Position numbers and translations under genes: made by a program
From: an uncultured Gammaproteobacteria bacterium
GTDB lineage: Bacteria; Patescibacteriota; Patescibacteriia; Buchananbacterales; UBA6539
Reading direction: 5' to 3'
Assembly (NCBI GenBank): GCA_964535715.1
Contig: CAZHUO010000003.1
Location: 256 to 64,255 of the forward strand
Length of the DNA stretch: 64,000 nucleotides
Notes under the pieces: generated by a model
The model's input: the letters and a program-made list of their open reading frames with translations, nothing else
Databases searched by the model: none
What the model was told of the DNA's origin: nothing
Part shown: positions 1-64,000 of the stretch, one piece after another
Position numbering within the stretch: position 1 is the first letter of the stretch
How the letters are laid out: each line of letters opens with the position of its first letter

Positions 1-36
1 GCCGTAAAGCTACACGTCAGGCGCATTGCCATTGAG

Positions 37-906
37 ATGTTGAATCTCTTGATCAACCATGATTTGTTGTTCTGGTTGGTTGGGGTGATCAACAAGAGGA
101 TTGACCTGATCGAATCCGTATTCCTGGTCTATCCGGCGAATGAGAAATATGCGCTGGCGTATGTGTACCCATGTCGTCTACCAAAGGTAAAGTGGAATCC
201 CATCCCCGGCGGACTGTTGTGGCAAAACGGTAAGTTGACCGTAATGTTCATGATCTCCGCCACTAATGGCCAATTCACTGATCCGCAGAATACGGAAAAT
301 CTCCGTCGAATGTCCGATCGAATGGAAAGACTGCGCCGGTTGTTTGGTGCCAGAAGAAAGACATTCGCCGGAATCGTACCCGGAGTTCTGTGTTCAAGGA
401 GAATCATTAGAGAAGCTCCGGAAGCGGATTTAACCGCCCAGGCGGTTCGCCAGGCAATCGATTCGGTGAAAGCCGAAGAGTCACTTGGCGACGAGGTGCC
501 GATCATTGTTCTTGGAGGCAGAGGTTTCATTGGCCGTCGGGTGGTTAAACTGCTTGAAACCTCAAACGTCTTCAGCATTGATTCGTCAGACGGTCAGGGC
601 AGCAAGGATTGGCCAGACCACCTTCACGGACGGCGAGTCATCGTGATCAACATCACTCTCAATAATGCCCTTAAGGATTACCTTGACGTAATCTGGCCGG
701 GTACGGTGGTGATTAACGAGGTCTATCCTGAACCGAACTCGGCTATTCTGGAGAGGCTGAAGAACAACGGCTGCAGTTGCTATCACGTGGTTGGTGTCGG
801 TGCCAACTCCATTCCGTCTTTCCCGGCGGCTTATCATGGAGCGATTCCTTGTTGTGCGGCTTGGCCTTCGCCAGAAATGAAGGTCGTCGTGCGAAGAATC
901 GTTTGA
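37..906 (+). CDS. GC-rich Rossmann-fold NAD(P)-binding oxidoreductase-like protein. The frame is open back to base 1, so it may be 5'-partial.
   Basis: GxGxxG motif (VLGGRGFIGRRVVKLL). About 48-50% GC against ~32% for the rest of the window. A strong intrinsic terminator follows. Confidence 0.45.
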   Translation: MLNLLINHDLLFWLVGVINKRIDLIESVFLVYPANEKYALAYVYPCRLPKVKWNPIPGGLLWQNGKLTVMFMISATNGQFTDPQNTENLRRMSDRMERLRRLFGARRKTFAGIVPGVLCSRRIIREAPEADLTAQAVRQAIDSVKAEESLGDEVPIIVLGGRGFIGRRVVKLLETSNVFSIDSSDGQGSKDWPDHLHGRRVIVINITLNNALKDYLDVIWPGTVVINEVYPEPNSAILERLKNNGCSCYHVVGVGANSIPSFPAAYHGAIPCCAAWPSPEMKVVVRRIV

Positions 907-945
907 CGGGCGGGTGTCTTTTCGAAGATGCCCGTCTTTTTTATT
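905..945 (+). terminator. Rho-independent terminator
   Basis: GACGGGC...GCCCGTC hairpin followed by TTTTTTATT. Confidence 0.7.
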
Positions 946-949
946 AATT

Positions 950-966
950 TAAAATGTTGTATAATA
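950..966 (+). promoter_or_regulatory. Extended -10 promoter (TGnTATAAT) for the histidine kinase
   Basis: tgttgtataat lies about 20 nt upstream of the ATG at 985. Confidence 0.4.
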
Positions 967-984
967 AGGATATATTAGTAAAAT

Positions 985-3315
985 ATGAGCATACTTTTTG
1001 ATAAAATTAACATTTTATTGCTAATTACCGCTTCATTAAATTTTTTCTTAGGGTTTATTATTTTTTTTAATGGCCGTAACAAAAAGATTAATATTGTTTA
1101 TACTTTAAATATTGTAACAATTATCAGCTGGGTTTTAGGGATGGTTTTATACCGCTCAGCTCCTTTAGAAACAAGCCTATTTTGGTGTACCATTTTATAT
1201 ATTGCACCAACCTTGATTGCCGGCAGTTTCTTATATTTTACTTATATCTTTCCAACAAAAATCGATCAAAATGTTCCCCTGAAGAGTGCCGTGATATTTT
1301 TGATAAATGCAATAATTATAATAATGTTAGCATGGCCTGGGTTGATCATTAAAGCGGTTAACATTAATCCTGGATTTGAAAAAGAAATTATATTTACCAA
1401 AGTTTATTGGTTTTATTTTTTATATATTGCCGGATTTTTTTCTTATGGTTTTCAAAGGCTATTTTTGCGGTATTTAAAGAGTGCCGGGATAGAGCGCCTG
1501 CAAATTCTTTATTTTTTATTGGGATATGCCATAGCTTCCAATTTAGCATTTGTGACTAATTTGATAATGCCATGGATAGGTTATTTCTTTTTGAATTGGC
1601 TCGGTCAAGTATTTACAGTGGCTATGGTTGGATTTACTACATATGCCATTCTTCGTTATCGCCTGATGGATATTCGTATTGTCGCTAGGAAACTTTTTAT
1701 TTATATTGGAATTGCCGGCTTTACTTACGGCATTTTTTATTTTTTGATCTGGGTTTATAACCATGCGTTTGGAAGTGTATTTTCTTCAGCTTCATATATC
1801 ACTGGTTTGGTTGTGGCTCCACTCTTTGTTTTGGCATTTTATAGTTTGGATAGATATTTAAAGATTTTTGCAAACAAATATCTTTTTGTTTCTCTGTATA
1901 ATTATCAAGATACTATAAGTAAACTAACCAACAAACTGAATTATTATATTGATCTTAATGAAATTATAGACTTGATTGTTGATACTATCAAAAAAACAAT
2001 GCAATTAGATCGTGCTGGTGTTTTATTGGTTAATTCACAAACAAATCCGACTAAATATCAAATTGCCAAAGTGATTGGTTTTAATCGTCAAAACGGTATT
2101 TCATTGGTTCAAGATAATTTTCTTACAAAGTATTTGTCCAAAACACAGAAACTATTGGTTAGAGATGAACTTAATTTTTTAGCTAGAAATTTTAAAACCA
2201 TTGAGGAAAAACAAAATTTTGAGAAACTGTATGATCATATGAAGCATATTGAAGCGTCTATATGCCTACCCTTAATGAGCAATAAGAAATTGATTGGCAT
2301 TATCGTCTTAGGGTCAAAAGTATCAGGTGATGCCTACAGCAAGGAAGATTTGGAATTACTAAATACACTTGCCAATCAGGCCGGTATTGCCGTTGACAAT
2401 GCCAGACTTTACAAAGAGGTTCAGGATTTCAGTAAAACTTTAAAGCAAAAAGTTAATGAGCAGACCAAAGAAATTAAAACCCAAAGCAAAGATATTGAGG
2501 AAAAAAACAATTACCTTCAGGAATTACTTAACATGAAAACCGATTTTTTGCGGGTAGTAAACCATCAATTAAATACGCCTTTGGCGGTAATGAAAGGTTA
2601 TTTTTCCATGATGGAAGAAGGATCGTATCCGAAAGAAAAAGCGATGAAATCGGTCAAAGGCGGGTTGGAAAGAATCAGTTCAACGGTGTCCGACTTCTGG
2701 GATGCCTATGAGCTTGAAGGCGAAAGAATGAATATGGAGCCGCAAAAAACCGATATCACCGAAATCGTCAACCATTTGATTCCGGAAAAGCAGAAGCTGC
2801 AGTTGGCTCAGGAAAGAAATTTGGAAGTATCGGTTAAAAAGCCGGATTTTTCCGCCAGAGGCGGATCCGCCTTTGGCGGAAAAATACCCATTGTTTGGTG
2901 CGACTACAAAAAAACCGCTCATGTGATTTCCAACCTTTTGGATAATGCCGTTTATTATACCCGCAAAGGTTCGGTTACTCTTTCATATGAAATGGCAGGT
3001 AAAGATTATTTGAAAATTAATATCAAAGACACCGGAGTGGGCATATCAGAAGAAGGCAAAAAAAAGCTTTTTCAGAAATTCTCCCGCGGGCAAAACGCCA
3101 CCGATCTTCGGCCTGACGGTTCTGGACTTGGACTTTTTATTGCCAAAAAAATCGTAGAGGGAAACAACGGGGAAATATCTTGTTTCAGCGAAGGCATAAA
3201 TAAGGGTTCAACTTTCAGCTTTACATTACCCGTTTATAAAAATCAACAATCAATCGCAGGACAGGAAAAGCCGGTTACCAGAGAAAAAAAGATTGTCATA
3301 TTTGACCAAGATTAA
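985..3315 (+). CDS. Membrane sensor histidine kinase with a multi-TM N-terminus and GAF, HisKA and HATPase_c domains
   Basis: About 8 hydrophobic helices in the first 300 aa. HisKA H-box (VNHQLNTPLAVMKGY). HATPase N, G1 and G2 boxes (NLLDNAVYYT, DTGVGI, GSGLGL). Confidence 0.85.
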   Translation: MSILFDKINILLLITASLNFFLGFIIFFNGRNKKINIVYTLNIVTIISWVLGMVLYRSAPLETSLFWCTILYIAPTLIAGSFLYFTYIFPTKIDQNVPLKSAVIFLINAIIIIMLAWPGLIIKAVNINPGFEKEIIFTKVYWFYFLYIAGFFSYGFQRLFLRYLKSAGIERLQILYFLLGYAIASNLAFVTNLIMPWIGYFFLNWLGQVFTVAMVGFTTYAILRYRLMDIRIVARKLFIYIGIAGFTYGIFYFLIWVYNHAFGSVFSSASYITGLVVAPLFVLAFYSLDRYLKIFANKYLFVSLYNYQDTISKLTNKLNYYIDLNEIIDLIVDTIKKTMQLDRAGVLLVNSQTNPTKYQIAKVIGFNRQNGISLVQDNFLTKYLSKTQKLLVRDELNFLARNFKTIEEKQNFEKLYDHMKHIEASICLPLMSNKKLIGIIVLGSKVSGDAYSKEDLELLNTLANQAGIAVDNARLYKEVQDFSKTLKQKVNEQTKEIKTQSKDIEEKNNYLQELLNMKTDFLRVVNHQLNTPLAVMKGYFSMMEEGSYPKEKAMKSVKGGLERISSTVSDFWDAYELEGERMNMEPQKTDITEIVNHLIPEKQKLQLAQERNLEVSVKKPDFSARGGSAFGGKIPIVWCDYKKTAHVISNLLDNAVYYTRKGSVTLSYEMAGKDYLKINIKDTGVGISEEGKKKLFQKFSRGQNATDLRPDGSGLGLFIAKKIVEGNNGEISCFSEGINKGSTFSFTLPVYKNQQSIAGQEKPVTREKKIVIFDQD

Positions 3316-3334
3316 TTAATTTCTAAATAAATAT

Positions 3335-3778
3335 ATGAAACCCACTAACATAATGAAATCAGACAAAGGCCGGATCCTTTTGGTTGAAGACGAACAGGGC
3401 TTGGTTGATATTTACCATGATTTTTTACTGAACAACGGCTATGATTTTTTATCTACCAAAAATATTGAAGAAGCTTTGATGCTAACCGAGTTTGAACAGC
3501 CAGATTTGGTTTTGCTTGATATCATTATCCCCAAGCCGGAAAACACGATTGCCGAACAGGGCTGGGAATACTTGGAGGCGGTAAAAAAGAATCCTAAGAC
3601 CAAGGACATTCCAATTGTAATTTTCACCAATCTTGATACCCACCGAGACAGGGTAAGAAGCCAAGAAATGGGCGCAGTGGCTTATATTTTCAAAAGAGAC
3701 TGTACGCCAAGAGAAGTGATGGAGGCAATTGACAAAATAATTAAAAAGGATACAGAGAATAAAAAGAAGAAAAAGTAG
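3335..3778 (+). CDS. Stand-alone response regulator receiver (CheY-like) with a Lys-rich tail
   Basis: ILLVEDE ... LVLLDIIIP ... T/K receiver motifs. No output domain. Confidence 0.8.
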   Translation: MKPTNIMKSDKGRILLVEDEQGLVDIYHDFLLNNGYDFLSTKNIEEALMLTEFEQPDLVLLDIIIPKPENTIAEQGWEYLEAVKKNPKTKDIPIVIFTNLDTHRDRVRSQEMGAVAYIFKRDCTPREVMEAIDKIIKKDTENKKKKK

Positions 3779-3833
3779 TTTGACGGTACAGTCTATTTTT
3801 ATTAAAATAAAAGCACAATTAACAAATCAACAC

Positions 3834-3864
3834 AGCGCGCCATTTTTTGCGCGTTTTATTTTAA
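3834..3864 (+). terminator. Intrinsic terminator after the receiver
   Basis: GCGCGCC-atttttt-GCGCG hairpin followed by TTTTATTTT. Confidence 0.5.
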
Positions 3865-3958
3865 CAATTGACGGTTCGAGGAATAAAGAGTATATTAATA
3901 TGATGCTTTTTCCTGGTTTATTTTCTAGTATAATTGATTTAATTTTTAATAATTTACA

Positions 3959-5191
3959 ATGACTCAAGTGAATAAAAAAGGTAATGTTTTAATGGGTGCT
4001 CAATTTTGGGCGTACGGCCCGGCTGGCAAAGCGAATGCCATCGCCCATGAATTAAAAAATTTAGGCATCAGAGTGGATTTTGTTGGTGCCGAAACATCAT
4101 ACCAGCTGTGTAAAGCCTCTGGCCATTTTAATAATTTATATAATTTTAATTCCGGTCCACGTTTGGATAAATTCCCCAATTATCAAGTTGTTGTTTCGGT
4201 TATGGATCCATATCTTGCCTTATGGGCTTACAAGAGGAAACTTCCATTAATTTATGCAGATAGTATGTCATGGTTTTGGCGCTGGAAAGATATAAATTCT
4301 ACTTCTGTTAAAAATTTTTTAGTTCATGTTGAAGATATTGGTTTCAACGAGGGTTGTAAAATATTAGATGAGTTTCAGCCAGATCAACGTCAGCTTTTTG
4401 CCCATTTGATCTCTGATAAGATTTTGGGGCAAGGCAATCCTCAGGTCGTAAGTGAAACGAAAGATAAGGCTTCAAACGCTGGTTCAATGATTGATTTAAA
4501 CTATATTAAGAAGACAAACAGAGATACTTTGTTAATTTCTTTAAGTGGTGGCATCTCGCCAGCCACTGACCTTGAAGCGGCTTTGAAGTATACAAAATTA
4601 ATTATAGATTTATTAGAGAATAGACTTGAAAAGTGGCCTGGTGCTAAACGCTTTGTTATAACTGGTCATCCTTTAGTAATTTCTAAATTCAAAAATTATC
4701 CAAAGATTCTAAAACCGACGGCTCTTTCCCAACCTGATTTTTTGAAAGAATTAAATCGGGCAGTGGCCGTGTTAGTGCCATGCGGATTTACAACCATTTA
4801 CGAATCTTTAGCTTATGGTGCGCCCGTTGCTTTTCTGCCCGAGAATCATAATGGTCATGTTTATGAATATTTAACCATTACTAAGGGTATAGATGATCTA
4901 GGTAAAAAAGAAAAAGTTTTTCCGCATGCGTTATTTTGCATTAAGGACGCTGATTTAAATAAGATTAAACCGATTGAGGAATCAATGGATCTGATAAAGA
5001 ATTATACTAATCAATATTTTAATTCAGCTGATTTTAAAAATTATTATTTGAATAAAGTTGACTGGTGGCTTGATTATTTTAAAAATGCCAGGACGATTTA
5101 TGCCAATCAGAGAAAACAGATTTTGACAACCATCCCCGACTTTCGAGGAGCGGTTAGGGTAGCAAAGGCCGCTGCTAAAATTATTAAATAG
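3959..5191 (+). CDS. GT-B fold glycosyltransferase (GT1/GT28, MurG/UDP-glycosyltransferase-like)
   Basis: Gly-rich N-terminal acceptor-domain loop (GAQFWAYGPAGKANA). The C-terminal donor-domain pattern is ...GHP...PCGFTTIYESLAYGAPVAFLPENHNGHVYE. Confidence 0.55.
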   Translation: MTQVNKKGNVLMGAQFWAYGPAGKANAIAHELKNLGIRVDFVGAETSYQLCKASGHFNNLYNFNSGPRLDKFPNYQVVVSVMDPYLALWAYKRKLPLIYADSMSWFWRWKDINSTSVKNFLVHVEDIGFNEGCKILDEFQPDQRQLFAHLISDKILGQGNPQVVSETKDKASNAGSMIDLNYIKKTNRDTLLISLSGGISPATDLEAALKYTKLIIDLLENRLEKWPGAKRFVITGHPLVISKFKNYPKILKPTALSQPDFLKELNRAVAVLVPCGFTTIYESLAYGAPVAFLPENHNGHVYEYLTITKGIDDLGKKEKVFPHALFCIKDADLNKIKPIEESMDLIKNYTNQYFNSADFKNYYLNKVDWWLDYFKNARTIYANQRKQILTTIPDFRGAVRVAKAAAKIIK

Positions 5192-5192
5192 T

Positions 5193-6152
5193 ATGAAAAA
5201 AATATTATATTTAGGTACATCCCAGTTTTCCGAAATGATGAACACCGAAAGGTGGCAGCTTACTAACGGAATGATTAAGACCGAAAGCTTTATCTTTTTT
5301 GATCTAAAACAACGTCAAGAAAAAAATATAGATTTATACAAATTATGGGTCAAAAATAATAGACCCAGTTTTATTATACTGGAAGATTACGATTGGGCTC
5401 ATAAATTAGATTTGCCACTTGAATATATTAACGCGGACAAGGTTCCCGTTCCTGTTTTGGGTTTTATTGCAGATTATTGGTATGATCCGAAAGAGAAGCT
5501 GGAATATTATGTTAAAAATAATATTAAGGGTTTGATTGCGATTCACGAAGCAGCAAATCAGTATATCAATGAAAATTTTGGTCAACAGATCAAAAAGATA
5601 TTTAATATACCATTTTCCATTGATGGAAATGAATTTTCGGATAAACCCAGGCAAAAAGAATATGATATTTTATGTTCTGGCTTTATGGGAGATTTATATC
5701 CATTGCGCCAGAGAATCCGAGACATCTTAAAGCAGAATTCAAAAATTAATACTTATTTTTTAGAACATCCCGGTTACTGGAAAAAAAATGAGAAAGTTGG
5801 CTTACGGGGCAAGGATTATTATGCGGTTATGGAAAAGGCAAAGTTCGTCATCTCAAGTACTGGAATCTATAATATCAGCGCTAGAAAACATATAGAAATA
5901 GTAGCTTCTCGGGCAAAAATACTAGGTAATATTACAGGATTTGACGAGCATAAGATTTTTGAAAGTTTTACTTTGCCGCTGGATCGTAAAATGACCGACG
6001 AGCAAATTAACAGCTTAATTGAGGAGGGGGTTAAAAATTGGGGTTGGTCAAGTGAGAATGAGAAAAATAGGCAATTAGTTTTAAATATGCATGATCCTGC
6101 CCTTATAGCAAAATCTCTCACAGATAAATTAGAACAAGATGGTAATGTATGA
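5193..6152 (+). CDS. CgeB-like / glycosyltransferase-family-1-like protein (DUF3880-like)
   Basis: The pattern resembles spore-maturation CgeB-type GT1_2 domains (YDILCSGFMG...R...L, Y..ME.AKFVIS). The assignment is tentative. Confidence 0.35.
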   Translation: MKKILYLGTSQFSEMMNTERWQLTNGMIKTESFIFFDLKQRQEKNIDLYKLWVKNNRPSFIILEDYDWAHKLDLPLEYINADKVPVPVLGFIADYWYDPKEKLEYYVKNNIKGLIAIHEAANQYINENFGQQIKKIFNIPFSIDGNEFSDKPRQKEYDILCSGFMGDLYPLRQRIRDILKQNSKINTYFLEHPGYWKKNEKVGLRGKDYYAVMEKAKFVISSTGIYNISARKHIEIVASRAKILGNITGFDEHKIFESFTLPLDRKMTDEQINSLIEEGVKNWGWSSENEKNRQLVLNMHDPALIAKSLTDKLEQDGNV

Positions 6153-7798
6153 ATAAGCCAGATTTGAAAAAAATTAATGTTGTCATACTGGCTGCTGGTA
6201 AAGGAACCCGGATAAAAAAAGTAGCTTCTGGTACTCCAAAAGCTTTGCTTGAAATCGCCGGCATCCCAGCATTGGTTTTAATAATGAGAAGATTAATAAA
6301 GCAGGGGTTCAGGACATTTACCCTGGTTGTTAATAAGGATAATAAAAAGCAGATCGAAGATGTTGTTAAAAATGCTTTTGCCGGTGTCAACCTTAATTTG
6401 GAAGCCATCATTCAGCCTCAGTCTAAAGGCCCGGCTCACGCTTTTTTCTATGGCCTTAAAAAAGTTAATTTGGATAATGACACGTTGCTTTGCTTGTCGG
6501 ATACATTATTTGATGAAGATTTACCGGTTGGCTATGATTGGGTCGGTACCTCTTTGGCAAAAGGTGTCGGTAAATGGTGCTGGGTAGAAACAACAAATAA
6601 AAAAGTTATTAATTTTTTTGACAAAATCCAACCGCCAAAGCACGTTGAAGAGGTTTTGATTGGCTTGTATTATTTTAATAATTCAAAGTTTGTTTATGAT
6701 GAATTAGCTAAAATTATTAGAAGCAATTCTAAACGAGCCGAGGGGGAGTTTCAGCTTAGCCAGATACTCGATCTTTATAAAAGTAAGCATAATATAAAAT
6801 CTTTTATAGTTAATAGTTGGATTGATTGTGGAACCGAAGAAAATTATTTTAATGCACAAAAAATATATACGAATCATCGTCATTTTAACTCAATCATTAT
6901 CAAAAACGGCAATTCTAATTGTTGCATCGTCAAAAAAGGCAATCAAAATAAAATACAAAATGAAATAGATTGGTTCAATTTGGCTGTTAAGCAGAATAGA
7001 TTAATGGTTCCTAAGATTAGGAAGAACAGCAAGAATTCTTACAAAATGAATTTTATTAATGATCCTCTTTTATCATCTCTGTATTTATATAATCCAATTA
7101 ATATTAATGACTTTTTAAAGATAATAAGGAAGTTATACAGTTTCGCCGTTAAATATCTTTGGCGTGACGGTAAAAAATATAAAGATATTAATATAAAAAA
7201 TGATTGTCAGTTGATGTACGAGAATAAGCCGTTTGAGAGATTAATGGATTGGGAGATGTGGAGGACTTTTAAATCCATTCGGGCGATTAAAATTAATGGT
7301 AAGAATTATAGTAAACTTTATGATTTGTTGTCTAAAGCCTTGAAATTGTCCTCATTAAACAATCATAAGCCCGTGAAGAGCTTGATTCATGGTGATTTTC
7401 ATTTTGGCAATATTTTTTACAACAAAAGAAAACAATCTTTTGTATTCATTGATCCACGCGGTAGATTTGGAAATTCCAGCGGCATGGTAGGCGATATTTA
7501 TTATGATTTAGCCAAGTTGCGCCATTCATATCACGGAATGTATGATGCGATAGTTGAGGGGCTTTATGTTTTAGATAGAAAGTCAAAAGGTAATTTTGTT
7601 TTTAAAGTCGGTCCTGTCCGTAGCCAATATATAAAAAAGATTGATCAATTTATTTCGTCTTCGGGGTTTGATATCAGTGTGGTTAAATCTATAGAATTAG
7701 GAATTTTATTAAGCCTTATTCCATTTCATCAGGAGTCCCAAAATAATCAATTGGCATTTTTTCTGCAAGCAGTTATGTTGGCTCAAGAATTAGTTTAA
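6149..7798 (+). CDS. Bifunctional protein with an N-terminal sugar-phosphate nucleotidyltransferase and a C-terminal APH/choline-kinase-fold kinase (AmgK/MurU-like or LicA/LicC-like fusion)
   Basis: The NTP_transferase G-loop is VVILAAGKGTRIKK....PKALLEIAG. The C-terminal kinase motifs are LIHGDFHFGNIFY and FIDPRGRFG...GDIYYDLAKL (Brenner/APH catalytic loop plus a DFG-like motif). Confidence 0.7.
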   Translation: MNKPDLKKINVVILAAGKGTRIKKVASGTPKALLEIAGIPALVLIMRRLIKQGFRTFTLVVNKDNKKQIEDVVKNAFAGVNLNLEAIIQPQSKGPAHAFFYGLKKVNLDNDTLLCLSDTLFDEDLPVGYDWVGTSLAKGVGKWCWVETTNKKVINFFDKIQPPKHVEEVLIGLYYFNNSKFVYDELAKIIRSNSKRAEGEFQLSQILDLYKSKHNIKSFIVNSWIDCGTEENYFNAQKIYTNHRHFNSIIIKNGNSNCCIVKKGNQNKIQNEIDWFNLAVKQNRLMVPKIRKNSKNSYKMNFINDPLLSSLYLYNPININDFLKIIRKLYSFAVKYLWRDGKKYKDINIKNDCQLMYENKPFERLMDWEMWRTFKSIRAIKINGKNYSKLYDLLSKALKLSSLNNHKPVKSLIHGDFHFGNIFYNKRKQSFVFIDPRGRFGNSSGMVGDIYYDLAKLRHSYHGMYDAIVEGLYVLDRKSKGNFVFKVGPVRSQYIKKIDQFISSSGFDISVVKSIELGILLSLIPFHQESQNNQLAFFLQAVMLAQELV

Positions 7799-7805
7799 TA
7801 ATAAA

Positions 7806-8537
7806 ATGAAAAAAGGGGTAACAATTATTTCATCAACCGCACAAGATATTTTTGTTGATTCAGAAAATAAGGTTGTAAAAAAGAAAAAAGGCGGGCCAGG
7901 TTACTTTATCAGGCAAGCATTGGAAGACAGAAAGGTTCCTTTTAATAATATCAATAAGTGGGACACTAAGATAGAATTATATTTGACCAAGTCCGGAAAA
8001 CCAAACAATAAATTATTTAAGGGTAAGGTTGTAGGAGTAGTGCCTAAATTTAATTTGCCAATAAAACAGATGACGGAATATAGTATTGTTTCAACTATCG
8101 CTAATGAATGGAAATTAAGGGAAATAAAAAATTATAAAGGTAAGTTGTTTCTAGATATCCAGGGTTATGTTCGAGATCCGAAGAAATTTTCAGTTAAAAA
8201 ACAATGGCCTCAAATTTCTTCTTTGGTAGAATATATTTATTGTCTTAAGGGTACAAACCAAGAGGTTAAACTTTTACCTAAAAGTGTTATCAATATTGCT
8301 AAGAAAAAATTATTGATAATAACCGACGGTTCAAATAAAGTAAAGGTGTTCCATGATAATAAGAAGTTTGAATTCAGCATTGTTAAAGTGAACAACCTTT
8401 TCGATTACATTGGTGCGGGTGATACTTTTTTCGGCCATTTTGTTGCCGGCTTATACAAAGGATTTACTATGAATAATTCGGCTAAAATTGCCATTAATAA
8501 GACTAGAATTTTTTTAGAAAATAAATTAACTATTTAA
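7806..8537 (+). CDS. PfkB-family (ribokinase-like) sugar kinase, short form
   Basis: C-terminal GAGDTF anion-hole signature (DYIGAGDTFFGHFVAGL). N-terminal GG-like dinucleotide (KGGPGYF). Confidence 0.6.
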   Translation: MKKGVTIISSTAQDIFVDSENKVVKKKKGGPGYFIRQALEDRKVPFNNINKWDTKIELYLTKSGKPNNKLFKGKVVGVVPKFNLPIKQMTEYSIVSTIANEWKLREIKNYKGKLFLDIQGYVRDPKKFSVKKQWPQISSLVEYIYCLKGTNQEVKLLPKSVINIAKKKLLIITDGSNKVKVFHDNKKFEFSIVKVNNLFDYIGAGDTFFGHFVAGLYKGFTMNNSAKIAINKTRIFLENKLTI

Positions 8538-8549
8538 TTATCAAAAACT

Positions 8550-9203
8550 ATGAAACCATGGCAAGAAAATAGAAAAGAAACTAAGAAATTTTTTCAAAAA
8601 AAACAAAAAGAAGGTTTGTCATTAGGATCATCTCCCTGGACTACGCTAGCAGTTGGTAAGGAATTGCAACAATTAGTAATTGATGGCGTTATCAAGGAGG
8701 GAATGGTCGCTATGGACGTGGGCTGCGGAATTGGCGTAGAGGCAATGTATCTAGCCAAGCAGGGATTAAAAGTTACTGGTCTCGATTTTATACCCAAGAC
8801 TATTGAAACAGCCAAAGAAATGGCTAAGTTAGCTGAAGCGGATGTTGATTTAATCTCTGATGATTTTATCGATATGGATTTAAAAGAATACGAAGGCAAA
8901 TTTGATTTAGTTATTGATCAGGGTTGTTTTCACCATATTCCGGTAGAGGAAAGAATTAACTATGCTGAAAGAGTTTATTCTTTGTTGTCAGATGACGGGA
9001 TATTTTTTTTGCGGGGATTTTCTGATGAGATGTTGCCTTCACCAACTGGCGATGGCCCGATTAGACTGACTTCAGATGCTATTATTCATAGTTTTTATAA
9101 GTTGTTCTTTATTGAGAAACTTTATCGGTTTAGAAATATACCTTTGCCTAATGTGAATAAACCTCAAATTTTTTGGGCTTTTTTAGGTAAGAAGAGGTGT
9201 TAA
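8550..9203 (+). CDS. Class I SAM-dependent methyltransferase
   Basis: Motif I VAMDVGCGIGVEA. Motif post-I VTGLDFIP. Motif II LVIDQGCFHHI. Confidence 0.75.
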   Translation: MKPWQENRKETKKFFQKKQKEGLSLGSSPWTTLAVGKELQQLVIDGVIKEGMVAMDVGCGIGVEAMYLAKQGLKVTGLDFIPKTIETAKEMAKLAEADVDLISDDFIDMDLKEYEGKFDLVIDQGCFHHIPVEERINYAERVYSLLSDDGIFFLRGFSDEMLPSPTGDGPIRLTSDAIIHSFYKLFFIEKLYRFRNIPLPNVNKPQIFWAFLGKKRC

Positions 9204-9658
9204 AATATTTTATGCCAAAATCAAAGACTATAAAAACAAGATCAGGAAAAATTGTTCACTATTCAGTAGGAGCATTAATTAGAAAAAACGGCAAGTATCT
9301 TCTTGTTGATCGAAAAAAACCTCCGTTTGGCTTTGCTGGTATTGCCGGTCATATCGAAGTTAATGAAGATAAGGATATAGCCTTAAAACGTGAAGTAAAG
9401 GAGGAGAGTGGCTTGGATGTAAAAAAATTTAAACTACTTTTTAAAGAGAAGATTGATTGGAATTCGTGTAGTAAGGGTGTAAACAGTCACTTTTGGTATC
9501 TTTATAAATGTGAGGTCGTGGGCAAAGTAAAAGAGAATAAAATGGAGGTTAAATCTATTGGGTGGTATTCAATAAAAGATATTCAAAAATTAAAACTGGA
9601 GAAAGTCTGGGAATATTGGTTTAGGAAAATCAATGTTATAAAAATTAATTATGAATAA
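9197..9658 (+). CDS. NUDIX hydrolase
   Basis: Nudix box GHIEVNEDKDIALKREVKEESGL (GX5EX7REUXEEXGU). Confidence 0.8.
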   Translation: MLKYFMPKSKTIKTRSGKIVHYSVGALIRKNGKYLLVDRKKPPFGFAGIAGHIEVNEDKDIALKREVKEESGLDVKKFKLLFKEKIDWNSCSKGVNSHFWYLYKCEVVGKVKENKMEVKSIGWYSIKDIQKLKLEKVWEYWFRKINVIKINYE

Positions 9659-11078
9659 CAGAATTGTCTTAATATCATTGTATGATTTAGATTCCATAGC
9701 GATTCGAACCCTTCATTCTCTTTTAGAAAAAAATAAATTTGATGTATCTTCTATTTTTTTCGGTGAGACGGTTCATAATGTTGACATGCCTGTTTTGTCA
9801 GTAAGCCAAGTTAAAAGTTTGCTTAAACTTATAGAAGATGTTGATCCGGTTTTAGTCGGAATTAGTGTTAAATCTTTATTTTTCAACATAGCTAGCAAAT
9901 TAACTAATGAAATAAAGAAAAAATTGAATATAAAGGTTATATGGGGAGGTATTCATCCAACAATAATGCCAGATAATTGTCTTAAATTTTCAGATATGGT
10001 GTGTGTTGGAGAGGGGGAAGGATTGATATTGGATTTGATGAATAGATTATCGAGAGATAGGCCGATAGACGATATTAATAATTTATGGCTGAATATAGCA
10101 GGAAAAGTCATCAATAATAACTTACGGCCTTTAATCCAAAATTTAGATTCAATACCTTCGACGGATTTTTCTAACCATAAAAAGTATTTTATTAAGAATG
10201 ATGGCCATATTTATAATCCAAATCAGGTAAAGGAGAAATATTATTTTTGTCTTACAACTCGTGGCTGTCCGCTTAACTGCTCTTATTGCTATGGTAGCGT
10301 GCTGAGAAGGATTTATCACAATAAGGGTAATTATTTAAGAAGAAGAGGTGTAAATAATGTAATAGAGGAATTAGTGTCTGTAAAGAAGAATTTCAAGAAT
10401 TTAAAGTTTATATTTTTTACTGATGATGTATTTACTTTTGACATCGATTGGTTGTTTGACTTTTCGAAGAAATATAAGAAAAATATAAATATACCATTTC
10501 GTTGTTATTGTCACCCTAAAATGCTTAATGAAAAAATTTTAAAAATTCTAAAATATGCTGGAGTTGAAAAAATAAAAATTGGCATACAATCTGGATCTGA
10601 GGTAATAAGGCATGACTATCTGAAAAGGTATGATACCAATAAGGAGATAATAGTGGTTGCTAAGCTGTTAAAGAAATATAAAGTCAGTTGCCACTATGAT
10701 TTAATTGTTGATAATCCTTTAGAATCGGAAGAAGATAAGTTGGAAACCTTAAATTTATTGTTAGAATTGCCTCGACCATTTGAACTCTCTACCTTTATTT
10801 TAACTAATTTCCCCGGAACAGATCTTACAAAATTATTTGTAGATAAAGGAATAATTTATGAGGATGATGTAGAGGGTAGCGATAAAATAACTAGCAAATG
10901 GAGGCCAGAATTGGATTTTTCTAGAGGAAATGACTATGTATTTTGGAACACTTTGTATCATTTGGTTAAAAAAAATTATATACCTAAAAAATTTATAATT
11001 AAATTAAGTAAAAATTATTTTTTCAAAAATAATCCAAGGCCAGTTGCTACTTTGATGAAGCATATATTAAAAAATTAA
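9651..11078 (+). CDS. B12-binding-domain radical SAM protein (class B radical SAM)
   Basis: N-terminal Rossmann-like B12-binding region. CPLNCSYC (CxxxCxxC) radical SAM cluster motif at about residue 206. Confidence 0.7.
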   Translation: MNNRIVLISLYDLDSIAIRTLHSLLEKNKFDVSSIFFGETVHNVDMPVLSVSQVKSLLKLIEDVDPVLVGISVKSLFFNIASKLTNEIKKKLNIKVIWGGIHPTIMPDNCLKFSDMVCVGEGEGLILDLMNRLSRDRPIDDINNLWLNIAGKVINNNLRPLIQNLDSIPSTDFSNHKKYFIKNDGHIYNPNQVKEKYYFCLTTRGCPLNCSYCYGSVLRRIYHNKGNYLRRRGVNNVIEELVSVKKNFKNLKFIFFTDDVFTFDIDWLFDFSKKYKKNINIPFRCYCHPKMLNEKILKILKYAGVEKIKIGIQSGSEVIRHDYLKRYDTNKEIIVVAKLLKKYKVSCHYDLIVDNPLESEEDKLETLNLLLELPRPFELSTFILTNFPGTDLTKLFVDKGIIYEDDVEGSDKITSKWRPELDFSRGNDYVFWNTLYHLVKKNYIPKKFIIKLSKNYFFKNNPRPVATLMKHILKN

Positions 11079-11096
11079 TTATATAAGAAAGTATTT

Positions 11097-11540
11097 ATGA
11101 AAATAACAATTTGTGGCAGCATTTCTTTCTTTGACGAAATGAATGAAATTAAGTCAAAGCTAGAAAAAATGGGACATAAAGTAAAATGTCCTCTGTATGA
11201 AATTAAAAACCATAACGGTGAGAAGATATCTGATCGAGAGTATTACGAGATTAGAAAGAAATCAACTCACCGTAAAAAATGGGTTTGGGAACAGAAAGGA
11301 GAGGCAATTAAGGAGCATTTTCGTAAGGTTATGTGGTCTGATATTATTCTAGTTGTTAATCATGACAAGGGTGATATTAAGGGATACATAGGTCCGAATA
11401 CTTTAATGGAAATGGGATTAGCTTTTTTCAAAAATAAAAAAATATTTTTGTATAATAAAATTCCAAACATTCCTTTGCGCGAAGAAGTATTAGGCCTAAA
11501 GCCTATTGTAATTGATAAAAATCTTAAAATGATTCAGTAG
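11097..11540 (+). CDS. Nucleoside 2-deoxyribosyltransferase-like (flavodoxin-like fold) small protein
   Basis: N-terminal MKITICGS. C-terminal GPNTLMEMGLAFF with a candidate Glu nucleophile, as in the NDT/PnuC-associated family. The assignment is tentative. Confidence 0.3.
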   Translation: MKITICGSISFFDEMNEIKSKLEKMGHKVKCPLYEIKNHNGEKISDREYYEIRKKSTHRKKWVWEQKGEAIKEHFRKVMWSDIILVVNHDKGDIKGYIGPNTLMEMGLAFFKNKKIFLYNKIPNIPLREEVLGLKPIVIDKNLKMIQ

Positions 11541-11576
11541 CTTTACTTAAGTGGCATTTTCAGTTATAATATTTTT

Positions 11577-12608
11577 ATGTTAAACGAAATCGAAAAATTA
11601 AAAGAGTCATTTAACCAGGAAATTGATGCTATTTCTAATATTGACATGCTAGATAAGCTAGAGGTTGATTATTTGGGCAGGAAATCCGGTAAGTTGAATA
11701 ATATATTACGTGGGCTTAAAGACTTATCAGAAGATGACCGTAAGAAAATTGGTTCTTTGGCTAATCAGTTAAGAAAAGAAATTGAAGGAAGAATTGTATC
11801 TAAACGGAAAGAGTTGTCTCACAGTAAGTCTAGCGTAGAGTTTTTAGATGTTACTCTACCAGGGACTAAGTTACCGGAAGGGCATCTGCATTTAGTAACC
11901 CAGGCGATAAGGGAAATAACCCACATATTTGAAAGGATAGGTTTCACTCGGGTTAAATACCCGGAAGTTGAGTGGGATTATTATGCTTTTGAAGCTTTGA
12001 ATATGCCACCTGATCATCCGGCTCGTGATGAATGGGAGACTTTTTTTATTGATAAAGATCCGGTAGGCCCTAAAGGTAAAAGAGTTTTAACCCCTCACAC
12101 TTCTTCCGGCCAGGTTAGAGAGATGGAAAGAGGAAAATTGCCGATACGAATGATTAATATTTCTAAGTGTTATAGGCGACAGGCTGATGTTTCCCATTTA
12201 GCGATGTTTCATCAGTTTGAAGGACTATTAATTGATGAGCATGTAACTATTGCAAATTTAAAAGGAACCCTTGAATATTTTTTCAAAAATTATTATGGTC
12301 CAGACAGGCAATATCGTTTAAGGCCTTTTCATTTCAGATTTACTGAGCCGAGTTTTGAAATTGATGTTTCTTGTGATCTCTGCAAAGGCAAGGGATGCAA
12401 GATGTGTAAAGCTGGCTGGCTTGAACTTGGTGGCGCCGGGATGGTTCATCCTAATGTTTTGAAAGCTGGAAAAATTGACCCCAATAAATATTCTGGCTTT
12501 GCTTTTGGCTGGGGCGTTGAAAGAGTATTTTTAATGAAGCCGGGATTGAATATCCCTGATATTAGAATGCTGTATAATAATGATTTGAGATTTTTGCAGC
12601 AATTTTAA
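11577..12608 (+). CDS. pheS: Phenylalanine--tRNA ligase alpha subunit
   Basis: Class II motifs: TSSGQVR, FHQFEGLLID, GWLELGGAGMVHPNVL and GFAFGWGVERV. It carries a 4-Cys insertion (CDLCKGKGCKMCK). No pheT follows. Confidence 0.9.
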   Translation: MLNEIEKLKESFNQEIDAISNIDMLDKLEVDYLGRKSGKLNNILRGLKDLSEDDRKKIGSLANQLRKEIEGRIVSKRKELSHSKSSVEFLDVTLPGTKLPEGHLHLVTQAIREITHIFERIGFTRVKYPEVEWDYYAFEALNMPPDHPARDEWETFFIDKDPVGPKGKRVLTPHTSSGQVREMERGKLPIRMINISKCYRRQADVSHLAMFHQFEGLLIDEHVTIANLKGTLEYFFKNYYGPDRQYRLRPFHFRFTEPSFEIDVSCDLCKGKGCKMCKAGWLELGGAGMVHPNVLKAGKIDPNKYSGFAFGWGVERVFLMKPGLNIPDIRMLYNNDLRFLQQF

Positions 12609-12623
12609 CTTAATAGTTTCAAT

Positions 12624-12663
12624 AATAAAAAAATGACTACCGCCGATAGTATAAACGGTAGTC
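12624..12663 (-). terminator. Minus-strand intrinsic terminator for the PheRS-like gene
   Basis: GACTACCG...CGGTAGTC hairpin followed by T7 on the minus strand. Confidence 0.6.
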
Positions 12664-12671
12664 GTTTGCAT

Positions 12672-13796
12672 TTACGAAAGGTAGCCGTGAGTGCCACTTT
12701 GGTTTACGCCCAGGTAGACCCGGTTGCGTAACTCATTGGCTTCCTCTTGGAGCAATGATCTCTCGTGAGACCTGAGGACAATTCTTGCCAGGATATTCTT
12801 TTGACCTGGCTTTATCCCGAGGCGTTGGATTGCCTGCGGAGGCAGATCGTCATACGCCGTTTCCGACAAGATGGTTACTTCTTCCAATATCTCTACCTTG
12901 TCGTCCATAGCATCTCTTATCGCCTCGCAGATGTCTTCCTCGGTGCATTCGTTAGCCACCGAAAATGACATGTCCTGTCGAACGGGAGGATACTTTGAGA
13001 CTGGCTGGTAGTGATCGAGATTGGCCATCTGACGCTTGATTCTTGGATCTTCCGATCGGAGAATACGAATGTCGTCGATGCCCTTGATAATCATCACCAG
13101 TCGATCCAATCCCATACCCATCGCCAGCCCGGAATATTCCTCTGGGTTTAATCCGGCGTCGTTCAGGACCTCAGGATGAGCTTCGCCACATTCTAGGACT
13201 TCCAGCCACTCGCCTTTAACGAGAATCTCCACCTCTAGACCGTTGATAGTGTAGGGATGTTTCACCTCGTTCGCCCGATATTCACAACCAGGCACGACAA
13301 GTGAGATTACGGTCTCGATCAGAGAAATCAGTGCCTGACGTTCAAGTCGAGGTTCACCTTTCCTGACTCGCCAGATGTCCAGCTGATGCGGTTCGCCACA
13401 ATGGGTCTTGTTGACAACGTCACGGCGATAGCATATCCCCGGACAAATAACGAGATAGTCATCGACACCTCTTTCCCTTGCCTTCTGTAGAACGTCGGGG
13501 ATCATCGCTGAAGTGTGCGTCCTTAAGACTGTGTCATGGGACACATATCTCGTGTAGATTGAAGACCTGCCCGTATTGTCTTTAGGGAAACGCAGCCTGT
13601 CGAAATTGTTGGCCACCGTGGTTATTGGATTGGTTCTCACCACTTCTGGCGTTGGCCAATCCGCAAGCTCGATGAAACCGGTTACCAGTTTCTGAACAAC
13701 AAGGTTGATGGCGTGAATACCATTTTTTGGATCGGAAAGATCCGGGATCGCTAGAGTTTCCCTTAGTCTTCTCTCGGTCATCACTTCTATTCTCAT
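12672..13796 (-). CDS. Monomeric (mitochondrial-type) PheRS-like protein with a PheS class II catalytic core fused to a C-terminal FDX-ACB anticodon-binding-like domain. It is GC-rich. The start is probably at the internal Met preceded by AGGAGG; the ORF track extends it to 13841.
   Basis: Class II motifs LRTHTS, ICPGICYRRD, WLEVLECGEAHPEVL and YSGLAMGMGLDRL. The C-terminal ~100 aa resemble the FDX-ACB domain of PheT and mitochondrial PheRS. The coding GC is about 50%. Confidence 0.65.
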   Translation of the reverse strand: MRIEVMTERRLRETLAIPDLSDPKNGIHAINLVVQKLVTGFIELADWPTPEVVRTNPITTVANNFDRLRFPKDNTGRSSIYTRYVSHDTVLRTHTSAMIPDVLQKARERGVDDYLVICPGICYRRDVVNKTHCGEPHQLDIWRVRKGEPRLERQALISLIETVISLVVPGCEYRANEVKHPYTINGLEVEILVKGEWLEVLECGEAHPEVLNDAGLNPEEYSGLAMGMGLDRLVMIIKGIDDIRILRSEDPRIKRQMANLDHYQPVSKYPPVRQDMSFSVANECTEEDICEAIRDAMDDKVEILEEVTILSETAYDDLPPQAIQRLGIKPGQKNILARIVLRSHERSLLQEEANELRNRVYLGVNQSGTHGYLS

Positions 13797-13866
13797 TGTA
13801 TTCACCTCCTTTCTCTGTAAGGTTTGAGTTTCAAAGGTCATTATTTCCTAACTAGGAAATCATTTT

Positions 13867-13895
13867 ATATTATTACTATTTGGCTTTAATGTCAA
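13867..13895 (-). promoter_or_regulatory. Sigma70-like promoter (TTGACA-17-TAATAT on the minus strand), with a TTCCTA-AC-TAGGAA palindrome at 13845-13858 between promoter and RBS
   Basis: Read directly on the minus strand. The promoter region is AT-rich like the host, in contrast to the GC-rich coding sequence. Confidence 0.4.
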
Positions 13896-13922
13896 GGTAA
13901 AATTTGTTATACTTAAGTTACT

Positions 13923-14339
13923 ATGGAAATCCGTCAAGCTAAAACTAAAAAAGATTTTATCTACGTTGCTTCTTTGTTTAACCCGAAAAACAATGAATAT
14001 ATTTGGCCGAAAACTCAAACCGCTAAGCAAGTTAAATAAAATTGTAGTGAGAACAAACGCTATTATATTTTATTAGTTAAGAATAAACCAGTTGGCTGGT
14101 TTAACATTCGTTTGTCCGACAGTAAAGAAGCAACCATTGGAATAATTATTGACTATCCCTACCGAGGTCAAGGTTTTGGTAAACAAGCCATAGCGTTGAT
14201 TAAAAAGGAAGCCAAGAAGTTGGGAATGAAAAAGTTAAGATTGGAAGTTTTTGTTGACAATAAACCGGCCGTCAGCCTCTACAAAAAATCAGATTTTAAA
14301 ACAACTGCGAAGGTATTGGTAATGGAAAACAAGCTTTAA
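13923..14339 (+). pseudogene. GNAT N-acetyltransferase interrupted by one in-frame TAA at 14037-14039
   Basis: N-terminal 38 codons (MEIRQAKTKKDFIYVASLFN...), then TAA, then the same frame continues through ...YILLVKNKPVGWFNIRL...RGQGFGKQAIALIKKEAKKLGMKKLRLEVFVDN (GNAT motif A). Confidence 0.6.
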
Positions 14340-14354
14340 ATTTTTTTATTAAAT

Positions 14355-14768
14355 ATGAATCAAAGAGTCAGGGCAATTATTATTAGACAAAATAAAATAC
14401 TTCTTATAAAAAGAGTAAAACCGAATGAAACTTATTGGGTAATTCCCGGCGGCGGTATTGAAAAAGGCGAGACAAAAGAACAGGCATTGATCAGAGAAAT
14501 CAAGGAAGAACTAGGCTTAGATATTAAACCAAAAGAATTATTCTTGAAAAGAAAATCAGACAAGTCTGGCATGGAAGGCATAACTGAATATTTTTTCACG
14601 GCTGACATTGTTGGCGGTAAACTTGGATCCGGTAAAGGCCCTGAATATGAACCGAATTCTAGTTATCAAGGTAAATATGAATTAGAATGGGTAGATATTT
14701 TTGATTTGTCTAAAATTGATTTAAAACCCCAAGAAGTTAAAGACTTAATTATCAAATTATTTAAATGA
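14355..14768 (+). CDS. NUDIX hydrolase
   Basis: Nudix box GGGIEKGETKEQALIREIKEELGL. Confidence 0.8.
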   Translation: MNQRVRAIIIRQNKILLIKRVKPNETYWVIPGGGIEKGETKEQALIREIKEELGLDIKPKELFLKRKSDKSGMEGITEYFFTADIVGGKLGSGKGPEYEPNSSYQGKYELEWVDIFDLSKIDLKPQEVKDLIIKLFK

Positions 14769-14769
14769 A

Positions 14770-15375
14770 ATGAAAAGATTACTTTTAACATCTCATGGCT
14801 TTTCTGATGAACCTGTCCGTAAGGCATTTTTAAAATTATTAGATAAGCCAGTAAAAAATTTAACCGCCGCCATAATTACCACAGCCTCGGTTGATCATAA
14901 AGAAAATAATAAATATGCTGTCTCAACCAAAGAGTATTTTGAAAAATTGGGATTCAAAGAAGTTGAGTTTGCTGACATAGAATTTGATGATCCAAATATA
15001 CTTAAAAATTTTGATTTCATCTATATAAACGGTGGTAATACATTTTATCTCTTACACCACCTCAAGAAAAGTGGTGCCGATGAAGTATTAAAAGAAATAG
15101 CCGACAAAGCTATTTTAGTCGGCACCAGCGCCGGTGCTGTAGTTTTGGGGCCGGATACTAAAATCGCAGCCGAGTTTGACGACGAGCGAAATACGGTCGG
15201 ACTAAAGGATTTTTCAGCCTTAGATTTAACTGATATTATTGTCATCCCTCATTATCGCGAGGAATTAGAAAGCGACATTAAAAATTTTGAAAAAGAAAAT
15301 AGCTGTAAAGTGACTAGATTAAAAGACGGCCAGGCAGTGAGTATAATGGGTAATAAAGTTGAATTTATCGGATAG
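14770..15375 (+). CDS. Peptidase E / S51 family (class I glutamine amidotransferase-like) dipeptidase
   Basis: YINGGNTFYLL ... LVGTSAGAVV (Ser nucleophile context of PepE/cyanophycinase-like enzymes). Confidence 0.7.
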   Translation: MKRLLLTSHGFSDEPVRKAFLKLLDKPVKNLTAAIITTASVDHKENNKYAVSTKEYFEKLGFKEVEFADIEFDDPNILKNFDFIYINGGNTFYLLHHLKKSGADEVLKEIADKAILVGTSAGAVVLGPDTKIAAEFDDERNTVGLKDFSALDLTDIIVIPHYREELESDIKNFEKENSCKVTRLKDGQAVSIMGNKVEFIG

Positions 15376-15666
15376 ACTATTTATGCTATAAAAGTTTGAT
15401 TAAGTCAAATTTTTTTACTCATTTTTTCTTTTTATACTGTTGCATTCATCTCATTTACCCTGACCCATTCGACTTCGCTCAGGGTCACCTCGAGTGGAAT
15501 CGAGAGGTGACCGACCCCCGTCAGAACTCATTCTCAAAAGACCCCTGAAACCTTGCCAATAATTGGTTCCAGACCGCAGTGCGGAGCTGAGGATTTTTTG
15601 TTTAGGCAGTCACAGTGGTAGAGTCCCGCGAATGCGGGGTTAACCAATCGGTTCCTGGTTCTGCGC

Positions 15667-15745
15667 CACCTTAATTAATCAAAAAGGCGCATCCCCGCCA
15701 TAGGCGGACAAGCGTCTACGGCGGAGAGTCCAGGCCGCGGAGTAA
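15667..15745. repeat. GC-rich hairpin/pseudoknot-capable repeat, copy A. It is the first unit of a ~114-bp tandem repeat.
   Basis: AAAGGCGCATCCCCGCCATAGGCGGACAAGCGTCTACGGCGG. The unit recurs at 15781 and 45398. Confidence 0.6.
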
Positions 15746-15780
15746 AGGGCTTATTTTATTAAAAAAAATCGTTTCTGCTT

Positions 15781-15880
15781 CACCTTAATTGACTAAAAAG
15801 GCGCATCTTCTCCATAGGCTGACAAGCGCCTCTGACAGGGATTCCAGGCCGCGGCGCCGAGGATTTTTAAAATTAAAAAA
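15781..15880. repeat. GC-rich repeat copy B (tandem with A, period ~114 bp)
   Basis: CACCTTAATTGACTAAAAAGGCGCATCTTCTCCATAGGCTGACAAGCGCCTCTGACAGGGATTCCAGGCCGCGG aligns with copy A, including its flanks. Confidence 0.6.
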
Positions 15881-15924
15881 AAACCATTTTTTCTGGCTTC
15901 TTTTTTTGTGTTAAAATTATTTTT

Positions 15925-17199
15925 TTAGCTGAATATTTTTTTAAATTCTTCCAAGACAACATTTTTATCATTCCAATTAATCTTTTTTCCATCAGCCAGG
16001 CACATTGAATTTTCCGATCCTTTACCGGTGATTATTACCACATCATCTTTATTGGCAGATTTTAGAGCCTCTGCTATTGCTTTTCTTCGATCAATCATTT
16101 TTTTGGCTGAAGTATTATTTTTGGCTATTTCGTTAATTATTGCCATCGGATCTTCATCGTAGGGGTCTTCATTTGTAATAATTGTTTGATCGCAATATTT
16201 TGAAGCCAGTTTGCCTAAAATCGGCCTTTTCCATTTATCTCTGCCGCCGCCGCAAGACCCTAAAACACATATTAATTTGTTTTTTTGGCTTTCGGTTTTT
16301 AGCGTTTGATATGCCTTTTCCAATGAATCGGGGGTAACGGCATAATCAACAAATACTTTATAAGGTGCGGAAATTATTTGTTCCATCCTGCCGGGCATTA
16401 TTTTTATTTTATTTAAGGCATTTTTACAAACATTTAAACTGATATTTTGTGAAAGCCCCAAGGATACAGCCGCCAGCGCATTGTAGATATTGAATTTGCC
16501 CAAAAGATTAAGGCGAAACTTAACACCATCTAAATAAAAGACGGAACCGTCTTTCAAGCATTGATAATCTTTTGTGGCAATTTTCTTTATGTCAAGAAAT
16601 TTATTTGTATTTTTAAGTTTTAGACTGTATAAGTATTTTTTCTCCGACTTAAAATTAAGGAAGTATTCAAAATTATCATCATCAGAATTAATTATATGAA
16701 TATTTTTATTAAGCCTGAAAAGTTCACCTTTTGACTTAAGATAATTTTCAAAACCGCCGTGTGCTTCCAAGTGTTCCGGTGTAACATTGGTAATTATAAC
16801 TGCTTCAAAATCAATAAACCTATGACGATGTTGCTTTATGCCTTCTGAGCTTACTTCAACTACGACATATTGGCAATTTTTTGAAACAGCTTGCCGTAAT
16901 AATTTTTGCAAAGAAAATCTGCCCGGCATTGTCATTCTTGAATCGTTAGGCCAGCTTTTTTCTCTTATTTGAAAATAGACAGAAGACGAAACGGCAATTT
17001 CAAAGCCGGCTTCTTTTAGAATTTCCGAAATCATTCTGACTACGGTTGATTTTCCGTTTGTTCCGGTTACACCGATAACTTTTATTTTTTTGGAAGGATA
17101 TCTGTAAATCATGCAAGCCAAAAAAGCCATGCATAAATGGTAAAAACTAAACGCTGATTTTGGCAGAATTTTTTTAAAAATTGATTTAATATTTTGCAT
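15925..17199 (-). CDS. Mur ligase family protein (MurE/MurT/CapB-like; lacks the MurE N-terminal domain)
   Basis: P-loop VIGVTGTNGKSTV. Mur ligase middle and C-terminal domain patterns are present. Confidence 0.7.
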   Translation of the reverse strand: MQNIKSIFKKILPKSAFSFYHLCMAFLACMIYRYPSKKIKVIGVTGTNGKSTVVRMISEILKEAGFEIAVSSSVYFQIREKSWPNDSRMTMPGRFSLQKLLRQAVSKNCQYVVVEVSSEGIKQHRHRFIDFEAVIITNVTPEHLEAHGGFENYLKSKGELFRLNKNIHIINSDDDNFEYFLNFKSEKKYLYSLKLKNTNKFLDIKKIATKDYQCLKDGSVFYLDGVKFRLNLLGKFNIYNALAAVSLGLSQNISLNVCKNALNKIKIMPGRMEQIISAPYKVFVDYAVTPDSLEKAYQTLKTESQKNKLICVLGSCGGGRDKWKRPILGKLASKYCDQTIITNEDPYDEDPMAIINEIAKNNTSAKKMIDRRKAIAEALKSANKDDVVIITGKGSENSMCLADGKKINWNDKNVVLEEFKKIFS

Positions 17200-17360
17200 T
17201 TTGACTTTCTATTTATTTTGCCTATATAAATGATATAATAATATTGATTATTTTGCCAGCTTGAATTATAATTCGCGAAATTTGACGCCATTTGGCAGTT
17301 TATTTGTTTGTTATTTTCTGTTATAATTATTTTTAGATTAAGTAATTGATATAATATTAC

Positions 17361-18377
17361 ATGAATAACATTCCCTATATAAAAATTACTGCCAAAGATA
17401 ATTATGACCTTGGCTTTAAATTGGGAAAAAGATTGCATGGCAATATAAAAGATCGTATAACGGCAAACAAACGCCTTTATAAAAAAATGGGGGCAAAGAG
17501 TTTTTCTAAGTTGATTGAAATGTCTTTAAAATTTTTGCCGGCAGTAGAAGAGAATTTTCCGCATTTTTTATCTGAAGTCAAGGGTTTAAGTTCAGGATCC
17601 AAGGTTAAGTTTGAGGATCTAATGGTCTTAATATGCGAGGAAGAGGTGCTGGGACTAAAAATACCAAAGTGCACCAATGTAGCCGTTAAAAACAGCAATG
17701 AAGTTTTGATTGGACATAACGAGGACTGGCTTCATGCATATAAAAATAACGGACTTTATATTTTAAATTGCCGAATAAAAAACCGTCATTCCCTAAGCTT
17801 GAATTATATGGGAACTTTAGCCGGTTCCAGCTGCGGTTTAAACGACAGCGGTTTGTGCTTTACCGCCAATTCGTTAAGCCCAACCAGATTCCGCTACGGC
17901 GTCCCGATAAAATTTCAGTTCCGGGCGATTTTGGATTGCAAGACCGTCAAACAAGCAATTTATTCGGATATTAAAGAAAGCAGCATCTGCGGCAATACCA
18001 TTTATGGCTGGAGAAATTCACGAATTTTGGATGTTGAAGACCATTTCGGCCATCATGATTTTTTTCAAAGCGAAAAATTTTTGATTCATACAAACCATCC
18101 GTTACAAAAAGAAGACAGAAACAGAATAAACACAAAAAAAGAGTCAATAGACAGATATAATAGGGCGCTGGAAATATTAAATCAGGTAAAGAAATATGAT
18201 TTGCCGCTGCTGAAGAAAATATTGGTTGATCATGAGGCCGGAATTTGCAGTCATCGCGAAAAAAATACTTTTTGGGGCTCTACTATTGCGTCCGTAATTA
18301 TGAATCCGAAAAAAAAATGGATGGAAGTTTGCTGGTCTAATCCTTGCAAGAACGAATACTTAAGGCATTATCTTTAA
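17361..18377 (+). CDS. Peptidase C45 / acyl-CoA:6-APA acyltransferase-like Ntn hydrolase
   Basis: The central GHNEDW motif and Cys-containing blocks are typical of the C45/AAT family. Confidence 0.5.
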   Translation: MNNIPYIKITAKDNYDLGFKLGKRLHGNIKDRITANKRLYKKMGAKSFSKLIEMSLKFLPAVEENFPHFLSEVKGLSSGSKVKFEDLMVLICEEEVLGLKIPKCTNVAVKNSNEVLIGHNEDWLHAYKNNGLYILNCRIKNRHSLSLNYMGTLAGSSCGLNDSGLCFTANSLSPTRFRYGVPIKFQFRAILDCKTVKQAIYSDIKESSICGNTIYGWRNSRILDVEDHFGHHDFFQSEKFLIHTNHPLQKEDRNRINTKKESIDRYNRALEILNQVKKYDLPLLKKILVDHEAGICSHREKNTFWGSTIASVIMNPKKKWMEVCWSNPCKNEYLRHYL

Positions 18378-18435
18378 ATATTTTTAAATTAATATATCAA
18401 ATTTATTTGTTTTGGCTCAAATTGAGTTTTTTTTG

Positions 18436-18464
18436 TTGACTTTTTTGATTATTTATCAGATAAT
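18436..18464 (+). promoter_or_regulatory. Sigma70-like promoter TTGACT-17-GATAAT upstream of the ATP-grasp cluster
   Basis: Read directly; about 55 nt upstream of the ATG at 18520. Confidence 0.45.
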
Positions 18465-18519
18465 TAATAATGTTGCCATTATTTTTTTGGCCAAATAAAT
18501 TTAAGATTAAAAGATAAAA

Positions 18520-19884
18520 ATGAATAATTTTTTAAATATATTCAGTCAACAAAATCGAAACGGTTTCAGTTTTGATGTTTTGGGTAAAAAATATTTTGTC
18601 ACTTATCCGCCAAAAGTATTTTCAGCTTTAAGTTATGAATCTAGACAGGTTCTGCTTGAAAATTTTGTTTATTGCCGCACCAAGCCGCTTTGTTTAATAA
18701 CAAAAAAGAATTTATTCTACCAAAATCAAAAACCGATATTAAAAAATTTTGTCGATTATGGTATACTTAAAGACTTACCCAGGGTGGCATTTTTTGAAAA
18801 ATCGCCGTTAAAGAAATTTTCCGATTCGTTTAAAACAAAAAAAAATTCAGAATATTTTGTAAAAAAAGAGAAAAAAATTCAGAATATGGATTGCTGGGAA
18901 TCTGATGACAAAAGGGCGATTTTGGCATTATCTTTTGGCAAAGACAGCTTGCTTTCGTACGGCATTGCCAAAGAACTCGGACTTAAATTGGATTTGGTTT
19001 ATGTAGCGGATAAGAATTCTTTGTCGGATCGGGAAGAAGTTTTTAAAAAGCGGATTATAAAAGACTTTGTAAAAAATGAAAAGGTAAAGATAAATTATCT
19101 GTTTGACAGCGCCGACAGCATTTTTTTGGAAAATATTTTTGAAAAAAAAATTGAGGAATTTGAAAATACCAACGGAATGCTGGCATTCTCCCTGGAACTA
19201 ATTCCTTTTTCCAAATATTTCAAAGCAAAATATCTGATTTTCGGCAATGAGGCGAATTTTTCCGATTATTTTGAAAAGGATGGCAAAAAAGCCTATCCGT
19301 CATTTGATCAAAGTGTTTTTTATTCCGAAAAAGAAAATCAGTATCTTGATAAGATGACAAAAGGAAGCGTTTCGGCCGTAAGTTTAGTTGAACCGATATA
19401 CAATATTGTTGAAATGTCCATATTGGTTAACCGCTACCAAAATCTTTTGTCTTATATGATGTCTTGCTCGCCTAAAAAAAATGATCCGGAAAAATGGTGT
19501 TACCATTGTCCAATGTGTGCAAAAGCTTTTTTATATCTTGTTGCTGTTGGAGGAAAACCTTGCCAAATCGGCTTTAATAAAGATTTTTTTCAAATTAAAT
19601 TTAAAAATTTATATCCGCTATTTAATGTTGGAGTTAACCGGGCTTATGAAAAGCCTTTAGCCGTCAGAGACGAACAACTTTTAGCTTTTCTTCTTACTTA
19701 TCGGCGCGGCATTAAAGGAGAGTTAATTAACTTATTCGCTAAAAAGTATTTAAAAGAAGCTGAAAAACGGGAAGTAGGCTTGAGAAAAAAGTTTTTAAGT
19801 ATAAATAAAATTGTAACAATTCCGGCTGAGATAAAAAACAACGTAATTAATATTTACAAGAAAGAAATAAAAAAAATAATATGA
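18520..19884 (+). CDS. PP-loop ATP pyrophosphatase-like protein (MJ0570/Dph6-like alpha-ANH domain) with a C-terminal Cys cluster
   Basis: AILALSFGKDSLLSYGIAKELG is an SGGKDS-type PP-loop variant. The C-terminal cluster is CSPKK...WCYHCPMCAKA. Confidence 0.5.
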   Translation: MNNFLNIFSQQNRNGFSFDVLGKKYFVTYPPKVFSALSYESRQVLLENFVYCRTKPLCLITKKNLFYQNQKPILKNFVDYGILKDLPRVAFFEKSPLKKFSDSFKTKKNSEYFVKKEKKIQNMDCWESDDKRAILALSFGKDSLLSYGIAKELGLKLDLVYVADKNSLSDREEVFKKRIIKDFVKNEKVKINYLFDSADSIFLENIFEKKIEEFENTNGMLAFSLELIPFSKYFKAKYLIFGNEANFSDYFEKDGKKAYPSFDQSVFYSEKENQYLDKMTKGSVSAVSLVEPIYNIVEMSILVNRYQNLLSYMMSCSPKKNDPEKWCYHCPMCAKAFLYLVAVGGKPCQIGFNKDFFQIKFKNLYPLFNVGVNRAYEKPLAVRDEQLLAFLLTYRRGIKGELINLFAKKYLKEAEKREVGLRKKFLSINKIVTIPAEIKNNVINIYKKEIKKII

Positions 19885-22304
19885 AAGTAGAAAACAGGCT
19901 TGAAGGAGGGGTAATTTTATTGGTTAACACCGGTTCAATCAAAAAACGTTTTATTTTGCAGAAGCTTAAAAAAATGGGATTGATTTTGGTTTGTTTGAAT
20001 AAAGAAAAAAATTGGGCCCAGTCTTATATTGATTATTGGATTTTAGCCGATAATGCAAATCATAGTGAATCAATTGCCGCGGTTAAGGAATTTATTTTAA
20101 ATAACCCGAATATAAAAATTGGCGGAGCGTTGACTTTTTGGGAAGATGATGTGCTTTTAACATCTAAAATAATAGATAAGCTGAATTTTATCGGCACACC
20201 TTATAATGTCGCCAAAAAAATAAGAAATAAATTTTTATTCAGGGATTTTTGTGAAAAAAACGGTTTGCCCGCTCCAAAGCATTCTTTGATTAAATCGGCA
20301 AACGACATTGAGAATTTATCCGATAAATTAAGTTTTCCTTTGGTTATTAAGCCGGTCTTTGGCGCAAGTAGCGCGTATGTCATAAAAGTTGATAACAAAG
20401 AAGAATTGGCAAATACTTACAGTTACATTAAAAAGAATATATCAACAAACATAGAAAGTTCCTTAAGCGATGGTTTGGAAATATTCATTGAAGAATATAT
20501 AGTGGGCGACGAGGTTGATATCGATATAATACTGCAAAACGGAAAAATTAAATTTTATTCAATATCTGACAATTATCAGACGAAGGAGCCGTTCTTTGTT
20601 GAAACCGGACAATCAATTCCCTCGGGCCTTTCCGACAAAGTTAAAAGTGATCTTGTTGATGTTGCTGAAGAAATTTTGGAAAAACTCGGTGTTCAAAATG
20701 GGGTTATTCATTTTGAGTCGAAATCAACTCCGACCGGACCGGTGCCGATTGAGATTAATTTAAGAATGGGCGGCGATGAAGTTCATTCTTTCGTCAAAGG
20801 CGCTTGGGGCGTTGATTTGATTGAAAATGCCGCTAAAATTGCTTTGGGAATATATATACCAAAAATTCAAAAACCAAGTACGCCCAAAAAATATATTACC
20901 GGAGTTTATTTTTTGCCGGAATATTCGGGCATTGTGTCAAAGCTTAATTTTAATAATGAGTTAACCAAAAAAAGTTATTTAGAAGAAGTTCATTTTTTTA
21001 AAAAAATTGGCGATCCGGTTTTAGTTCCGCCAGAAGGTTATGAATATTTGGGCTGGATTACGGTATCCGGTTTTAGCATGCTTGATGCCCAAGACAATCT
21101 TAAGGAGGCGTTAAAACATATTGACTTCAAAATTGCAAAGTTTGCTCCGGAATCATCAATCGGAAAGACCTCAAGAAAAAATAGTTTTTCTCATGCCTCA
21201 TTAAATACGAATTTGTTGATTCATGCGGCTAAAATTGAAAAATTAAGAAAAATCACTCCAAAAGAGCAAAGAAGCTTGCATATTGGCATTGCCTGTAATA
21301 TTTTTGACGACGGTGACGTCGCGATTGAAAATGAATTAATGACCATAGGAAAAAATATTGAAGAAACCCTAAAGGAGCGAGGCTATAAAATTACATTTTT
21401 TAATTTTAACGATATTAATAATGTTTTTCAGCAATTGAAATCAAGTGATGTTGATTTGGTTTTTAATGTTTGTGAAAGAATAAATAATTCAAGTTTGTTA
21501 GAGCCTCATGCCGCATCGCTTCTTGATATTTTGCAAATTCCTTATACCGGATCAAATCCTTCGACGCTAAGCCTGTGTATTGATAAATTAAGAGTAAAAA
21601 AACTTTTAACTCATCACAAAATTCCCACTCCTCGCTGGGATTACGCTTACGCGATGGATGAAGATATTGATGAGAGCCTCCAATATCCTTTGATTGTTAA
21701 GCCGGCAAATACCGATAATTCCATCGGCGTAACAAATGAATCGGTTGTGACAAATAAGGAAGATTTGCAGAAGCAGTTAAAAAAAGTAATTGTTGAAATC
21801 GGAAGTCCGGCTTTAATTGAAGAATATATTGAAGGCGATGAATATGACGTTTCAATTGTCGGAAGCGAGGATGACGACTTAAGAGTATTGCCTCTTTCTC
21901 GTTCAATTTTTTCCAATATGTCGCAAGGCAGCTGGCATATTTATACCCACGAAATGAAATTCTCAGATAAAACAATCGATCAATTCGGGGTGTTGGTTCA
22001 GCGGCCGCCGAAAAATATCAGCAAGCGCTTAAGTTCGCTTCTGACTGAAATTGCCCTTGATACTTACAATATTTTAGACTGTCACGACTATGGACGAGTT
22101 GAAATTAGGGTTGATAAGTATGACAATCCGTATGTTTTAGAATTAAATCCGAATCCATCCATTAATGTCGGAGACTGCCTGCCGGAAGTCGCCAAGCTGA
22201 CCGGAATGGATTATGGTGATTTTTTGGAAGACATTATCAATATGGCAATAAGGCGATACCGCAATCGTCCGCCTTATTACCATCTACAAACTACGCCTAT
22301 TTAA
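19881..22304 (+). CDS. Tandem double ATP-grasp ligase (two ATP-grasp modules; the second is D-Ala-D-Ala-ligase-like)
   Basis: Module 1 has LVIKPVFGASSAYVIKVDNKEEL and EEYIVGDEVDIDI. Module 2 has LIVKPANTDNSIGVTNESV, EEYIEGDEYDVSIV and LELNPNPS. Its start overlaps the upstream stop by 4 nt. Confidence 0.7.
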   Translation: MKVENRLEGGVILLVNTGSIKKRFILQKLKKMGLILVCLNKEKNWAQSYIDYWILADNANHSESIAAVKEFILNNPNIKIGGALTFWEDDVLLTSKIIDKLNFIGTPYNVAKKIRNKFLFRDFCEKNGLPAPKHSLIKSANDIENLSDKLSFPLVIKPVFGASSAYVIKVDNKEELANTYSYIKKNISTNIESSLSDGLEIFIEEYIVGDEVDIDIILQNGKIKFYSISDNYQTKEPFFVETGQSIPSGLSDKVKSDLVDVAEEILEKLGVQNGVIHFESKSTPTGPVPIEINLRMGGDEVHSFVKGAWGVDLIENAAKIALGIYIPKIQKPSTPKKYITGVYFLPEYSGIVSKLNFNNELTKKSYLEEVHFFKKIGDPVLVPPEGYEYLGWITVSGFSMLDAQDNLKEALKHIDFKIAKFAPESSIGKTSRKNSFSHASLNTNLLIHAAKIEKLRKITPKEQRSLHIGIACNIFDDGDVAIENELMTIGKNIEETLKERGYKITFFNFNDINNVFQQLKSSDVDLVFNVCERINNSSLLEPHAASLLDILQIPYTGSNPSTLSLCIDKLRVKKLLTHHKIPTPRWDYAYAMDEDIDESLQYPLIVKPANTDNSIGVTNESVVTNKEDLQKQLKKVIVEIGSPALIEEYIEGDEYDVSIVGSEDDDLRVLPLSRSIFSNMSQGSWHIYTHEMKFSDKTIDQFGVLVQRPPKNISKRLSSLLTEIALDTYNILDCHDYGRVEIRVDKYDNPYVLELNPNPSINVGDCLPEVAKLTGMDYGDFLEDIINMAIRRYRNRPPYYHLQTTPI

Positions 22305-22308
22305 ATTT

Positions 22309-23649
22309 ATGGCTGAAAATAAAAAAATGGCAAAAATCGGCTTGATGACCGGTGCAGTCGATAGCCTGATTTTTGCTTCGAAATGGACCAAAAATGAAAA
22401 TCAAGTTGTTTTTTTTGTGCCTGAAAGAACCAATGAGGAAAAATGGGCAAAAAGTTTTTTGCCGGCGGAAAACGTGGCGACTTATAATAAAGACAAGAAA
22501 CTTTCAATGGCAATTTTGGATTTTGAAGGCATCATTAAAAATTCCGATATTACCAAACGATTAAGAAATTTAGGCGTTAAATACTTCATACTCCATCACA
22601 GCGTAAGCGGTTTTCTAAATGACTGGCAGAAAAAATCAAAAATTAAACTGATTGCCTCCGATTTCAAATGGCATAAGCTTGAGGACAAGATTTTTTTTGA
22701 CCGATTTTTAAATAAGCATAATTTGCCCAAGCCGCAAAGCGAAATTTATTTTTGGGGCAAAAAAAATATTAAAATTAAAGGCAAGCTGGTTTTACAGGAT
22801 CCTCTTTCTGAGGGCGGGGAGGGCACTTATTTTATCGACCAGGCTTTAGATATTGAAAATTTTTTTGAAAAAACAAAATTAAGCAGGCAAAAAAAATATT
22901 TACTCAGAAAATATGCCGATGGAAGTTCTTTTGGAGTCACTATTTTTGTTTCATCGGGCCCGATTGCCGTTTCGGCCATAAGAAGCCAGTGCTATGAAAA
23001 AACCAATAAATCAAATCGGCGCCGTTTTTTGGGGGTTCAGTGGATTTCGGCTAAATCAATCAGTCAAAAAATCAAAGCCGATCTTAATAAGGTTTTCTTT
23101 TCTTTGGGCGAGTCATTGAAAAAATCGGGATTTTTCGGTTATGCCAGCATCGATTTTATTATCGGAGAAGACAACAAAATATATATTATTGAATGCAATC
23201 CCAGATTTTCCGCTTCTACTGCCCAGCTTTTGCAATTTCCTCAGACAATCGGCGGCTTGAATACGGCCAATTTATACTTTGATTATTTTTTTGGTAAGAG
23301 AAAAATATTTTCCAAAGGCAAATATTCCGGCTTGCAGAATTCTAAATTTAAGGGATCGATTTTACATATTGAAACTCCTGACTATAAAAAAAATTATCCG
23401 ATAATCAGGCAATATAAAAATGGCATCTATCAGCTTAACAAGGGTAAAATTTCATTTTTAACGCCGGATATTACCAAACTTGACGGTAAAGGCGATAAAT
23501 TCATTTATTATTCTGATGCCGAGAAAGGGGAAAAGATTGAAAATAGTACCGTTATTGGGCTTGTCATATCAAATTTTCCGTTATACAGTAATAGTGGGGA
23601 AATAAATAATAACGGAATTTGTATTTTAAAAAAATTTAAATTAATTTGA
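22309..23649 (+). CDS. ATP-grasp domain ligase
   Basis: GKLVLQDPLSEGGEGTYF and YASIDFIIGEDNKIYIIECNPRFSAST (ATP-grasp C-terminal Mg/ATP-binding block). Confidence 0.65.
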   Translation: MAENKKMAKIGLMTGAVDSLIFASKWTKNENQVVFFVPERTNEEKWAKSFLPAENVATYNKDKKLSMAILDFEGIIKNSDITKRLRNLGVKYFILHHSVSGFLNDWQKKSKIKLIASDFKWHKLEDKIFFDRFLNKHNLPKPQSEIYFWGKKNIKIKGKLVLQDPLSEGGEGTYFIDQALDIENFFEKTKLSRQKKYLLRKYADGSSFGVTIFVSSGPIAVSAIRSQCYEKTNKSNRRRFLGVQWISAKSISQKIKADLNKVFFSLGESLKKSGFFGYASIDFIIGEDNKIYIIECNPRFSASTAQLLQFPQTIGGLNTANLYFDYFFGKRKIFSKGKYSGLQNSKFKGSILHIETPDYKKNYPIIRQYKNGIYQLNKGKISFLTPDITKLDGKGDKFIYYSDAEKGEKIENSTVIGLVISNFPLYSNSGEINNNGICILKKFKLI

Positions 23650-23668
23650 ATCTTATTTTGAATAAGTA

Positions 23669-25003
23669 TTGATAAAATTTATGAAAAATATAAATTCATC
23701 AGCTGACAAAAAATTGATCCTGAAGCTATTGGCTGAAAAGTCAAGCGATAAAAAAGGCAATTTAACCGAAGTTGTCAATGAAACTTTGCAAAAGCGTAAA
23801 GCGATTTTGGCAATGGCCAAAAAGCATCCGACGCCTTTTTATTTGTTTGACCAAAATGCGCTTGATAAAAGAATCCGAGAATTTTCTGAAACTTTTAACC
23901 GTTATATTCCCAGTTTGGATATTTTTTATGCCATGAAATCAAACAGCCACCATTATTTGGTTAAAACGATGGTTAAACATGGATTAGGAATTGATGTTTC
24001 ATCTGGCCGGGAATTATCGCTTGCGCTAGAAAATAAGGCAAAAAAAATTATTTTCAGCGGCCCGGGCAAAACCGAGGCGGAATTGAATTTGGCCATAGAT
24101 AATAGCCAGAAAGTGACAATAAACATGGATAGTTTCGGCGAGCTGAAAAGGCTGGGAAATTTATTAAAAAGAAGGAATAAAAAAATAAAAGCCGGAATAA
24201 GGATTTATACGAAATATCATGGCAGCTGGAATAAGTTTGGAATCAATATTGAATCTTTGGCGGATTATTTCAGAGAAGCGAAAAAATACAAAAATATTGA
24301 TCTTTGCGGAATCCAATGCCATATGAGCTGGAGTAAAGACGAAAGCTCATATAAAAAGATGCTTTTGGAAATTGCCAATTTTTTAAAAAAAGATTTTACG
24401 GCCAAAGAGCGGGAAGCCGTTAAATTCATTGATTTCGGCGGCGGCTATGAAAATAACATGCTGGACGGCTATTATCCCTGGCTTATCCCAAAAAATGAAA
24501 TTCTGAAAATTGCCGGCGATTATTTTGACAAAAAAATAAATTTTTCGGATAAATATTATTTAACCGAATCGGCCAGCTTGGAAAAATACGCCAAAGCAAT
24601 CGGCTCAACGATAAAAAATGAATTGAAAGTTTTGGTTGATTGTGATTATTATTGTGAACCCGGTCGGATACTTTCCGCCAAATCAATGATTTTAGTTTTT
24701 AGAATTGTTGATGTCAAATCAAAAGATTTGGTTATTTTGGACGGCGGCATAAATATGGTTGGTTCTGACGACTTTGACTATTTTTATATTCCGGCTGTTA
24801 ATTTATCAAATTCGTCAAAAAAAGAAATAAAATGCCGTCTTTTTGGTCCGCTTTGCACTCCTTATGACTTTTGGACCCATTATTGCTATGCAAAAAAAAT
24901 GGAAGAAGGGGATATTGTTGTTTTTCCTAATCAGGGAGCTTATTCTTATTCATTGGCCCAAAATTTCATCAAGCCGATACCGGATGTTCATATTCTAAAG
25001 TAA
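23669..25003 (+). CDS. PLP-dependent decarboxylase, Orn/DAP/Arg decarboxylase family 2 (LysA-like; alanine-racemase fold)
   Basis: PLP-Lys motif FYAMKSN, GIDVSSGRE, DFGGGY and the C-terminal beta-barrel block CGPLCTPYD. Confidence 0.8.
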   Translation: MIKFMKNINSSADKKLILKLLAEKSSDKKGNLTEVVNETLQKRKAILAMAKKHPTPFYLFDQNALDKRIREFSETFNRYIPSLDIFYAMKSNSHHYLVKTMVKHGLGIDVSSGRELSLALENKAKKIIFSGPGKTEAELNLAIDNSQKVTINMDSFGELKRLGNLLKRRNKKIKAGIRIYTKYHGSWNKFGINIESLADYFREAKKYKNIDLCGIQCHMSWSKDESSYKKMLLEIANFLKKDFTAKEREAVKFIDFGGGYENNMLDGYYPWLIPKNEILKIAGDYFDKKINFSDKYYLTESASLEKYAKAIGSTIKNELKVLVDCDYYCEPGRILSAKSMILVFRIVDVKSKDLVILDGGINMVGSDDFDYFYIPAVNLSNSSKKEIKCRLFGPLCTPYDFWTHYCYAKKMEEGDIVVFPNQGAYSYSLAQNFIKPIPDVHILK

Positions 25004-25107
25004 GATTTTTTTGGTTAAACATAAAATATAAAATAAATGTTAAACTTAAATGTTTTATGTTGTATGTTTAACGCTATGTGATAAAAATATTGCCGCAGAC
25101 AGGACAA

Positions 25108-25131
25108 TTCCCTGTTTTTTATTATTTCAAT
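25108..25131 (+). terminator. Intrinsic terminator after the decarboxylase
   Basis: ACAGG-acaattc-CCTGT hairpin followed by TTTTTT. Confidence 0.5.
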
Positions 25132-25183
25132 TTTGGAGTATAATAATCATATATTGGATTTTTAGCCGATAATTTTTAAAAAA

Positions 25184-26947
25184 ATGAAAGAAAATACTAA
25201 AAAGACTCTCAAGATTTATTGGCAAAAATCACTGAATTATAAATTTTCAGTGATTGTTGTTTTTATCTCCGTTTTTTGCGCTTCTTTAATAGGTGTAATT
25301 ATCCCGATATTTTATAAAAACTTTTTTGATATCTTGGCGTCAGGTTTAGAAAAAAATTCATTAATCAGCCAGCTTATTTCAATTATATTGATTATTTTAG
25401 GCCTTGATTTTTTAGGCTGGTGTTTTTGGCGCTTTGCCACTTTTTATTCCAATTATTTTCAGTCAAAGGTAATGACCGATTTGTCTAATTATTGTTTTGC
25501 ATATCTACACCGCCATTCCTTTTCTTTTTTTAATAATAATTTCGTCGGTTCACTGGTTAAAAAAGTCAAATGGTTTAGCCGGGCATTTGAGACGATTGGC
25601 GATAAGATTATTTGGAATTTGTTTCCCTTATTTGTAAATATTGCAATAATCATCTTAGTCCTTCTTAGCAGAAACTGGCTTCTAAGCCTTGTTGTTTTAG
25701 TTTGGATAATTTTATTCTTGCTGGTTAATTTGATTTTTACTAATTATAAATTAAAGTATGATATCTTGCGAAGCGAGGCGGAAACAAAAACAACCGGCTT
25801 TTTGGCAGATTCGATTACAAACAATAGTGTTATTAAGCTTTTTGTGGGGTTTAGCCGCGAAGTAAAAGGCTTTGGCAAGGTAAATGAAGATTTAAGAAAG
25901 TTAAGAAAATTAACTTGGGATTTGGATGGTTTTTTTGAAGCCTTGCAGGGTTTTTTGATGGTTATTTTGGAGTTTGGAATTTTTTATTTGGCGGTTTTTC
26001 TTTGGCTACGCAATATTTTAACCGTTGGCGACTTTGTTTTGATTCAGGCATATTTGATAAATATTTTTCATCGAGTTTGGGAGTTTGGGCGGGTTTTACG
26101 CCAAACTTATGAAGCTCTTTCTGATGCCGAAGAAATGACCGTTATTTTAAATACTCCCCATGAAATAAAAGACATTTTAGGCGCCAAGGATTTGAAAATT
26201 AAAAAAGGCAGAATTGAATTTAAAAATGTTGATTTTTATTATTATCAGACCAGGAAGGTTCTCAGTGATTTTAATTTAATCATAGAACCCGGACAGCGTC
26301 TGGCGTTAATCGGTCCCTCCGGGGCGGGAAAAACAACAATTGTGCGCTTGCTTTTAAGGCTTTATAATCTTTCAGGCGGGCAGATTTTTATTGATAATCA
26401 GGATGTTTCAAAAGTAACCCAGGAAAGCCTTTGGAAGAATATTAGCCTTGTTCCTCAGGATCCGATTCTGTTTCATCGGCCGCTTTCGGAAAATATCGTG
26501 TATGGCAGGCCTGATGCGTCAGAAACAGAAATAGTTGTATCAGCCAAGGCGGCGCATTGCCATGAATTTATAACCAAATTTCCCGACGGCTACAATACCC
26601 ACGTCGGCGAGCGCGGAGTTAAGCTTTCCGGCGGAGAAAGGCAGCGGGTGGCAATTGCCCGAGCGATTCTGCGAAATTCGCCGATTTTAATATTGGACGA
26701 GGCGACATCGAGCCTTGATTCCGAATCAGAGCTTTTAATTCAGGACGCTTTAGACAAGCTGATGGACGGAAAAACCGTAATTGCAATCGCTCACCGCCTT
26801 TCAACAATCAGAAAAATGGATAGAATAATTGTGGTTGATCAAGGCGGTATTATTGAGGAAGGCAGTCATGAAGAATTGCTAAAAAATAAAAGAGGTTTGT
26901 ACAAAAGACTCTGGCAGCTGCAGGCTGGAGGGTTTATTCAGGATTAA
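25184..26947 (+). CDS. ABC transporter fused permease/ATPase (type I exporter, MsbA/ABCB-like)
   Basis: 6-TM N-terminal domain. Walker A GPSGAGKTT. Signature LSGGERQRVAIARAIL. Walker B ILILDEATS. Confidence 0.9.
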   Translation: MKENTKKTLKIYWQKSLNYKFSVIVVFISVFCASLIGVIIPIFYKNFFDILASGLEKNSLISQLISIILIILGLDFLGWCFWRFATFYSNYFQSKVMTDLSNYCFAYLHRHSFSFFNNNFVGSLVKKVKWFSRAFETIGDKIIWNLFPLFVNIAIIILVLLSRNWLLSLVVLVWIILFLLVNLIFTNYKLKYDILRSEAETKTTGFLADSITNNSVIKLFVGFSREVKGFGKVNEDLRKLRKLTWDLDGFFEALQGFLMVILEFGIFYLAVFLWLRNILTVGDFVLIQAYLINIFHRVWEFGRVLRQTYEALSDAEEMTVILNTPHEIKDILGAKDLKIKKGRIEFKNVDFYYYQTRKVLSDFNLIIEPGQRLALIGPSGAGKTTIVRLLLRLYNLSGGQIFIDNQDVSKVTQESLWKNISLVPQDPILFHRPLSENIVYGRPDASETEIVVSAKAAHCHEFITKFPDGYNTHVGERGVKLSGGERQRVAIARAILRNSPILILDEATSSLDSESELLIQDALDKLMDGKTVIAIAHRLSTIRKMDRIIVVDQGGIIEEGSHEELLKNKRGLYKRLWQLQAGGFIQD

Positions 26948-27826
26948 TTGAGCCAATTTTCAATAGATGCTATAATAATACTGGAAAGAAAATATTTAAC
27001 CCAAGCAATTATGCCAGTAGAAATATCGAGCCGGTCTGTCGGTTTAGAAAATGATGCTGTTTCAAATGATCAAAATATTTTAGACCAAAATCAAAACAAT
27101 GAGACAGGATCAACCGATTTAAATAAGGGAAAAATATCAGGAAATATTGCAAATGAATCAAAGCCGGAAGTTTTTGAGCTTAAAGATAAGATAGAATCGG
27201 CTATAACTGTTGATGAGCTTATTGATATTATAAAAAATGAACCAACTGTTTATTGTGACCAAATAATTCATCAAGGCAGAGAATTGGGGAAAAAAATTTC
27301 TGATGCGGCAGAATTTTTACGGAAAAATTTTGATCAAATAATACTCGACACAATTATTCAGAAAGAAGGCGATGTTTTAGCCGAATTCTCCAAGATGTTT
27401 TTATTAATCCCTTTGGAAAATAATTTAGGAATTAGAAAAAAGGCTCAGGAGCTATTAAGGCGGGAAATAAATTCTTATTTTGAAGAAAAAAAAGCTGATT
27501 TTGCCTTAGCCTCGGTTTCTGCTGCCGGAAGTTTAAGACAGCTTTGCGATATATTGCAAAATTTCAAAACCATTAGGCAAAAAGAAAAAGTTTATGATAA
27601 GGAAAAAGTAATTCAGCAAATAGTTGATGCGGAAAAATTTCTCCTTGAAGCCGTTGAAATTGGGGCGCTGGCTGAATTAAGCATTGAGCAGATTGATGCA
27701 TATATCAATAATCTTATTGTAAATTTGCCTTTTGATTGCGGAATACACGATAAGGCTTTCGGGCTGCTATGGCAGTTGGTCAAAGAAAAGCGACTAAGCA
27801 GGACAAAAAATAAAGAAGGCAAGTAA
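26948..27826 (+). CDS. Hypothetical alpha-helical protein, translationally coupled to the ABC exporter
   Basis: Its ATG is adjacent to the ABC stop. No recognisable motif. Confidence 0.4.
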   Translation: MSQFSIDAIIILERKYLTQAIMPVEISSRSVGLENDAVSNDQNILDQNQNNETGSTDLNKGKISGNIANESKPEVFELKDKIESAITVDELIDIIKNEPTVYCDQIIHQGRELGKKISDAAEFLRKNFDQIILDTIIQKEGDVLAEFSKMFLLIPLENNLGIRKKAQELLRREINSYFEEKKADFALASVSAAGSLRQLCDILQNFKTIRQKEKVYDKEKVIQQIVDAEKFLLEAVEIGALAELSIEQIDAYINNLIVNLPFDCGIHDKAFGLLWQLVKEKRLSRTKNKEGK

Positions 27827-27887
27827 ATATACGAATTATATTGCAGTATGATTTTTTTAAAGGCATTTTATTTATAATACAAAATAT

Positions 27888-28655
27888 ATGAAAAAAACAA
27901 AACAAAAAATTAAAAGATGGGAATATATTAATCTCATTTTTGCCTTGTCTATTGAAGTAATATTGCTTTTTTTGATTTTAGTGATTCTTTTGGTGTCACT
28001 TTTGGGAGTCTTTTTGCCTATTTTGCCGGCATTTTTGCTTTTAGGAGTTGCTGCGGCAATATATTCTTTAATGATAAAAAGCGGTTATAATAGAATTAGT
28101 GGCAGATTTCACCCATATATTATTAGGTTTAGCGAAAAGATTCTTGATATAAAAATTGTGAAAATTTTTGTCGATTATTACAAAGTTTATAGTAAAAAAA
28201 ATAAGGCAAGAAAACAGGTTCAGGAAAATATTTTAAAATTCGGCTTGATTCTTTTGATTTTGAACATGTCTTTGGCCTTAATTTTTTGTTTTGGTTTTAT
28301 CTTTATTTCGACTTTAGCAGTTTTAATTAGTATCAGCGGACTATGGCTGATTTTTTTGCCGCCGTTATTTATCATCACTTTTTCCGCCTTAAGCGCCGTA
28401 CTTTGGTATCGTTTCGGACAAATTCTAGGAAGCATATTCAAGCAAAATAAAGTAATAAATTCGTTGCTTGCGGTATTAGTTTCTTTTTTGCCATTGATAC
28501 TTGTATTTATTATTTCAGCCCTTGTGATCGGTTTTTTAGGAATTGCAATAAATGATTTTTTTGCCATTTTGTTTTTGGGATTTTTATTGATGTCGGTTTT
28601 AGCTAGCAGTTTTGAGCTTCTTATTGTAAGTCTTGGAGCAATTACCGCTATATAA
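27888..28655 (+). CDS. Hypothetical polytopic membrane protein
   Basis: At least 6 predicted hydrophobic helices. Confidence 0.5.
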   Translation: MKKTKQKIKRWEYINLIFALSIEVILLFLILVILLVSLLGVFLPILPAFLLLGVAAAIYSLMIKSGYNRISGRFHPYIIRFSEKILDIKIVKIFVDYYKVYSKKNKARKQVQENILKFGLILLILNMSLALIFCFGFIFISTLAVLISISGLWLIFLPPLFIITFSALSAVLWYRFGQILGSIFKQNKVINSLLAVLVSFLPLILVFIISALVIGFLGIAINDFFAILFLGFLLMSVLASSFELLIVSLGAITAI

Positions 28656-28659
28656 TAAT

Positions 28660-29028
28660 ATGCTGATTTTGGAAGGCAGGGTAAAAACCGGCAGAAAAAT
28701 TGGGACAAATCTGGGTTTTTCGACAATAAACATATCAGTTCCCCACACCGTGAAAAAAAAGCAGTGGGGAATTTATTTTTCATTTGTCAAGATTGGCGAT
28801 AAATTTTATCCCGGAATAACGCATCTTGGACCGCCAAAAACTTTTAGCTTATCCAATGCAACATGTGAAACACACATATTGAATTTCAAAGGCAATTTGT
28901 ATAATAAGAAAGTAATTAAAAGGCTGATTTTTAAATTTAGAGACGTAGAAAAATTTCCCAATATTGTTAAATTAAAAAAACAGATAAAAAAAGACATCAA
29001 GTTAGCAAGGAAGTTTTTTGGAATATAA
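28660..29028 (+). CDS. Monofunctional riboflavin kinase (RibF C-terminal-domain-like)
   Basis: GRVKTGRKIGTNLGFSTINI, GIY, GITHLG, ETHILNF and LYNK riboflavin-kinase blocks. The start is taken at the internal ATG (MLILEGR). Confidence 0.65.
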   Translation: MLILEGRVKTGRKIGTNLGFSTINISVPHTVKKKQWGIYFSFVKIGDKFYPGITHLGPPKTFSLSNATCETHILNFKGNLYNKKVIKRLIFKFRDVEKFPNIVKLKKQIKKDIKLARKFFGI

Positions 29029-29095
29029 ACTAGTAAGCATAGAACACATAACATATAACATATAAAGCGAAAAATTTTTTTATGTCATATTTTAT

Positions 29096-30046
29096 ATGTT
29101 TAATGGTATTATCTTAGGTCCACTTTTTATAATTATTGCTGCCATTCTTTGGGGAGTTGACGGCATAGTTTTGCGTCCAGCTTTATTTGCTTTGCCGGTT
29201 CCGTTAGTTGTTTTTATTGAGCATTTTTTTGCTTTATTGGTAATGCTGCCATTTTTCTTTCGAGGAAGAAAAGAATTAAGAAATTTAAACAGATCGGACT
29301 GGGGCGCATTTTTTTTAGTCGCGATATTTGGCGGGGCGTTGGGAACAATGTTTATTGTCAAAGCCCTTTTTTACGTTAATTTTGTCAATCTTTCGATAGT
29401 TGTTTTGATTCAGAAGCTTCAGCCGGTTTTTGCCCTAGTATTAGCCGCAGTTATTTTGAAAGAGAAATTGCCTAAAAAATTCTTTTTTTGGGCAGCAGTT
29501 GCAATTATTGCCGCTTATTTTGTGACATTTGAAAATTTTGTGCCAAATTTTTCAACCGGCAACAAGACTATTCTTGCCGCCTTATTTGCGTTAGGTGCGG
29601 CTTTTGCTTTCGGATCTTCAACTGTTTTTTCCAAGCGCGCCTTACAAAAAGTCAGTTTTCAAATGGGGACATATCTTCGGTTTGGGCTGACTTCGGCTTT
29701 AATGTTCTTTATTGCTTTGGCTTTTGGTAGCTTTGGTGCCGCATCGCAGATTACCTCAAGGCAGTTTTTAATTTTTGTTTTAATTGTTTTTTCGTCAGGT
29801 GGAGCGGCCATGTTTTTGTATTACTTCGGCTTAAAGCGGGTGAGTGCTTCGGTTTCCACGATTTGCGAGCTGGCTTTTCCATTGTCGGCAATTCTTTTAG
29901 AATTTATTATACACGGTCGCATGCTTTCTTGGTCGCAGTGGCTTGGCGCGCTAGTGTTATTTTTGGCGATATATAAGGTTTCTGTGCAATCGTCAGGGAC
30001 TAATCTAATGATTAATAAGAATCAAAAAGCAAGTATTAGAAATTAA
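29096..30046 (+). CDS. EamA/DMT-superfamily transporter
   Basis: 10-TM protein with two EamA-like halves. Confidence 0.6.
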   Translation: MFNGIILGPLFIIIAAILWGVDGIVLRPALFALPVPLVVFIEHFFALLVMLPFFFRGRKELRNLNRSDWGAFFLVAIFGGALGTMFIVKALFYVNFVNLSIVVLIQKLQPVFALVLAAVILKEKLPKKFFFWAAVAIIAAYFVTFENFVPNFSTGNKTILAALFALGAAFAFGSSTVFSKRALQKVSFQMGTYLRFGLTSALMFFIALAFGSFGAASQITSRQFLIFVLIVFSSGGAAMFLYYFGLKRVSASVSTICELAFPLSAILLEFIIHGRMLSWSQWLGALVLFLAIYKVSVQSSGTNLMINKNQKASIRN

Positions 30047-30388
30047 GTTTGTTTAAAAAATGACTATTTAGATTAGAACTTTGTCCAAAATTGCTATTAG
30101 AGTATCAATGACGCTTACAAGTCATTTTTTTAAATTAGGCATTTGGTTATTATTTTAAAAATATGTTATAATATAATAAAGATTTTATTTTAAAATAGGG
30201 GAATTTTTAGCAATAGCTGACTCTCAAAAAATAATTATAAATTGGCTAGAGCATTGATTTAGAGCGGTATAGTAGACAGTTTTTAATTTCGATTCAATAT
30301 TTAATAACTTAATTTTTTAAGTGTTTCAAAATTCTGATTTAAACATTCATTTAAAATTCGAATTTTTGTATATTTTTTAATTTTTCTA

Positions 30389-30437
30389 AATTATAATGGA
30401 AAATCCGAATAAAAAAATATTGATTATTGAAGATGAC
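30389..30437 (+). repeat. Duplicated 5' fragment of the 30586 receiver gene (promoter-proximal plus first ~14 codons)
   Basis: aattatAATGGAAAATCCGAATAAAAAAATATTGATTATTGAAGATGAC is ~98% identical to 30582-30630, with one mismatch (ataATG vs atgATG). The G-to-A change in the upstream copy creates a TATAAT. Confidence 0.7.
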
Positions 30438-30585
30438 CACGCCCCAATTCCGCGATAATGTTTATTTAAAATCAATTTAAAAAGCGCGCGAATCCCGCCT
30501 TTCGGCTTGTAAAGTTATTGAGTCAAGTTTGAAGATTGAATTGAGGCGGGGCGAGACGTGTATATTTACTAATTTGTAACGAATT

Positions 30586-30969
30586 ATGATGGAAAATCCG
30601 AATAAAAAAATATTGATTATTGAAGATGACAATTTTTTAGCCAAAATGTTAAGCAGAATGATTACGGATTCTGGATATGAAGTTATTTTATCTTCATCCG
30701 GGCAGGAGGGTGTAAATAAAGCCGAAAGCAATAATGATATAGATTTAATTATATTGGATATTATGCTTCCGGATATTGATGGTTTTGAAGTATTAGAAAA
30801 AATCAAATCAAGCCAAAAAACGAAAAAAATACCGGTAGTAATAATGTCTAACCTTGGACAGCCCGAGGATGTTAAGCGGGGCAAGAATCTAGGGGCTATT
30901 GATCATTTGGTAAAAAGCGATTTCAGCCTTGACGAAGTTGCAAAGAAAATAAAAGGTTTTTTAGCATAG
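30586..30969 (+). CDS. Stand-alone response regulator receiver (PilH/CheY-like) heading the pilus locus
   Basis: ILIIEDD...LIILDIMLPDIDG...PVVIMSNLG receiver motifs. Confidence 0.8.
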   Translation: MMENPNKKILIIEDDNFLAKMLSRMITDSGYEVILSSSGQEGVNKAESNNDIDLIILDIMLPDIDGFEVLEKIKSSQKTKKIPVVIMSNLGQPEDVKRGKNLGAIDHLVKSDFSLDEVAKKIKGFLA

Positions 30970-30996
30970 CTTAAAAAAATTAATCGAATTTGAATT

Positions 30997-32682
30997 ATGG
31001 AAATTAGCAATGAAAAATTGAAAAACTTAATTGCTGATTTGGACTTGATTCCGAAAGAAAGGCTCGAAAGTTCGTTTAAATTCGCCCAAGATCATAAAAA
31101 ATCCTTGGCCAGCGTTTTGGTTGAAGGCGATTTAATTTCCGATGACCATATTGGTCAGATTATTGCCGATGAAATGGGTTATCCATTCATTGATTTGGAC
31201 AAAGTGACAATCGAAGAAAAAACTCTTCAGCTGATTCCGAAAGTTATGGCTGAAAAACAGGGCGTAATTGCTTTTGAACAGAATGAAAATGGGGTAAAGC
31301 TGGCACTGGTTAATCCGGGAAATTTCCAGCTTATTAACTTAATTGAAAAAAAAACCGGGCAGACCGTTATTCCTTATTATACGACATCGGAGAATATTAA
31401 AATTTCCTTATCACGCTATCAAAAAGGAATACAGAATGAATTTGCCGGGATAATCGAGGAAAATATAAGTGAAGCTAAAAAAAGTTTAAAACCGGAGGAT
31501 TTGCCGATAATTAAAATTGTCGAAACGATTATTCAGTATGCCTATGAAAATGGGGCTTCAGACATTCACATTGAGCCGCAGGAAGAAAAAACTTTGGTTC
31601 GTTTCAGGATAGACGGAATTCTGCATGATATTATTGATTTGCCTAAAAATGTTCATGATCTGATAATTACCAGGCTGAAAATTCTTTCAAAATTGAGGAC
31701 TGATGAGCATCGAAGCGCCCAAGACGGAAAAATCAGGGTAAAATTTGGCAGCGACAAGCTTGACATTAGAGTTTCGATTATTCCGATTATTGAGGGTGAA
31801 AAAACCGTTTTGCGGCTGCTTTCGGAAAGAAATCGCCAATTCAGCCTTGAAGACTTGGGATTTTCCAGTGAAGACCTGGTTAAATTGAAAAAAGAAATAT
31901 CTAAGCCTTATGGCATGATTTTATCAACCGGTCCGACCGGCTCGGGAAAAACTACTAGCCTTTATGCAATCTTGAAGATTTTAAATCGCCGCGAGGTTAA
32001 TATTTCAACAATTGAAGATCCGGTTGAATATGATATGGAAGGAGTCAATCAAATTCAGGTGAATCCAAAAACAAATTTGACCTTTGCCGCCGGCCTTCGC
32101 TCGATATTGCGCCAGGATCCCAATATCATCATGGTTGGTGAAATTCGCGACCAGGAAACTGCCGATATAGCAATCAACGCGGCAATGACCGGACATTTGG
32201 TGCTTTCCACTCTTCATACAAATGATGCGCCGACAGCCTTGCCGAGATTTTTAAAAATGGGAATCGAGCCTTTTTTAGTTGCCTCAACAGTGAATATTAT
32301 AATTGCCCAAAGGCTTATTAGAAAGAATTGTAGTAGCTGTGTTGTCAGCAATGAAACTACCGTTTCACAGCTTAAAGATAAATTTTCAGCGGAACTGATT
32401 GAAAAATATTTTGGTAAAGATGGTAATAAAAAAATAAGACTTTATCACGGGAAAGGCTGCAAGCTTTGCGCCAATACCGGTTATTCCGGACGCTTGGGCG
32501 TTTTTGAGGTTTTGGCCGTTTCGGAAAAGATTAGGGAAATGATAATGCGTCGTTCTGACGCCGATGAAATAAGAAATCAGTCAGTAAAGGAGGGTATGAC
32601 AACAATGATTGAAGACGGAATCAAAAAGGCTCTTTCCGGCCTGACAACTGTCGAAGAAGTATTAAGGGCAACAAGGGAATAA
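30997..32682 (+). CDS. pilB: Type IV pilus assembly ATPase PilB / GspE family
   Basis: T2SSE N-domain, Walker A GPTGSGKTTSLYA, Asp/His boxes and a C-terminal tetracysteine (CSSC...CKLC). Confidence 0.9.
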   Translation: MEISNEKLKNLIADLDLIPKERLESSFKFAQDHKKSLASVLVEGDLISDDHIGQIIADEMGYPFIDLDKVTIEEKTLQLIPKVMAEKQGVIAFEQNENGVKLALVNPGNFQLINLIEKKTGQTVIPYYTTSENIKISLSRYQKGIQNEFAGIIEENISEAKKSLKPEDLPIIKIVETIIQYAYENGASDIHIEPQEEKTLVRFRIDGILHDIIDLPKNVHDLIITRLKILSKLRTDEHRSAQDGKIRVKFGSDKLDIRVSIIPIIEGEKTVLRLLSERNRQFSLEDLGFSSEDLVKLKKEISKPYGMILSTGPTGSGKTTSLYAILKILNRREVNISTIEDPVEYDMEGVNQIQVNPKTNLTFAAGLRSILRQDPNIIMVGEIRDQETADIAINAAMTGHLVLSTLHTNDAPTALPRFLKMGIEPFLVASTVNIIIAQRLIRKNCSSCVVSNETTVSQLKDKFSAELIEKYFGKDGNKKIRLYHGKGCKLCANTGYSGRLGVFEVLAVSEKIREMIMRRSDADEIRNQSVKEGMTTMIEDGIKKALSGLTTVEEVLRATRE

Positions 32683-32700
32683 AAGTTAACTTTTATAATT

Positions 32701-33927
32701 ATGAAATTTAAATACATTGCTTTCGACAAAAATAATCAGACCGAAAAAGGCATTATTGAAGCAAGGGACTTGAGGGAAGCCACAAAGCTTTTGATTGACC
32801 AGGGTTGGTTTATAAAAAAAATTTCCCCGCGCGGTAAGTTAAAATCCGGCTTTATGGAATTTAGTTTTGGCAGCGTTCCTTTGGTGGAGAAAGTTTTATT
32901 TGCAAAACACCTAGGAGTCATGCTTAAATCGGGCATCAATTTAAATGAGGCGTTGGAAGTTATTGTTCAGCAGGCGCCGTCAAAAAAATTCGGGAAAATT
33001 ATTAATAATGTTTTAGAAAGCGTTAAAAAAGGCCAGAGCCTAGGCAGTGCAATTGCTAAATATCCGAAAGTATTTGATCCGCTATTTGTAAATATCATCA
33101 AGGTTGCCGAAGAAAGCGGAACCTTGCAAGAGAATTTGGAATATTTGACCAATGAAATGGAGGAACGCTTGGAGCTTAAAAAAAATATCAGAAATGCCTC
33201 TTTTTATCCGGCAATTGTTCTAACTTCCACTTTTGGACTTGGTTTTATCCTATCTTATTTTGTTTTGCCAAAAATTACCGCTCTTTTTAAAAGTTTAAGT
33301 TTTGAGCTGCCATTATCGACCAAATTTTTGCTTTTTGTCGCTGAAATGATGGATAAACATGGTCTTGTCATTTTTACTGTTATTATTTTGTCTATAATTT
33401 TTCTGCGGATTTTGACTAAACAGAAATTTTTTAAAAAACCCTGGCATTGGTTTTTAATTAAAATGCCGATACTGGGCAACATTATTATAAATTATAATCT
33501 GGTTTTAGTTACCAGAACTCTGGCGATTTTGCTTAAAAGCGGCCTGACAATCGATAGGGGAATTGAGATTGCAATCCAGACAACATCTAATGTAATCTAT
33601 AAAAATAGGCTTAAGCAAATTTTACCTCAAATTCAAAAAGGAAAAAAATTGTCCGATTCAATCAGTGGTTTTAAGCAGTCGAAAAGAAAGCCGTTGTTTC
33701 CAATGTTAGCAATAAAAATGATTGGCGTTGGCGAACGGTCGGGGAGGCTTGATGAATCTTTGAGCTATCTTTCCGAATATTTTGGCAAAGAAGTCGATAA
33801 TACGACAAAAAATTTGACAACCGTTTTGGAACCGCTGCTATTGATTTTTGTTGGTTTAGTGGTTGGCTTTATTGCGATTTCGGTTATTTCGCCTATTTAC
33901 CAAATCACGGGTCAATTTAGAAAATAG
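32701..33927 (+). CDS. pilC: Type IV pilus inner-membrane platform protein PilC / GspF family
   Basis: Two T2SSF repeats with the characteristic TM pattern. Confidence 0.85.
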   Translation: MKFKYIAFDKNNQTEKGIIEARDLREATKLLIDQGWFIKKISPRGKLKSGFMEFSFGSVPLVEKVLFAKHLGVMLKSGINLNEALEVIVQQAPSKKFGKIINNVLESVKKGQSLGSAIAKYPKVFDPLFVNIIKVAEESGTLQENLEYLTNEMEERLELKKNIRNASFYPAIVLTSTFGLGFILSYFVLPKITALFKSLSFELPLSTKFLLFVAEMMDKHGLVIFTVIILSIIFLRILTKQKFFKKPWHWFLIKMPILGNIIINYNLVLVTRTLAILLKSGLTIDRGIEIAIQTTSNVIYKNRLKQILPQIQKGKKLSDSISGFKQSKRKPLFPMLAIKMIGVGERSGRLDESLSYLSEYFGKEVDNTTKNLTTVLEPLLLIFVGLVVGFIAISVISPIYQITGQFRK

Positions 33928-34017
33928 GATTTGTAAAAAAATTTTAAAATTAATGCTGTTTAAAAGATTTAGTTTCTTATTTTTTTAATTTTTTAATTAT
34001 AGCTATTCTTCTGCAAC

Positions 34018-34461
34018 ATGAGAGGTTTTACTTTAATTGAATTAATATTGGTTATTGCAATTATCTCCATAGTTGCGACTTTAAGTGTTCCATTTATCCA
34101 AATTTTTCAAACTTCATCTGATTTTTATACTCACGTTGATACAATTACTAAAACATTGCGTAAAGCCCGCCATTTAGCCGTAACCGGAAAGAACGGATCT
34201 GATTGGGGGGTTTATTTTGATAATATTGAAAAAAAAATAATTCTATTCAAGGGAAATAATTTTGCCGTCCGCGATACGAATTATGATTTGGAGGAAAAAT
34301 ACGCCGACATATTCAGTGTCAACGCCGATTTTGGCAATGAAATCTATTTTGCTTTATATTCCGGCCTGCCCTCCGCTTACGGTACTGTCACCGCATCTAC
34401 CATAGTTAATAATGATATCAAATATATAAACATACAAAGTTTTGGTTTGATAAATAAATAA
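34018..34461 (+). CDS. Prepilin-type (pseudopilin / minor pilin) protein
   Basis: N-terminal G-FTLIELILVIAIISIV class III signal with Glu+5. Confidence 0.8.
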   Translation: MRGFTLIELILVIAIISIVATLSVPFIQIFQTSSDFYTHVDTITKTLRKARHLAVTGKNGSDWGVYFDNIEKKIILFKGNNFAVRDTNYDLEEKYADIFSVNADFGNEIYFALYSGLPSAYGTVTASTIVNNDIKYINIQSFGLINK

Positions 34462-37013
34462 TGCATTCATTTAATAAATTTAAAAACCAAATAGGTTTAA
34501 GCTTGGTTGAAATTATTTTAGCCATAGCATTGTTTGGGCTTGTTTCAGTTCCGCTTATTTTAATACTTATTAATTCATATGGCAGCAATCTTCAAGCTGA
34601 AGAAAGAGAAATTGCTGTTTTATATGCACAGCAGGGAATTGAAGCGGTAAAATCAATCCGCAGGCAGGCCTGGAATTTATTAGATAATGGCAATTATGGC
34701 TTGACCAATGTTAACGGTTACTGGCAGTTTTTGGGCAGTTCTGATTTATTGGAAAATAAATATACCCGGACTATTACAATTTCTGATGCTTGTCGTGACA
34801 GCGGAAATAATTTGGTTGACTGTCCTAATGTTTTAGTTGATTTTCATGCAAAAAAAATTATATCTTCAGTTGATTACAATTCTATCAATGGTTTTAATAA
34901 TGTTGTTAATTTGGTCAGTTACGTCACTATCTGGCAATCAAAAGACTGGGTGCAAACCGACTGGTCGGGCGCTTTGGGCCAAACTCAATGGTTTGACCAG
35001 TCAAAATATTTTAGTGATGACGGTAATATAGATTATTCCACTAGCGGAGAAATCAAATTAAAAAGCCTAGAAGGCGGCGGAGGCTGCGGCGTCAAGATTT
35101 GGATTTTTGATAACTCTGCCGATTACACTTATGACCCTAATAAAATTGAGGTTACTGGCGGTTTTGCCCAGCTTAAAGGTACGTCTTTTTGCTCTGGAAC
35201 GCCGACTTCGTGCGGCAATCTTGCCAGTCAGATTTCCTGCCAAGCTCAAGCTGGCTGCAGCTGGGATCAACCACCAGGCAATTGTCAAAATAATGGCAGT
35301 TGTACAGCTGTATCCCGCAATGAATGCAATACTTGCAATTTAGCCGGCTGTTCCCGCAGCGGCAACAAATGTACTGGTACCTTAAACTGCTCAGCTTATA
35401 CCAGCCAAGCTGCTTGCGGCACCTGTAATCAGTGTTTATGGAGCCAGCAGCCTGGTTCTTGCTTGGGCACGCCGACTCCTTGCGGTAATTTAACTGACCA
35501 AACTTCTTGTCAAACTCAAACTGGTTGCAGCTGGACTGGCAATTATCCGGCCGACCAACCAGATATTTATCCGGTTGCCTCTTTTAGCGTTCCACAAATT
35601 GATGCCTGGACTTCTTTTACTGAAGTGGCGACCAAAAACGGAGGAGAAATTTATTACCAGCTTTCCGATGGTACGACCTGGTATTGGTATGATGGCAGTA
35701 ATTGGGCGCCGGCTAATACTGACCCCGGTACGACGGATTATAATTTAGCCAGCGTGATTAGCACTAATATTAACAGTTTCCCAGTTAGTAGCCAGGAAAT
35801 AAAATTTAAAGCATTTTTTCAAAGTGATGGTTTGCAGCAAGTTCAGTTAGATGAAGTAAAAATTAGCTGCTCGCAATATTATGATTGGCCTTTTACAGCA
35901 AATGCCGATTACACCTATGACCCTAATAAAATTGAGGTTACTGGCGGTTTTGCCCAGCTTAAAGGTACGGCTTTTTGTTCTGGTACTCCAAATCCTTGCA
36001 GTAATTTTACCAGTCAAACTTCCTGCCAAACTCAAGCTGGCTGCAGCTGGGATCAACCACCAGGCAATTGTCAAAATAATGGCAGTTGTACAGCTGTATC
36101 CCGCAATGAATGCAATACTTGCAATTTAGCCGGCTGTTCCCGCAGCGGCAACAAATGTACTGGTACCTTAAACTGCTCAGCTTATACCAGCCAAGCTGCT
36201 TGCGGCACCTGTAATCAGTGTTTATGGAGCCAGCAGCCTGGTTCTTGCTTGGGCACGCCGACTCCTTGCGGTAATTTAACTGACCAAACTTCTTGTCAAA
36301 CTCAAACTGGTTGCAGCTGGACTGGCAATTATCCGGCCGACCAACCAGATATTTATCCGGTTGCCTCTTTTAGCGTTCCACAAATTGATGCCTGGACTTC
36401 TTTTACTGAAGTGGCGACCAAAAACGGCGGTGAAATTTATTACCAGCTTTCCGATAATGAAGGATCAAGCTGGAAATTTACCAATGGCATTGTTTGGCTG
36501 CCGGTAACAGGGTCGACCGACTATAATACAGCAAGTGAAATTAATTCCAGTATTCTAGCTTTTCCGACAACAACGGCGAAAATTATGTTTAAAGCATTCC
36601 TTTCTTCAGATGGCAGCCAGCAGGTTCAGCTAGATAACGTGACTATCGGCTTTGGCGAAGCGGTTGGCATAAGCGGCTATACAACCGCCGGCTGGCTTGA
36701 ATCATCGGCTTTTAACACCGGCTGGTTTAGCTCTTTTAATTTTTTGTCCTGGACGGAGACTATTCCTTCAGCCGCCTATGATATTCAAATACAAATCTCA
36801 ACTGCCCCAGACAACGCCGGCGTGCCCGGAATTTGGTCAGATTGGCTTGGACCAAGCGGGTCTGGCAGCTTTTATTTAAGCGGCGATGAAATTATAATTC
36901 CTATATTTAATAACCACAACGACAGCCAATGGGTGAAATATAAAATTTTTATGAGTGGTGACGGCATTGATACTCCAATTTTGCAAGACATAAAAATTAA
37001 TTATACACCATGA
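34461..37013 (+). CDS. Giant pilin-like protein. It has a prepilin-type N-terminal helix followed by two near-identical 262-aa Cys-rich repeats and a C-terminal beta-rich region.
   Basis: N-terminal GLSLVEIILAIALFGL with Glu+5. Repeat unit CSGTP..CGN...CQ.Q.GCSWDQPPGNCQNNGSCTAVSRNECNTCNLAGCSRSGNKCTGTLNCSAYTSQAACGTCNQCLW... occurs twice. Confidence 0.7.
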   Translation: MHSFNKFKNQIGLSLVEIILAIALFGLVSVPLILILINSYGSNLQAEEREIAVLYAQQGIEAVKSIRRQAWNLLDNGNYGLTNVNGYWQFLGSSDLLENKYTRTITISDACRDSGNNLVDCPNVLVDFHAKKIISSVDYNSINGFNNVVNLVSYVTIWQSKDWVQTDWSGALGQTQWFDQSKYFSDDGNIDYSTSGEIKLKSLEGGGGCGVKIWIFDNSADYTYDPNKIEVTGGFAQLKGTSFCSGTPTSCGNLASQISCQAQAGCSWDQPPGNCQNNGSCTAVSRNECNTCNLAGCSRSGNKCTGTLNCSAYTSQAACGTCNQCLWSQQPGSCLGTPTPCGNLTDQTSCQTQTGCSWTGNYPADQPDIYPVASFSVPQIDAWTSFTEVATKNGGEIYYQLSDGTTWYWYDGSNWAPANTDPGTTDYNLASVISTNINSFPVSSQEIKFKAFFQSDGLQQVQLDEVKISCSQYYDWPFTANADYTYDPNKIEVTGGFAQLKGTAFCSGTPNPCSNFTSQTSCQTQAGCSWDQPPGNCQNNGSCTAVSRNECNTCNLAGCSRSGNKCTGTLNCSAYTSQAACGTCNQCLWSQQPGSCLGTPTPCGNLTDQTSCQTQTGCSWTGNYPADQPDIYPVASFSVPQIDAWTSFTEVATKNGGEIYYQLSDNEGSSWKFTNGIVWLPVTGSTDYNTASEINSSILAFPTTTAKIMFKAFLSSDGSQQVQLDNVTIGFGEAVGISGYTTAGWLESSAFNTGWFSSFNFLSWTETIPSAAYDIQIQISTAPDNAGVPGIWSDWLGPSGSGSFYLSGDEIIIPIFNNHNDSQWVKYKIFMSGDGIDTPILQDIKINYTP
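35121..35669 (+). repeat. Intragenic tandem repeat, copy 1 (period 786 bp)
   Basis: 35243-35669 is identical to 36029-36455 apart from 2 nt. Confidence 0.85.
35907..36455 (+). repeat. Intragenic tandem repeat, copy 2
   Basis: See copy 1. Confidence 0.85.
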
Positions 37014-37606
37014 TAAAAAATATTAAATCTAAAATCTTAAATCTCAAATCTCTTGAAAGGCAGGGTGGTTTTACCCCGCACCTTTTGTGCGTAATAAAAG
37101 AAAGAACATTAATCCATAGAAAAGGTGCGGGGTTTACTTTGATAGAATTGATTATCTATTTGGGAATTGTCGGCATGATTTTGGTCAGCATTTCTTATCT
37201 GATTTTGGATATTATGGTTGGTCAGGCGACTAATTATGCAGATCAGGAAGTCAATTATAACTTTCGCTATATTGCCGATATTTTAACTGATGACATCAAA
37301 TCCTCACAAGACATCGGAAGTCTAACTAATAGTAATTTGGTTTTAATTATGGCAGGTGATGATATTATATATAATTTTGATGAAACAAATAAAATTTTAT
37401 CCAGGCAAGTTGGCGATGCAGCGCCTTTGTCTGTCAATAATGAAAATATTGAAATTATTGGAAATTTTACCGATTTTTCAAAAATGGGCAGAACAAAAAA
37501 CGTGGGCATTCATTTAAATATAAGTTATAAAAATCCCGGCAATATTTCTGATTATAATTCAACCACTACTGTTGATTTTGCAGTTGAGCTTCGCGGCAGG
37601 AGATAA
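37010..37606 (+). CDS. Prepilin-type minor pilin. The annotated ORF has an unusually long leader, so the true start may be an internal non-ATG codon.
   Basis: ...HRKGAG-FTLIELIIYLGIVGMILV class III signal. Confidence 0.6.
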   Translation: MIKNIKSKILNLKSLERQGGFTPHLLCVIKERTLIHRKGAGFTLIELIIYLGIVGMILVSISYLILDIMVGQATNYADQEVNYNFRYIADILTDDIKSSQDIGSLTNSNLVLIMAGDDIIYNFDETNKILSRQVGDAAPLSVNNENIEIIGNFTDFSKMGRTKNVGIHLNISYKNPGNISDYNSTTTVDFAVELRGRR

Positions 37607-37608
37607 AT

Positions 37609-38022
37609 ATGAAAAATTATAAATCACAAAATCAAAATTCCAAGCAATTTTTCGGCCAAGAGCGGGGCGGTTATATTGCATTGATTTCATTATTAATTGT
37701 TTCAGCCGCTGCTTTGACGATAGGAATTGCCGTAAGCCTCAGGGGAATTGAAGAGATTCAAATGAGTTATTCTTCTCAAAAAGCGGCTGAAGCTGAAAAT
37801 TTGGCTGATGTTTGTATTGAGGAAGGATTAGAGAATTTACGAAATATTTGGGCTGATTATTCAAATTCCTTGTTTTTTGGCAGCAATTCTTGTATAATAA
37901 ATACAGAAGTTGATGCAAGTAATGCAATTCTATACGCAACTGGAACTGCAGATGTTTATACTCAAAAAATTGAAGTCAAAGTTGACACTAATTTAGATGT
38001 GATTTATTGGAAAAATAATTAG
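37609..38022 (+). CDS. PilX-N-like pilus assembly / minor pilin protein
   Basis: ERGGYIALISLLIVSAAALTIGIAV resembles the PilX N-terminal domain. Confidence 0.45.
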   Translation: MKNYKSQNQNSKQFFGQERGGYIALISLLIVSAAALTIGIAVSLRGIEEIQMSYSSQKAAEAENLADVCIEEGLENLRNIWADYSNSLFFGSNSCIINTEVDASNAILYATGTADVYTQKIEVKVDTNLDVIYWKNN

Positions 38023-38060
38023 CTTATTTGGCTTTTAAGTAAAAAAACAAAACAAAAATT

Positions 38061-39896
38061 ATGCTTAATAGAAAAATATTCGGTCTGGATATTTCCGATC
38101 ATTCAATAGAGGCTTTGATGCTGAAAAAAAGAATTTTTGGCAAGCCAAAAGTATATTCTTACGCCAGGTCGATATTAAGAAGCGAGATTGTCAGTAACGG
38201 AATTATTAAAGATGCAAAAAAACTGGAAGAAAATATTGTAAAACTTATATATTCGGCAAAACCGAGGCTGTTTCGGACGCCGTATTGTATTTTATCTTTG
38301 CCAGAATCCCAAATTTTTACGGCGATATTTAAACTCCCGGCCGGATTAAGGCACGATGAAATTAAAAAGACAATTCCTTACAAAGCCGAAGAAGTCATCC
38401 CTTTTGAATCGACGGAAATTTATTTTGATTTTAAAGTAATAAAAAAGCAAGGAGCCACTCAGGAGGTATTTTATGCAGCTGTTTTGTCTAAAGTAGTTGA
38501 TTCATATGTCAGAGTTTTAAAAAACGTTGGATTAAAACCGGTTGCTTTTGATCTTGAATCAGTAAGTCTTGCTAAGGCACTTTTAAAGAATGGCAAAAAA
38601 TTACAAGGAAAAATATTGCTGGATATTGGCGCCAGGACTTCTAATCTAAGCATTTTTGATCAAAGTGGAATCAGACAAAGTCTAATAATAAAAGTAGCCG
38701 GAAATCGGTTTACTAAAGCAGTGGCAAAAGGTTTAGGCATAGCTGAAAAATTAGCTGAAGAACAAAAAATAAAAAATGGCTTGGATGAAAAAAATCAAAA
38801 GCCGAAAGCCTTGACCGCTTTAAAAAGCGAACTTAACAAGATAATCTCCGAGGTTAAAAAAGTAGTTGATTATTACCAGTTGGAAAATCAAAGGCAGATT
38901 GATGAGGTTATTTTGGCCGGCGGTTCGGCATTAATGCCGGGTATTGAAAAATATTTTTTTGACTCTTTAAAAATTAAAACTTCCATAGGCAATCCTTTTT
39001 TAAAAATTTCCGCTGGCCGATTTGATAAATTGAAAAATTATGGCGTAATGTTTTCCAACGTCTGTGGACTTGCCTTGCGGGGGATAAACAAAAAAGCGAT
39101 AACAAGCGATATAAATCTTCTGCCATTCCCGGCAAGAAGGCTTGAATTAATGCCGGAAAAATCAAATTTTAAAGCCTGGATTCCTTTTTATATTCGTTTG
39201 ATAATTTTAATAATATTGATTTTTGTATTGGGAGGAATTTTTTATTTAAAGAGTATTGGGGTTGATTTTTATAATAAAGTATTTCCAACCGAAACATATG
39301 AAAGCAAAATTACTCCCGATTTTGACATGGAGGTGATTGACCAGCTTCGCCAGAGATTAAATTCGACAAGTACCGAAGCTTTAATTAATGAAAATAATGC
39401 AGACAAAACGGAGGAGATAAAAATTGAAAAAATGGTAAAAGTTAAAGATACTCCGGCAGGAACGCTAAATGTAAGGCAAGGTCCGGCAACATCTTATGAT
39501 TTGGTAGGCAAAGTAACGCCGGGTCAGGAACTAAAATTTATTGAGGAGCAGAACGGCTGGTATAAAATTATTTTTGAGGGCACAAAAGAAGGCTGGGTTA
39601 TTAAAACCTACGCTGATATAATTGAAGTTAATGTCAATCAAAACCAGCAACCTTTGCCTGAAGTCAAAGGAGTTTCAATTCAGCTTGATAAAATTAAAAT
39701 TAGTAATGTTGATTCTGGATTTTTAAATGTTAGAAGCCAGCCGGGAATTGAAAATGAAAAAATTGGTAAAGTGATGGCCGGCCAGGAGTTTGAAGTTCTA
39801 GCCGAAGTCGAAGGCTGGTATAAAATTGAGTATACTGAAGACAAATATGGCTGGGTTTCTTCAGAATTCGCTTCACCAATTGAAAATAATAATTAA
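38061..39896 (+). CDS. PilM-like actin-fold pilus assembly protein fused to a PilN-like TM segment and two C-terminal SH3b domains
   Basis: N-terminal IFGLDISDHSIEAL (PilM). TM helix at ~aa 375-395. Two ...LNVR.GP...G.V..GQE......GWYKI....GW... SH3_3-type repeats. Confidence 0.6.
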   Translation: MLNRKIFGLDISDHSIEALMLKKRIFGKPKVYSYARSILRSEIVSNGIIKDAKKLEENIVKLIYSAKPRLFRTPYCILSLPESQIFTAIFKLPAGLRHDEIKKTIPYKAEEVIPFESTEIYFDFKVIKKQGATQEVFYAAVLSKVVDSYVRVLKNVGLKPVAFDLESVSLAKALLKNGKKLQGKILLDIGARTSNLSIFDQSGIRQSLIIKVAGNRFTKAVAKGLGIAEKLAEEQKIKNGLDEKNQKPKALTALKSELNKIISEVKKVVDYYQLENQRQIDEVILAGGSALMPGIEKYFFDSLKIKTSIGNPFLKISAGRFDKLKNYGVMFSNVCGLALRGINKKAITSDINLLPFPARRLELMPEKSNFKAWIPFYIRLIILIILIFVLGGIFYLKSIGVDFYNKVFPTETYESKITPDFDMEVIDQLRQRLNSTSTEALINENNADKTEEIKIEKMVKVKDTPAGTLNVRQGPATSYDLVGKVTPGQELKFIEEQNGWYKIIFEGTKEGWVIKTYADIIEVNVNQNQQPLPEVKGVSIQLDKIKISNVDSGFLNVRSQPGIENEKIGKVMAGQEFEVLAEVEGWYKIEYTEDKYGWVSSEFASPIENNN

Positions 39897-39928
39897 TTTA
39901 TATATATAAATTTAAAAATTAATTTAAA

Positions 39929-40405
39929 ATGAGAAAATCTATGAAAAAACAAAAAGGTTTTACTCTTATTGAGCTTTTGATTGTAATTGCAATCATTGCA
40001 ATTTTAGCATCAATAATTTATGTAGCGGTCGATCCAGCCCGCCGAATACAAGAGGCAAGGGATGCCCAGCGCTGGAGTTCGGTAAATTCCATTTTGAACG
40101 CTTATTTAAAGTATACGGTTGACAATGTCGGTACGGAACCGACAACTATTACCGGTACAAGCGCCCACATGATTTCAATAACCGGAACAACGGGAGTAAC
40201 TGCGCCGACTGACGCTTGTGCAGCAACAACAACCGCTTATGTGGCAAATTTGAGCAATTTAGTCCCAAACTATATTGCCGAAATTCCAGTTGATACTAAT
40301 TTTGCTAATGACTCCGGTTATTATATTACTAGGAATTCTGCCGGCAGAATAACAATTGGCGCATGTAACCCGGAAAGAACTACCGCCGTAAGCGTACAAA
40401 GGTAA
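39929..40405 (+). CDS. Type IV (major) pilin, paralog 1
   Basis: KG-FTLIELLIVIAIIAILA class III signal. Conserved DPARRIQEARDAQRWSSVNSILNAYLKYTVDN block shared with the next gene. Confidence 0.8.
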   Translation: MRKSMKKQKGFTLIELLIVIAIIAILASIIYVAVDPARRIQEARDAQRWSSVNSILNAYLKYTVDNVGTEPTTITGTSAHMISITGTTGVTAPTDACAATTTAYVANLSNLVPNYIAEIPVDTNFANDSGYYITRNSAGRITIGACNPERTTAVSVQR

Positions 40406-40424
40406 TTAATACTTAATATTTTAG

Positions 40425-40456
40425 GAAGCCCGGCTGAAAAGTCCGGGCTTTTTTGT
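40425..40456 (+). terminator. Intrinsic terminator between the pilin paralogs
   Basis: AGCCCGG...CCGGGCT hairpin followed by TTTTTTG, then TGTTATAAT extended -10. Confidence 0.7.
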
Positions 40457-40531
40457 TTTTATATTTAATGTTATAATATAATTGATATTTGTAATTATAA
40501 TTAAATATTGTTTAAGATATTAGGGGAATAT

Positions 40532-41020
40532 ATGAAAAAACAAAGCGGGCTTACACTTATTGAGCTTTTAATTGTGATTGCAATTGTTGCGATTTTGGCG
40601 GCAATAATTTATGAGTCCATTGACCCTCCCAGGCGCATGGCAGAAGTTAGAAATGCAAGCCGATGGAGTTCGGTGAATGCAATTTTAAATTCATATTTAA
40701 AATATACTGTTGACAATGTTGCAGAACCTGTGGTTTTATCGTCCGGATTATATTATTTGATTGGTACGGACACAAGCGGATGCAATGCCTGCATAGCAAA
40801 AACAACTGAGCCGGCCTGTATTGATTTATCAGTCCTTGTTGACCGCTATTTGACGAAAATTCCTGGTGATCCAAGCTTTGCTGTTGATAATGATTTAAAT
40901 GGAATTTGGGATAAAACCGGTTTTTATATAATGCGTTCAAATAACGGCAGAATTTCAGTCGGAGCATGCAGCCCAGAAATAATATTGGGCCAAATTCAGG
41001 AAATCGAGGTAAGCCGTTAA
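40532..41020 (+). CDS. Type IV pilin, paralog 2
   Basis: SG-LTLIELLIVIAIVAILA. The RBS AGGGGA lies 5 nt upstream of the ATG at 40532. Confidence 0.8.
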   Translation: MKKQSGLTLIELLIVIAIVAILAAIIYESIDPPRRMAEVRNASRWSSVNAILNSYLKYTVDNVAEPVVLSSGLYYLIGTDTSGCNACIAKTTEPACIDLSVLVDRYLTKIPGDPSFAVDNDLNGIWDKTGFYIMRSNNGRISVGACSPEIILGQIQEIEVSR

Positions 41021-41050
41021 TTTTTTTATGCATATTGAATAAAAAACTTT

Positions 41051-41563
41051 ATGGGAAAAAAAATAATCTTTATTATTGCCCAGAATAATTTCAGAGATGA
41101 AGAGCTTATAGAGCCAAAACAAATTTTGGAAAAAAGGGGAATTTTGGTAAAAATCGCTTCAAAGACCAGAGCCAAAGCTTTTGGCAAAATCGGTACTGAA
41201 ATCAATCCTGATTTTTCTTTGGCAGAAATTGAGGCAAAAAATTTTGATGCCATTGCTTTTGTTGGTGGAGCCGGCGCCAGACAATATCTGGATGATCCTG
41301 ATGCCTTAAGGATTGCCGGCGAATTTAAAAAAGCCGATAAAATTATAGGCGGAATATGTATTGGCCCTTCAATTTTGGCCAATGCCGGAATCATTATCGG
41401 TAAAAAGGTTACGGCTTTTCCGACTGAAGAAGAAAATTTGAGAAATCGCGGAGCCGAATATACCGGCATGCAGTTTGAAGTAGATGGAAAATTAGTTACT
41501 GCCAAAGATCCGACTGCGGCAAAAGAATTTGGGGAAAAGCTGGCATATCTGCTGGAAGAATAA
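41051..41563 (+). CDS. DJ-1/PfpI family protein
   Basis: GGICIGPSILANAG nucleophile elbow (Cys) in a DJ-1/PfpI context. Confidence 0.7.
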   Translation: MGKKIIFIIAQNNFRDEELIEPKQILEKRGILVKIASKTRAKAFGKIGTEINPDFSLAEIEAKNFDAIAFVGGAGARQYLDDPDALRIAGEFKKADKIIGGICIGPSILANAGIIIGKKVTAFPTEEENLRNRGAEYTGMQFEVDGKLVTAKDPTAAKEFGEKLAYLLEE

Positions 41564-41670
41564 TTTTTGTAATCTTAAATCTAATATCTAAAATTTAAAA
41601 ATCGCATATAAAGAATAAAAAGATATTAGATAAAAGATATTATATATAAGATTTTAGATATTAGATATTT

Positions 41671-42612
41671 ATGTTATACGATGTCATAATCATCGGTGCC
41701 GGTCCGGCAGGAATGTCTGCCGGTATTTATTGCTGTCGAAAAAAGCTATCTACTTTAGTTTTGTCCAAGGATATCGGCGGGCAGACGGCCAAATCTTGGG
41801 ATGTTGAAAATTATCTTGGTTATAATTTGATTTCCGGGCTAGAGCTTTCTCAAAAATTCAAAGAACACTTTAATCAATTCAATTGTGCCAAATTAAAAGT
41901 CGGTATAGAAATTTTAAGCTTAAAAAAAAGTGGTAAATTTTTTGATGTTAAAGTTAATAATGGTGCAAGCTTTGGGGGCAAAACTGTGATTATTGCTTCC
42001 GGTAAAAGTTCTCGTGAGCTTGATGTTTTAGGCGAAAAGGAATTTCGCAATAAAGGCGTTACTTACTGCGCCATTTGCGATGCGCCGATATTTAAAGATA
42101 AAGCCGTGGCGGTTATCGGCGGTGGGGACTCGGCTTTGGATGCGTCATATCAACTTACTAAGATTGCCAAAAAAATCTATCTTTTGGTTTGGGATAAAAA
42201 ATTTAAAATCAATTTAGATAAAGTTTTACTGGAAAATACCCTAAACAGCCCCAAAGTACAAGTAATATTTAATGCTTCGGTAACTAAAATTATCGGTGAT
42301 AAATTTGTTGCCGGTTTGATCTATCAAGATTTAATTTCCAAGAAAAATAACCAGCTGCCTGTTGAGGGAGTTTTTATTGAAATCGGTTCTATTCCGTCAG
42401 TTGATTTTTGCAAAGGCTTGGTAAAATTAAATAAGCAGGGTGAAATTATAATTGACCGGCATAACATGACTTCGGTTAAAGGAATTTTTGCCGCCGGCGA
42501 TGTAACCGATGTTTTGGAGAAACAAACCATAATTGCCGCCGGCGAAGGGGCAAAAGCGGCGATTGGTGCGGCAAATTACTTAAGTAGGCAAAAAACAACA
42601 GTTAACAATTAA
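41671..42612 (+). CDS. trxB: Thioredoxin-disulfide reductase
   Basis: FAD GxGxxG motif IIGAGPAG. Redox-active CAICD. NADPH GGGDSA motif. Confidence 0.85.
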   Translation: MLYDVIIIGAGPAGMSAGIYCCRKKLSTLVLSKDIGGQTAKSWDVENYLGYNLISGLELSQKFKEHFNQFNCAKLKVGIEILSLKKSGKFFDVKVNNGASFGGKTVIIASGKSSRELDVLGEKEFRNKGVTYCAICDAPIFKDKAVAVIGGGDSALDASYQLTKIAKKIYLLVWDKKFKINLDKVLLENTLNSPKVQVIFNASVTKIIGDKFVAGLIYQDLISKKNNQLPVEGVFIEIGSIPSVDFCKGLVKLNKQGEIIIDRHNMTSVKGIFAAGDVTDVLEKQTIIAAGEGAKAAIGAANYLSRQKTTVNN

Positions 42613-42629
42613 CATTTAACAGTTAACTT

Positions 42630-42863
42630 ATGAAAAAAATTATCATTTATTCCACGCCGACCTGCCCTTACTGCAAGATGGTCAAGGAATATCTAAAGAG
42701 CAAAAATATCGAATTTACCGATTATAATGTGGCTGACGACAGTGCAAAAGCTAAAGAAATGATTGATAAATCAGGCCAGATGGGCGTGCCGGTGATTGAT
42801 ATTGAAGGCAAAATTATTGTCGGTTTTGATCAGGAAGCGATAAATCGCGAATTGGGTCTATAA
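42630..42863 (+). CDS. Glutaredoxin-like / NrdH-like small redoxin
   Basis: CPYC active site in a thioredoxin-fold context. Confidence 0.75.
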   Translation: MKKIIIYSTPTCPYCKMVKEYLKSKNIEFTDYNVADDSAKAKEMIDKSGQMGVPVIDIEGKIIVGFDQEAINRELGL

Positions 42864-43333
42864 GCCATATAGATTGACTTTATTATTTATTCGATTTATA
42901 ATTTTTAAACAAATAAACGCCACACCTAAGATTGTAGTTTCTAACATTATTTTAGGTGTGGCGGTAAATATTGCTAATTTAATCAAAGGGGCCTTGCCCC
43001 CTAGTTTAGCTTTGTAGATATTTCATTAAATAAAGTGGTTGTTATATCAAGAAAAAATCTAAATTGTTAACGTATAAATTCAAAATTTATTATCTTAATA
43101 TTTACCATTGTTTAAGGGATCTCTCCCTTCAGTCGAGATGACCAACGAGAATATGCCAAAATTCGAATTAGACAACAAATTAAAGCCCAAGGGTGACCCC
43201 GCCTCAAGCCCGAAATAGAAAATATCAGTTGATTAAAGTTTTCTCTCAAAATCGCCTTCGGCTTAATTAGTTGTAAATTAGGGTTTTTCTAGGGGCTTTG
43301 GGCGGGGCAAGTCAGCCAAATTAAAATATAACA

Positions 43334-45313
43334 ATGAACAAATTTCAATTACAAAGTAAATATCGGCCTAAAGGAGATCAAGTTAAGGCAATAAAACAAC
43401 TGGTGGAGGGCTACAAAAAATATCAGCAGCAGACGCTTTTAGGCGTGACCGGTTCGGGCAAGACTTTTAGCATTGCCAATGTTATTTCGCAGGTGCAGAA
43501 ACCGACTTTGGTGCTGTCACATAACAAAACTTTGGCTGCCCAGCTCTACCAAGAATTTCAAACATTTTTTCCGAAAAATCGGGTTTGTTATTTTGTTTCC
43601 TATTATGATTATTACCAGCCGGAAAGCTATTTGCCGATTTCCGATACCTATATTGAAAAAGACGCTACAATCAATGAAACCATTGAGCGCTTGCGTTTGG
43701 AAGCAGCCACGTCACTTTTGGCCAGGTCGGATGTCATTATTGTGGCTTCGGTTTCCTGTATCTATGCTTTTGGCCAGCCGGCTGATTTTGAAGGTGAAAG
43801 CTTTCATCTGACAGTTGGTCAGAAATTAGATAAGCGCGATTTGTTAGCGGCATTAATAAAAATTCAGTATGAAAGAAATGAAACAGATTTAAGATTCGGC
43901 CGTTTTCGGGTCCGCGGCGATAGTATTGATATAATTCAAGGATCGGCCAACAGTAATATTGTCAGAATCCAGCTTTTTAATGATGTAATTGAAGCGATTT
44001 CCGATGTTGATAAAATGACCGGAAAAAAAATCAATGACCTGCGGGATGTTTTTATTTATCCGGCAAAGCCCTTTGTGGTGCCAGAAAATAGGCTTAAGCC
44101 AGCAATGGAATCTATTCGACAGGAACTTGAAAAGCGCCTGCCGGAACTTGACACAATCGAGGCATACCGTCTTAAACAAAGGACTAATTATGATTTGGAA
44201 ATGCTAGAACAGCTTGGCTACTGCAAAGGCATGGAAAATTATTCTAGGCATTTTGACAACCGCAAACCAGGCCAGCCGCCGTTTACTTTGATTGATTTTT
44301 TCGAATATGCGGCCAAAGATTGGCTTTTGGTAATTGATGAAAGCCACCAGTCAATTCCGCAAATCGGCGGAATGTATCATGGGGACTTCGCCAGAAAAAA
44401 AAATCTGATTGACTACGGCTTTCGCCTGCCCAGTGCTTATGATAACCGCCCATTGAAGTTTAAGGAATTTGAAAAATATCTTAAGCATGTAATCTATACT
44501 TCGGCCACACCGGGTGAATATGAATTAGTCCAAAGCGGCCAGGTGGTTGAACAAATAATCAGGCCAACCGGCTTAATTGATCCGCCGATTGAAGTTCGGC
44601 CGGTAACTGGCCAGGTTCCGGATTTGATTTCAGAAATTAAAAAAGTCACCAAAAACGGTTATCGCGTCTTGGTAACAACTTTGACAAAGCGGATGGCTGA
44701 AGATTTGGCAACTTATCTGGTTGATGAGGGTATTAAATCGGTATATCTGCATTCGGAAATTGAAACTTTGGTCAGGATAAAGATTATAAATGAATTGCGA
44801 ACAGGCAAATATGATGTTTTAGTCGGCATTAACTTGCTTAGAGAAGGCCTGGATTTGCCGGAAGTGGCTTTAGTGGCGATTTTGGATGCCGATAAAGAAG
44901 GTTTTTTGAGAAACACTAAAAGTTTGATTCAGACAGCCGGCCGCGCGGCTCGCAATGTCAATTCAAAAGTTATCATGTATGCCGACAGGATTACCGGTTC
45001 AATTAAAGAAGCAATTAGTGAAACTAATCGCCGGCGGAAAATTCAAACTGCTTACAATAAAAAGCATGGCATTACCCCGAAAAGCATTATTAAAGCAATC
45101 ACCCAGGAAGAAACAGTAATTGAGCCGGGTGAAAAAGGCTTAGAGTTTAATGTTGATAAATTAATTATTGATTTAGAGGGACAAATGAGATTGGCGGCAG
45201 AAGAGCTAAATTTTGAAAAAGCAATTGAATTGCGCGATAAAATTGAAAAACTTAAGGAAAGCTTTAATGAAGATGCAATACCGTATAGAAAAAGAACCAG
45301 GAAGAACAGTTAG
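43334..45313 (+). CDS. uvrB: Excinuclease ABC subunit B
   Basis: Helicase motifs GVTGSGKT, DESH, the beta-hairpin region and the C-terminal UVR domain. Confidence 0.95.
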   Translation: MNKFQLQSKYRPKGDQVKAIKQLVEGYKKYQQQTLLGVTGSGKTFSIANVISQVQKPTLVLSHNKTLAAQLYQEFQTFFPKNRVCYFVSYYDYYQPESYLPISDTYIEKDATINETIERLRLEAATSLLARSDVIIVASVSCIYAFGQPADFEGESFHLTVGQKLDKRDLLAALIKIQYERNETDLRFGRFRVRGDSIDIIQGSANSNIVRIQLFNDVIEAISDVDKMTGKKINDLRDVFIYPAKPFVVPENRLKPAMESIRQELEKRLPELDTIEAYRLKQRTNYDLEMLEQLGYCKGMENYSRHFDNRKPGQPPFTLIDFFEYAAKDWLLVIDESHQSIPQIGGMYHGDFARKKNLIDYGFRLPSAYDNRPLKFKEFEKYLKHVIYTSATPGEYELVQSGQVVEQIIRPTGLIDPPIEVRPVTGQVPDLISEIKKVTKNGYRVLVTTLTKRMAEDLATYLVDEGIKSVYLHSEIETLVRIKIINELRTGKYDVLVGINLLREGLDLPEVALVAILDADKEGFLRNTKSLIQTAGRAARNVNSKVIMYADRITGSIKEAISETNRRRKIQTAYNKKHGITPKSIIKAITQEETVIEPGEKGLEFNVDKLIIDLEGQMRLAAEELNFEKAIELRDKIEKLKESFNEDAIPYRKRTRKNS

Positions 45314-45397
45314 TGCGGAGTAAAACTATTAAATAAATTTTCAATTCTTAATTTACAATTAATTTTTTTATATTTAAATAATATAAATTGAATCTGT

Positions 45398-45480
45398 GCT
45401 AAAGGCGCATCTACTGTACATCTCCGCCATAGGTGGACAAGCGCCTCTGGCGGAAAAATTCGAATTTTAAAATTCAAAAT
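45398..45480. repeat. GC-rich hairpin/pseudoknot-capable repeat, copy C (same family as 15667 and 15781)
   Basis: AAAGGCGCATCTACTGTACATCTCCGCCATAGGTGGACAAGCGCCTCTGGCGG. Confidence 0.55.
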
Positions 45481-45491
45481 TATAAATAATT

Positions 45492-48317
45492 ATGTCTAAC
45501 AAATTTATCACAATCCGCGGAGCCCGCGAACACAACTTAAAAAACATTAACGTTGATATTCCGATTGATAAGCTGACCGTAATTACCGGCTTGTCCGGCT
45601 CGGGAAAATCAACGCTGGCTTTTGATACCATTTATGCCGAGGGTCAGCGCCGGTATGTTGAAAGTTTATCCGCTTATGCGCGGCAATTTTTGGGTTTAAT
45701 GAATAAGCCGGATGTTGATAAAATCACCGGACTATCGCCGGCAATTTCCATTGAACAGAAATCAATTTCCAAAAATCCCCGGTCAACTGTCGGAACGATT
45801 ACTGAAATTGCTGATTATTTACGTTTACTTTATGCCAGAATAGGAATTCCACATTGTCCAAATTGTGGTAAACGGATTATGTCGCAATCGGTTGAAATGA
45901 TTACCGAAACATTACTTAAAGAAAAAAATGGCACTAAAATTCAAATTTTAGCTCCAATCATTCGTAGTAAAAAGGGAACCTATGAAAAACTTTTTATGGA
46001 ATTAGAGAAGAAAGGTTATATTAGAATCAGACTAAACGGCGAAATAAAGGATTTGGCTGATTTTGAAAATTTCAAGTTAAACAAGCAGACAAAACATAAT
46101 ATTGAAATAGTCATTGACCGGTTGGTTATTAAAAAAGGCGTTGAAAGCCGGCTTAATGAAGCGATTGAAACCGCTTTAGGCGAAGCTGAGGGATTGGTTT
46201 TGGCAATAATCGAAAAAAACGAACGGCTATTTTCTCAAGCCAATGCTTGTGCTGACTGTGGTATTTCAGTCGGCGAACTGCAGCCCAGGATGTTTTCTTT
46301 TAATTCGCCGTTTGGCGCTTGCCCAAATTGCCATGGTTTAGGTTATTTACAACAGGTTGATGCTGATTTAATCATTCCAGATAAAAATATATCTTTAGCC
46401 CAAGGCGCGGTAAAACCATGGAAAGCACACGGCGAAGGCTGGCGAAACCAGCAACTGGACGGCTTGGCAAAGTATTACCATTTTGACCTTTGGACTCCTT
46501 GGAAAAATTTACCTAAAAAAGTTCAAGATATTGTATTATTTGGCAGTAAAGATGAAATAAAATTTGACGTAAAATCATGGGAAGGCCAAATGAGTCATAG
46601 TTGGACCGGCAGTTTTGAAGGCATAATCCCGCAAATTGAAAGACTATATAAGCAAACCGAATCGGAATGGCGCAGGCAGGAAATGGAAAAATTTATGCGT
46701 TTAGGTGATTGTCCTAATTGTGGCGGCAAGCGGCTTAAACCCGAAGTTTTGGCAGTTACGATTAACAATAAAAACATTTGGGAAGCAACGGAATTTTCGA
46801 TTGAAAGAGCTTTGGAATTTTTCAGCAATTTGCAGTTGACTAAGCAGGAAACCGAAGTTGCCCGCTTAATTCTAAAAGAAATTGAAAATCGGTTGAAATT
46901 TTTGATTAATGTAGGCTTAAACTATTTGACTCTGTCTCGCGCCGCCCAGACGCTTTCCGGCGGGGAGGCTCAACGGATTAGATTAGCCACCCAAATCGGT
47001 TCGGAACTGCGCGGAGTTTTGTATATACTAGACGAGCCGTCAATTGGCTTGCACCAACGAGACAACGAAAAACTGATTTCGACTTTAAGAAATTTAAGAG
47101 ATTTGGGCAATACGGTTATTGTGGTTGAGCATGATTCAGAAACAATTTTAACAGCTGACCATGTTATTGATCTGGGGCCGGGTGCGGGCATCCATGGCGG
47201 TGAAATTGTCTGTTTTGGCACGCCACAGCAAATAAAAAAATGTCCATATTCGCTTACCGGTCAATACTTGGTCGGCAAGCTGTCAATTAATATTCCGGCT
47301 AAGCGGCGCAAGGCTTTTGATTTTTTGGAAATTTTCGGCGCTCAGCAGAATAATTTGAAAAATATTGACGTAAAAATTCCGCTTAAAGTCTTTACCTGCG
47401 TCACCGGCGTTTCGGGTTCGGGAAAAAGCAGTCTGGTTAATGATATTTTGTATAAAGCTTTATATAAAATATTTTTGGCATCAACGGAAAAACCTGGTAA
47501 GTATAAGAACATGAAAGGCTATGGCTTATTAGATAAAGCGGTTATCGTTGATCAGTCGCCGATTGGCCGAACGCCCCGAAGCAACCCGGCAACATATATC
47601 GGAGTTTTCACTTATATCAGAGAATTATTTACAATGACCAAAGAAGCCAAAGCCAAAGGCTATAAATCCGGCCGGTTCAGCTTTAATGTCTCCGGCGGCC
47701 GTTGCGAAGAATGCGAAGGCGATGGGGTAAAGAAAATCGAAATGCATTTTCTGCCGGACGTTTATATTGAATGTGAGAAATGCAAGGGTCGGCGCTATAA
47801 TCAGGAAACTTTGGCGATCAAATACAAAAATAAAAATATTGCCGATATTTTGAATATGACTGTTGAAGAAGCACTTAATTTTTTTGAAAATATTCCGCGG
47901 GTAAAAAGCAAGCTTCAGACTTTATATGATGTCGGTTTGGGTTATATTACTTTAGGTCAGAGTGCCACGACATTATCGGGTGGGGAAGCCCAGCGCATAA
48001 AACTTACATCTGAACTATCCCGCAAAGGCGGCAATACAATGTACATTTTGGATGAGCCGACAACCGGTTTGCATTTTGCCGATGTAAAAAAATTGCTGGA
48101 AGTTTTAAATCGTTTAGTTGATAAGGGTAATTCGGTTTTGGTCATCGAACATAATTTAGACGTGATTAAATCGGCTGATTGGGTGATTGATTTGGGACCT
48201 GAAGGCGGGGATAAGGGCGGGAGGATTATTGCCGAAGGCACGCCCGAGAAAATTGCCAAATGCGCGAAGTGGAGCTATACCGGGAAGTATCTCCGGGAAG
48301 TTTTAGGTAGTAGGTAG
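45492..48317 (+). CDS. uvrA: Excinuclease ABC subunit A
   Basis: Two ABC ATPase modules ([18 protein letters not shown]), LSGGE signatures and zinc-finger Cys clusters. Confidence 0.95.
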
Positions 48318-48505
48318 TTGGTAGTGGTTAGGCGCTAGGCTTTATGTTTTAAAAACCTGTAAAGGCGAGTAAGTCTGGGTAGTAAATTAAAAGTAAATTA
48401 AGGAGAAAAGTAAATTAAGCTTGCTTTTAGTTTACTTTTATTTACTTTTTACTCGCTTCTATACGCTTTTTAAATTCGCTTCTAATTTACTTTAAATAAC
48501 TTTAT

Positions 48506-48535
48506 TAAAAAAAGAGACGGCGTTTAAGTCGTCTC
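48506..48535 (-). terminator. Minus-strand intrinsic terminator
   Basis: GAGACG...CGTCTC hairpin followed by T7 on the minus strand, downstream of the candidate small ORF. Confidence 0.55.
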
Positions 48536-48630
48536 GAATTCTTGTCGAATAACCAATTCGGTTATCCTTCTGAAATGCGGTTCTGTCTCTATTGGCCAAT
48601 AAATAGGTTTAAAATAATATTCCCATTGTG

Positions 48631-48738
48631 GTCAGGAAATGCCTTTTGTCTGAAGCCGAAACCGCCGGCGGCTTTTTTTTTCCACCATATCAAGCGGCTC
48701 GTGGTCGCCAAGGGAGACCAGTCTTCGGTTTCTTTTCA
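48631..48738 (-). CDS. Candidate 35-aa basic small protein (MKRNRRLVSLGDHEPLDMVEKKSRRRFRLQTKGIS)
   Basis: A perfect AGGAGG sits 7 nt upstream of the ATG. A hairpin and T-tract terminator lie downstream. No homology recognised. Confidence 0.25.
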
Positions 48739-48846
48739 TGTTTATTTCCTCCTATTTGTTGTGTTATTTTAACCGGAACAAGGAATGCTAGCATTTTTTA
48801 GGCATATTCCTCTCCCTCTGGTCATTTCGACCGAGTATTCATATAT

Positions 48847-48945
48847 CTTGTCACTCTGAACTTGCCTGCCCGCCGAAACGAAATGAAGGCGGGTTTCAGA
48901 GTCTCAAGACTTCCCTAGATCCTGAACCAAGTTCAGGATGACAAA
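48847..48945 (-). mobile_element. MITE-like / structured repeat element, copy X (terminal inverted repeats TTTGTCA(T/C)(C/T)CTGAACTTG)
   Basis: About 95% identical to the reverse complement of 61510-61608. It is embedded in a ~235-bp unit (48833-49067) that is also conserved. Confidence 0.65.
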
Positions 48946-49036
48946 AATGACAAGTACTGTAAGCTCAGATGAACGGCGACGGAACAAATAATTTGCATGA
49001 GCGTATTCGTAGTACGCCATGAAAGGCTCCGGAACA

Positions 49037-49067
49037 TAAAAAAACCGCTTAGCATTTGCTAAGCGGG
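49037..49067 (-). terminator. Minus-strand intrinsic terminator after the metallophosphoesterase gene
   Basis: CCGCTTAGCAAATGCTAAGCGG hairpin followed by T7. Confidence 0.6.
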
Positions 49068-49081
49068 CTGTTTCAAAAAAA

Positions 49082-50209
49082 TTATTCTGCATACGGCAGG
49101 CATGGTCCTGGCCGCGGAACAGTGCCAAAAGTAATCGCACGGCGCGGCAGTTCAATAATACAATAGGATCGGCTACTAATTACGTCGCCTGGATCGATAA
49201 AATACAGGCGCTCATTTTTTTCAAAGACCGTACGATAACTTCCGCCAAATAGGACAAACTTAACTTCCCTATGATTGGCCAGAAATTTCATAGACCAGCT
49301 GTCCAGATCAAACATGCTGTCTCCAAAGATTTCCTGGCAAAGATTAGAACCAACAAAAAATTGATAGTGGCCGAATTGCATAATAGGGTTTTCTTCATTT
49401 AGAACTATCCAATTTTTGTTTTCGCCAAGTATCTTTTTGCAATCAAATTCCATAACAGAATCAAGCCAGCAATGGACCGTGAAATCAGCAAGATCCTTCC
49501 GGCAGACATCTTCTTTTTGGATATTGCAGCAAATAACCAAGTCAGTTACTCCTTCAGCCTTCATGATCTCGATTAGGCTGGGCCAATAGGTTTTGTCTTT
49601 TTTAGAGATATGATCCGTATCAGCAATAACACAGATTTTGATAATATCTTTTTGGAGAATCGGTTCCATTGGCAAACGGGTAAAGGTTATTAAACCGGAA
49701 TCCGGATCAAGCAAAGTATACTCATATTTCTCTTCCACATAGCCGGGATTAATCAAGCTAATAACCGGATCTCTTAAGAAATATTGAAAATGGCTATGCC
49801 CGCAAAAGACATATCGAATGCCGTCATTTTCCATGCGAATCTCTTCGATTTTTTGCCTTACTTTATCGGTTGATTTGGTCAAACATTCCCAGCCAATCAT
49901 ATGACCAAGATAAATATCATGGACATAGACTTTTACAATTCTTTCGCCCCGTCTAGTAATTTGCCAATTATAAGGACGTCTATTCAAATCAAATTTGCCA
50001 TCAAAGTCACTGGGAATAAATGCTACAGCCACTGGCAAATCCAAGAACGTTTCTGAATTAAAATGTCTTGGATCAAGGTCGCCGGTATGAATTACCTGGG
50101 TGATTCCATGATTTTTCATTTCATATTCAGTGATTATTCTTTGGGCGCCAAAAGAATCCTTGTGGGAATCTCCAATAACAAGCCATGTTTGTTTAGTTTT
50201 TTTAGTCAT
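49082..50209 (-). CDS. Metallophosphoesterase (calcineurin-like) family protein
   Basis: LVIGDSH, GD...D and VFCGHSH metallophosphatase motifs. Confidence 0.65.
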   Translation of the reverse strand: MTKKTKQTWLVIGDSHKDSFGAQRIITEYEMKNHGITQVIHTGDLDPRHFNSETFLDLPVAVAFIPSDFDGKFDLNRRPYNWQITRRGERIVKVYVHDIYLGHMIGWECLTKSTDKVRQKIEEIRMENDGIRYVFCGHSHFQYFLRDPVISLINPGYVEEKYEYTLLDPDSGLITFTRLPMEPILQKDIIKICVIADTDHISKKDKTYWPSLIEIMKAEGVTDLVICCNIQKEDVCRKDLADFTVHCWLDSVMEFDCKKILGENKNWIVLNEENPIMQFGHYQFFVGSNLCQEIFGDSMFDLDSWSMKFLANHREVKFVLFGGSYRTVFEKNERLYFIDPGDVISSRSYCIIELPRRAITFGTVPRPGPCLPYAE

Positions 50210-50612
50210 ATAACCTCCTGTTTCTGTTTTTGACCGTTAAAAAGCTGACATATTTATAAAAAGAACCAATACTTAAACATAGTGCTATTGGCTAAATTTG
50301 TCAAATCCTAATATAATAAAAAAAGATGAGCTTTTATACTCATCAATCATTTGAAGAAAGATCATCAGCTGTTTGTTTGGACAAAAAATTTTTCAATTTT
50401 TGGATAATTATTATCCCAATCCAAATCGCTGCTGCGCCGAAAAATCCCACATGCTGGTTTCCCTCGCTATCTAAAAGAAGAAAGCCAATTGTAACAAATA
50501 TTATTTAGCCAAACATACTAAATACTTTCATTGCTACTTTTCTCTATTGGTTAAATTTACATTATTATTTAAGTCTTTATATTATAAATTGTTAAGTATA
50601 TTAGAGTAAATT

Positions 50613-52187
50613 ATGGCCAATTTAACGGAAAAAATCAATCAAGCGCCAAGCCAGCCGGGCTGCTATTTATTCCAAAATAAGTTTGGTAAGGTTATTTATA
50701 TTGGCAAAGCAAGGAATATAAAAAAAAGGGTTAACAGTTATTTCCAAAAAAAAGGACTTGATATTAAAACCCAAAATTTAGTTTCCGAAATCACTAATGT
50801 GGAATTTTTTGTCACTGATAATGAAGTCGAGGCATTTTTATTAGAAGCACAACTGATAAAGAAATACCAGCCTAAATATAATCTTGAGCTTAAGGGCGGC
50901 CAGCGCTATGCTTATATTGAAATTACTGATGATAAATTTCCGCGATTGTTGACTACCCGCAACATTAAAAAAGGTGATAAAGTTTTCGGACCGTATTCTT
51001 CTGGTTCTTCCCGCCAGGAAATGATTCGGCTGGCCAATAGTCTTTTTAAGCTTCGGATTTGCAAACGCCTGCCAAAACGATCCTGCCTTCTTTACCATAT
51101 TAAACAATGCAGTGCACCATGCATTGGTAAAATTTCTCAATCAGATTACCAAAAAAATATTTCTAAAGTTGAAATGCTTTTGAAAGGAAAAACTAAGGAG
51201 TTAATTGATAGTCTGGAGCAGGAGATGAAAGAATATTCAGCCGAACTTAATTATGAGCTGGCAAAAACAAAGCGCGACCAGATTTTGGCGCTTGAGCATA
51301 TTTCGGAAAAACAAAAAATCGAGCTTAGAAAAGCCTATGACCAAGATGTCATAAACTATATCCAAAGACCGAATAAATTAATTGTTCAGCTGTTTAATAT
51401 CAACAAAGGGATAATTTCGGGCCGCAAAGAATTCAAGATTGCTACAGTATTAAGTTCTAATGCTGAAGAAAATTTTTTTGATTTTCTCAGGCAGTATTAT
51501 TATACCGAAGATATTCCGCAGGAAATTATTTTGCCAATCAAGCTAAGAGAGCAGAATTTGCTTGAAAAATTTTTAAGTAAAATTGTCGAAAGGGAAATAA
51601 GAATTACCATACCGCGAAAAGGCGATAAACTGAAGCTTTTGGAGTTAGTTTTAAAAAATATTGAAGTTGGATTAAGCCTTGGTGAAAACAGTTTGCTTGA
51701 ATTGCAGAACAAACTTAATTTGCCAAATTTGCCGCAGATAATTGAAGCCTTTGATGTTTCTAATCTGGGTCCAACCGATGTGGTTGGCTCGATGGTAAAT
51801 TTTAAGGGTGGTAAGCCCGATAAAAATGAATACCGCCGTTTTAAAATAAAAACTTTTATTGGCCAGTCAGATTTTGATGCAATGAAAGAAATAATCTACC
51901 GCCGCTATTATAAAATTACTAAGGAAAAATCAAAGCTGCCTGATTTAATTATGGTTGACGGCGGCAAGCCACAGCTTACTGCTGCTCTAATTTCACTGCG
52001 CGAGCTCGGACTGCAGCTTGCGGTAATTGCCTTGGCTAAAAAAGAAGAAGAAATTTATACGCCTAACAACCGCTATCCTTTGCGGCTTTCAAAAAGGTCA
52101 GCCAGTTTAAAATTACTTCAGAAAATTAGGGACGAAGCCCACCGCTTTGCGATAAATTACCAGCGGCTGTTGCGGAGTAAGAGATAG
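50613..52187 (+). CDS. uvrC: Excinuclease ABC subunit C, short form lacking the C-terminal (HhH)2 region
   Basis: GIY-YIG N-terminus (PGCYLFQN...GKVIYIGKARNIKKR), UvrBC-interaction region and RNase-H-like endonuclease domain. The protein ends at ...RDEAHRFAINYQRLLRSKR. Confidence 0.8.
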   Translation: MANLTEKINQAPSQPGCYLFQNKFGKVIYIGKARNIKKRVNSYFQKKGLDIKTQNLVSEITNVEFFVTDNEVEAFLLEAQLIKKYQPKYNLELKGGQRYAYIEITDDKFPRLLTTRNIKKGDKVFGPYSSGSSRQEMIRLANSLFKLRICKRLPKRSCLLYHIKQCSAPCIGKISQSDYQKNISKVEMLLKGKTKELIDSLEQEMKEYSAELNYELAKTKRDQILALEHISEKQKIELRKAYDQDVINYIQRPNKLIVQLFNINKGIISGRKEFKIATVLSSNAEENFFDFLRQYYYTEDIPQEIILPIKLREQNLLEKFLSKIVEREIRITIPRKGDKLKLLELVLKNIEVGLSLGENSLLELQNKLNLPNLPQIIEAFDVSNLGPTDVVGSMVNFKGGKPDKNEYRRFKIKTFIGQSDFDAMKEIIYRRYYKITKEKSKLPDLIMVDGGKPQLTAALISLRELGLQLAVIALAKKEEEIYTPNNRYPLRLSKRSASLKLLQKIRDEAHRFAINYQRLLRSKR

Positions 52188-52281
52188 TAGAAATTATGTA
52201 ACATGAAACATGGAACAATTTGTTACGTATTTTATGTTATGTGTGTACATGATTTTTCTTTTTCTGCTATAATAATAATCT

Positions 52282-53508
52282 ATGCGTATTATCAAGATAA
52301 TAATTGCAGTTGTAGTTGTCGGCTTGATGCTGGCTTTTTTTGTTTGGTATAAGCCCAATTCAAATAAGCAATCGGAAAACAGCAATCAAAAAATAGAAGA
52401 AAAAATCGAAACGACATATACCAAAAGTTTCGAAGTGACCGAAGGTGCAACTTATGGGAGACTGATGGAGCAGGCAAGTACCAGTCCAAAAATAAGCCAG
52501 GCAATTTTTGAAGCCAGTAAAGAAGTTTATGACCTTACCAATGTCAGGCTGGGACGAAAGCTGGATTTGGTTTATGACAAAACAACTAACGACCTTCAAC
52601 AACTGATTTATCAAATTGATAGCGAAGAAAAATTATATGTAACCTTGCAGGCAAAAACAACCACTGCAACTTCAACCGAACCGGTATGGCTGGCCGAAAA
52701 AAAAATAATTCCTTATGAAATAAAAATTAAAACCGTTGAAGGGACAATTGAAACTTCAATGTGGGAATCTGGTTTAGCTCAAGGAATAGATGAGCGGGCG
52801 ATAATTGCTTTTGCCGATGTGCTTGAATGGAGTGTTGATTTTGCCTGGGAAGTAAGGAAAGGCGATAAATACAAATTTATTTACGAGGAACGCTATTTGA
52901 ACGATGAATATGTAATGCCGGGAAAAGTTTTAGCCGGGAAGTTTATCAATGACGGCAATAATTTTTATGCTTTTTATTATGAAGAGTCTAAAGACAAAAT
53001 CGGCTATTTCGACCAGGACGGAAATTCCGTTCAAAAAGTTTTTTTGAAAGCGCCTTTGGCTTTTAAATATATTTCTTCCGGCTTTACTACCGGCTTGCGC
53101 TATGTTGAAGCTTTTAACGTTTCAACCGGTCATCGGGCGGTTGATTATGCCGCGTCATTCGGCACGCCGATTCGATCTGTCGGCGACGGAACGATTATTT
53201 TTGCCGGCTGGAACGGCGCTTATGGCCGAATGGTCAAAGTCAGGCATAATTCAACTTATACGACAAACTACGGCCACATGTCGAAAATCGCCGTTAAAGT
53301 CGGCCAAAAGGTCAGCCAAAGCCAAACAATCGGCTATGTCGGCTCAACCGGCTTTTCCACCGGACCGCATTTGCATTACGAAATGGTAAAAAACGGAACA
53401 AAGATAAATCCGTTAAGAGAAGTTTTTCCAACAACTGAAGGAATTAAGGAAGAAAATAAGCAGGCTTATCAGGATGTAATAAAGGATTGGAAAAATCAGC
53501 TTGATTAA
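52282..53508 (+). CDS. M23 family metallopeptidase (LytM-like) with an N-terminal TM anchor
   Basis: HRAVDYAASFGTPIRSVGDGT ... GSTGFSTGPHLHYE (HxxxD and HxH M23 motifs). Confidence 0.85.
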   Translation: MRIIKIIIAVVVVGLMLAFFVWYKPNSNKQSENSNQKIEEKIETTYTKSFEVTEGATYGRLMEQASTSPKISQAIFEASKEVYDLTNVRLGRKLDLVYDKTTNDLQQLIYQIDSEEKLYVTLQAKTTTATSTEPVWLAEKKIIPYEIKIKTVEGTIETSMWESGLAQGIDERAIIAFADVLEWSVDFAWEVRKGDKYKFIYEERYLNDEYVMPGKVLAGKFINDGNNFYAFYYEESKDKIGYFDQDGNSVQKVFLKAPLAFKYISSGFTTGLRYVEAFNVSTGHRAVDYAASFGTPIRSVGDGTIIFAGWNGAYGRMVKVRHNSTYTTNYGHMSKIAVKVGQKVSQSQTIGYVGSTGFSTGPHLHYEMVKNGTKINPLREVFPTTEGIKEENKQAYQDVIKDWKNQLD

Positions 53509-53915
53509 AAAAGCCCGAATCAGCGGCTTTTTAAAAGCTAAACTGATTCGGGAGCGCCGTTAATTGGGGCCAACGGCAAATGCCCCTGGCTAGAGTCAGA
53601 AAAATTCTGGTTCACACATTAGTGTGAAAATTCCCCTAAGGTTAGGGAGATCCCGGTTCTTGTGCCTGCTTATGATAAACTTTCGATTTTGGTCGTGTGA
53701 CGTTGAGACCTATTTTCCGGCCGACTAAATCCCTCTCCCGCCAAGCAGGCAAGGCTATTATATTTTTTGGAGAGATATTTTAATTGTTATCTAATTTGTT
53801 TATGAAGTCAATGTTAAAAAAATATCATTATACTTTTACATATTTTATTTTCTATTTTATGTATTAATTTAGTTTCTTTTTTTCTCAATAAATGATAAGA
53901 TAACTATATAATAAT

Positions 53916-54134
53916 ATGTTTGCCCAAATCGCTTATTATCAAATTTTTGGAAAACCGTTAATAATGTATGGCGGTATATTAACTTTAGCTTTTTTATTAT
54001 TAACTGCATCTTTGCCTTATTTAGGAAAAAAAGGGATAATTAAGAATCATTTTGTCTTGCATAAAATAATGGCAATAATATCCATTTGCCTGGCTTTATT
54101 TCATGGTTTGTTGGGAGTTTTAGCCAATTTATAG
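53916..54134 (+). CDS. Small 2-TM membrane protein (hypothetical)
   Basis: Hydrophobicity only. Confidence 0.25.
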   Translation: MFAQIAYYQIFGKPLIMYGGILTLAFLLLTASLPYLGKKGIIKNHFVLHKIMAIISICLALFHGLLGVLANL

Positions 54135-54184
54135 CTAAATATAGTTAACTTGAAAAAACACAGCTTTTGTGTTATTTTTATTAT

Positions 54185-54529
54185 ATGAATATAAAAATTG
54201 TTATCGATAAAATTTTCTTGGCTGAAGTCAAAGAACTGGCTGAAAATGATTTAGGAGAAATGATAAAAGCTGTTGTTGATGTACAAAAAGGCGTTATGGC
54301 AATCGGCGGCGAATGGCATTCGGATGCCGAAAAAGTTTTACTAAAGGCAGGTAGTGGCCAAAAAGATTTATGGGGCATCAATTTGTTTCCCGGCCGAAGC
54401 AAAGAACAACTAATTGAGTTTACCTCATTGATTAATATTCGGCCTAAAGACGGCAACCTATCAATGATAATTGAAATTCCCGAAGTTAAAGAGAAAATTA
54501 TAAAAATAGTTAATGGATTAATTAATTAA
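54185..54529 (+). CDS. Hypothetical protein
   Basis: ORF on the operon strand. No recognisable motif. Confidence 0.4.
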   Translation: MNIKIVIDKIFLAEVKELAENDLGEMIKAVVDVQKGVMAIGGEWHSDAEKVLLKAGSGQKDLWGINLFPGRSKEQLIEFTSLINIRPKDGNLSMIIEIPEVKEKIIKIVNGLIN

Positions 54530-54539
54530 TTTTTTAGAA

Positions 54540-54845
54540 ATGGATATTAAGCGTTGGCAGGAATTTTCATTGGCTCAACAAATGGGTAATATCGCAAGCG
54601 AAGTCAGCCGCGCTTACTCTTTTGAGAAAAATAGAGATTTTGAACAAAAAAAAATGTCTTTAGAAAGGGTTTTGGAGATGATTGATGCAACAATTGATGA
54701 TAAGCGATATTTTGGCCGATTGAAGGAAATTTGCCTCCTGCGCGAAATTATTGCCGACTTTTACAGTCAAACCGGAAATTATTCGGTGACCTTGCCTGAT
54801 ATACTTCATTACTTAATGCCTTTTGCTTTGGCGGCGAGAAGATAA
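54540..54845 (+). CDS. Hypothetical protein
   Basis: ORF on the operon strand. No recognisable motif. Confidence 0.3.
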   Translation: MDIKRWQEFSLAQQMGNIASEVSRAYSFEKNRDFEQKKMSLERVLEMIDATIDDKRYFGRLKEICLLREIIADFYSQTGNYSVTLPDILHYLMPFALAARR

Positions 54846-54851
54846 AATTAT

Positions 54852-55517
54852 ATGGGAACACTATTTATCGTCGCAACGCCAATTGGCAATTTGGAAGATA
54901 TCACTTTGCGCGCCTTAAGAATTTTAAAAGAAGTTGATTTAATTGCCTGCGAAGACACGCGGGTGACAAAGAGACTATTGGAACATTATCAAATTGATAA
55001 GCAGGTAATAAGTTATCATCAGCATAGCCAAGTCGGTAAAGTTGATTTTTTGCTGGAAAAATTAAAACAAGGAAAAAATATTGCCTTGGTATCAGACGCC
55101 GGAACACCTGGAATTTCCGATCCGGGAGGACTTCTGGTTTCAGCGGCGGCAAGCGAGGGGATTAAAGTTGAAGCAATTGTCGGACCAAGTGCCTTGACTG
55201 CGGCATTGTCGATTTCCGGACTGCCGACAGACAAATTTTTATTTTTGGGATTTTTGCCTCATAAAAAAGGCAGAGAGACTCTGATTAAAGAAATTATTGA
55301 GTCAAAATATACTATTGTTTTTTATGAATCGGTTCATCGGATTATTAAGGCGCTTGGGCAGTTAAACGAGGCGGGCTTAGAGAGAAAAGTTGTTGTTTGT
55401 CGCGAACTGACCAAGAAGTTTGAAACAGTCTACCGGGGTAAAATTAATGAAGTTTTGAAGCTATTACAAGATGACCAGGTTAAGGGGGAATTTGTGGTCA
55501 TAATTTCAGCAAGATAA
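54852..55517 (+). CDS. rsmI: 16S rRNA (cytidine1402-2'-O)-methyltransferase
   Basis: Tetrapyrrole-methylase-fold motifs GTLFIVATPIGNLEDIT, ACEDTR and GTPGISDPG. Confidence 0.85.
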   Translation: MGTLFIVATPIGNLEDITLRALRILKEVDLIACEDTRVTKRLLEHYQIDKQVISYHQHSQVGKVDFLLEKLKQGKNIALVSDAGTPGISDPGGLLVSAAASEGIKVEAIVGPSALTAALSISGLPTDKFLFLGFLPHKKGRETLIKEIIESKYTIVFYESVHRIIKALGQLNEAGLERKVVVCRELTKKFETVYRGKINEVLKLLQDDQVKGEFVVIISAR

Positions 55518-55600
55518 GTATTAAGCAAGATAGGCAAGATAAGTTTCTAATAAAATTATCTTGCTTATCTCGCCTATCTTGCTTATCTTGCTTAATAAAT

Positions 55601-57028
55601 ATGTCAAAGAAATTCTACATAACTACCGCCATACCGTACGTTAATGCCAGTCCGCACATTGGCTTTGCCTTGGAATTGGTTCAAACAGATGTTATTGCCA
55701 GATATTATAAGCAGAAAGGACGCGATGTTTTCTTTTTAACCGGTGCTGATGAAAATAGCTTAAAAAACGTTCAAGCGGCCGAAAAAGAGAAAATTACAAC
55801 CAGGCAATTGGTTGACAAAAATACTCAGAAATTTATTGACTTAACTAAGGCTTTGAATATTTCAAATAATGATTTTATCAGGACTGTTTCGGAAAAGCAT
55901 TTTTTAGGCGCTCAAAAGCTTTGGTCTGCCTGCAAAAAAGAAGATATTTATAAAAAGAAATACAAAGGTCTTTACTGTGTGGGTTGTGAGCAGTTTTATG
56001 CTGAAAAAGAGCTGGTTGACGGCAAATGTCCGGAGCACCAAAAAGAGCCGGAAGTAATAGAAGAAGAAAATTATTTTTTTAAATTGTCAAATTATCAAAA
56101 ACAGCTTGAAAAATTAATTGAATCGGATGAATATGAAGTCGTGCCTAAAACCAGGAAAAATGAAGTTTTGAGTTTTATCCGCATGGGTTTGGAAGATTTC
56201 TCGATTTCCCGATCTCAGGCTCGTGCAAAAAATTGGGGTGTTCCTGTACCAGGCGATGAATCGCAGGTTATGTATGTCTGGTTTGACGCTTTAAGCAATT
56301 ATATTACCGCTTTAGATTATGATAAGAAAGGAAAAGATTTTAAAAATTACTGGCCGGCTGATGTTCATGTAATTGGTAAAGGGATAATTCGTTTTCATGC
56401 CGTTTACTGGCCGGCGATGCTTCTTTCGGCGGGGATACCTTTGCCGAAAAAGCTTTTTGTTCACGGTTACATAAACATTGGAGGGGGAAAAATGTCAAAA
56501 TCTCTAGGTAATGTTATTGACCCTTTTGAATTGGTAAAAAAATATGGAATTGAGCCGGTTCGTTATTATCTTTTGCGCTACATTCACCCAATCCAAGATA
56601 GCGATTTTAGCATCGAAAAATTTGAAGAGTCTTATAATTCCGATTTAGCCAACGGCTTGGGAAATCTTGTCAGCCGAGTGGCCGGCCTTATTGAGCAGAA
56701 TAATATAAAAATTAAAATGAAATTGCCAAAAGAAGATGAAAAATTTTCTAAATTGGTGGAATCTTTCAGCTTTGACCAGGCTTTAAAGTATGTCTGGTAT
56801 AAGATTTCCGAAGTTGATGGAAAAATTTCAAGCGCTAAGCCATGGTCTTTGGCAAAGGAAGGAAAAACAAAGGAAGTTGCGGATATTTTAAATCAGGCGG
56901 CAAATGATGTTTTACAGATAAGCTATCTGCTAAAGCCATTTTTACCGTCGGTTTCAGTCAGTATAAAAAATATTTTCTTTTCCTTAAAAATTGTTAAAGG
57001 TGATCCGCTTTTCCCGCGGTTAAACTAA
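55601..57028 (+). CDS. metG: Methionine--tRNA ligase (catalytic core only). Its HIGH motif reads HIGF.
   Basis: PYVNASPHIGF, zinc knuckle CVGCEQ...CPEH, YVWFDAL and KMSKS. Confidence 0.85.
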   Translation: MSKKFYITTAIPYVNASPHIGFALELVQTDVIARYYKQKGRDVFFLTGADENSLKNVQAAEKEKITTRQLVDKNTQKFIDLTKALNISNNDFIRTVSEKHFLGAQKLWSACKKEDIYKKKYKGLYCVGCEQFYAEKELVDGKCPEHQKEPEVIEEENYFFKLSNYQKQLEKLIESDEYEVVPKTRKNEVLSFIRMGLEDFSISRSQARAKNWGVPVPGDESQVMYVWFDALSNYITALDYDKKGKDFKNYWPADVHVIGKGIIRFHAVYWPAMLLSAGIPLPKKLFVHGYINIGGGKMSKSLGNVIDPFELVKKYGIEPVRYYLLRYIHPIQDSDFSIEKFEESYNSDLANGLGNLVSRVAGLIEQNNIKIKMKLPKEDEKFSKLVESFSFDQALKYVWYKISEVDGKISSAKPWSLAKEGKTKEVADILNQAANDVLQISYLLKPFLPSVSVSIKNIFFSLKIVKGDPLFPRLN

Positions 57029-57032
57029 TTAA

Positions 57033-57140
57033 TTTGTCATGCTAACTGCCTACCAGATAAGCAGGCTTGTTTCGGCACCTTGTAGCCAAGGCTATGAGAC
57101 CCTGAAATAAACCTGCCAGCAGGCAGGTTCAGGGTGACAA
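57033..57140 (+). mobile_element. Divergent third copy (Z) of the MITE-like / structured element
   Basis: 5' TTGTCATGCTAACT and 3' GCAGGTTCAGGGTGACAA match the termini of X and Y. Internal blocks TGAGACCCTGAAA..CCTGCC and TTGTTTCGGC are rearranged relative to X and Y. Confidence 0.45.
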
Positions 57141-57150
57141 TAATAAAAAT

Positions 57151-57669
57151 ATGTTTATAACAATTCTTGATTTGATTTTAATTTTAATTCTTTTTATTTT
57201 TATTTCCTTCGGCTTTGCTTTAGGGCTGGTTCAGACAGTGGGAGCATTGATCGGAGTGGTTCTTGGCGCCTGGGCGGCAGGAGCATGGTATGAACCTTTG
57301 GGTCTATGGCTTCAGGATATAACGCTTGGCAATGCCGCTTTTTCGAGAATTATCGCCTTTGTTGCAATTTTTGTGATTATTAACCGCCTAGTTGGTCTTA
57401 TTTTTTATATTATAAATAAAATATTTAATTTGATTTCAATTATACCTTTTGCTAAAAGCCTTAATCGTATCATGGGGGCTTTTTTAGGGGCTTTGGAAGG
57501 TGTTTTGGTATTAGGTCTGATACTTTATTTTGTTTCCCGCTTTGCTTTTACTGATTGGATTATTAATGTACTAACCGCTTCCAAAATGGCAATGTTTTTG
57601 GTTTGGGTTGCCAATATATTGGCGCCGCTTTTGCCGGAAATTTTAAGACAGCTTAAGTCGGTTATTTAA
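57151..57669 (+). CDS. cvpA: CvpA-family membrane protein
   Basis: N-terminal ILDLILILILFIFISFGFALGLVQTVGALIGVVLG pattern and four TM helices. Confidence 0.6.
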   Translation: MFITILDLILILILFIFISFGFALGLVQTVGALIGVVLGAWAAGAWYEPLGLWLQDITLGNAAFSRIIAFVAIFVIINRLVGLIFYIINKIFNLISIIPFAKSLNRIMGAFLGALEGVLVLGLILYFVSRFAFTDWIINVLTASKMAMFLVWVANILAPLLPEILRQLKSVI

Positions 57670-57921
57670 AGCGAGATAAGTTTTAAGCAAGATAAGCAAG
57701 ATAAGTAGTATTAGAAATTCTAAAATCTAGATTATAAATAAATCCTCGAATATAAGCACCAAATTACAAATTACAAATCCCAAACAAATATCAAATCATA
57801 AAACTCAAATTTCAAACACTAGTTTAGACGTTTAAAAATTGAGATTTCGAATTTGTTTGGATTTTGAGATTTAGAATTTGTAATTTGAATTTAGAAATTA
57901 ATAGACTTGTCTTGCCAAACT

Positions 57922-58731
57922 ATGCTAATAGATTCTCACTCTCACTTGAATTTTGAAGATTTTAAAGATGATTGGCAAAAAATAATTACTGATTGCCAAA
58001 ATCAAAATATCTGGATGATTAATGTCGGCTCGCAGCTTCAAACCAGCAGAAGGTCTGTAGAGATTGCGGAAAAATATGAAAAAGGGGTTTATGCCGCCAT
58101 TGGCTTGCATCCGATTCACGTTTCGGGAAGCAGTTTTCATCCCGAAGCTTTTAATATTGATTCTTATAGAGATCTATTAAATAGTTGTAAAAAAATCGTG
58201 GCAATAGGGGAAACCGGTTTGGATTTTTTTCATGATCTTAATAATATTGAAAATCAAAAAAAAGTTTTGCTTAAGCATATTGAGTTGGCAAAAGAATTTA
58301 ATTTGCCCCTAATTTTGCATTGTCGAAACAGTAAAGACGGAAAAAACGACGCCTATGATGAAATACTAAATATATTAGCCGACAAGTTGGCAAGCTGGAA
58401 AGCTGGAAAAGGGGTGATTCATTGCTTTGGCGGCAATTTAAAACAGGCTGAGGTTTTTTTGGATCTTGGTTTTTACATTGGCTTTACCGGGGTTATTACT
58501 TTTCCTAAAACTGAAGTGCTGGCTGAAATAATCAAAATGCTTCCCCTGGACAGAATTTTGGTGGAAACCGACTGTCCATATTTGGCGCCGGTGCCAAACC
58601 GAGGCGAGCGCAATATCCCGCAATATGTTGAGTTTGTTGCCAGAAAAATTGCTGAAATTAAAGAAATTGACTATAATATAGTTAAAGAGCAAACGGCAAA
58701 AAATGCCATTAAATTATTTAATTTAGTCTAA
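57922..58731 (+). CDS. tatD: TatD-family metal-dependent hydrolase (DNase)
   Basis: MLIDSHSHL ... GLHP ... GETGLDF ... LILHCR ... H.FGG ... ETDCPYL. Confidence 0.85.
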   Translation: MLIDSHSHLNFEDFKDDWQKIITDCQNQNIWMINVGSQLQTSRRSVEIAEKYEKGVYAAIGLHPIHVSGSSFHPEAFNIDSYRDLLNSCKKIVAIGETGLDFFHDLNNIENQKKVLLKHIELAKEFNLPLILHCRNSKDGKNDAYDEILNILADKLASWKAGKGVIHCFGGNLKQAEVFLDLGFYIGFTGVITFPKTEVLAEIIKMLPLDRILVETDCPYLAPVPNRGERNIPQYVEFVARKIAEIKEIDYNIVKEQTAKNAIKLFNLV

Positions 58732-58745
58732 TTATTAAACAATTT

Positions 58746-58865
58746 ATGCCCCATTTGGATGATGAATGTCCATGCGGTTCCGGCAAGCCTTATGGCGAAT
58801 GCTGTGGCGCGGCGCAACCTTGCGATTGCGGTTCAGGCAAACCGGCTGGCGAGTGTTGCTATTAA
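58746..58865 (+). CDS. 39-aa protein with two tandem SEC-C metal-binding motifs (YchJ/SecA-C-like), not in the ORF track
   Basis: MPHLDDECPCGSGKPYGECCGAAQPCDCGSGKPAGECCY. The ORF is locally GC-rich and starts 15 nt after the tatD stop. Confidence 0.55.
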   Translation: MPHLDDECPCGSGKPYGECCGAAQPCDCGSGKPAGECCY

Positions 58866-59005
58866 AAATATAGTTTGAATAATATCTAAGTAAACTTAGG
58901 TGAGGTTAAATTTATTAATTTAGCCCCCTTGAGTTTTTTTTCAATTTGTATTAGTTTAAGATAGTAAAAACAAAAGTGTAATTTAATTAATAATAAATAT
59001 AAACT

Positions 59006-60985
59006 ATGTTTCAGTATGAGTATTTTGCTGTAATTATTGCCGTTTTTTCTCTGGTTTTTGCCGGATATTTAGCGTGGCAATTAAAAAAACAGCCGGTAGT
59101 TGACCAAAAGGCCAAAGAAATTTCCGATATTATCCATCAGGGATCAATGGCTTTTTTAAACAAGGAATATAAAATTTTGGCGATTTTTGTTTTAATTGTC
59201 GCTGCCTTAATTTGGTTTGTTCCGGCTTTAAGCTGGAAAACCGCCATTTGTTTTGTTGCTGGGGCAATTTTTTCAGTTGTTTCAGGAAATATCGGCATGC
59301 GAATTGCCACTTTGGCGAATGTTCGAACCGCTGAGGCAGCAAAAAAAGATTTATTTGACGGATTGAAAGTTGCATTTTCATCCGGCAGCGTAATGGGCCT
59401 TTCGGTTGTAGGACTTGGTTTACTTGGGGTAAGTGTGGCTTACATTATTTTTAAAGATCCCAACGTTATTTACGGTTTTGGCTTTGGTGCTTCCGGGGTT
59501 GCGCTTTTTGCTAGGGTTGGAGGCGGAATTTATACAAAAGCCGCCGATGTCGGAGCTGATTTAGTAGGTAAAGTTGAAGCTGGTATTCCTGAAGATGATC
59601 CTCGTAATCCGGCCGTTATTGCCGATAATGTCGGTGATAATGTCGGCGATGTTGCCGGCATGGGAGCAGATTTATTTGAAAGTTATGTTGATTCGATAAT
59701 TGCCGCCATGGCATTGGGTATGCTTGGTGTTGCAACCTTTGGTCCGCAGGCAGTGGTTTTACCTTTGCTTTTGGCCGGGGTTGGTTTAGTTGCATCAATA
59801 TTAGGTAATTTTGTAATTAAATCTTTTAAAAAAGGCAATCCTCATTCAGTTTTGAACTGGGGAATTTGGTCAGCGGCCGTATTGACAGCCATAGGTTCAT
59901 TGCCGGCCATATATTATACGGTCGGTGATTTAAAAGTTTATTACGCGCTTTTAGTCGGGTTGGTTTCTGGAATCGTTATCGGCTTGGTTACCGAATATTA
60001 TACCTCTGATAAAAATAAGCCTGCTCAGGAAGTGGCTAAAGCGGCTGAATCCGGCCCGGCAACCAATATTATCTCCGGCTTTGCATTGGGGCTGATGAGT
60101 ACAATTATTCCGGTAATAGTGATTGCCATTGCGATATTTTTAGCATATAAGTTTGGTGGGCTTTTTGGAATTGCAATTGCTTCAGTCGGCATGCTTGCCA
60201 CTTTGGGAATTACATTAGCAACTGATACTTACGGTCCGGTAGCTGATAATGCCGCCGGAATTGCCGAAATGGCAAAAATGGGCGATGAAACCAGAAAACG
60301 GGCGGAAGAACTTGATGCGGTTGGAAATACCACTGCCGCAATTGGAAAAGGTTTCGCAATCGGTTCAGCTGCTTTAACGGCGCTGGTACTATTGGTTAGC
60401 TTCGGTCAAGCGGTTAATTTAGAAGTTATAAATTTATTGGATACCAAAGTTTTAATCGGCTTATTTATTGGCGGTTTGCTGCCTTGCGTTTTCTGCGCTT
60501 TTTCAATGAAAGCGGTAGGCAAAGCGGCATTTGAAATGGTCCAGGAAGTCCGCCGTCAATTTAAAGAAATTGCCGGCATTATGGAAGGTACAGGCAAGCC
60601 TGATTATAATCGCTGTATAGAAATTTCCACTGCCGCCGCTTTAAAGAGAATGATTGCTCCGGGCTTAATTGCCGTTGTAGTTCCGGTTGTTGTCGGCGTT
60701 GTTTTGGGACCGCAGGCTTTAGCCGGTCTTTTAGCTGGTTCAACGTTAACCGGATTTTTATTGGCAGTAATTATGGCTAATGCCGGCGGTGCTTGGGATA
60801 ATGCAAAAAAATACATTGAAGCCGGAAATTTAGGTGGGAAGGGTTCAGCCGCTCATAAGGCAGCTGTAGTCGGTGATACAGTCGGCGATCCGTTTAAGGA
60901 CACTTCCGGGCCAAGCTTAAATATTTTGATCAAGTTGATGGCAATTATTTCGATTATAATTGCTCCGTTATTATTGACTTTGTAA
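59006..60985 (+). CDS. hppA: Membrane-bound proton/sodium-translocating pyrophosphatase
   Basis: [28 protein letters not shown] and 14-16 TM helices. Confidence 0.9.
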
Positions 60986-61004
60986 TAAAATAATTTTCAA
61001 TAAA

Positions 61005-61042
61005 AAATCCGCTTTGCAATTTTTGAAGCGGATTTTTTTATT
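61005..61042 (+). terminator. Intrinsic terminator after hppA, followed by a TTGACA-17-TAACAT promoter at 61044-61072
   Basis: AATCCGCTT...AAGCGGATT hairpin followed by T8. Confidence 0.7.
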
Positions 61043-61130
61043 GTTGACAAATAAGTTATTTTGGATTAACATAAAAAACTAGGAAACCGCCAATGAAAAT
61101 TAGGGAAAACCAAAAAAAGGAGAAAAACTG

Positions 61131-61397
61131 ATGAAATGCCCAGTATGTGAAAATGAAACCTCGGTGGTTGATAGTAGGATATCTAAAGATGGCAAACGAA
61201 TCAGACGGCGCAGACAGTGCCAAAATCCAAAATGCAAAGAGCGCTTTACCACATATGAAGTTTTTGATGAAACCCTGAAAGATTTGCCTTCTTCTTCTGT
61301 TAAAACCATGGTGGTTGCATTAACACACCTCATTTCTTTATTGCCAAGAGAGGCGCAAGAGGATGTTGTTGAGAGGATTAATACCAACAGCCGGTAA
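61131..61397 (+). CDS. nrdR: NrdR-like zinc-ribbon protein, truncated, with no recognisable ATP-cone
   Basis: [43 protein letters not shown] matches the NrdR N-terminal zinc ribbon. The remaining 45 aa do not match an ATP-cone. Confidence 0.55.
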
Positions 61398-61418
61398 AAT
61401 ACTGGCTGTCTTTTTTTA
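61388..61418 (+). terminator. Intrinsic terminator after the nrdR-like gene; it forms the first part of repeat unit Y
   Basis: CAGCCGGTAAAATACTGGCTG hairpin followed by T7. Confidence 0.65.
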
Positions 61419-61509
61419 TGTTCCAAAGCCTGTCATGGCGCTTAACAATGCATTCATGCGAATACTATAGTTCCGCAGCCGGTCTCTCAACCTACAGTAC
61501 TTGTCTATT

Positions 61510-61608
61510 TTTGTCATCCTGAACTTGATTCAGGATCTGGGGAAGCCTTGAGACTCTGAAACCCGCCTTCACTTCGTTTCGGCGGGCAGGCAAGTTCAGA
61601 GTGACAAA
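61510..61608 (+). mobile_element. MITE-like / structured repeat element, copy Y
   Basis: TTTGTCATCCTGAACTTG ... CAAGTTCAGAGTGACAAA termini. About 95% identical to the reverse complement of 48847-48945. Confidence 0.65.
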
Positions 61609-61648
61609 ATATATGAATACTCAATCGTAATGACAATAACAAGCAATA

Positions 61649-61677
61649 TTGACATTCAGCTTTTTAATCGCTAATAT
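61649..61677 (+). promoter_or_regulatory. Sigma70-like promoter TTGACA-17-TAATAT for pgk
   Basis: Read directly. It lies immediately downstream of repeat Y. Confidence 0.5.
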
Positions 61678-61736
61678 AAAGCCGCAAGAAATAATGGATT
61701 GACCTTTAAAATCGTTACAAAATAGGAGAGTTTTTT

Positions 61737-62993
61737 ATGAACAAGATGACAGTTAGAGATGTTGATTTAAGAGGAAAAAGAGTTTTGATGCGGGTTGACT
61801 ATAACGTACCGCTGAATGAGAGCGGAATAATTACTGACGACAGCCGGATTGTTGCAAGTCTGCCGACTATCCAGTACATTCTTAGCCAAGGTGCAAGCCT
61901 GATTTTGATAAGTCATCTGGGCCGGCCAAAAGGCAAAGGATATGAATCTAAATTCAGTTTAAAACCGGTACATGAAAAATTAAAATCATTGCTAGGATTT
62001 TCTGTTAAATGGTGCAGTAGCTGCGCCAGCCCGGTCAGCTTAAAAAAGGCGAGCTATTTAAAACCGGGTCAAGTTATGCTTTGTGAAAACACCCGTTTTT
62101 ATGCCGACGAAGGAAAAGCTGATTTAAAAGGTGTTCCAGAAAACAAAGTAGCGGCAGCTAAAAATTTGGCAAAAAATGATCAGAGAGAATTGGCCAATTG
62201 GCTTACTTGTCTTGGAGACGGAAGTGTTTTTGTTCAGGATGCTTTTGCCTGCGTTCACCGTGCTCATGCTTCAACTACCCTTGTCTGCGCTGACTATCAA
62301 TACAAAGTCGCCGGTTTATTAATTGAAAAAGAAGTCGACCGACTGATTGCAACCAGGGATTACCCGGAAAAGCCATTTTTGCTTATTTTGGGTGGGGCAA
62401 AAGTAAGCGATAAAATCGAGGTGATCGAATATCTGCTTGATAAGGTAGATGCTGTATTAATCGGCGGTCTGATGGCCTATACTTTTTTGGCAGCTTTGGG
62501 AAAACCAACCGGTTCTACTAAAATTGAAGAAGAATCACTGCCAAAGGCAATAGAAATTTTAAGGTCTGCAGATGAAAAAAACATAAAAATTGTTTTGCCG
62601 GTTGATAGTGTTGTTAATAAAACAGCTGACAATAATTTTTCAGCCGAAGTGGTTGGAGAAAGAATTGAAGCTGGCTGGCGTGGCCTTGGTATTGGTCCAA
62701 AAACTATAGAGTTATTTAAGACAGAAATTACTAAGGCTAAAACAGTTTTTTGGAACGGGCCTTTGGGCTTGGCGGAACTAGAGGTATTTTCTAAAGGTAC
62801 CAAGGAAGTTGCTGAGTCCGTTGCCAACCTTTCTGATGCCACTACGGTAATTGGCGGCGGGGATACTGTCTCGGTTATTTCCCAGCTTGGTCTGAGCCAA
62901 AAAATAACCTTTATGTCGACTGGCGGAGGAGCCACTTTGGAATTTCTAAGTGGTAAGAAATTGCCGGGTCTGGAAGTCCTGACGGACAAATAA
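61737..62993 (+). CDS. pgk: Phosphoglycerate kinase
   Basis: RVDYNVPL, ILISHLGRPKG, GGGA and the GGGDT hinge. Confidence 0.9.
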   Translation: MNKMTVRDVDLRGKRVLMRVDYNVPLNESGIITDDSRIVASLPTIQYILSQGASLILISHLGRPKGKGYESKFSLKPVHEKLKSLLGFSVKWCSSCASPVSLKKASYLKPGQVMLCENTRFYADEGKADLKGVPENKVAAAKNLAKNDQRELANWLTCLGDGSVFVQDAFACVHRAHASTTLVCADYQYKVAGLLIEKEVDRLIATRDYPEKPFLLILGGAKVSDKIEVIEYLLDKVDAVLIGGLMAYTFLAALGKPTGSTKIEEESLPKAIEILRSADEKNIKIVLPVDSVVNKTADNNFSAEVVGERIEAGWRGLGIGPKTIELFKTEITKAKTVFWNGPLGLAELEVFSKGTKEVAESVANLSDATTVIGGGDTVSVISQLGLSQKITFMSTGGGATLEFLSGKKLPGLEVLTDK

Positions 62994-62999
62994 ATCATC

Positions 63000-63031
63000 C
63001 ACCGCTTAGCAGATGCTAGGCGGTATTTTTA
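63000..63031 (+). terminator. Intrinsic terminator after pgk
   Basis: CCGCTTAGC-agat-GCTAGGCGG hairpin followed by a T-rich run. Confidence 0.55.
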
Positions 63032-63041
63032 TAAACGCAAA

Positions 63042-63095
63042 TTGCACAAATGACAGATACCAACGATGTGAATATATTCGCAGTTATTTGTGCAA
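63042..63095 (+). promoter_or_regulatory. Perfect 10-bp inverted repeat TTGCACAAAT-N34-ATTTGTGCAA immediately upstream of the gap promoter (candidate operator)
   Basis: Arms at 63042-63051 and 63086-63095. A TTGACA-17-TAAATT promoter follows at 63109-63137. Confidence 0.4.
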
Positions 63096-63112
63096 TTAGC
63101 GTTTGCCATTGA

Positions 63113-64000
<888 letters not shown>

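Follow-up and report, generated by a model that had tools for sequence, protein, structure and literature searches.

A composite operon combining a putative cytoplasmic glycosylation module with lineage-specific nucleotide-processing genes

Positions 3959-11540 of the window (the whole 64,000-nucleotide stretch of DNA analysed here, from a bacterium with a small genome that probably belongs to the CPR) hold eight co-directional open reading frames, all on the plus strand. With about even confidence, they can be read as a composite operon in which a core cytoplasmic glycosylation module (g1, g2, g3 and g5) makes a small methylated glycoside, supplemented by the lineage add-ons g4 and g6-g8. Successive gaps of +1, -4, +7, +12, -7, -8 and +18 nt from g1 to g8 bear out the spacing of -8 to +18 nt given in a preliminary description of this DNA. 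That description counted nine genes rather than eight, a number reachable only if the g3 fusion is taken as two or the downstream pheS is included. Its family guesses all hold for the eight proteins, at the level of superfamily or fold.

Upstream of the operon, as previously described, lie a 7TM-GAF-HisKA-HATPase histidine kinase (985-3315) and a stand-alone receiver (3335-3778), recognized by their Pfam domains and together occupying 985-3778 of the plus strand. They are context only, and cannot be called conserved context, for they adjoin the cluster solely on two contigs (L001 and L002) that encode exactly the same g1-g3 proteins as the window, and stand beside it in no diverged relative examined. 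A terminator-like hairpin at 3834-3855 (plus strand; 7-bp stem with five G-C pairs, then a T-run) appears to close the kinase/receiver unit, and a sigma-70-like promoter candidate, TTGACG-17-TATATT, follows at 3868-3896 (plus strand; 10/12 matches). Both of the signals reported earlier were thus located, but the promoter is only plausible because such sites are equally frequent in shuffled sequence (40 found versus 39.4 expected). Downstream, pheS (11577-12608, plus strand; TIGR00468 at 262 bits, exceeding the cut-off) is possibly co-transcribed with the operon, since only 36 nt separate it from g8 and the terminator scan returned no terminator-like site in between; as far as the evidence goes, it lies outside the pathway. 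Convergent with pheS is a gene for SrmL, a PheS-related “mystery ligase” (12672-13841, minus strand; NF051887 at 455 bits versus a cut-off of 300), with a GC content of 0.496 relative to a window mean of 0.366. Homologues of SrmL adjoin the cluster at two other loci (L091 and L102), making it a recurrent cluster neighbour.

Two of the core genes encode soluble, glycosyltransferase-like proteins. The product of g1 (3959-5191; 410 aa) has no match in Pfam, and its AF2 model (pLDDT 91.9, pTM 0.91) finds the GT1 enzymes YojK, OleI, GtfD and CalG as top Foldseek matches (E about 1e-11, TM about 0.55). The protein, for which 35 homologues were found, shares the GT-B fold and C-terminal donor-binding layout of GT1 small-molecule enzymes such as YojK, OleD/OleI, GtfD, CalG and the CGA synthases BlsD/MilC. 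It differs from them, however, in sequence (11-14% identity, with no Pfam or CAZy-type match), in an N-terminal loop, GAQxWAYGPAGK, that lacks the catalytic His, and in carrying PENHNGHxYE in place of the usual D/E-Q donor motif. The product of g2 (5193-6152; 319 aa), a core gene of the A-type cluster, has no match in Pfam, NCBIfam or PDB sequences, and only 12 homologues were found among 5.8 billion clusters. Its AF2 model (pLDDT 85.9) is GT4/CgeB-like, with BshA, an MMP mannosyltransferase, a BH4 glucosyltransferase, MshA and SenB heading the Foldseek list (E 4e-8 and above). A two-domain GT-B fold is shared with retaining GT4 enzymes that use soluble acceptors, namely BshA, MshA, tetrahydrobiopterin glucosyltransferase, SenB and methylmannose-polysaccharide mannosyltransferase, whereas identity to these is 9-14% (TM about 0.6) and the EX7E pair is missing, leaving only E235 in an R-K-H-x-E context. 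These GT4 enzymes also offer an analogy at the system level, in that their pathways make glycosides in the cytosol with no step at the membrane; the one for methylmannose polysaccharide, for example, combines a GT4 enzyme with methyltransferases, much as the core module would. The earlier assignment of g1 as a GT-B glycosyltransferase and g2 as a CgeB-like one therefore stands at fold level, where confident AF2 models match GT1 and GT4 GT-B enzymes. Foldseek TM-scores for the two proteins are modest (0.55-0.63), and GT-B folds are also known in enzymes that are not glycosyltransferases.

The third core gene, g3 (6149-7798; 549 aa), encodes the fusion anticipated in the preliminary description: an RmlA-like sugar-1-phosphate nucleotidyltransferase (about aa 8-245) joined to an APH-fold kinase (about aa 250-549). 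The N-terminal domain matches PF00483 (NTP_transferase) at 5.5e-17 and RmlA structures at 6e-10 (residues 11-238), a full-length alignment that includes the W-x-D-x-G-T sugar-site motif. The C-terminal domain has a weak APH/fructosamine-kinase match in Pfam, and its profile finds weak matches only, to APH(2'')-Id, ribulosamine kinase and MTR kinase. Its catalytic residues (K262, E272, H414-G-D416, N421 and D435), together with those of the nucleotidyltransferase, are invariant over 27 homologues. In pairing an APH-fold kinase with a Rossmann-type nucleotidyltransferase, an arrangement that converts a free substrate to an NDP-activated donor, g3 resembles AmgK/MurU, NahK/GlmU and the LicCA fusion, the last of which has the same N-to-C domain order. 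It is nevertheless unlike MurU, whose models match only the first ~50 residues (31.6 bits versus a cut-off of 250); in the PDB, the kinase profile did not pick up AmgK, NahK or a choline kinase, and the kinase has motifs of its own (HGDFHFSNI, IDPRG and YYDxAKLRHS).

The remaining core gene, g5 (8550-9203; 217 aa), encodes a class I SAM methyltransferase of small-molecule type, as previously stated, with matches to Pfam Methyltransf_25 and TPMT. Its nearest solved structures are a Methanosarcina acetivorans methyltransferase (6mro, 5e-22) and the heterocycle N-methyltransferase Rv0560c (9e-15). Among the accessory genes, g4 (7806-8537; 243 aa) encodes a short kinase that was correctly placed in the PfkB family (PF00294 at 6e-10, C-terminal part only); it best matches nucleoside kinase and ribokinase, retains a GAGD motif and, outside the window, occurs only at L104. 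Nested between g6 and g8 is g7 (9651-11078; 475 aa), a B12-binding-domain radical SAM enzyme (PF02310 and PF04055) with the cluster motif CPLNCSYC. The protein resembles class B radical SAM enzymes (AprD4, TokK, CysS and HpnJ) in its N-terminal B12-binding domain and CxxxCxxC radical SAM core, but every score falls far below family cut-offs, the best NCBIfam matches being HpnJ (112 bits versus 578) and the ladderane-lipid radical SAM family. Thus, the proposed enzyme class is upheld, but the proposed C-methylation is still conjecture, because the nearest solved structure is AprD4 (1.3e-7), a diol dehydratase and not a methylase.

The last two accessory proteins point to nucleotides. The product of g6 (9197-9658; 153 aa), a NUDIX hydrolase as expected (PF00293 at 3e-13), has an intact Nudix box, G-x5-E-x7-REVxEExGL; a start at the alternative ATG at 9212, the one called on L001, would give 148 aa and change the g5/g6 overlap of -7 to a gap of +8 nt. 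The product of g8 (11097-11540; 147 aa) is a divergent member of the nucleoside 2-deoxyribosyltransferase superfamily, and probably a nucleotide N-glycosidase. PF05014 is matched by 27/40 members of its family, in keeping with the original proposal, although g8 alone scores under the threshold (E 0.061, 13.9 bits versus 28.8), and a sequence search with the family profile brought up no relative of solved structure. The family is otherwise similar to the nucleotide N-glycosidases DNPH1/Rcl and MilB/BlsM, which work after an NTP pyrophosphatase, in its PF05014 membership and its conserved nucleophile motif (G99-x5-E105-x-G-x-A), and has members fused to NUDIX, MazG and NTPase_I-T domains. Specifically, P0134 is a NUDIX::g8-like fusion with 51% identity to g6 and 47% to g8, and because the two are fused as one protein in other organisms, g6 and g8 are a nucleotide-processing pair.

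Comparison with relatives, all of them metagenome assemblies and the closest from groundwater and other such sources, separates core from accessory genes. The operon is not one conserved unit, as only g1, g2, g3 and g5 recur; they do so in seven further distinct arrangements with permuted gene order (L003, L004, L091, L092, L094, L102 and L104). In one lineage (two assemblies), g2 and g3 are fused end to end in P0003, whose residues 1-313 correspond to g2 and 316-864 to g3. Across three architectures, g1 and g5 occur together in 15/15 loci with enough flanking DNA, and g1 is never found there without g5. By comparison, g6-g7-g8 are absent from every relative examined and were found only in the window's lineage. 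In the B-type architecture, g1 and g5 are accompanied by a purine phosphoribosyltransferase, LysRS and a radical SAM/SPASM enzyme, and one such locus (L106) additionally has a GT4, a P-loop kinase and a NUDIX gene, so that the B-type gene set parallels the window's accessory genes.

The pathway proposed from these assignments would begin with g3, whose APH-fold domain would phosphorylate C1 of a free sugar (conceivably an unusual one obtained by salvage, as suggested previously), after which the RmlA-like domain would convert the sugar-1-phosphate to an NDP-sugar. The GT4-like g2, probably retaining, would consume this donor; the GT1-like g1, probably inverting, would either attach a second sugar or transfer the sugar onto a soluble acceptor; and methylation of the product by g5 would follow. 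Transmembrane segments were found in 0/8 proteins, and neither the operon nor the genes recurring with g1 include a membrane or export component (no flippase, polymerase or exporter), which agrees with the earlier statement that this is not an LPS, teichoic-acid or capsule locus and favours a cytoplasmic methylated glycoside over an exported polymer. Small molecules are likewise the substrates of the enzymes closest in structure to g1 and g2 and of the solved enzymes closest in sequence to g5. As for the add-ons, g6 may convert an NTP or NDP-X to an NMP, the base of which g8 would cleave or exchange, while the substrate of g7 is probably that same sugar or nucleotide; with the PfkB kinase g4, they could tailor the core product, or else provide or recycle those parts of it that derive from nucleotides. 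Because g6-g8 are absent from all relatives examined, it is solely co-transcription that would tie them to the core.

That tie could also be incidental. It is unlikely, though by no means fanciful, that g4 and g6-g8 are functionally unrelated to the core, as ordinary salvage or house-cleaning genes sharing a transcript in a compact genome. Their restriction to one lineage would fit, as would the ahpC (L104) and unrelated genes (L003) found after g5 elsewhere, the mostly stand-alone occurrence of the large g8 family (1005 representative homologues) and a second NUDIX gene in the window at 14355-14768. However, frames that overlap or nearly touch (-7 or +8, -8 and +18 nt) are in keeping with one transcript, radical SAM enzymes have also been recruited to B-type clusters (as has a NUDIX gene in one of them), and a B12-radical SAM gene nested between NUDIX and NDT-like genes is atypical for salvage. 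Somewhat more credible, but still improbable, is that the cluster in its entirety produces a glycoconjugate derived from a nucleoside or nucleobase, in parallel to peptidyl-nucleoside pathways such as those for blasticidin S and mildiomycin: g8 (in B-type loci, the purine phosphoribosyltransferase) would free or install a base, g1 would glycosylate the base or nucleoside like cytosylglucuronate synthase, and the radical SAM enzyme and g5 would tailor it. The preliminary description had kept a nucleoside or nucleotide pathway as a fallback, and this finds real support in the fusions for g6 and g8 and some for g1, whose sole NCBIfam matches are CGA synthase and the MJ1255 GT family. Further encouragement comes from the APRT/HPT-like phosphoribosyltransferase lying directly 3' of g1 in 7/7 distinct B-type loci (overlapping it in three), from the NDT-like, NUDIX and nucleoside-kinase-like PfkB genes of the window, and from a weak BlsE match of the B-type radical SAM/SPASM enzyme. 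Yet the CGA-synthase match scores 22 bits where the cut-off is 300 and involves no more than the C-terminal domain general to GT1 enzymes, the radical SAM enzyme has far better matches than BlsE, the phosphoribosyltransferase and LysRS may be mere housekeeping genes, and A-type relatives have no base-handling gene.

A surface or protein target is distinctly unlikely but merits consideration because Wzx, ABC transporters and NeuB are encoded alongside distant g3 homologues (25-30% identity) in surface-glycan loci. The module would then glycosylate a pilin, S-layer protein, translation factor or similar component, with g1 and g2 as protein glycosyltransferases and g5 methylating the glycan. The protein O-glycosyltransferase SdgB does appear in the g2 Foldseek list, and every g1 locus with enough flanking DNA has, within about 10 kb, a gene for a translation-related class II aminoacyl-tRNA synthetase or for a paralogue of one (SrmL, for instance). 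Nevertheless, the surface-glycan loci lack g1 and g2, carrier-lipid, flippase and secretion genes do not recur with g1, and the top structural neighbours are small-molecule enzymes. Finally, the reading as a plain LicA/LicC/LicD-type locus for phosphocholine decoration is rejected as highly improbable. Two very distant g3 homologues (22-24% identity) are labelled “choline kinase” by JGI, and LicC (1jyk) matches g3 at 9e-4, but over residues 8-63 only, compared with 11-238 for RmlA and its sugar-site motif. No ORF matches the Choline_kinase or LicD families in Pfam, the kinase profile does not recover a PDB choline kinase, and g1 and g2 have GT-B folds; the LicA/LicC profile with LicD-like or non-glycosyltransferase partners, named beforehand as the outcome that would overturn a sugar-activation operon, was looked for and did not appear.

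Taken as a whole, the preferred reading of a core module for a small methylated glycoside, with lineage-specific add-ons, brings together enzyme types that are individually familiar. Their combination in a four-gene module for sugar activation, two soluble glycosyltransferases and a small-molecule methyltransferase is rare, and in the collections searched it is known only from a few dozen metagenome-derived, probably CPR, sequences.

The operon and most of the functional calls of the preliminary description are retained here, the exception being its count of nine genes, as eight co-directional ORFs were found, all on the + strand: g1 (3959-5191; 410 aa), g2 (5193-6152; 319 aa), g3 (6149-7798; 549 aa), g4 (7806-8537; 243 aa), g5 (8550-9203; 217 aa), g6 (9197-9658; 153 aa), g7 (9651-11078; 475 aa), and g8 (11097-11540; 147 aa). 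Spacing from g1 to g8 is +1, -4, +7, +12, -7, -8, and +18 nt, matching the -8 to +18 nt originally claimed, and a pattern scan detected terminator-like sites inside genes only, with none at the g1-g8 junctions. Both features are consistent with a single transcript. The terminator and promoter previously placed upstream of g1 were recovered as a terminator-like hairpin (3834-3855) and a TTGACG-17-TATATT sequence (3868-3896), promoter-like sites being no more frequent in the window than in shuffled sequence. Because pheS (11577-12608, + strand) begins 36 nt 3' of g8, with no terminator-like site in the gap, it may be co-transcribed with the cluster. No hydrophobic stretch of the membrane-span type occurs in any of the eight products.

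A 7TM-GAF-HisKA-HATPase kinase and a receiver do lie 5' of the cluster, as first described, and adjoin it only on L001 and L002, contigs encoding proteins identical to those of the window. Control of the cluster by this pair was rejected, since the pair is not kept beside the cluster in any relative. A riboswitch or other leader RNA was also rejected, as no Rfam family, tRNAs included, reached its gathering score across window positions 1-64000, and anti-phage defence was set aside because PADLOC matched only a generic methyltransferase and NUDIX.

Comparison with homologous metagenomic loci revealed a recurrent set of four genes, g1-g2-g3-g5, in permuted order. The set occurs as g1-g2-g3-g5 in L003 and L092; as FAD-oxidoreductase-g5-g1-g2-g3 in L004, L091, and L093 (whose contig ends within g2); as SrmL-g1-[g2::g3]-g5-FAD-oxidoreductase in L102 and L103; and as pheT-g1-g2-g3-g4-g5-ahpC in L104. 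The natural g2::g3 fusion, P0003, is a single 864-aa protein in which residues 1-313 correspond to g2 and residues 316-864 to g3, combining GT4-like, nucleotidyltransferase, and kinase parts; it was found in two assemblies (L102:3286-5880 and L103:1264-3858), and it ties the GT4-like g2 directly to the sugar-activating g3. Outside the lineage of the window, g4 was seen in L104 only, while g6-g8 are confined to the window lineage. Given this distribution of core and accessory genes, the operon is therefore composite.

Within the core, g3 joins a nucleotidyltransferase to a kinase. Its N-terminal part matches PF00483 at 62.6 bits (cut-off 21.2; E 5.5e-17) and retains AAGKGTR, D118-T119, and W224-x-D226-x-G228, and with them the G-x-G-T-R loop, the metal-binding Asp residues, and the full sugar-binding domain. 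RmlA structures align to residues 11-238 at 6e-10, and LicC to residues 8-63 only. The C-terminal half falls just below the Pfam APH cut-off (21.9 vs 23.2 bits) and has a sub-threshold fructosamine-kinase (Fructosamin_kin) match as well; nonetheless, K262, E272, H414-G-D416, N421, and D435 are shared by all 27 sequences compared, so that the H-x-D-x4-N loop, the Mg-binding Asp, and the ATP-binding Lys/Glu pair are all present. Against the PDB, the profile of this half weakly matched APH(2'')-Id, ribulosamine kinase, and MTR kinase, with no choline kinase, AmgK, or NahK found.

These results bear on two known systems. The preliminary description had named, as the outcome that would refute it, an ordinary phosphocholine-decoration locus in which g3 would resemble LicA/LicC and the putative glycosyltransferases would be LicD-like or not glycosyltransferases at all. 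None of these profiles was found: g3 is RmlA-like and APH-like, its kinase has no match to the Choline_kinase domain (PF01633), the LicC alignment is only partial, no LicD-type phosphocholine transferase (Pfam) matched any of the eight ORFs, and g1 and g2 have GT-B folds; a LicA/LicC/LicD locus was thus rejected. MurNAc recycling by AmgK/MurU was rejected as well, since the g3 nucleotidyltransferase does not attain the MurU equivalog score (NF045761; 31.6 bits vs the 250 required, the match covering just residues 11-64).

The two glycosyltransferase candidates belong to orphan families. Neither has a Pfam match or reaches any curated GT-family threshold in Pfam or NCBIfam; the best NCBIfam score of g1 is 22 bits against a cut-off of 300, g2 has no match in NCBIfam or among PDB sequences, and searches of PDB sequences with g1, g2, and the g8 profile returned nothing useful. 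AF2 models built on family alignments (g1, pLDDT 91.9 and pTM 0.91; g2, pLDDT 85.9 and pTM 0.84) nevertheless predict GT-B glycosyltransferases, GT1-like for g1 and GT4-like for g2. By Foldseek, the nearest structures to the g1 model are the GT1 small-molecule glycosyltransferases YojK, OleI, GtfD, and CalG (best E 9e-12), and those to the g2 model are GT4 enzymes with soluble acceptors (best E 4e-8), including BshA, methylmannose-polysaccharide mannosyltransferase, tetrahydrobiopterin glucosyltransferase, MshA, and SenB. A phage-type DNA glycosyltransferase was rejected for g1, whose BFVD matches are weaker than its GT1 matches in the PDB. Both families are small: 5.8 billion protein clusters yielded 35 homologues of g1 and 12 of g2, and scanning metagenomes with g1 gave only 10 loci.

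The remaining genes encode familiar kinds of enzyme. The nearest relatives of g5 are small-molecule methyltransferases (6mro, 5e-22; Rv0560c, 9e-15). The g4 product appears to be a short PfkB-family kinase (243 aa vs a 302-position profile) whose match is confined to C-terminal residues 133-229 and which keeps the anion-hole GAGD motif, as D-Y-I-G-A-G-D. In g6, which scores 50.4 bits with PF00293, the Nudix box (GX5EX7REUXEEXGU) is intact (GHIEVNEDKDIALKREVKEESGL). Placed between g6, which it overlaps by 8 nt, and g8, g7 is a predicted class B (B12-binding) radical SAM enzyme, having both the B12 domain (PF02310, 49.5 bits) and a radical SAM domain (PF04055, 63.6 bits) above cut-off and the CxxxCxxC core as C206-x3-C210-x2-C213; among solved structures, its closest relative is AprD4, a diol dehydratase. 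Finally, g8 is a putative member of the nucleoside 2-deoxyribosyltransferase (NDT) superfamily, PF05014; it is itself below the threshold of that profile (13.9 vs 28.8 bits), with 27 of 40 aligned members of its family matching that domain (best E 5e-7). This family has 1005 representatives, a nearly invariant E105 (g8 numbering) inside the motif G-x5-E-x-G-x-A, and members fused to NUDIX, MazG, or NTPase_I-T domains. Because such NUDIX fusions include P0134, whose NUDIX half is 51% identical to g6 and whose other half is 47% identical to g8, g6 and g8 are predicted to act jointly on a nucleotide, likely by removal of pyrophosphate followed by cleavage or exchange of the N-glycosidic bond.

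From the folds, motifs, linkage, and fusions observed for g1-g8, we infer which substrates are used, in what order the steps run, and what kind of acceptor is involved. In this scheme, g3 would convert a free sugar to an NDP-sugar, g2 and g1 would glycosylate a soluble acceptor, g5 would methylate the glycosylated product, and g4 together with g6-g8 would either modify this product further or supply it with nucleotide-derived components. A product that is itself derived from a nucleobase or nucleoside seems unlikely; it is suggested by a weak match of g1 to CGA synthase, by a phosphoribosyltransferase directly 3' of g1 in the loci called B-type below (and overlapping it in three of them), and by the NDT-like, NUDIX, and PfkB genes of the window operon. 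That the nucleotide genes are unrelated to the core and merely co-transcribed with it is quite improbable.

Glycosylation of a protein or surface component by the module is likewise quite improbable, a possibility on which the wider g3 family bears. Fusions of nucleotidyltransferase and kinase at 25-30% identity to g3 are widespread, with at least 517 matches confirmed in one-genome-per-species assemblies, a lower bound. Neighbours of these distant homologues include GT4, GT2, hexapeptide acetyltransferase, WavE, NeuB, CMP-sugar synthetase, Wzx, and ABC-transporter genes; the loci are surface-glycan loci, and neither g1 nor g2 was found in them. A different context again, unlike both these loci and the window-type cluster, is seen at L006:9246-12305, where the genes flanking a g3 homologue (36% identity) encode a SIR2_2 protein and a flavoprotein, and g1 and g2 are both absent.

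Apart from the loci carrying the four-gene core (A-type), g1 and a g5 orthologue are linked in two further architectures. The second (B-type) has the order g1-phosphoribosyltransferase-LysRS-rSAM/SPASM-g5 in L088, L090, L095, L097, L100, and L098, the last on a contig that ends ahead of the final two genes, and the same genes rearranged in L096 and L106; the third (C-type, L105) has g1, g5, and LysRS only. Since the g1 proteins of these loci share just 44-79% identity with one another, the g1-g5 linkage does not stem from recent common descent. L106, L107, and L096 represent one locus, which extends to an epimerase, an extra radical SAM protein, a zeta-toxin-like kinase, a GT4, and a NUDIX, and thus matches the window in its range of functions, through non-orthologous parts. 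As a separate observation, L090:746-1879, about 5 kb upstream of the g1 homologue on the same metagenome contig, matches RaSEA (archaeosine radical SAM) at 224.7 bits (cut-off 212).

In raw co-occurrence, wherever the DNA around g1 extends far enough, a class II aminoacyl-tRNA synthetase (aaRS) gene lies within about 10 kb. In B- and C-type loci this gene encodes LysRS, and in A-type loci it encodes either PheS/PheT or SrmL, a PheS-like protein. Paralogues are found as well, namely SrmL beside the A-type cluster and, in three B-type loci, a divergent second LysRS with no recognisable anticodon domain (e.g., L090:9292-10713; 369 bits vs a cut-off of 468). In the window, SrmL (12672-13841, - strand; NF051887, "PheS-related mystery ligase", 455 bits) has the layout of a mitochondrial-type PheRS and a strongly atypical GC content (0.496 vs a window mean of 0.366); no pheT occurs in the 64 kb, though pheS is present. 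L091 and L102 likewise have an SrmL homologue beside the cluster, at positions where relatives carry pheS-pheT. For this reason SrmL was not accepted as a proven pathway member, and shared neighbourhood ancestry explains the pattern equally well as a functional link. It would be a long shot, and highly improbable, that g1 and g5, their variable sugar, nucleotide, and radical SAM partners, and the adjacent class II aaRS genes or paralogues constitute a single system restricted to these small-genome bacteria, making an aminoacyl- or nucleoside-type glycoconjugate (e.g., an inhibitor directed at an aaRS, paired with a resistant copy of that enzyme) or glycosylating and methylating a tRNA or translation factor. 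Further downstream, the genes at window positions 14355-25003 may represent a peptide or amino-acid-polymer ligase cluster: besides two ATP-grasp ligases of 807 and 446 aa and a Mur-ligase-like protein, they encode a second NUDIX, a peptidase S51, an AAT-family acyltransferase, a PLP-dependent decarboxylase, and an uncharacterised protein of 454 aa.

The cluster is an undescribed combination of known kinds of enzyme with two orphan GT-B families, g1 and g2, and no description of it or of SrmL was found in the literature. Should it prove to serve routine glycan decoration, its value would be limited to the annotation of orphan families. The g2::g3 and NUDIX::NDT-like fusions offer direct, testable enzyme pairings, and the constant aaRS neighbourhood provides a concrete genomic context for the "mystery ligase" SrmL. 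If the core does make a soluble methylated glycoside, g1 and g2 would be two glycosyltransferase families without a Pfam or NCBIfam model, and the pathway would be one of very few of the secondary type assigned to ultra-small, host-dependent bacteria.

Follow-up and report, generated by a model that had tools for sequence, protein, structure and literature searches.

In the window, the 64,000-nucleotide stretch of DNA that was analyzed, one gene raises the question of whether a nucleotidyltransferase and a kinase are genuinely joined in a single polypeptide and, if so, what this enzyme makes and for which partners. The gene and its parts are as follows.

6149..7798, + strand: predicted AfhE-family fusion ORF of 549 aa, with a sugar-1-phosphate nucleotidyltransferase at the N-terminus and an ELK/APH-fold kinase at the C-terminus
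6170..6868, + strand: RmlA-like nucleotidyltransferase domain with sugar-binding subdomain, residues ∼8–240 (PDB, Foldseek, and NCBIfam matches)
6188..6241, + strand: NTP-binding loop L14-AAGKGTR21 ... K31, pairing with the GGSGTR...K loop of RmlA
6413..6415, + strand: Q89, counterpart of the base-contacting Gln Q83 of RmlA in the HMMER alignment, invariant in the subfamily
6869..6928, + strand: interdomain linker, residues ∼241–260, the sole dip in pLDDT (61–70)
6881..7795, + strand: divergent APH/choline-kinase (eukaryotic-like kinase) fold domain, residues 245–549 (domain model, Foldseek)
7388..7411, + strand: catalytic loop H414-G-D416-F-H-F-G-N421 (Brenner motif), with D416 the probable base and N421 a probable metal ligand
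7448..7528, + strand: clade signature I434-D-P-R-G-R-F-G441 ... G448-D-I-Y-Y-D-L-A-K-L-R-H-S460, with D435 the DFG-equivalent metal ligand

The ORF is confirmed as a genuine two-domain protein, with a motif set far beyond chance. The earlier note had read it as a single polypeptide combining a nucleotidyltransferase with an APH/ChoK-fold kinase and had warned of a frameshift or stop between the domains; none was found across the 549 codons, and both domains are recovered by profile or fold matches. The opposite strand has stops throughout, and M1 is invariant across close homologs. A frameshift or pseudogene reading was rejected on the basis of the intact frame and more than 100 co-linear homologs. 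The AlphaFold (AF2) model of the whole fusion has a pLDDT of 91.1 and a pTM of 0.90, and the domain boundary lies in the linker. The motifs singled out earlier, GxGxR...K, HGDFHFGN, and IDPRGRFG...D, are present at L14–K31, H414–N421, and I434–G441 plus D449, and catalytic residues are kept in both halves.

The N-terminal half matches Pfam NTP_transferase (PF00483; E 5.5e-17; 62.6 bits vs. a gathering cut-off of 21.2), RmlA in the PDB (1h5s; E 6.4e-10; residues 11–238), and, with Foldseek, RmlA 6b5e (E 1e-13; TM to target 0.69). Its best named families are Arch_glmU (NCBIfam TIGR03992; 4.5e-20; residues 10–242), AglF, and RmlA_long, all of which are UTP/dTTP sugar-1-P transferases, and there is a weak NCBIfam match to inositol-1-P cytidylyltransferase. 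The RmlA equivalog cut-offs are missed (TIGR01208, 62.7 bits vs. 320; TIGR01207, 41.7 vs. 361). The close subfamily shows no variation at G17, G19, T20, R21, K31, D118, K159, and D226. Contacts to the sugar phosphate are also retained: D158-K159 pairs with E162-K163 of RmlA, and W224-x-D226 is at the same position in both. The HMMER alignment around Q89 reads 'IIQPQSKGPAHAF' versus 'KVQPSPDGLAQAF'. Because Q89 is aligned with Q83 of RmlA, a base contact established by RmlA structures and variants (titles of PDB 3pkp and 3pkq), the domain is predicted to use a pyrimidine NTP (UTP or dTTP).

A full-length Foldseek search was swamped by RmlA, and the C-terminal domain was therefore modeled alone (pLDDT 94.1). 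This model matched MTR kinase, APH(2''), APH(3'), macrolide phosphotransferases, and choline/ethanolamine kinases, all at a probability of 1.00, with MTR kinase 2pul as the top neighbor (3.9e-6); across these structural neighbors, TM is ∼0.5 and identity 11–15%. Pfam APH (PF01636) reaches 21.9 bits for the window protein alone (E 1.7e-4) against a cut-off of 23.2, and 28 of 37 (best 7.4e-9) and 37 of 71 relatives match it at E ≤ 0.01. When a kinase-only profile was compared with the PDB, only APH(2'') was reached (APH(2'')-Id, 8.9e-4), and the APH(2'') alignment pairs the beta3 Lys, alphaC Glu, and HGD loop with those of the C-terminal domain. As a single sequence the kinase half had no match in the PDB, a mixed profile was dominated by the N-terminal domain, and no named family exceeded 16 bits in an NCBIfam search of the kinase half. 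Residues of bilobal kinases are nevertheless kept (K262, E272, H414–D416, N421, and D435). H414, G415, D416, and N421 are invariant in alignments of 37 and 71 sequences, as are D435, R437, Y452, and K456 in the 37-sequence alignment, with D449 downstream of G441. Basic residues K360, R364, R437, K456, and H527, on substrate-side helices of the kinase, are invariant as well.

Annotated phage records and then PMC13326640 led to AfhE, reported as a dual arabinose-5-phosphate kinase/UDP-arabinose pyrophosphorylase (He et al., Nat Chem Biol 2026, as cited in PMC13326640). According to this source, AfhE of Escherichia phage HY126, together with DLP3 gp82 and RB69 gp52:53, is a D-arabinose-5-phosphate 1-kinase/UDP-D-arabinofuranose pyrophosphorylase, and its kinase product feeds the transferase. 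The HY126 gene was taken as AfhE because it is homologous to DLP3 gp82 and syntenic, and from the account in the secondary source PMC13326640. A window-family profile (A2) aligned with five phage AfhE-type proteins over 507 columns (hhalign, 100%, E 5.6e-52), comparison with ORF047 of phage 9183 gave 28% identity (E 3e-53), the kinase core matched an AfhE-type protein in BLASTP (E 7e-7), and the HY126 protein has the IDPRG-FG / YD-AK motif of the window clade. Judged by these alignments, the window fusion belongs to the AfhE family as a cellular representative, homologous end to end. The earlier note had seen close homologs annotated as a characterized bifunctional enzyme as a challenge to its case, and this applies in part, since a characterized bifunctional homolog does exist in AfhE, but it is distant: the HY126 protein alone aligns at 98.7% (hhalign, E 2.4e-16, 436 columns, residues 10–494) with 23% identity. 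The design is already known, and what differs in the window branch is its gene company.

The architecture is also common. Clustering the kinase clade at 50% identity gives at least 1,463 clusters. Because the same fusion is present in 113 of the best 150 representatives, and 55 of 71 sampled sequences have a recognizable NTP_transferase N-terminus, the fusion is taken to be ancestral in the clade. Members are found in capsule/polysaccharide loci, plasmids, phages, and candidate-phyla bacteria, and lone kinase relatives (Marivita, Omnitrophota) lack an adjacent transferase. The view that the two activities are normally encoded by separate genes is thus not supported for this clade, where the fused form is the norm, and characterized fusions are known in AfhE, of the same family, FKP, and LicCA. 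Nor is a transferase-first domain order unusual, since it occurs in FKP (PMC11982464) and in AfhE-type proteins (PMC13326640). The suggestion that the fusion channels its intermediate is unsupported, and published precedent speaks against presuming it: no tunnel was found between the active sites of FKP (PMC11982464), and in the AfhE pathway as described in PMC13326640 a separate phosphatase, AfhF, acts on the intermediate between the kinase and transferase steps.

Which enzymes would use the product is suggested by the genes on either side of the fusion.

3834..3896, + strand: likely operon start, a terminator-like hairpin after a response-regulator gene, then promoter-like TTGACG-17-TATATT (consensus scan only)
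3959..5191, + strand: partner 1, 410-aa divergent, putative GT-B glycosyltransferase-like protein (CGA-synthase/MJ1255-like)
5193..6152, + strand: partner 2, 319-aa CgeB-type (Glyco_trans_1_2-like) protein, its stop overlapping the fusion start (ATGA)
7806..8537, + strand: short PfkB-family (ribokinase/nucleoside-kinase-like) protein, 243 aa (PF00294, 6.2e-10; NF041164 nucleoside kinase, 1.4e-9)
8550..9203, + strand: partner 3, SAM-dependent methyltransferase (TPMT/CMAS/UbiG-like; Pfam Methyltransf_25, 6.3e-16)
9197..9658, + strand: NUDIX hydrolase, accessory (PF00293, 2.9e-13)
9651..11078, + strand: B12-binding radical SAM enzyme (HpnJ/lipid-type rSAM-like), accessory (PF04055 and PF02310)
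11097..11540, + strand: 147-aa protein, accessory, last gene ahead of pheS, no family match

From 3959 to 11540, genes overlap or are separated by gaps of at most 18 nt, and pheS is 36 nt further on. In L003, L004, L034, and L035/L036, loci retrieved for comparison, partner 1 adjoins the fusion, and match tables of both proteins suggest that the linkage extends to further contigs. All 24 members of its family match TIGR04467 (best 3e-11) and 22 of the 24 match TIGR00661; among named relatives, the best match of partner 1 is an enzyme that glycosylates cytosine as the free base. The family of partner 2 has 14 members, of which the two most distant match PF13524 at 5e-7, and in one 864-aa protein (P0003), present in two assemblies, partner 2 is fused in frame to the transferase-kinase. 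Profile searches of both partners against solved structures gave no match, and sub-threshold profile matches and transitive homology point to a putative GT-B assignment. Homology of the 410-aa and 319-aa proteins to phage neighbors of similar size was ruled out, as they are unrelated by comparison. The methyltransferase is in every related cluster and also accompanies the GT-B homolog in a locus that lacks the fusion.

The remaining genes are less constant. The PF00294 match of the PfkB-like protein covers its C-terminal half only, and the gene is window-specific in that it is missing in L003, L004, L034, and L035. Because the PfkB and NUDIX genes are missing in most related clusters, they fall outside the conserved core. 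The radical SAM enzyme matches TIGR03471 (2.6e-32) and TIGR04072 (1.1e-30), both far below cut-off, and the 147-aa protein has only a weak Nuc_deoxyrib_tr match (E 0.061). Minimal clusters L003 and L034 have no other transferase, mutase, or kinase. In all contexts examined, PheRS-type genes adjoin the cluster or lie close to it despite rearrangements, and a phosphoribosyltransferase is among the neighbors in L032.

We consider it probable that the fusion is a cellular AfhE-family sugar 1-kinase and UDP/dTDP-sugar pyrophosphorylase that supplies the neighboring transferases. The C-terminal kinase would transfer phosphate from ATP to the anomeric (C1) hydroxyl of its sugar, with K262/E272 as the ion pair, D416 as the base, and N421 and D435 as metal ligands. 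The RmlA-like domain would then join the sugar-1-phosphate to UTP or dTTP, yielding an NDP-sugar, with R21, K31, D118, K159, and D226 as the likely catalytic set. The NDP-sugar would be used by the pair of GT-B-type proteins that are co-conserved with the fusion and encoded immediately before it, and the methyltransferase may modify the sugar or its acceptor. The domain architecture and fold, the conservation of catalytic residues, membership in the family, and the linkage of the genes are observed; the two activities and the order in which they act are inferred, as are the preferred nucleotide and the enzymes that consume the product. Kinase-then-transferase is the best-supported mechanism.

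The state of the sugar is informed by genes that accompany AfhE in phages. In tblastn searches with four phage HADs, the best hits to an AfhF-type HAD phosphatase had E ≥ 1 in the window, L003, L004, L034, and L035, and with three phage SIS proteins no SIS isomerase was found below E 0.8 in any bacterial locus; phage controls were positive in both searches. Given a branch lacking both, a free (salvaged) sugar is a likelier substrate than a sugar 5-phosphate.

It is possible, but rather unlikely, that the kinase instead acts strictly as in AfhE, on C1 of an already phosphorylated sugar such as a pentose 5-phosphate, perhaps supplied by the PfkB-like kinase of the operon. Before the N-terminal domain makes the NDP-sugar, the distal phosphate would then be stripped by a phosphatase of a different type or one whose gene lies outside the cluster. 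The only characterized member of the family works in this way, phosphorylating a sugar 5-phosphate (PMC13326640), which counts against the free-sugar reading, as does an operon whose ribokinase-family (PfkB-type) kinase and NUDIX hydrolase could fit a route with a phosphorylated substrate. An AfhF-type HAD adjoins the fusion in the distant bacterial loci L007, L008, and L013 (E 1e-4 to 7.6e-30), and the invariant K360, R364, R437, K456, and H527 would suit an anionic substrate. A phosphatase encoded elsewhere may act with the window enzyme. However, neither the AfhF-type HAD nor the SIS isomerase was found in the window or the four related loci, and the PfkB and NUDIX genes are outside the conserved core.

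Pathways in which a transferase precedes a kinase exist, such as IspD then IspE and Campylobacter phosphoramidate synthesis. By analogy, the window transferase could first make NDP-X for the kinase to phosphorylate, or the kinase could act on a separate molecule, a glycan or acceptor, but we judge this improbable. The invariant basic residues of the kinase could bind a diphosphate, and distant relatives of the fusion belong to polysaccharide loci, in which glycan kinases are often found. Conversely, the minimal clusters offer no other source of sugar-1-phosphate, near-universal fusion argues for consecutive steps, and the kinase product feeds the transferase in the characterized homolog (PMC13326640).

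We give little credence to the idea that the AfhE-like enzyme, GT-B and CgeB-like proteins, and methyltransferase glycosylate a nucleobase, nucleoside, or nucleic acid in small-genome (candidate-phyla-type) bacteria rather than a polysaccharide, a system that would parallel, in cells, the arabinosylation of phage DNA. It arises because AfhE serves DNA glycosylation, because the closest named relative of partner 1 acts on cytosine, because some neighbors are nucleotide-flavored (PfkB nucleoside-kinase-like, NUDIX, and the L032 phosphoribosyltransferase), and because of the recurrent PheRS-type genes. Equally far-fetched is a LicCA-like enzyme, with a kinase acting on choline, ethanolamine, or a polyol and a transferase making a CDP-alcohol that decorates a glycan or lipid: LicCA of Treponema denticola is a characterized fusion of both activities (PMC8590670), two distant members of the family carry the JGI label 'choline kinase', and there is the weak cytidylyltransferase match, but Choline_kinase (PF01633) is absent from the window protein and matches weakly in 3 of 37 and 3 of 71 relatives, LicC (1jyk) aligns over residues 8–63 only (E 9.3e-4) whereas RmlA covers 11–238 including the hexose-binding subdomain, Q89 predicts UTP/dTTP and not CTP, and the partners are nucleotide-sugar-type GT-B proteins.

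If the fusion is indeed a sugar 1-kinase/pyrophosphorylase, the AfhE design is not phage-specific, and the phage enzyme represents a single offshoot of a very large, as yet unnamed family of single-protein modules for sugar activation. The window branch would have dropped the isomerase and phosphatase steps, leaving a minimal enzyme that converts free sugar to NDP-sugar. Such an enzyme would be of interest for making nucleotide sugars by one-pot chemoenzymatic synthesis, where FKP and NahK/GlmU are already in use, and would explain how scavenged sugars are activated in small-genome bacteria with few biosynthetic pathways. The donor of two conserved uncharacterized glycosyltransferase-like families, with 37 and 14 known members, would become predictable.

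Among known systems, MtnK (5-methylthioribose kinase), which phosphorylates an anomeric hydroxyl, is the best structural neighbor of the kinase half, but only at TM ∼0.5 and 11–12% identity, and TIGR01767 scores 15 bits against a cut-off of 275. RmlA, GlmU-N, and AglF have the same fold and catalytic loop as the N-terminal domain, with matching contacts to the sugar phosphate. Unlike these, the window domain is fused to a kinase; it is far under their equivalog cut-offs (62–72 bits vs. 292–400), and the RmlA pocket is altered (L89 to P95, N112 to T119, and E162 to D158). AmgK and MurU are a MurNAc/GlcNAc anomeric kinase and a uridylyltransferase; they and the NahK plus GlmU pair carry out the same two chemical steps with an APH-fold anomeric kinase and a small uridylyltransferase, but from separate genes. 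Membership in AmgK/MurU was rejected, as the MurU model (NF045761) reaches 31.6 of the 250 bits required and covers residues 11–64 only and AmgK and NahK chains are absent among the PDB profile matches of the kinase half. The comparison originally drawn with AmgK/MurU, LicA/LicC, and NahK is therefore one of fold-level analogues, not relatives. LicCA, a choline kinase/CTP:phosphocholine cytidylyltransferase (PMC8590670), likewise joins a nucleotidyltransferase to a kinase of the APH/ChoK superfamily, but the window N-terminal domain is nearer to RmlA than to LicC and its predicted substrate is a sugar with UTP/dTTP; with PF01633 absent and a partial LicC alignment, membership was rejected. FKP, the L-fucokinase/GDP-fucose pyrophosphorylase of Bacteroides fragilis, has a similar salvage logic and domain order, whereas it has 949 aa, a beta-helix domain, GTP specificity, and a GHMP-fold kinase; this identity was rejected, as Foldseek places the window kinase in the APH/ELK fold. 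The closest system is AfhE, with the same domain order and HGD..N / IDPRG-FG / YD-AK kinase signature at just ∼17–23% identity. It is a phage gene in a DNA-hypermodification module (thymidylate-synthase homolog, dNMP kinase, and DNA glycosyltransferases) with an adjacent AfhF HAD phosphatase and SIS arabinose-5-phosphate isomerase, whereas the window gene is cellular, belongs to a small-genome bacterium, and stands apart from these companions, and its sugar is likely different and likely not pre-phosphorylated.

Both domains lie in one reading frame, as the earlier note proposed: 549 codons run without interruption at window 6149-7798 (+), and the reverse strand is closed. The motifs it named are also where it placed them, with LAAG17-K-G19-T-R21 followed by K31 in the N-terminal domain and H414GDFHFGN421 and I434DPRGRFG441 followed by D449 in the C-terminal domain. 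In searches with Pfam models, the fusion matches NTP_transferase (E = 5.5e-17) and, weakly, APH (21.9 bits; cut-off of 23.2). The nearest NCBIfam models for the N-terminal 240 residues are UTP/dTTP sugar-1-phosphate transferases (Arch_glmU, 4.5e-20; AglF; RmlA_long), all scoring far under equivalog cut-offs, and no curated NCBIfam kinase family exceeds 16 bits for the C-terminal domain.

A first homolog search recovered ∼45 full-length relatives, with identities down to 22%, along with kinase-only stand-alone proteins of ∼320 aa. Relatives have generic database names ("dTDP-glucose pyrophosphorylase," "capsular biosynthesis protein," "phosphotransferase," and "hypothetical protein"). When the kinase half was searched exhaustively, 3,019 cluster representatives matched at E ≤ 1e-3, of which 1,463 reached E ≤ 1e-10. 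Of the best 150 representatives, 113 have a kinase domain that begins beyond residue 190, and complete stand-alone kinases number only 13; an NTP_transferase N-terminus is recognizable in 55 of 71 sampled fused representatives. Judging from these architectures, the fused form is the rule in a large kinase family. Kinase residues that are invariant or nearly so across family alignments of 37 and 71 sequences are K262, E272, K360, R364, N383, H414, G415, D416, N421, D435, P436, R437, G438, G448, D449, Y452, D453, K456, and H527, and the IDPRG-FG and YD-AK blocks form a clade signature.

The family extends to phages. In tblastn searches of annotated phage genomes, the kinase half matches genes annotated as NDP-sugar pyrophosphorylase-like in Enterococcus phages, Ralstonia phage phiRSL1, and cyanophages. 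ORF047 of Enterococcus phage 9183, which follows a small HAD hydrolase inside a nucleotide-metabolism module, is a full-length homolog (28% identity over fusion residues 11-542; E = 3e-53). With ORF047 as a bridge, relatives spanning ≥80% of that protein turn up in 269 phage records, including those of Escherichia phage HY126 and Acinetobacter phage DLP3. In the HY126 locus, genes encoding an isomerase, a 562-aa fusion, and a 128-aa protein are consecutive, and this triad is also present in DLP3 and Synechococcus phage S-SRM01. On the basis of homology, synteny, and a secondary source, we equate the HY126 fusion gene with AfhE, a phage arabinose-5-phosphate kinase/UDP-arabinose pyrophosphorylase characterized in 2026 (He et al., cited in PMC13326640). 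As outlined in that source, the SIS isomerase converts ribulose-5-P to Araf-5-P, the AfhE kinase forms Araf-1,5-bisphosphate, the HAD phosphatase AfhF yields Araf-1-P, and the AfhE transferase produces UDP-Araf, with which 5-hydroxycytosine in phage DNA is arabinosylated (PMC13326640). Compared directly, the HY126 protein matches the window fusion in the kinase core (E = 7e-7), with the IDPRG motif in common. A profile of the window subfamily matches the phage group with 100% probability (E = 5.6e-52; 507 columns) and the HY126 protein alone with 98.7% (E = 2.4e-16; residues 10-494). Because of these direct and profile matches, we place the window ORF in the AfhE family; that it both belongs there and has the two predicted activities is very probable. 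The fusion pointed out in the earlier note is therefore real and was correctly spotted, but it is not a novel design, given that a phage member has been characterized.

Three phage loci show varied surroundings of AfhE-like genes:

L037, Enterococcus phage 9183, record 28004-35380: HAD hydrolase and AfhE-like fusion amid nucleotide genes (thymidylate kinase, thymidylate synthase, dUTPase, thymidine kinase) and two glycosyltransferase-like genes
L041, Synechococcus phage S-SRM01, record 193177-199648: triad of SIS isomerase, fusion, and 3'-phosphatase, adjoining GDP-mannose dehydratase, GDP-fucose synthase, fucosyltransferase, and GT2
L038, Ralstonia phage phiRSL1, ORF230-238: 477-aa AfhE-like protein with a second nucleotidyl transferase, APS kinase, sulfotransferase-like protein, and dUMP hydroxymethyltransferase

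The gene content of L037 points to an as yet unreported modification of DNA or nucleotides with sugar in these 86-kb Enterococcus phages. The module of S-SRM01 appears linked to the synthesis of glycans, not to genes for DNA modification, and that of phiRSL1 may encode a pathway to sulfated or glycosylated hydroxymethyl-uracil.

An AlphaFold2 model of the fusion, built from the 37-sequence family alignment, has a pLDDT of 91.1 and a pTM of 0.90, and its sole soft region is the linker (residues ∼241-260). With Foldseek, the N-terminal domain superposes on RmlA (E = 1e-13; TM to target of ∼0.69). The sequence alignment with RmlA covers residues 11-238 and matches functional positions R21 and K31 of the NTP loop, D118, D158-K159 (E162-K163 of RmlA), and W224-x-D226. 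Fusion Q89 aligns with Q83, the base-reading residue of RmlA. Pocket positions depart from RmlA (L89 to P95 and N112 to T119), and so plain glucose is an unlikely substrate sugar. The C-terminal domain modeled alone (pLDDT of 94.1) has the APH/choline-kinase fold, with MTR kinase, APH(2''), APH(3'), macrolide phosphotransferases, ethanolamine/choline kinases, and fructosamine-3-kinase as structural neighbors. It is far from every solved member, the best structural matches having a TM of ∼0.5 and 11-15% identity. Searched against solved structures, a kinase-only profile finds APH(2'')-Id alone (E ∼9e-4), in an alignment where the beta3 lysine, alphaC glutamate, and HGD loop coincide.

The fusion gene is within a tight operon whose boundary appears to be a terminator-like hairpin and promoter-like site at 3834-3896. 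Genes for a 410-aa protein and then a 319-aa protein precede the fusion, and the stop of the second overlaps the fusion's start (ATGA). Downstream come, in this order, genes for a short PfkB-family protein, a SAM methyltransferase, a NUDIX hydrolase, a B12-radical SAM enzyme, and a 147-aa protein, with pheS next. Relatives with 45-69% identity keep a core of the fusion, the methyltransferase, and proteins of 400-410 aa and 300-320 aa, frequently with an FAD oxidoreductase; conservation does not extend to the PfkB, NUDIX, and radical SAM genes. The B12-binding radical SAM enzyme (9651-11078, +) is confined to the cluster as found in the window, and its best named relatives are lipid-related (hopanoid HpnJ, 2.6e-32; ladderane-type lipid rSAM, 1.1e-30), both far below cut-off.

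The 410-aa family has only 37 sequences, all ≥45% identical and none named. Since 24 of 24 tested members match the CGA-synthase model (best 3e-11) and 22 of 24 match the MJ1255/VC2487 glycosyltransferase family, the protein is predicted to be a divergent GT-B nucleotide-sugar transferase. In the 319-aa family (n = 14), the two most distant members match Pfam Glyco_trans_1_2 (5e-7). One relative, represented by two assemblies, encodes an 864-aa triple fusion (L035 3286-5880; L036 1264-3858), the counterpart of window 5193-7798, in which a homolog of the CgeB-like 319-aa protein (73% identity) runs in frame into the transferase-kinase (...KKKIIS-MNKPD...). This Rosetta-stone evidence argues that the proteins share a pathway. 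We also compared the 410-aa and 319-aa proteins with similar-sized phage neighbors and they are unrelated. In two loci, L032 (8001-12983) and L033 (5620-10602), the GT-B family is present without the fusion, and its neighbors there are genes for a phosphoribosyltransferase, an Asn/Asp-tRNA-synthetase-like protein, a radical SAM/SPASM enzyme, and the same TPMT/CMAS-type methyltransferase. Persistence of the pair without the fusion indicates that GT-B protein and methyltransferase are the deeper conserved unit.

Cluster relatives come from groundwater metagenomes and an "ACD" aquifer bin. In all contexts examined, PheRS genes adjoin the cluster or lie close to it despite local rearrangements:

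Window 11577-12608 (+) and 12672-13841 (-): PheRS genes
L004 827-3721, L034 4320-5591, L035 885-2027, and L003 18134-21598: PheRS genes in loci of close relatives

The window, L034, and L035 encode a protein of 380-423 aa that combines a class II Phe core with an FDX-ACB domain. Such an architecture would fit either a PheRS of the monomeric mitochondrial type or a minimal beta subunit; the window ORFs examined include no canonical pheT. Farther along, at 14770-23649, are genes for a cyanophycinase-type S51 peptidase, a minus-strand Mur-ligase-like protein, and two ATP-grasp proteins, the first of which has 807 aa and is double ATP-grasp/D-Ala-D-Ala-ligase-like; the group may be a cyanophycin-like or peptide-ligase system. 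The window has a GC content of ∼31-44%, includes type IV pilus, Uvr, and ATP-grasp genes, and across its 64 kb has no tRNA genes and no Rfam families at gathering threshold. Together with the groundwater and aquifer origin of the cluster relatives, these traits would suit a bacterium of the candidate phyla with a small genome.

In tblastn searches with positive controls, the phage-type HAD phosphatase was found neither in the window nor in close relatives' loci (best E ≥ 1), and the SIS isomerase was found in none of the bacterial loci searched. A homolog of the phosphatase is directly beside the fusion in three distant bacterial loci (tblastn; E of 1e-4 to 7.6e-30):

L007 8001-10734: polysaccharide cluster
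L008 8001-10385: Gracilibacteria glycosyltransferase cluster
L013 7285-9380: Komagataeibacter capsule locus

In this distant subfamily the GxGTR loop is replaced, for example by 'AAGPINYTNLPVGTNRSN', and the fusion is followed by a second NTP_transferase-like gene in L007 and L008. The fused N-terminal domain may be degenerate there, with the extra gene standing in.

The window branch is predicted to have lost, or never possessed, the phosphatase and isomerase. Its minimal clusters also have no other kinase or mutase, making a free sugar, probably scavenged, the more economical substrate. The kinase domain would phosphorylate the sugar's anomeric hydroxyl, the N-terminal domain would turn the sugar-1-phosphate into a UDP- or dTDP-sugar, both GT-B-type proteins would use it, and the methyltransferase would act on the sugar or acceptor. 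We favor this complete reading with moderate confidence. A strict AfhE-like route via a bisphosphate would place the phosphatase gene elsewhere and is unlikely. It is more doubtful still that the domains work in polypeptide order or on different molecules. LicCA-like alcohol activation is highly improbable, given that the fusion lacks a choline-kinase signature and has an RmlA-like sugar subdomain, and given the kind of partner proteins it has.

Channeling of the intermediate, which the earlier note had expected of a fusion, is favored by nothing in our analysis: AfhF, a separate phosphatase, works between the two steps of AfhE, and in FKP, which shares this domain order and is the best-studied such analogue, no tunnel joins the active sites (PMC11982464). 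The window fusion is predicted to be a distant cellular member of the AfhE family. AfhE loci have both phosphatase and isomerase genes, whereas the window branch, without either, is a distinct, phosphatase-less branch tied to two undescribed glycosyltransferase-like families.

Follow-up and report, generated by a model that had tools for sequence, protein, structure and literature searches.

Does a single-chain protein resembling phenylalanyl-tRNA synthetase (PheRS), encoded by a GC-rich gene that faces a canonical pheS, stand in for a PheT that is nowhere nearby, does it serve some other purpose, or is it the product of a faulty assembly? The question is raised by a 64,000-nucleotide stretch of DNA from a Buchananbacteria-like patescibacterium, referred to here as the window. 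An earlier note made from the letters alone had offered three readings of the gene: horizontal acquisition of a stand-alone PheRS that perhaps displaces or complements pheT, recruitment of a paralogue to a noncanonical role, or a chimeric assembly. Among these three, the evidence presented here favors a paralogue in a noncanonical or auxiliary role. On balance, we believe that the gene, which belongs to a family named SrmL, probably encodes a horizontally acquired, mobile, and auxiliary ligase directed at tRNA, which would act beside the housekeeping PheRS and not as a substitute for PheT.

Position of the SrmL gene and its neighbors

The longest open reading frame (ORF) over the gene runs from 12672 to 13841 on the minus strand and would encode 389 amino acids. 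We prefer a start at the ATG at 13796, because a putative ribosome-binding site, AAAGGAGGTG, read from the sequence at 13803 to 13813 (minus strand), sits 6 nucleotides upstream of it; the same ACAGA-AAAGGAG motif is also found 5' of SrmL in other patescibacterial loci. With this start, the coding sequence occupies 12672 to 13796 (minus strand) and yields a protein of 374 amino acids, an assignment supported by the NF051887 and Pfam profiles, the AlphaFold and Foldseek results, and the GC profile described below. Pfam recognized a tRNA-synt_2d domain (132 bits) and an FDX-ACB domain (34 bits; cutoff, 31.1), bearing out the description of a class II PheS-type catalytic core, at approximately residues 20 to 257, followed by a C-terminal FDX-ACB-like domain, at approximately residues 265 to 374.

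Convergent with SrmL across a gap of 63 bp lies pheS (11577 to 12608, plus strand), whose product is an alpha subunit of 343 amino acids containing the Pfam domains Phe_tRNA-synt_N and tRNA-synt_2d. It passes the TIGR00468 model with 262 bits (cutoff, 237), confirming that this is a canonical pheS, as had been proposed. The reported absence of pheT from the window also held, with no pheT domain detected among the ORFs scanned, which included all those of at least 400 amino acids and most of the shorter neighbors of SrmL.

Composition and integrity of the island

As the earlier note had claimed, the gene is GC rich amid AT-richer neighbors. Its GC content is 0.50, compared to 0.364 in the remainder of the window, and its GC3 of 0.548 ranks second among 53 ORFs (median of the 52 others, 0.34; standard deviation, 0.056; z = 3.8). 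In a profile of 100-nucleotide steps, GC values of 0.48 to 0.55 are confined to approximately 12650 to 13750, with values of 0.25 to 0.35 on both sides, and the edges of this step are sharp and coincide with the SrmL coding sequence. The segment of foreign composition consists of the coding sequence and at most approximately 50 nucleotides upstream, and it follows directly after the pheS terminator. Such an offset in GC3 (z > 2) was seen in 7 of 21 patescibacterial SrmL loci.

Boundaries that are this sharp and match a coding sequence could also be read as an assembly or binning artifact, namely, a chimeric join with DNA of a GC-richer organism. However, five Logan assemblies, each from a different SRA run, match the window with 100% identity and span both junctions (four reach 11270 to 14031 or shorter ranges that also end at 14031, and one extends from 12310 to 13876). 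Additionally, the hairpin of the pheS terminator runs seamlessly into the SrmL stop codon. The suspicion of a chimeric assembly is refuted by this independent reproduction of both junctions, and we consider the probability of an artifact to be negligible.

The promoter, operator-like palindrome, and terminator of the gene had all been described as AT rich and host-like, and the three fared differently. A sigma-70-like candidate promoter, TTGACA-17-TAATAT (13867 to 13895, minus strand; 10 of 12 matches), is present in AT-rich DNA outside the island, but the region contains four promoter-like matches compared to 3.0 expected by chance after shuffling. The sequence match alone is therefore not significant, and the candidate is assigned to SrmL by its position only. 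Between the -10 element and the ribosome-binding site, at the AT/GC boundary, is an inverted repeat (13840 to 13863) that is real and longer than first described. Its 11-nucleotide arms (13840 to 13850 and 13853 to 13863) are complementary at 10 of 11 positions and separated by a spacer of 2 nucleotides; no counterpart was found in related loci, and the proposed reading as an operator gained no support. The intrinsic terminator, common to the convergent pheS and SrmL genes (12627 to 12663), comprises a hairpin at 12635 to 12663 and a T-run at 12627 to 12633 (minus strand), in which a 10-bp stem is followed by U7 (-14.1 kcal/mol; z = -3.0). This terminator exists as described but is not SrmL's own; we assign it to the pheS flank because the hairpin is kept 3' of pheS in the relative L085, which has no SrmL gene.

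Origin of the gene and its relationship to pheT

Homologues of the window PheS are 90% identical in L085 and 86% identical in L088/L089, both from related metagenome-assembled genomes, and SrmL is missing from the locus in these closest sampled relatives. Nucleotide homology to L085 spans only 11536 to 12674 of the window and goes no further than the stop codon of SrmL. All relatives carry rearrangements downstream of pheS; consequently, the second boundary of the island is not definable. The nearest homologues of the window copy are SrmL proteins of other Patescibacteria, the best of them 69% identical, and in a neighbor-joining tree the window copy is nested in the patescibacterial clade. 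A search at the island for flanking direct repeats, att sites, and IS elements gave nothing convincing, and there is no integrase or transposase among the neighboring window ORFs. As a genomic island, then, the locus shows deviant composition and absence from close relatives but no mobility signatures. The compositional deviation, the absence from the two closest relatives, the break in homology, and the placement in the tree uphold the claim of horizontal acquisition. They point to an insertion of SrmL from another patescibacterium, in what appears to have been an event unrelated to pheT. The window copy documents a recent movement of genes from one patescibacterium to another, and the boundary of its insertion, at the terminator, is clean.

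The further suggestion that the newcomer displaced or complemented pheT did not withstand comparison with these relatives. The same genomes that lack SrmL also lack pheT beside pheS, so the separation of pheS from pheT is independent of SrmL. A more distant relative has a pheS-x-pheT arrangement, and in another patescibacterium (L092) SrmL lies 6 kb from a complete pheS-pheT operon. What had looked like a GC-rich monomeric PheRS is no assembly error, and there is no sign here that it replaces PheT.

Family assignment and structure

Comparison with the mitochondrial PheRS and PheS models, which the earlier note had recommended, separated the protein from both. It matched NF051887, "PheS-related mystery ligase SrmL," with 455.1 bits (cutoff, 300) over profile positions 2 to 348 of 349, whereas it fell below the cutoffs of TIGR00469 (pheS_mito; 159.4 bits versus 258.35) and TIGR00468 (pheS; 118.6 bits versus 237.45) and gave no match to PF02912. 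Nine homologues scored 305 to 498 bits against NF051887; eight came from Patescibacteria, Rhizobium, cyanobacteria, Gemmatimonadota, and Actinomycetota, and the ninth is a third paralogue in L017. The GC-rich gene is clearly a member of this named, NCBI-curated family, which is separate from the PheRS models. The signatures PGICYRRD, GEPHQxDxW, HPYT, LECG, and GxGLDR are all present, and nothing essential differs in the window copy. A literature search returned nothing on SrmL, on PheS-like or PheS-related paralogues, on monomeric PheRS in Patescibacteria, or on FDX-ACB. As SrmL genes number in the thousands, the window copy matters for what it tells us about the family.

In its architecture, the protein does resemble organellar PheRS. 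The AlphaFold model (pLDDT, 91.3) has as its best solved-structure match in Foldseek the human mitochondrial PheRS (mtPheRS; FARS2) structure 3CMQ, aligned over both domains and approximately 380 columns (TM, 0.73; 26% identity; structure-match E = 1.7e-30), and the human enzyme (3CMQ and 3TUP) is also the best solved-structure match by sequence (E = 1.9e-28). Like human mtPheRS, SrmL is a single chain with a class IIc core and a C-terminal ferredoxin-fold domain, and it lacks the N-terminal domain of PheS. Thus, the label of a monomeric organellar-type PheRS is apt for the architecture but, given the TIGR00469 score, not for the family. SrmL also differs from human mtPheRS in being approximately 30 to 40 residues shorter and probably in not being the sole PheRS of its compartment. 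Bacterial PheS has a homologous catalytic core with motifs 1 to 3 (SrmL is 25% identical to the window PheS), but SrmL has no N-terminal coiled coil, has an altered pocket, and carries an FDX-ACB-like domain of its own, whereas bacterial PheRS has this domain on PheT.

Against PheT B8 and the anticodon-binding domain of mtPheRS, the profile of the C-terminal domain gives weak matches, mostly over the first strand, with E values of 1e-4 to 1e-3, and in one patescibacterial subclade the domain falls below the Pfam threshold. Because of these weak matches, anticodon recognition by SrmL is unproven. Mapping of anticodon-binding residues through this domain was dropped, as the alignment is weak and covers only the first strand.

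Conserved catalytic residues and a remodeled pocket

We aligned 66 SrmL sequences from six phyla and compared their active-site residues with those of PheRS. Little or no variation was seen at R124, R125, R232, H137, Q138, T183, A225, and G227, which are the same as in PheRS; the HQ pair and the arginines of motifs 2 and 3 are identical in all 66. The motif 2 loop, YRRDxxDxxH, is common to SrmL and human mtPheRS. Because these arginines and the motif 2 loop of monomeric PheRS are invariant, SrmL is likely to be a working adenylate-forming class II enzyme. It could instead be a pseudo-synthetase devoid of catalytic activity that plays a regulatory or structural part, as HisZ does for HisG, and the loss of the adenine-stacking Phe together with N129 in the window copy, where 65 of the 66 members have Asp, might be seen in that light. 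However, the invariance of the catalytic arginines and the HQ pair across six phyla and the lack of a conserved partner protein to regulate make this highly improbable.

The pocket itself is where SrmL departs from PheRS. Specific to the family are P136 in place of the Phe adjoining the HQ motif, H180 in place of the first Phe of FPF, E202 in place of Gly, and the residues R83 and Y81, such that FPF becomes HPY, the adenine-stacking Phe becomes Pro, and a Gly becomes Glu. The window protein has the elements E135-P136-H-Q-x-D140-x-W142, H180-P-Y-T, E202, and R83, as do at least 95% of the 66 members; these signature residues are defined from the present alignment, not from a published definition. 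Relative to human mtPheRS, YFPFT is changed to KHPYT, IFHQLE to EPHQLD, GCGVM to ECGEA, and GWAFG to GLAMG. SrmL therefore lacks the canonical Phe/ATP pocket made up of FPF, the Phe before HQ, and the GxG loop, whose roles we take to be those described for the Thermus thermophilus and human mitochondrial enzymes. Because this pocket differs from that of every characterized PheRS, phenylalanine is not assured as the substrate, and without the adenine-stacking Phe even the nucleotide or the reaction chemistry might be different.

A second single-chain protein in Patescibacteria helps to place these changes. This 380-amino-acid monomeric PheRS-like protein (e.g., L009, 17952 to 19094; annotated by NCBI as "hypothetical") has two domains like SrmL, branches in the tree as the nearest outgroup of SrmL, and shares with it HQxD and the Tyr of FPYT. 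Unlike SrmL, it keeps the canonical Phe residues (FHQ and FPYT) and matches FDX-ACB with 91 bits. It is 78 to 90% conserved over many lineages, where it lies among housekeeping genes. In those lineages it probably serves as the actual PheRS, with SrmL as the faster-evolving accessory copy.

Distribution and mobility of the family

SrmL genes occur in Nostocales, Actinomycetota, Myxococcota, Rhizobium, and Gemmatimonadota. Full-length copies are carried by Azotobacter and Glutamicibacter plasmids, and an IS-truncated remnant is found on a resistance plasmid of Corynebacterium diphtheriae; plasmid copies lie beside cmx and between erm(X) and tet(65). Among viruses, SrmL is encoded by a phage genome of 635 kb and by three large IMG/VR contigs (508, 181, and 145 kb). 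In the 508-kb contig, SrmL begins 9 nucleotides downstream of a HisRS-like gene and is surrounded by LysRS and SerRS genes and 28 tRNA genes, two of which are for tRNA-Phe. Wherever the neighborhood is visible, a canonical PheRS is present alongside SrmL, be it the window pheS, the pheS-pheT operon of L092, or the canonical-pocket monomeric PheRS that lies 7 kb from SrmL in L009; this coexistence speaks against SrmL as a sole PheRS.

These observations bear on whether SrmL could be a true self-sufficient monomeric PheRS that makes Phe-tRNAPhe, either as a replacement or backup after PheT loss or as an inhibitor-insensitive spare. Such a role would fit the whole-chain structural match to human mtPheRS, the pocket floor of T183 and A225 and both catalytic arginines retained from PheRS, the lack of pheT among the scanned window ORFs, the phage island with its two tRNA-Phe genes and tRNA-synthetase pairs for Lys, Ser, and His, and the plasmid copies next to resistance genes. 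However, SrmL fails both PheRS equivalog models, and NCBI keeps the family separate; its departures from PheRS at the first Phe of FPF, at the adenine-stacking Phe, and in the GxG loop recur without exception in all 66 sequences. The coexistence of canonical PheRS and the lack of pheT beside pheS in relatives without SrmL weigh against it as well, and the 90% conservation of PheS between relatives argues for a functioning alpha2beta2 enzyme. We therefore regard this role as unlikely. Somewhat broader, and put forward tentatively as a possibility, is the view of SrmL as a widespread, mobile, self-sufficient single-chain aminoacyl-tRNA synthetase with a nonhousekeeping specificity, i.e., a PheRS spare insensitive to drugs or analogues or an enzyme that charges a noncanonical aromatic amino acid. 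If SrmL were an alternative PheRS or a noncanonical charging enzyme, it would bear on resistance to synthetase inhibitors and on the origin of the mitochondrial PheRS design. Together with the 380-amino-acid PheRS, a self-sufficient SrmL would imply that the "mitochondrial" monomeric design arose long ago in bacteria and has two or more functional lineages.

Accessory and paralogous synthetases include the plasmid-borne resistant IleRS MupA, EpmA/GenX, GluQRS, and the amino acid:carrier-protein ligases. SrmL is like them in being an extra synthetase fold that is borne by plasmids and phages, accompanies the housekeeping enzyme, and is sporadic in occurrence. Unlike EpmA or GluQRS, it has retained an appended domain of the RNA-binding type.

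Neighboring genes and the acceptor

All-against-all clustering of the neighbors at 79 loci revealed lineage-specific synteny only, with no protein partner conserved across phyla. Because there is no such partner, the acceptor used by SrmL must be present in all of these cells. A scan of the window and of 60 bacterial loci revealed no dedicated tRNA close to SrmL, and Rfam matched no T-box or riboswitch when applied to the window and to 14 loci representing five phyla. PADLOC gave no antiphage defense match for SrmL, and generic methyltransferase and NUDIX neighbors alone were matched.

The patescibacterial loci have recurrent features of their own. A conserved ORF of 82 to 109 amino acids precedes many patescibacterial SrmL genes and, in at least 10 loci, overlaps the start of SrmL. 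The window copy differs in being without it, as an HMM built from six copies found no match in the window; the last approximately 45 nucleotides before the ribosome-binding site may be a remnant of this ORF, judging from a short alignment. Recurrent neighbors encode radical SAM/SPASM proteins, PLP decarboxylases of two folds, PP-loop ATPases, S66 carboxypeptidases, and nucleosidases or phosphoribosyltransferases (PRTases), and most of them are convergent with SrmL and not cotranscribed. A LysRS gene also recurs, as a true class I enzyme in L098, as a true class II enzyme in L091 and the phage island, and as a divergent LysRS-like gene in the neighbor set designated set A. A functional link with SrmL and simple insertion next to conserved genes would each account for this recurrence, and the best-conserved neighbor set (LysRS-like, LysA-like, and LdcA-like) could in part be a housekeeping lysine-salvage operon.

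Neighbors of the radical SAM, PLP decarboxylase, PP-loop, and small-ORF kinds are no less compatible with a pathway for small molecules or peptides than with a tRNA-directed one. SrmL might accordingly ligate an amino acid or other carboxylate to an acceptor other than the 3' end of tRNA, such as a small protein or peptide (the product of the 82- to 109-amino-acid ORF), a metabolite, or a modified nucleoside. The small overlapping ORF, the recurrent enzyme genes, and the diverged C-terminal domain are consistent with this idea, but such neighbors are missing from the window, cyanobacteria, Actinomycetota, plasmids, and phages, where SrmL occurs alone. The convergent orientation of most of these neighbors, the possible lysine-salvage origin of the LysRS-like, LysA-like, and LdcA-like genes, and the location of the phage SrmL within a tRNA and synthetase island also argue against it, and we consider an acceptor of this kind rather improbable. 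Under the auxiliary, tRNA-directed reading that we prefer, SrmL would most likely load an amino-acid-like substrate onto tRNA. This substrate would be phenylalanine, bound in a remodeled pocket, or a close aromatic analogue, and tRNA binding would fall to the FDX-ACB-like domain.

Two other features of the window were observed. The ORF at 37 to 906 is a second GC-rich segment, as had been pointed out (GC, 0.51; GC3, 0.58), and it shows no similarity to the epimerase gene adjacent to SrmL in L092 or to any other locus compared. Upstream of SrmL, a divergent GNAT acetyltransferase gene (13923 to 14339, plus strand) is interrupted by an in-frame TAA at 14037 to 14039, and its GNAT domain maps to the part beyond this stop codon.

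Family and fold of the SrmL protein

The SrmL gene lies on the minus strand, within an open reading frame (ORF) at 12672-13841. A ribosome-binding site, AAAGGAGGTG, sits 6 nt upstream of the ATG at 13796 and gives the 374-aa product proposed in the earlier note. This protein belongs to a family that is already named but uncharacterised, the "PheS-related mystery ligase SrmL" of NCBIfam (NF051887; 455 bits vs a cutoff of 300), for which we found no paper in the literature. It falls well short of both the mitochondrial PheRS model (TIGR00469; 159 vs 258) and the PheS model (TIGR00468; 119 vs 237). Pfam recognises a class II core of PheS type (tRNA-synt_2d, 132 bits), followed at the C-terminus by an FDX-ACB domain that is barely over its cutoff (34 bits). 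AlphaFold predicts the fold with confidence (pLDDT 91.3, pTM 0.83), and among solved structures the model best matches human mitochondrial PheRS, over both domains (3CMQ, TM 0.73, 26% identity), with PheS alpha subunits matching the core only. A sequence search of the PDB ranks the matches in the same order. The C-terminal domain keeps its fold, with a weak sequence match to PheT B8 and mitochondrial PheRS. The description of the protein as a mitochondrial-type PheRS was thus right about the architecture, but the family is SrmL.

Insertion of SrmL behind pheS

The composition of SrmL is clearly foreign. Its GC content is 0.50 vs 0.364 for the remaining window, its GC3 of 0.548 ranks second in the window (median of the 52 other ORFs 0.34, z = 3.8), and in a fine-scale profile the stretch of high GC and the coding sequence coincide, as expected from the island described earlier. 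An assembly artefact, which had been offered as one source of this island, has a negligible chance of being correct, as five independent Logan assemblies of SRA runs each yield a contig that is 100% identical to the window and spans both SrmL junctions, which excludes chimerism. Four of these contigs cover 11270-14031 or shorter ranges to 14031, and the fifth covers 12310-13876.

Convergent on SrmL is a bona fide pheS (11577-12608, plus strand) that exceeds the TIGR00468 cutoff, and SrmL coexists with canonical PheRS genes. Both this pheS and the absence of pheT from the window had been reported, and no pheT domain was found in the scanned ORFs (all of at least 400 aa and most shorter neighbours). 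Neither tRNA genes nor Rfam matches were found in the window. Homologues of the host PheS reach 90%, 86%, and 81% identity vs only 69% for the closest SrmL homologue, and SrmL is absent at the locus from the relatives compared. In L085 (GCA_028688055.1, PheS 90%), pheS is followed by MazG, NUDIX, and methyltransferase genes; in L088 and L089 (PheS 86%) by trpB and trpA; and in the Buchananbacteria loci L086 and L087 (PheS 73%) by one small gene and then pheT. From this comparison, pheS in this lineage had lost pheT as its neighbour beforehand, and independently of SrmL, so the suggestion that SrmL displaced or complements pheT is not supported and its link to the missing gene is coincidental.

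Nucleotide homology between the window and L085 is confined to 11536-12674, taking in a hairpin at 12627-12663 (10 bp, then U7) and ending at the SrmL stop codon. The hairpin folds well (z = -3.0); since it lies within this homology, the terminator described earlier as host-like is that of pheS, and SrmL was therefore inserted directly behind it. No repeats or mobility genes were found at the insertion. Upstream of SrmL, the predicted palindrome is present (13840-13863, 11-nt arms), as is the promoter-like TTGACA-17-TAATAT (13895-13867, minus strand), although such matches are not significantly commoner than in shuffled sequences. The foreign composition and the absence of SrmL from close relatives at this locus support horizontal acquisition. 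Across 21 patescibacterial loci, SrmL is a GC3 outlier (z > 2) in 7 and ranks among the top three in 13, while its GC matches the surroundings in cyanobacteria and high-GC phyla, a pattern that fits repeated transfer among Patescibacteria. Upstream of pheS, the closest relative, L085, carries prophage- and defence-like genes (6628-9607; terminase, ParB-methylase, and SMODS/CBASS-type nucleotidyltransferase), and the DNA around pheS seems to form a variable hot spot in this lineage.

Distribution and the monomeric PheRS relative

About 3,500 proteins match SrmL at E <= 1e-5. The best 120 of these share 54-69% identity with it, and those with a named source are patescibacterial or carry an unassigned label such as "bacterium". 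A strict-motif scan with one genome per species returned 177 relatives, including Nostocales, Micromonosporaceae, Polyangiaceae, Myxococcus, Rhizobium tropici, and Longimicrobiaceae, and all relatives put to the NF051887 model exceeded its cutoff. In a neighbour-joining tree, SrmL is monophyletic with phyla as separate clades, and the window protein falls within the patescibacterial sequences, where P0002 and P0003 are its sisters. Four patescibacterial loci (L012, L016, L017, and L019) hold two to three paralogues within 10 kb, all over the cutoff; in L019, two copies bracket a fold-I PLP decarboxylase and an oxidoreductase gene.

The nearest outgroup in the tree is a monomeric PheRS with a canonical pocket. 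This 380-aa single-chain protein (L009:17952-19094, minus strand; also L103:10001-11143 and L105:9123-10265) has FHQ and FPYT motifs and a strong FDX-ACB domain, and scores slightly under the cutoffs for SrmL and pheS_mito alike. Across Patescibacteria (Wolfebacteria, Pacebacteria), more than 120 protein clusters share 78-90% identity, named "hypothetical" in NCBI records, and in L103 it sits amid housekeeping genes (gatCA, gyrB, secE-nusG-L11). The protein resembles a monomeric PheRS with a housekeeping role in bacteria, a likeness relevant to where the mitochondrial enzyme came from. The 23S rRNA gene of L009 (1662-6023, minus strand) spans 4.36 kb vs a 2.9-kb model and is probably intron-bearing, because two LAGLIDADG-like ORFs (2683-3147 and 3481-3996) lie within it.

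Conserved and remodelled active-site residues

Our alignment comprised 66 SrmL proteins of Patescibacteria, cyanobacteria, Actinomycetota, Myxococcota, Gemmatimonadota, and Alphaproteobacteria, together with the window PheS and one patescibacterial monomeric PheRS. Common to SrmL and PheRS, and invariant or nearly so in the 66, are the arginines of motif 2 (R124, R125) and of motif 3 (R232), H137 and Q138 of the HQ pair, and T183, A225, and G227. The motif 2 loop YRRDxxDxxH is common to SrmL, mitochondrial PheRS, and the patescibacterial monomeric enzyme. Other positions are invariant and specific to the family. P136 replaces the Phe before HQ, which stacks on adenine in Thermus thermophilus PheRS; in the FPF motif the first Phe has become H180, one Gly of the GxG loop has become E202, and R83 and Y81 stand for residues of the DTF(F/W) segment.

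From these residues we infer that SrmL actively adenylates and that its substrate pocket is remodelled, with a floor that still looks PheRS-like; a dead pseudo-enzyme is very improbable with adenylation residues so conserved. SrmL would make an acyl-adenylate from an amino-acid-like substrate, which would be phenylalanine or an aromatic compound close to it. That SrmL is a true spare PheRS, whether or not of an inhibitor-insensitive kind, is favoured by the PheRS-like floor but not by the altered pocket, and we consider it rather unlikely.

Gene neighbourhoods, plasmids, and phages

No partner conserved across phyla was found beside SrmL. In cyanobacteria its position is syntenically fixed with variable upstream genes, and in Patescibacteria it is usually monocistronic or behind a conserved ORF of 82-109 aa that overlaps its start. 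This ORF has its own RBS in at least 10 patescibacterial loci (among them L009:9735-10004, L090:163-426, L092:9735-10004, and L099:6318-6647), has no Pfam or NCBIfam match, and is protein-coding because its substitutions fall mostly at third codon positions; it is not present in the window. Recurrent sets convergent with SrmL in Patescibacteria comprise a divergent LysRS-like gene with two dCTP-deaminase-like genes, a methyltransferase, a LysA-like decarboxylase, and an S66 carboxypeptidase; radical SAM/SPASM with amidohydrolase, nucleosidase, and PRTase genes; a true class I LysRS with two radical SAM genes; a pheS-pheT operon with an extension of four radical SAM genes; and a fold-I PLP decarboxylase that has a second SrmL paralogue on its other side. 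These sets are suggestive yet inconsistent, and none applies to the window, where the neighbours are B12-radical SAM, NUDIX, methyltransferase, S51 peptidase, and Mur ligase genes and a GNAT pseudogene.

SrmL also occurs on plasmids. A 308-kb Azotobacter plasmid carries a full-length gene amid IS elements, and Glutamicibacter pGnB68 (L094:6326-9107) an intact one directly downstream of the cmx chloramphenicol exporter, both annotated hypothetical. Corynebacterium diphtheriae plasmid FRC0402_p2 (L096:7236-8651) retains a 5'-truncated remnant between erm(X) and tet(65), with an IS6-like transposase gene adjoining the truncation. On both actinobacterial plasmids, SrmL is embedded among antibiotic-resistance genes.

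Further homologues are found in a 635-kb phage genome and three large IMG/VR contigs. On the 508-kb contig L100, a short HisRS-like gene of 211 aa (9357-9992) precedes SrmL (10001-11101) by 9 nt, both within a huge-phage translation island (1-21086) that also encodes a class II LysRS (3247-4455), a SerRS (7151-8422), and 28 tRNA genes spread over 21 kb (including Phe x2, Lys x4, Ser x5, and His x2). In another phage contig, a tmRNA gene lies 4 kb from SrmL. This context is the best evidence that SrmL works on tRNA, and an acceptor other than tRNA is correspondingly unlikely. SrmL would then pass the acyl group to a tRNA held by its C-terminal domain, and probably serves as a mobile auxiliary beside the housekeeping enzyme. 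One predicted tRNA of the L100 island has a four-base anticodon, GGAA.

Other features of the window

The ORF at 37-906 (plus strand), open to the window start, is GC-rich, as first noticed (GC 0.51), and is the only one with a GC3 (0.58) above that of SrmL. It has a weak Rossmann/epimerase match and no similarity to any fetched locus, and may be a second foreign gene. A GNAT acetyltransferase gene (13923-14339, plus strand) has an in-frame TAA at 14037-14039, and strain polymorphism near this site is suggested because four independent Logan contigs stop at 14031, immediately ahead of the TAA. A second GC-elevated stretch (~45% GC, 35-37 kb) contains an 850-aa ORF (34461-37013, plus strand) with no Pfam or PADLOC match. 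Finally, a co-directional run at 17361-26947 (plus strand) encodes an AAT-family N-terminal nucleophile hydrolase, a 454-aa protein without assigned function, a double ATP-grasp ligase (807 aa), a second ATP-grasp ligase, a LysA-like PLP decarboxylase, and an ABC exporter. The run looks like a small-peptide pathway, and its decarboxylase shares 40-46% identity with the one beside SrmL in other Patescibacteria.
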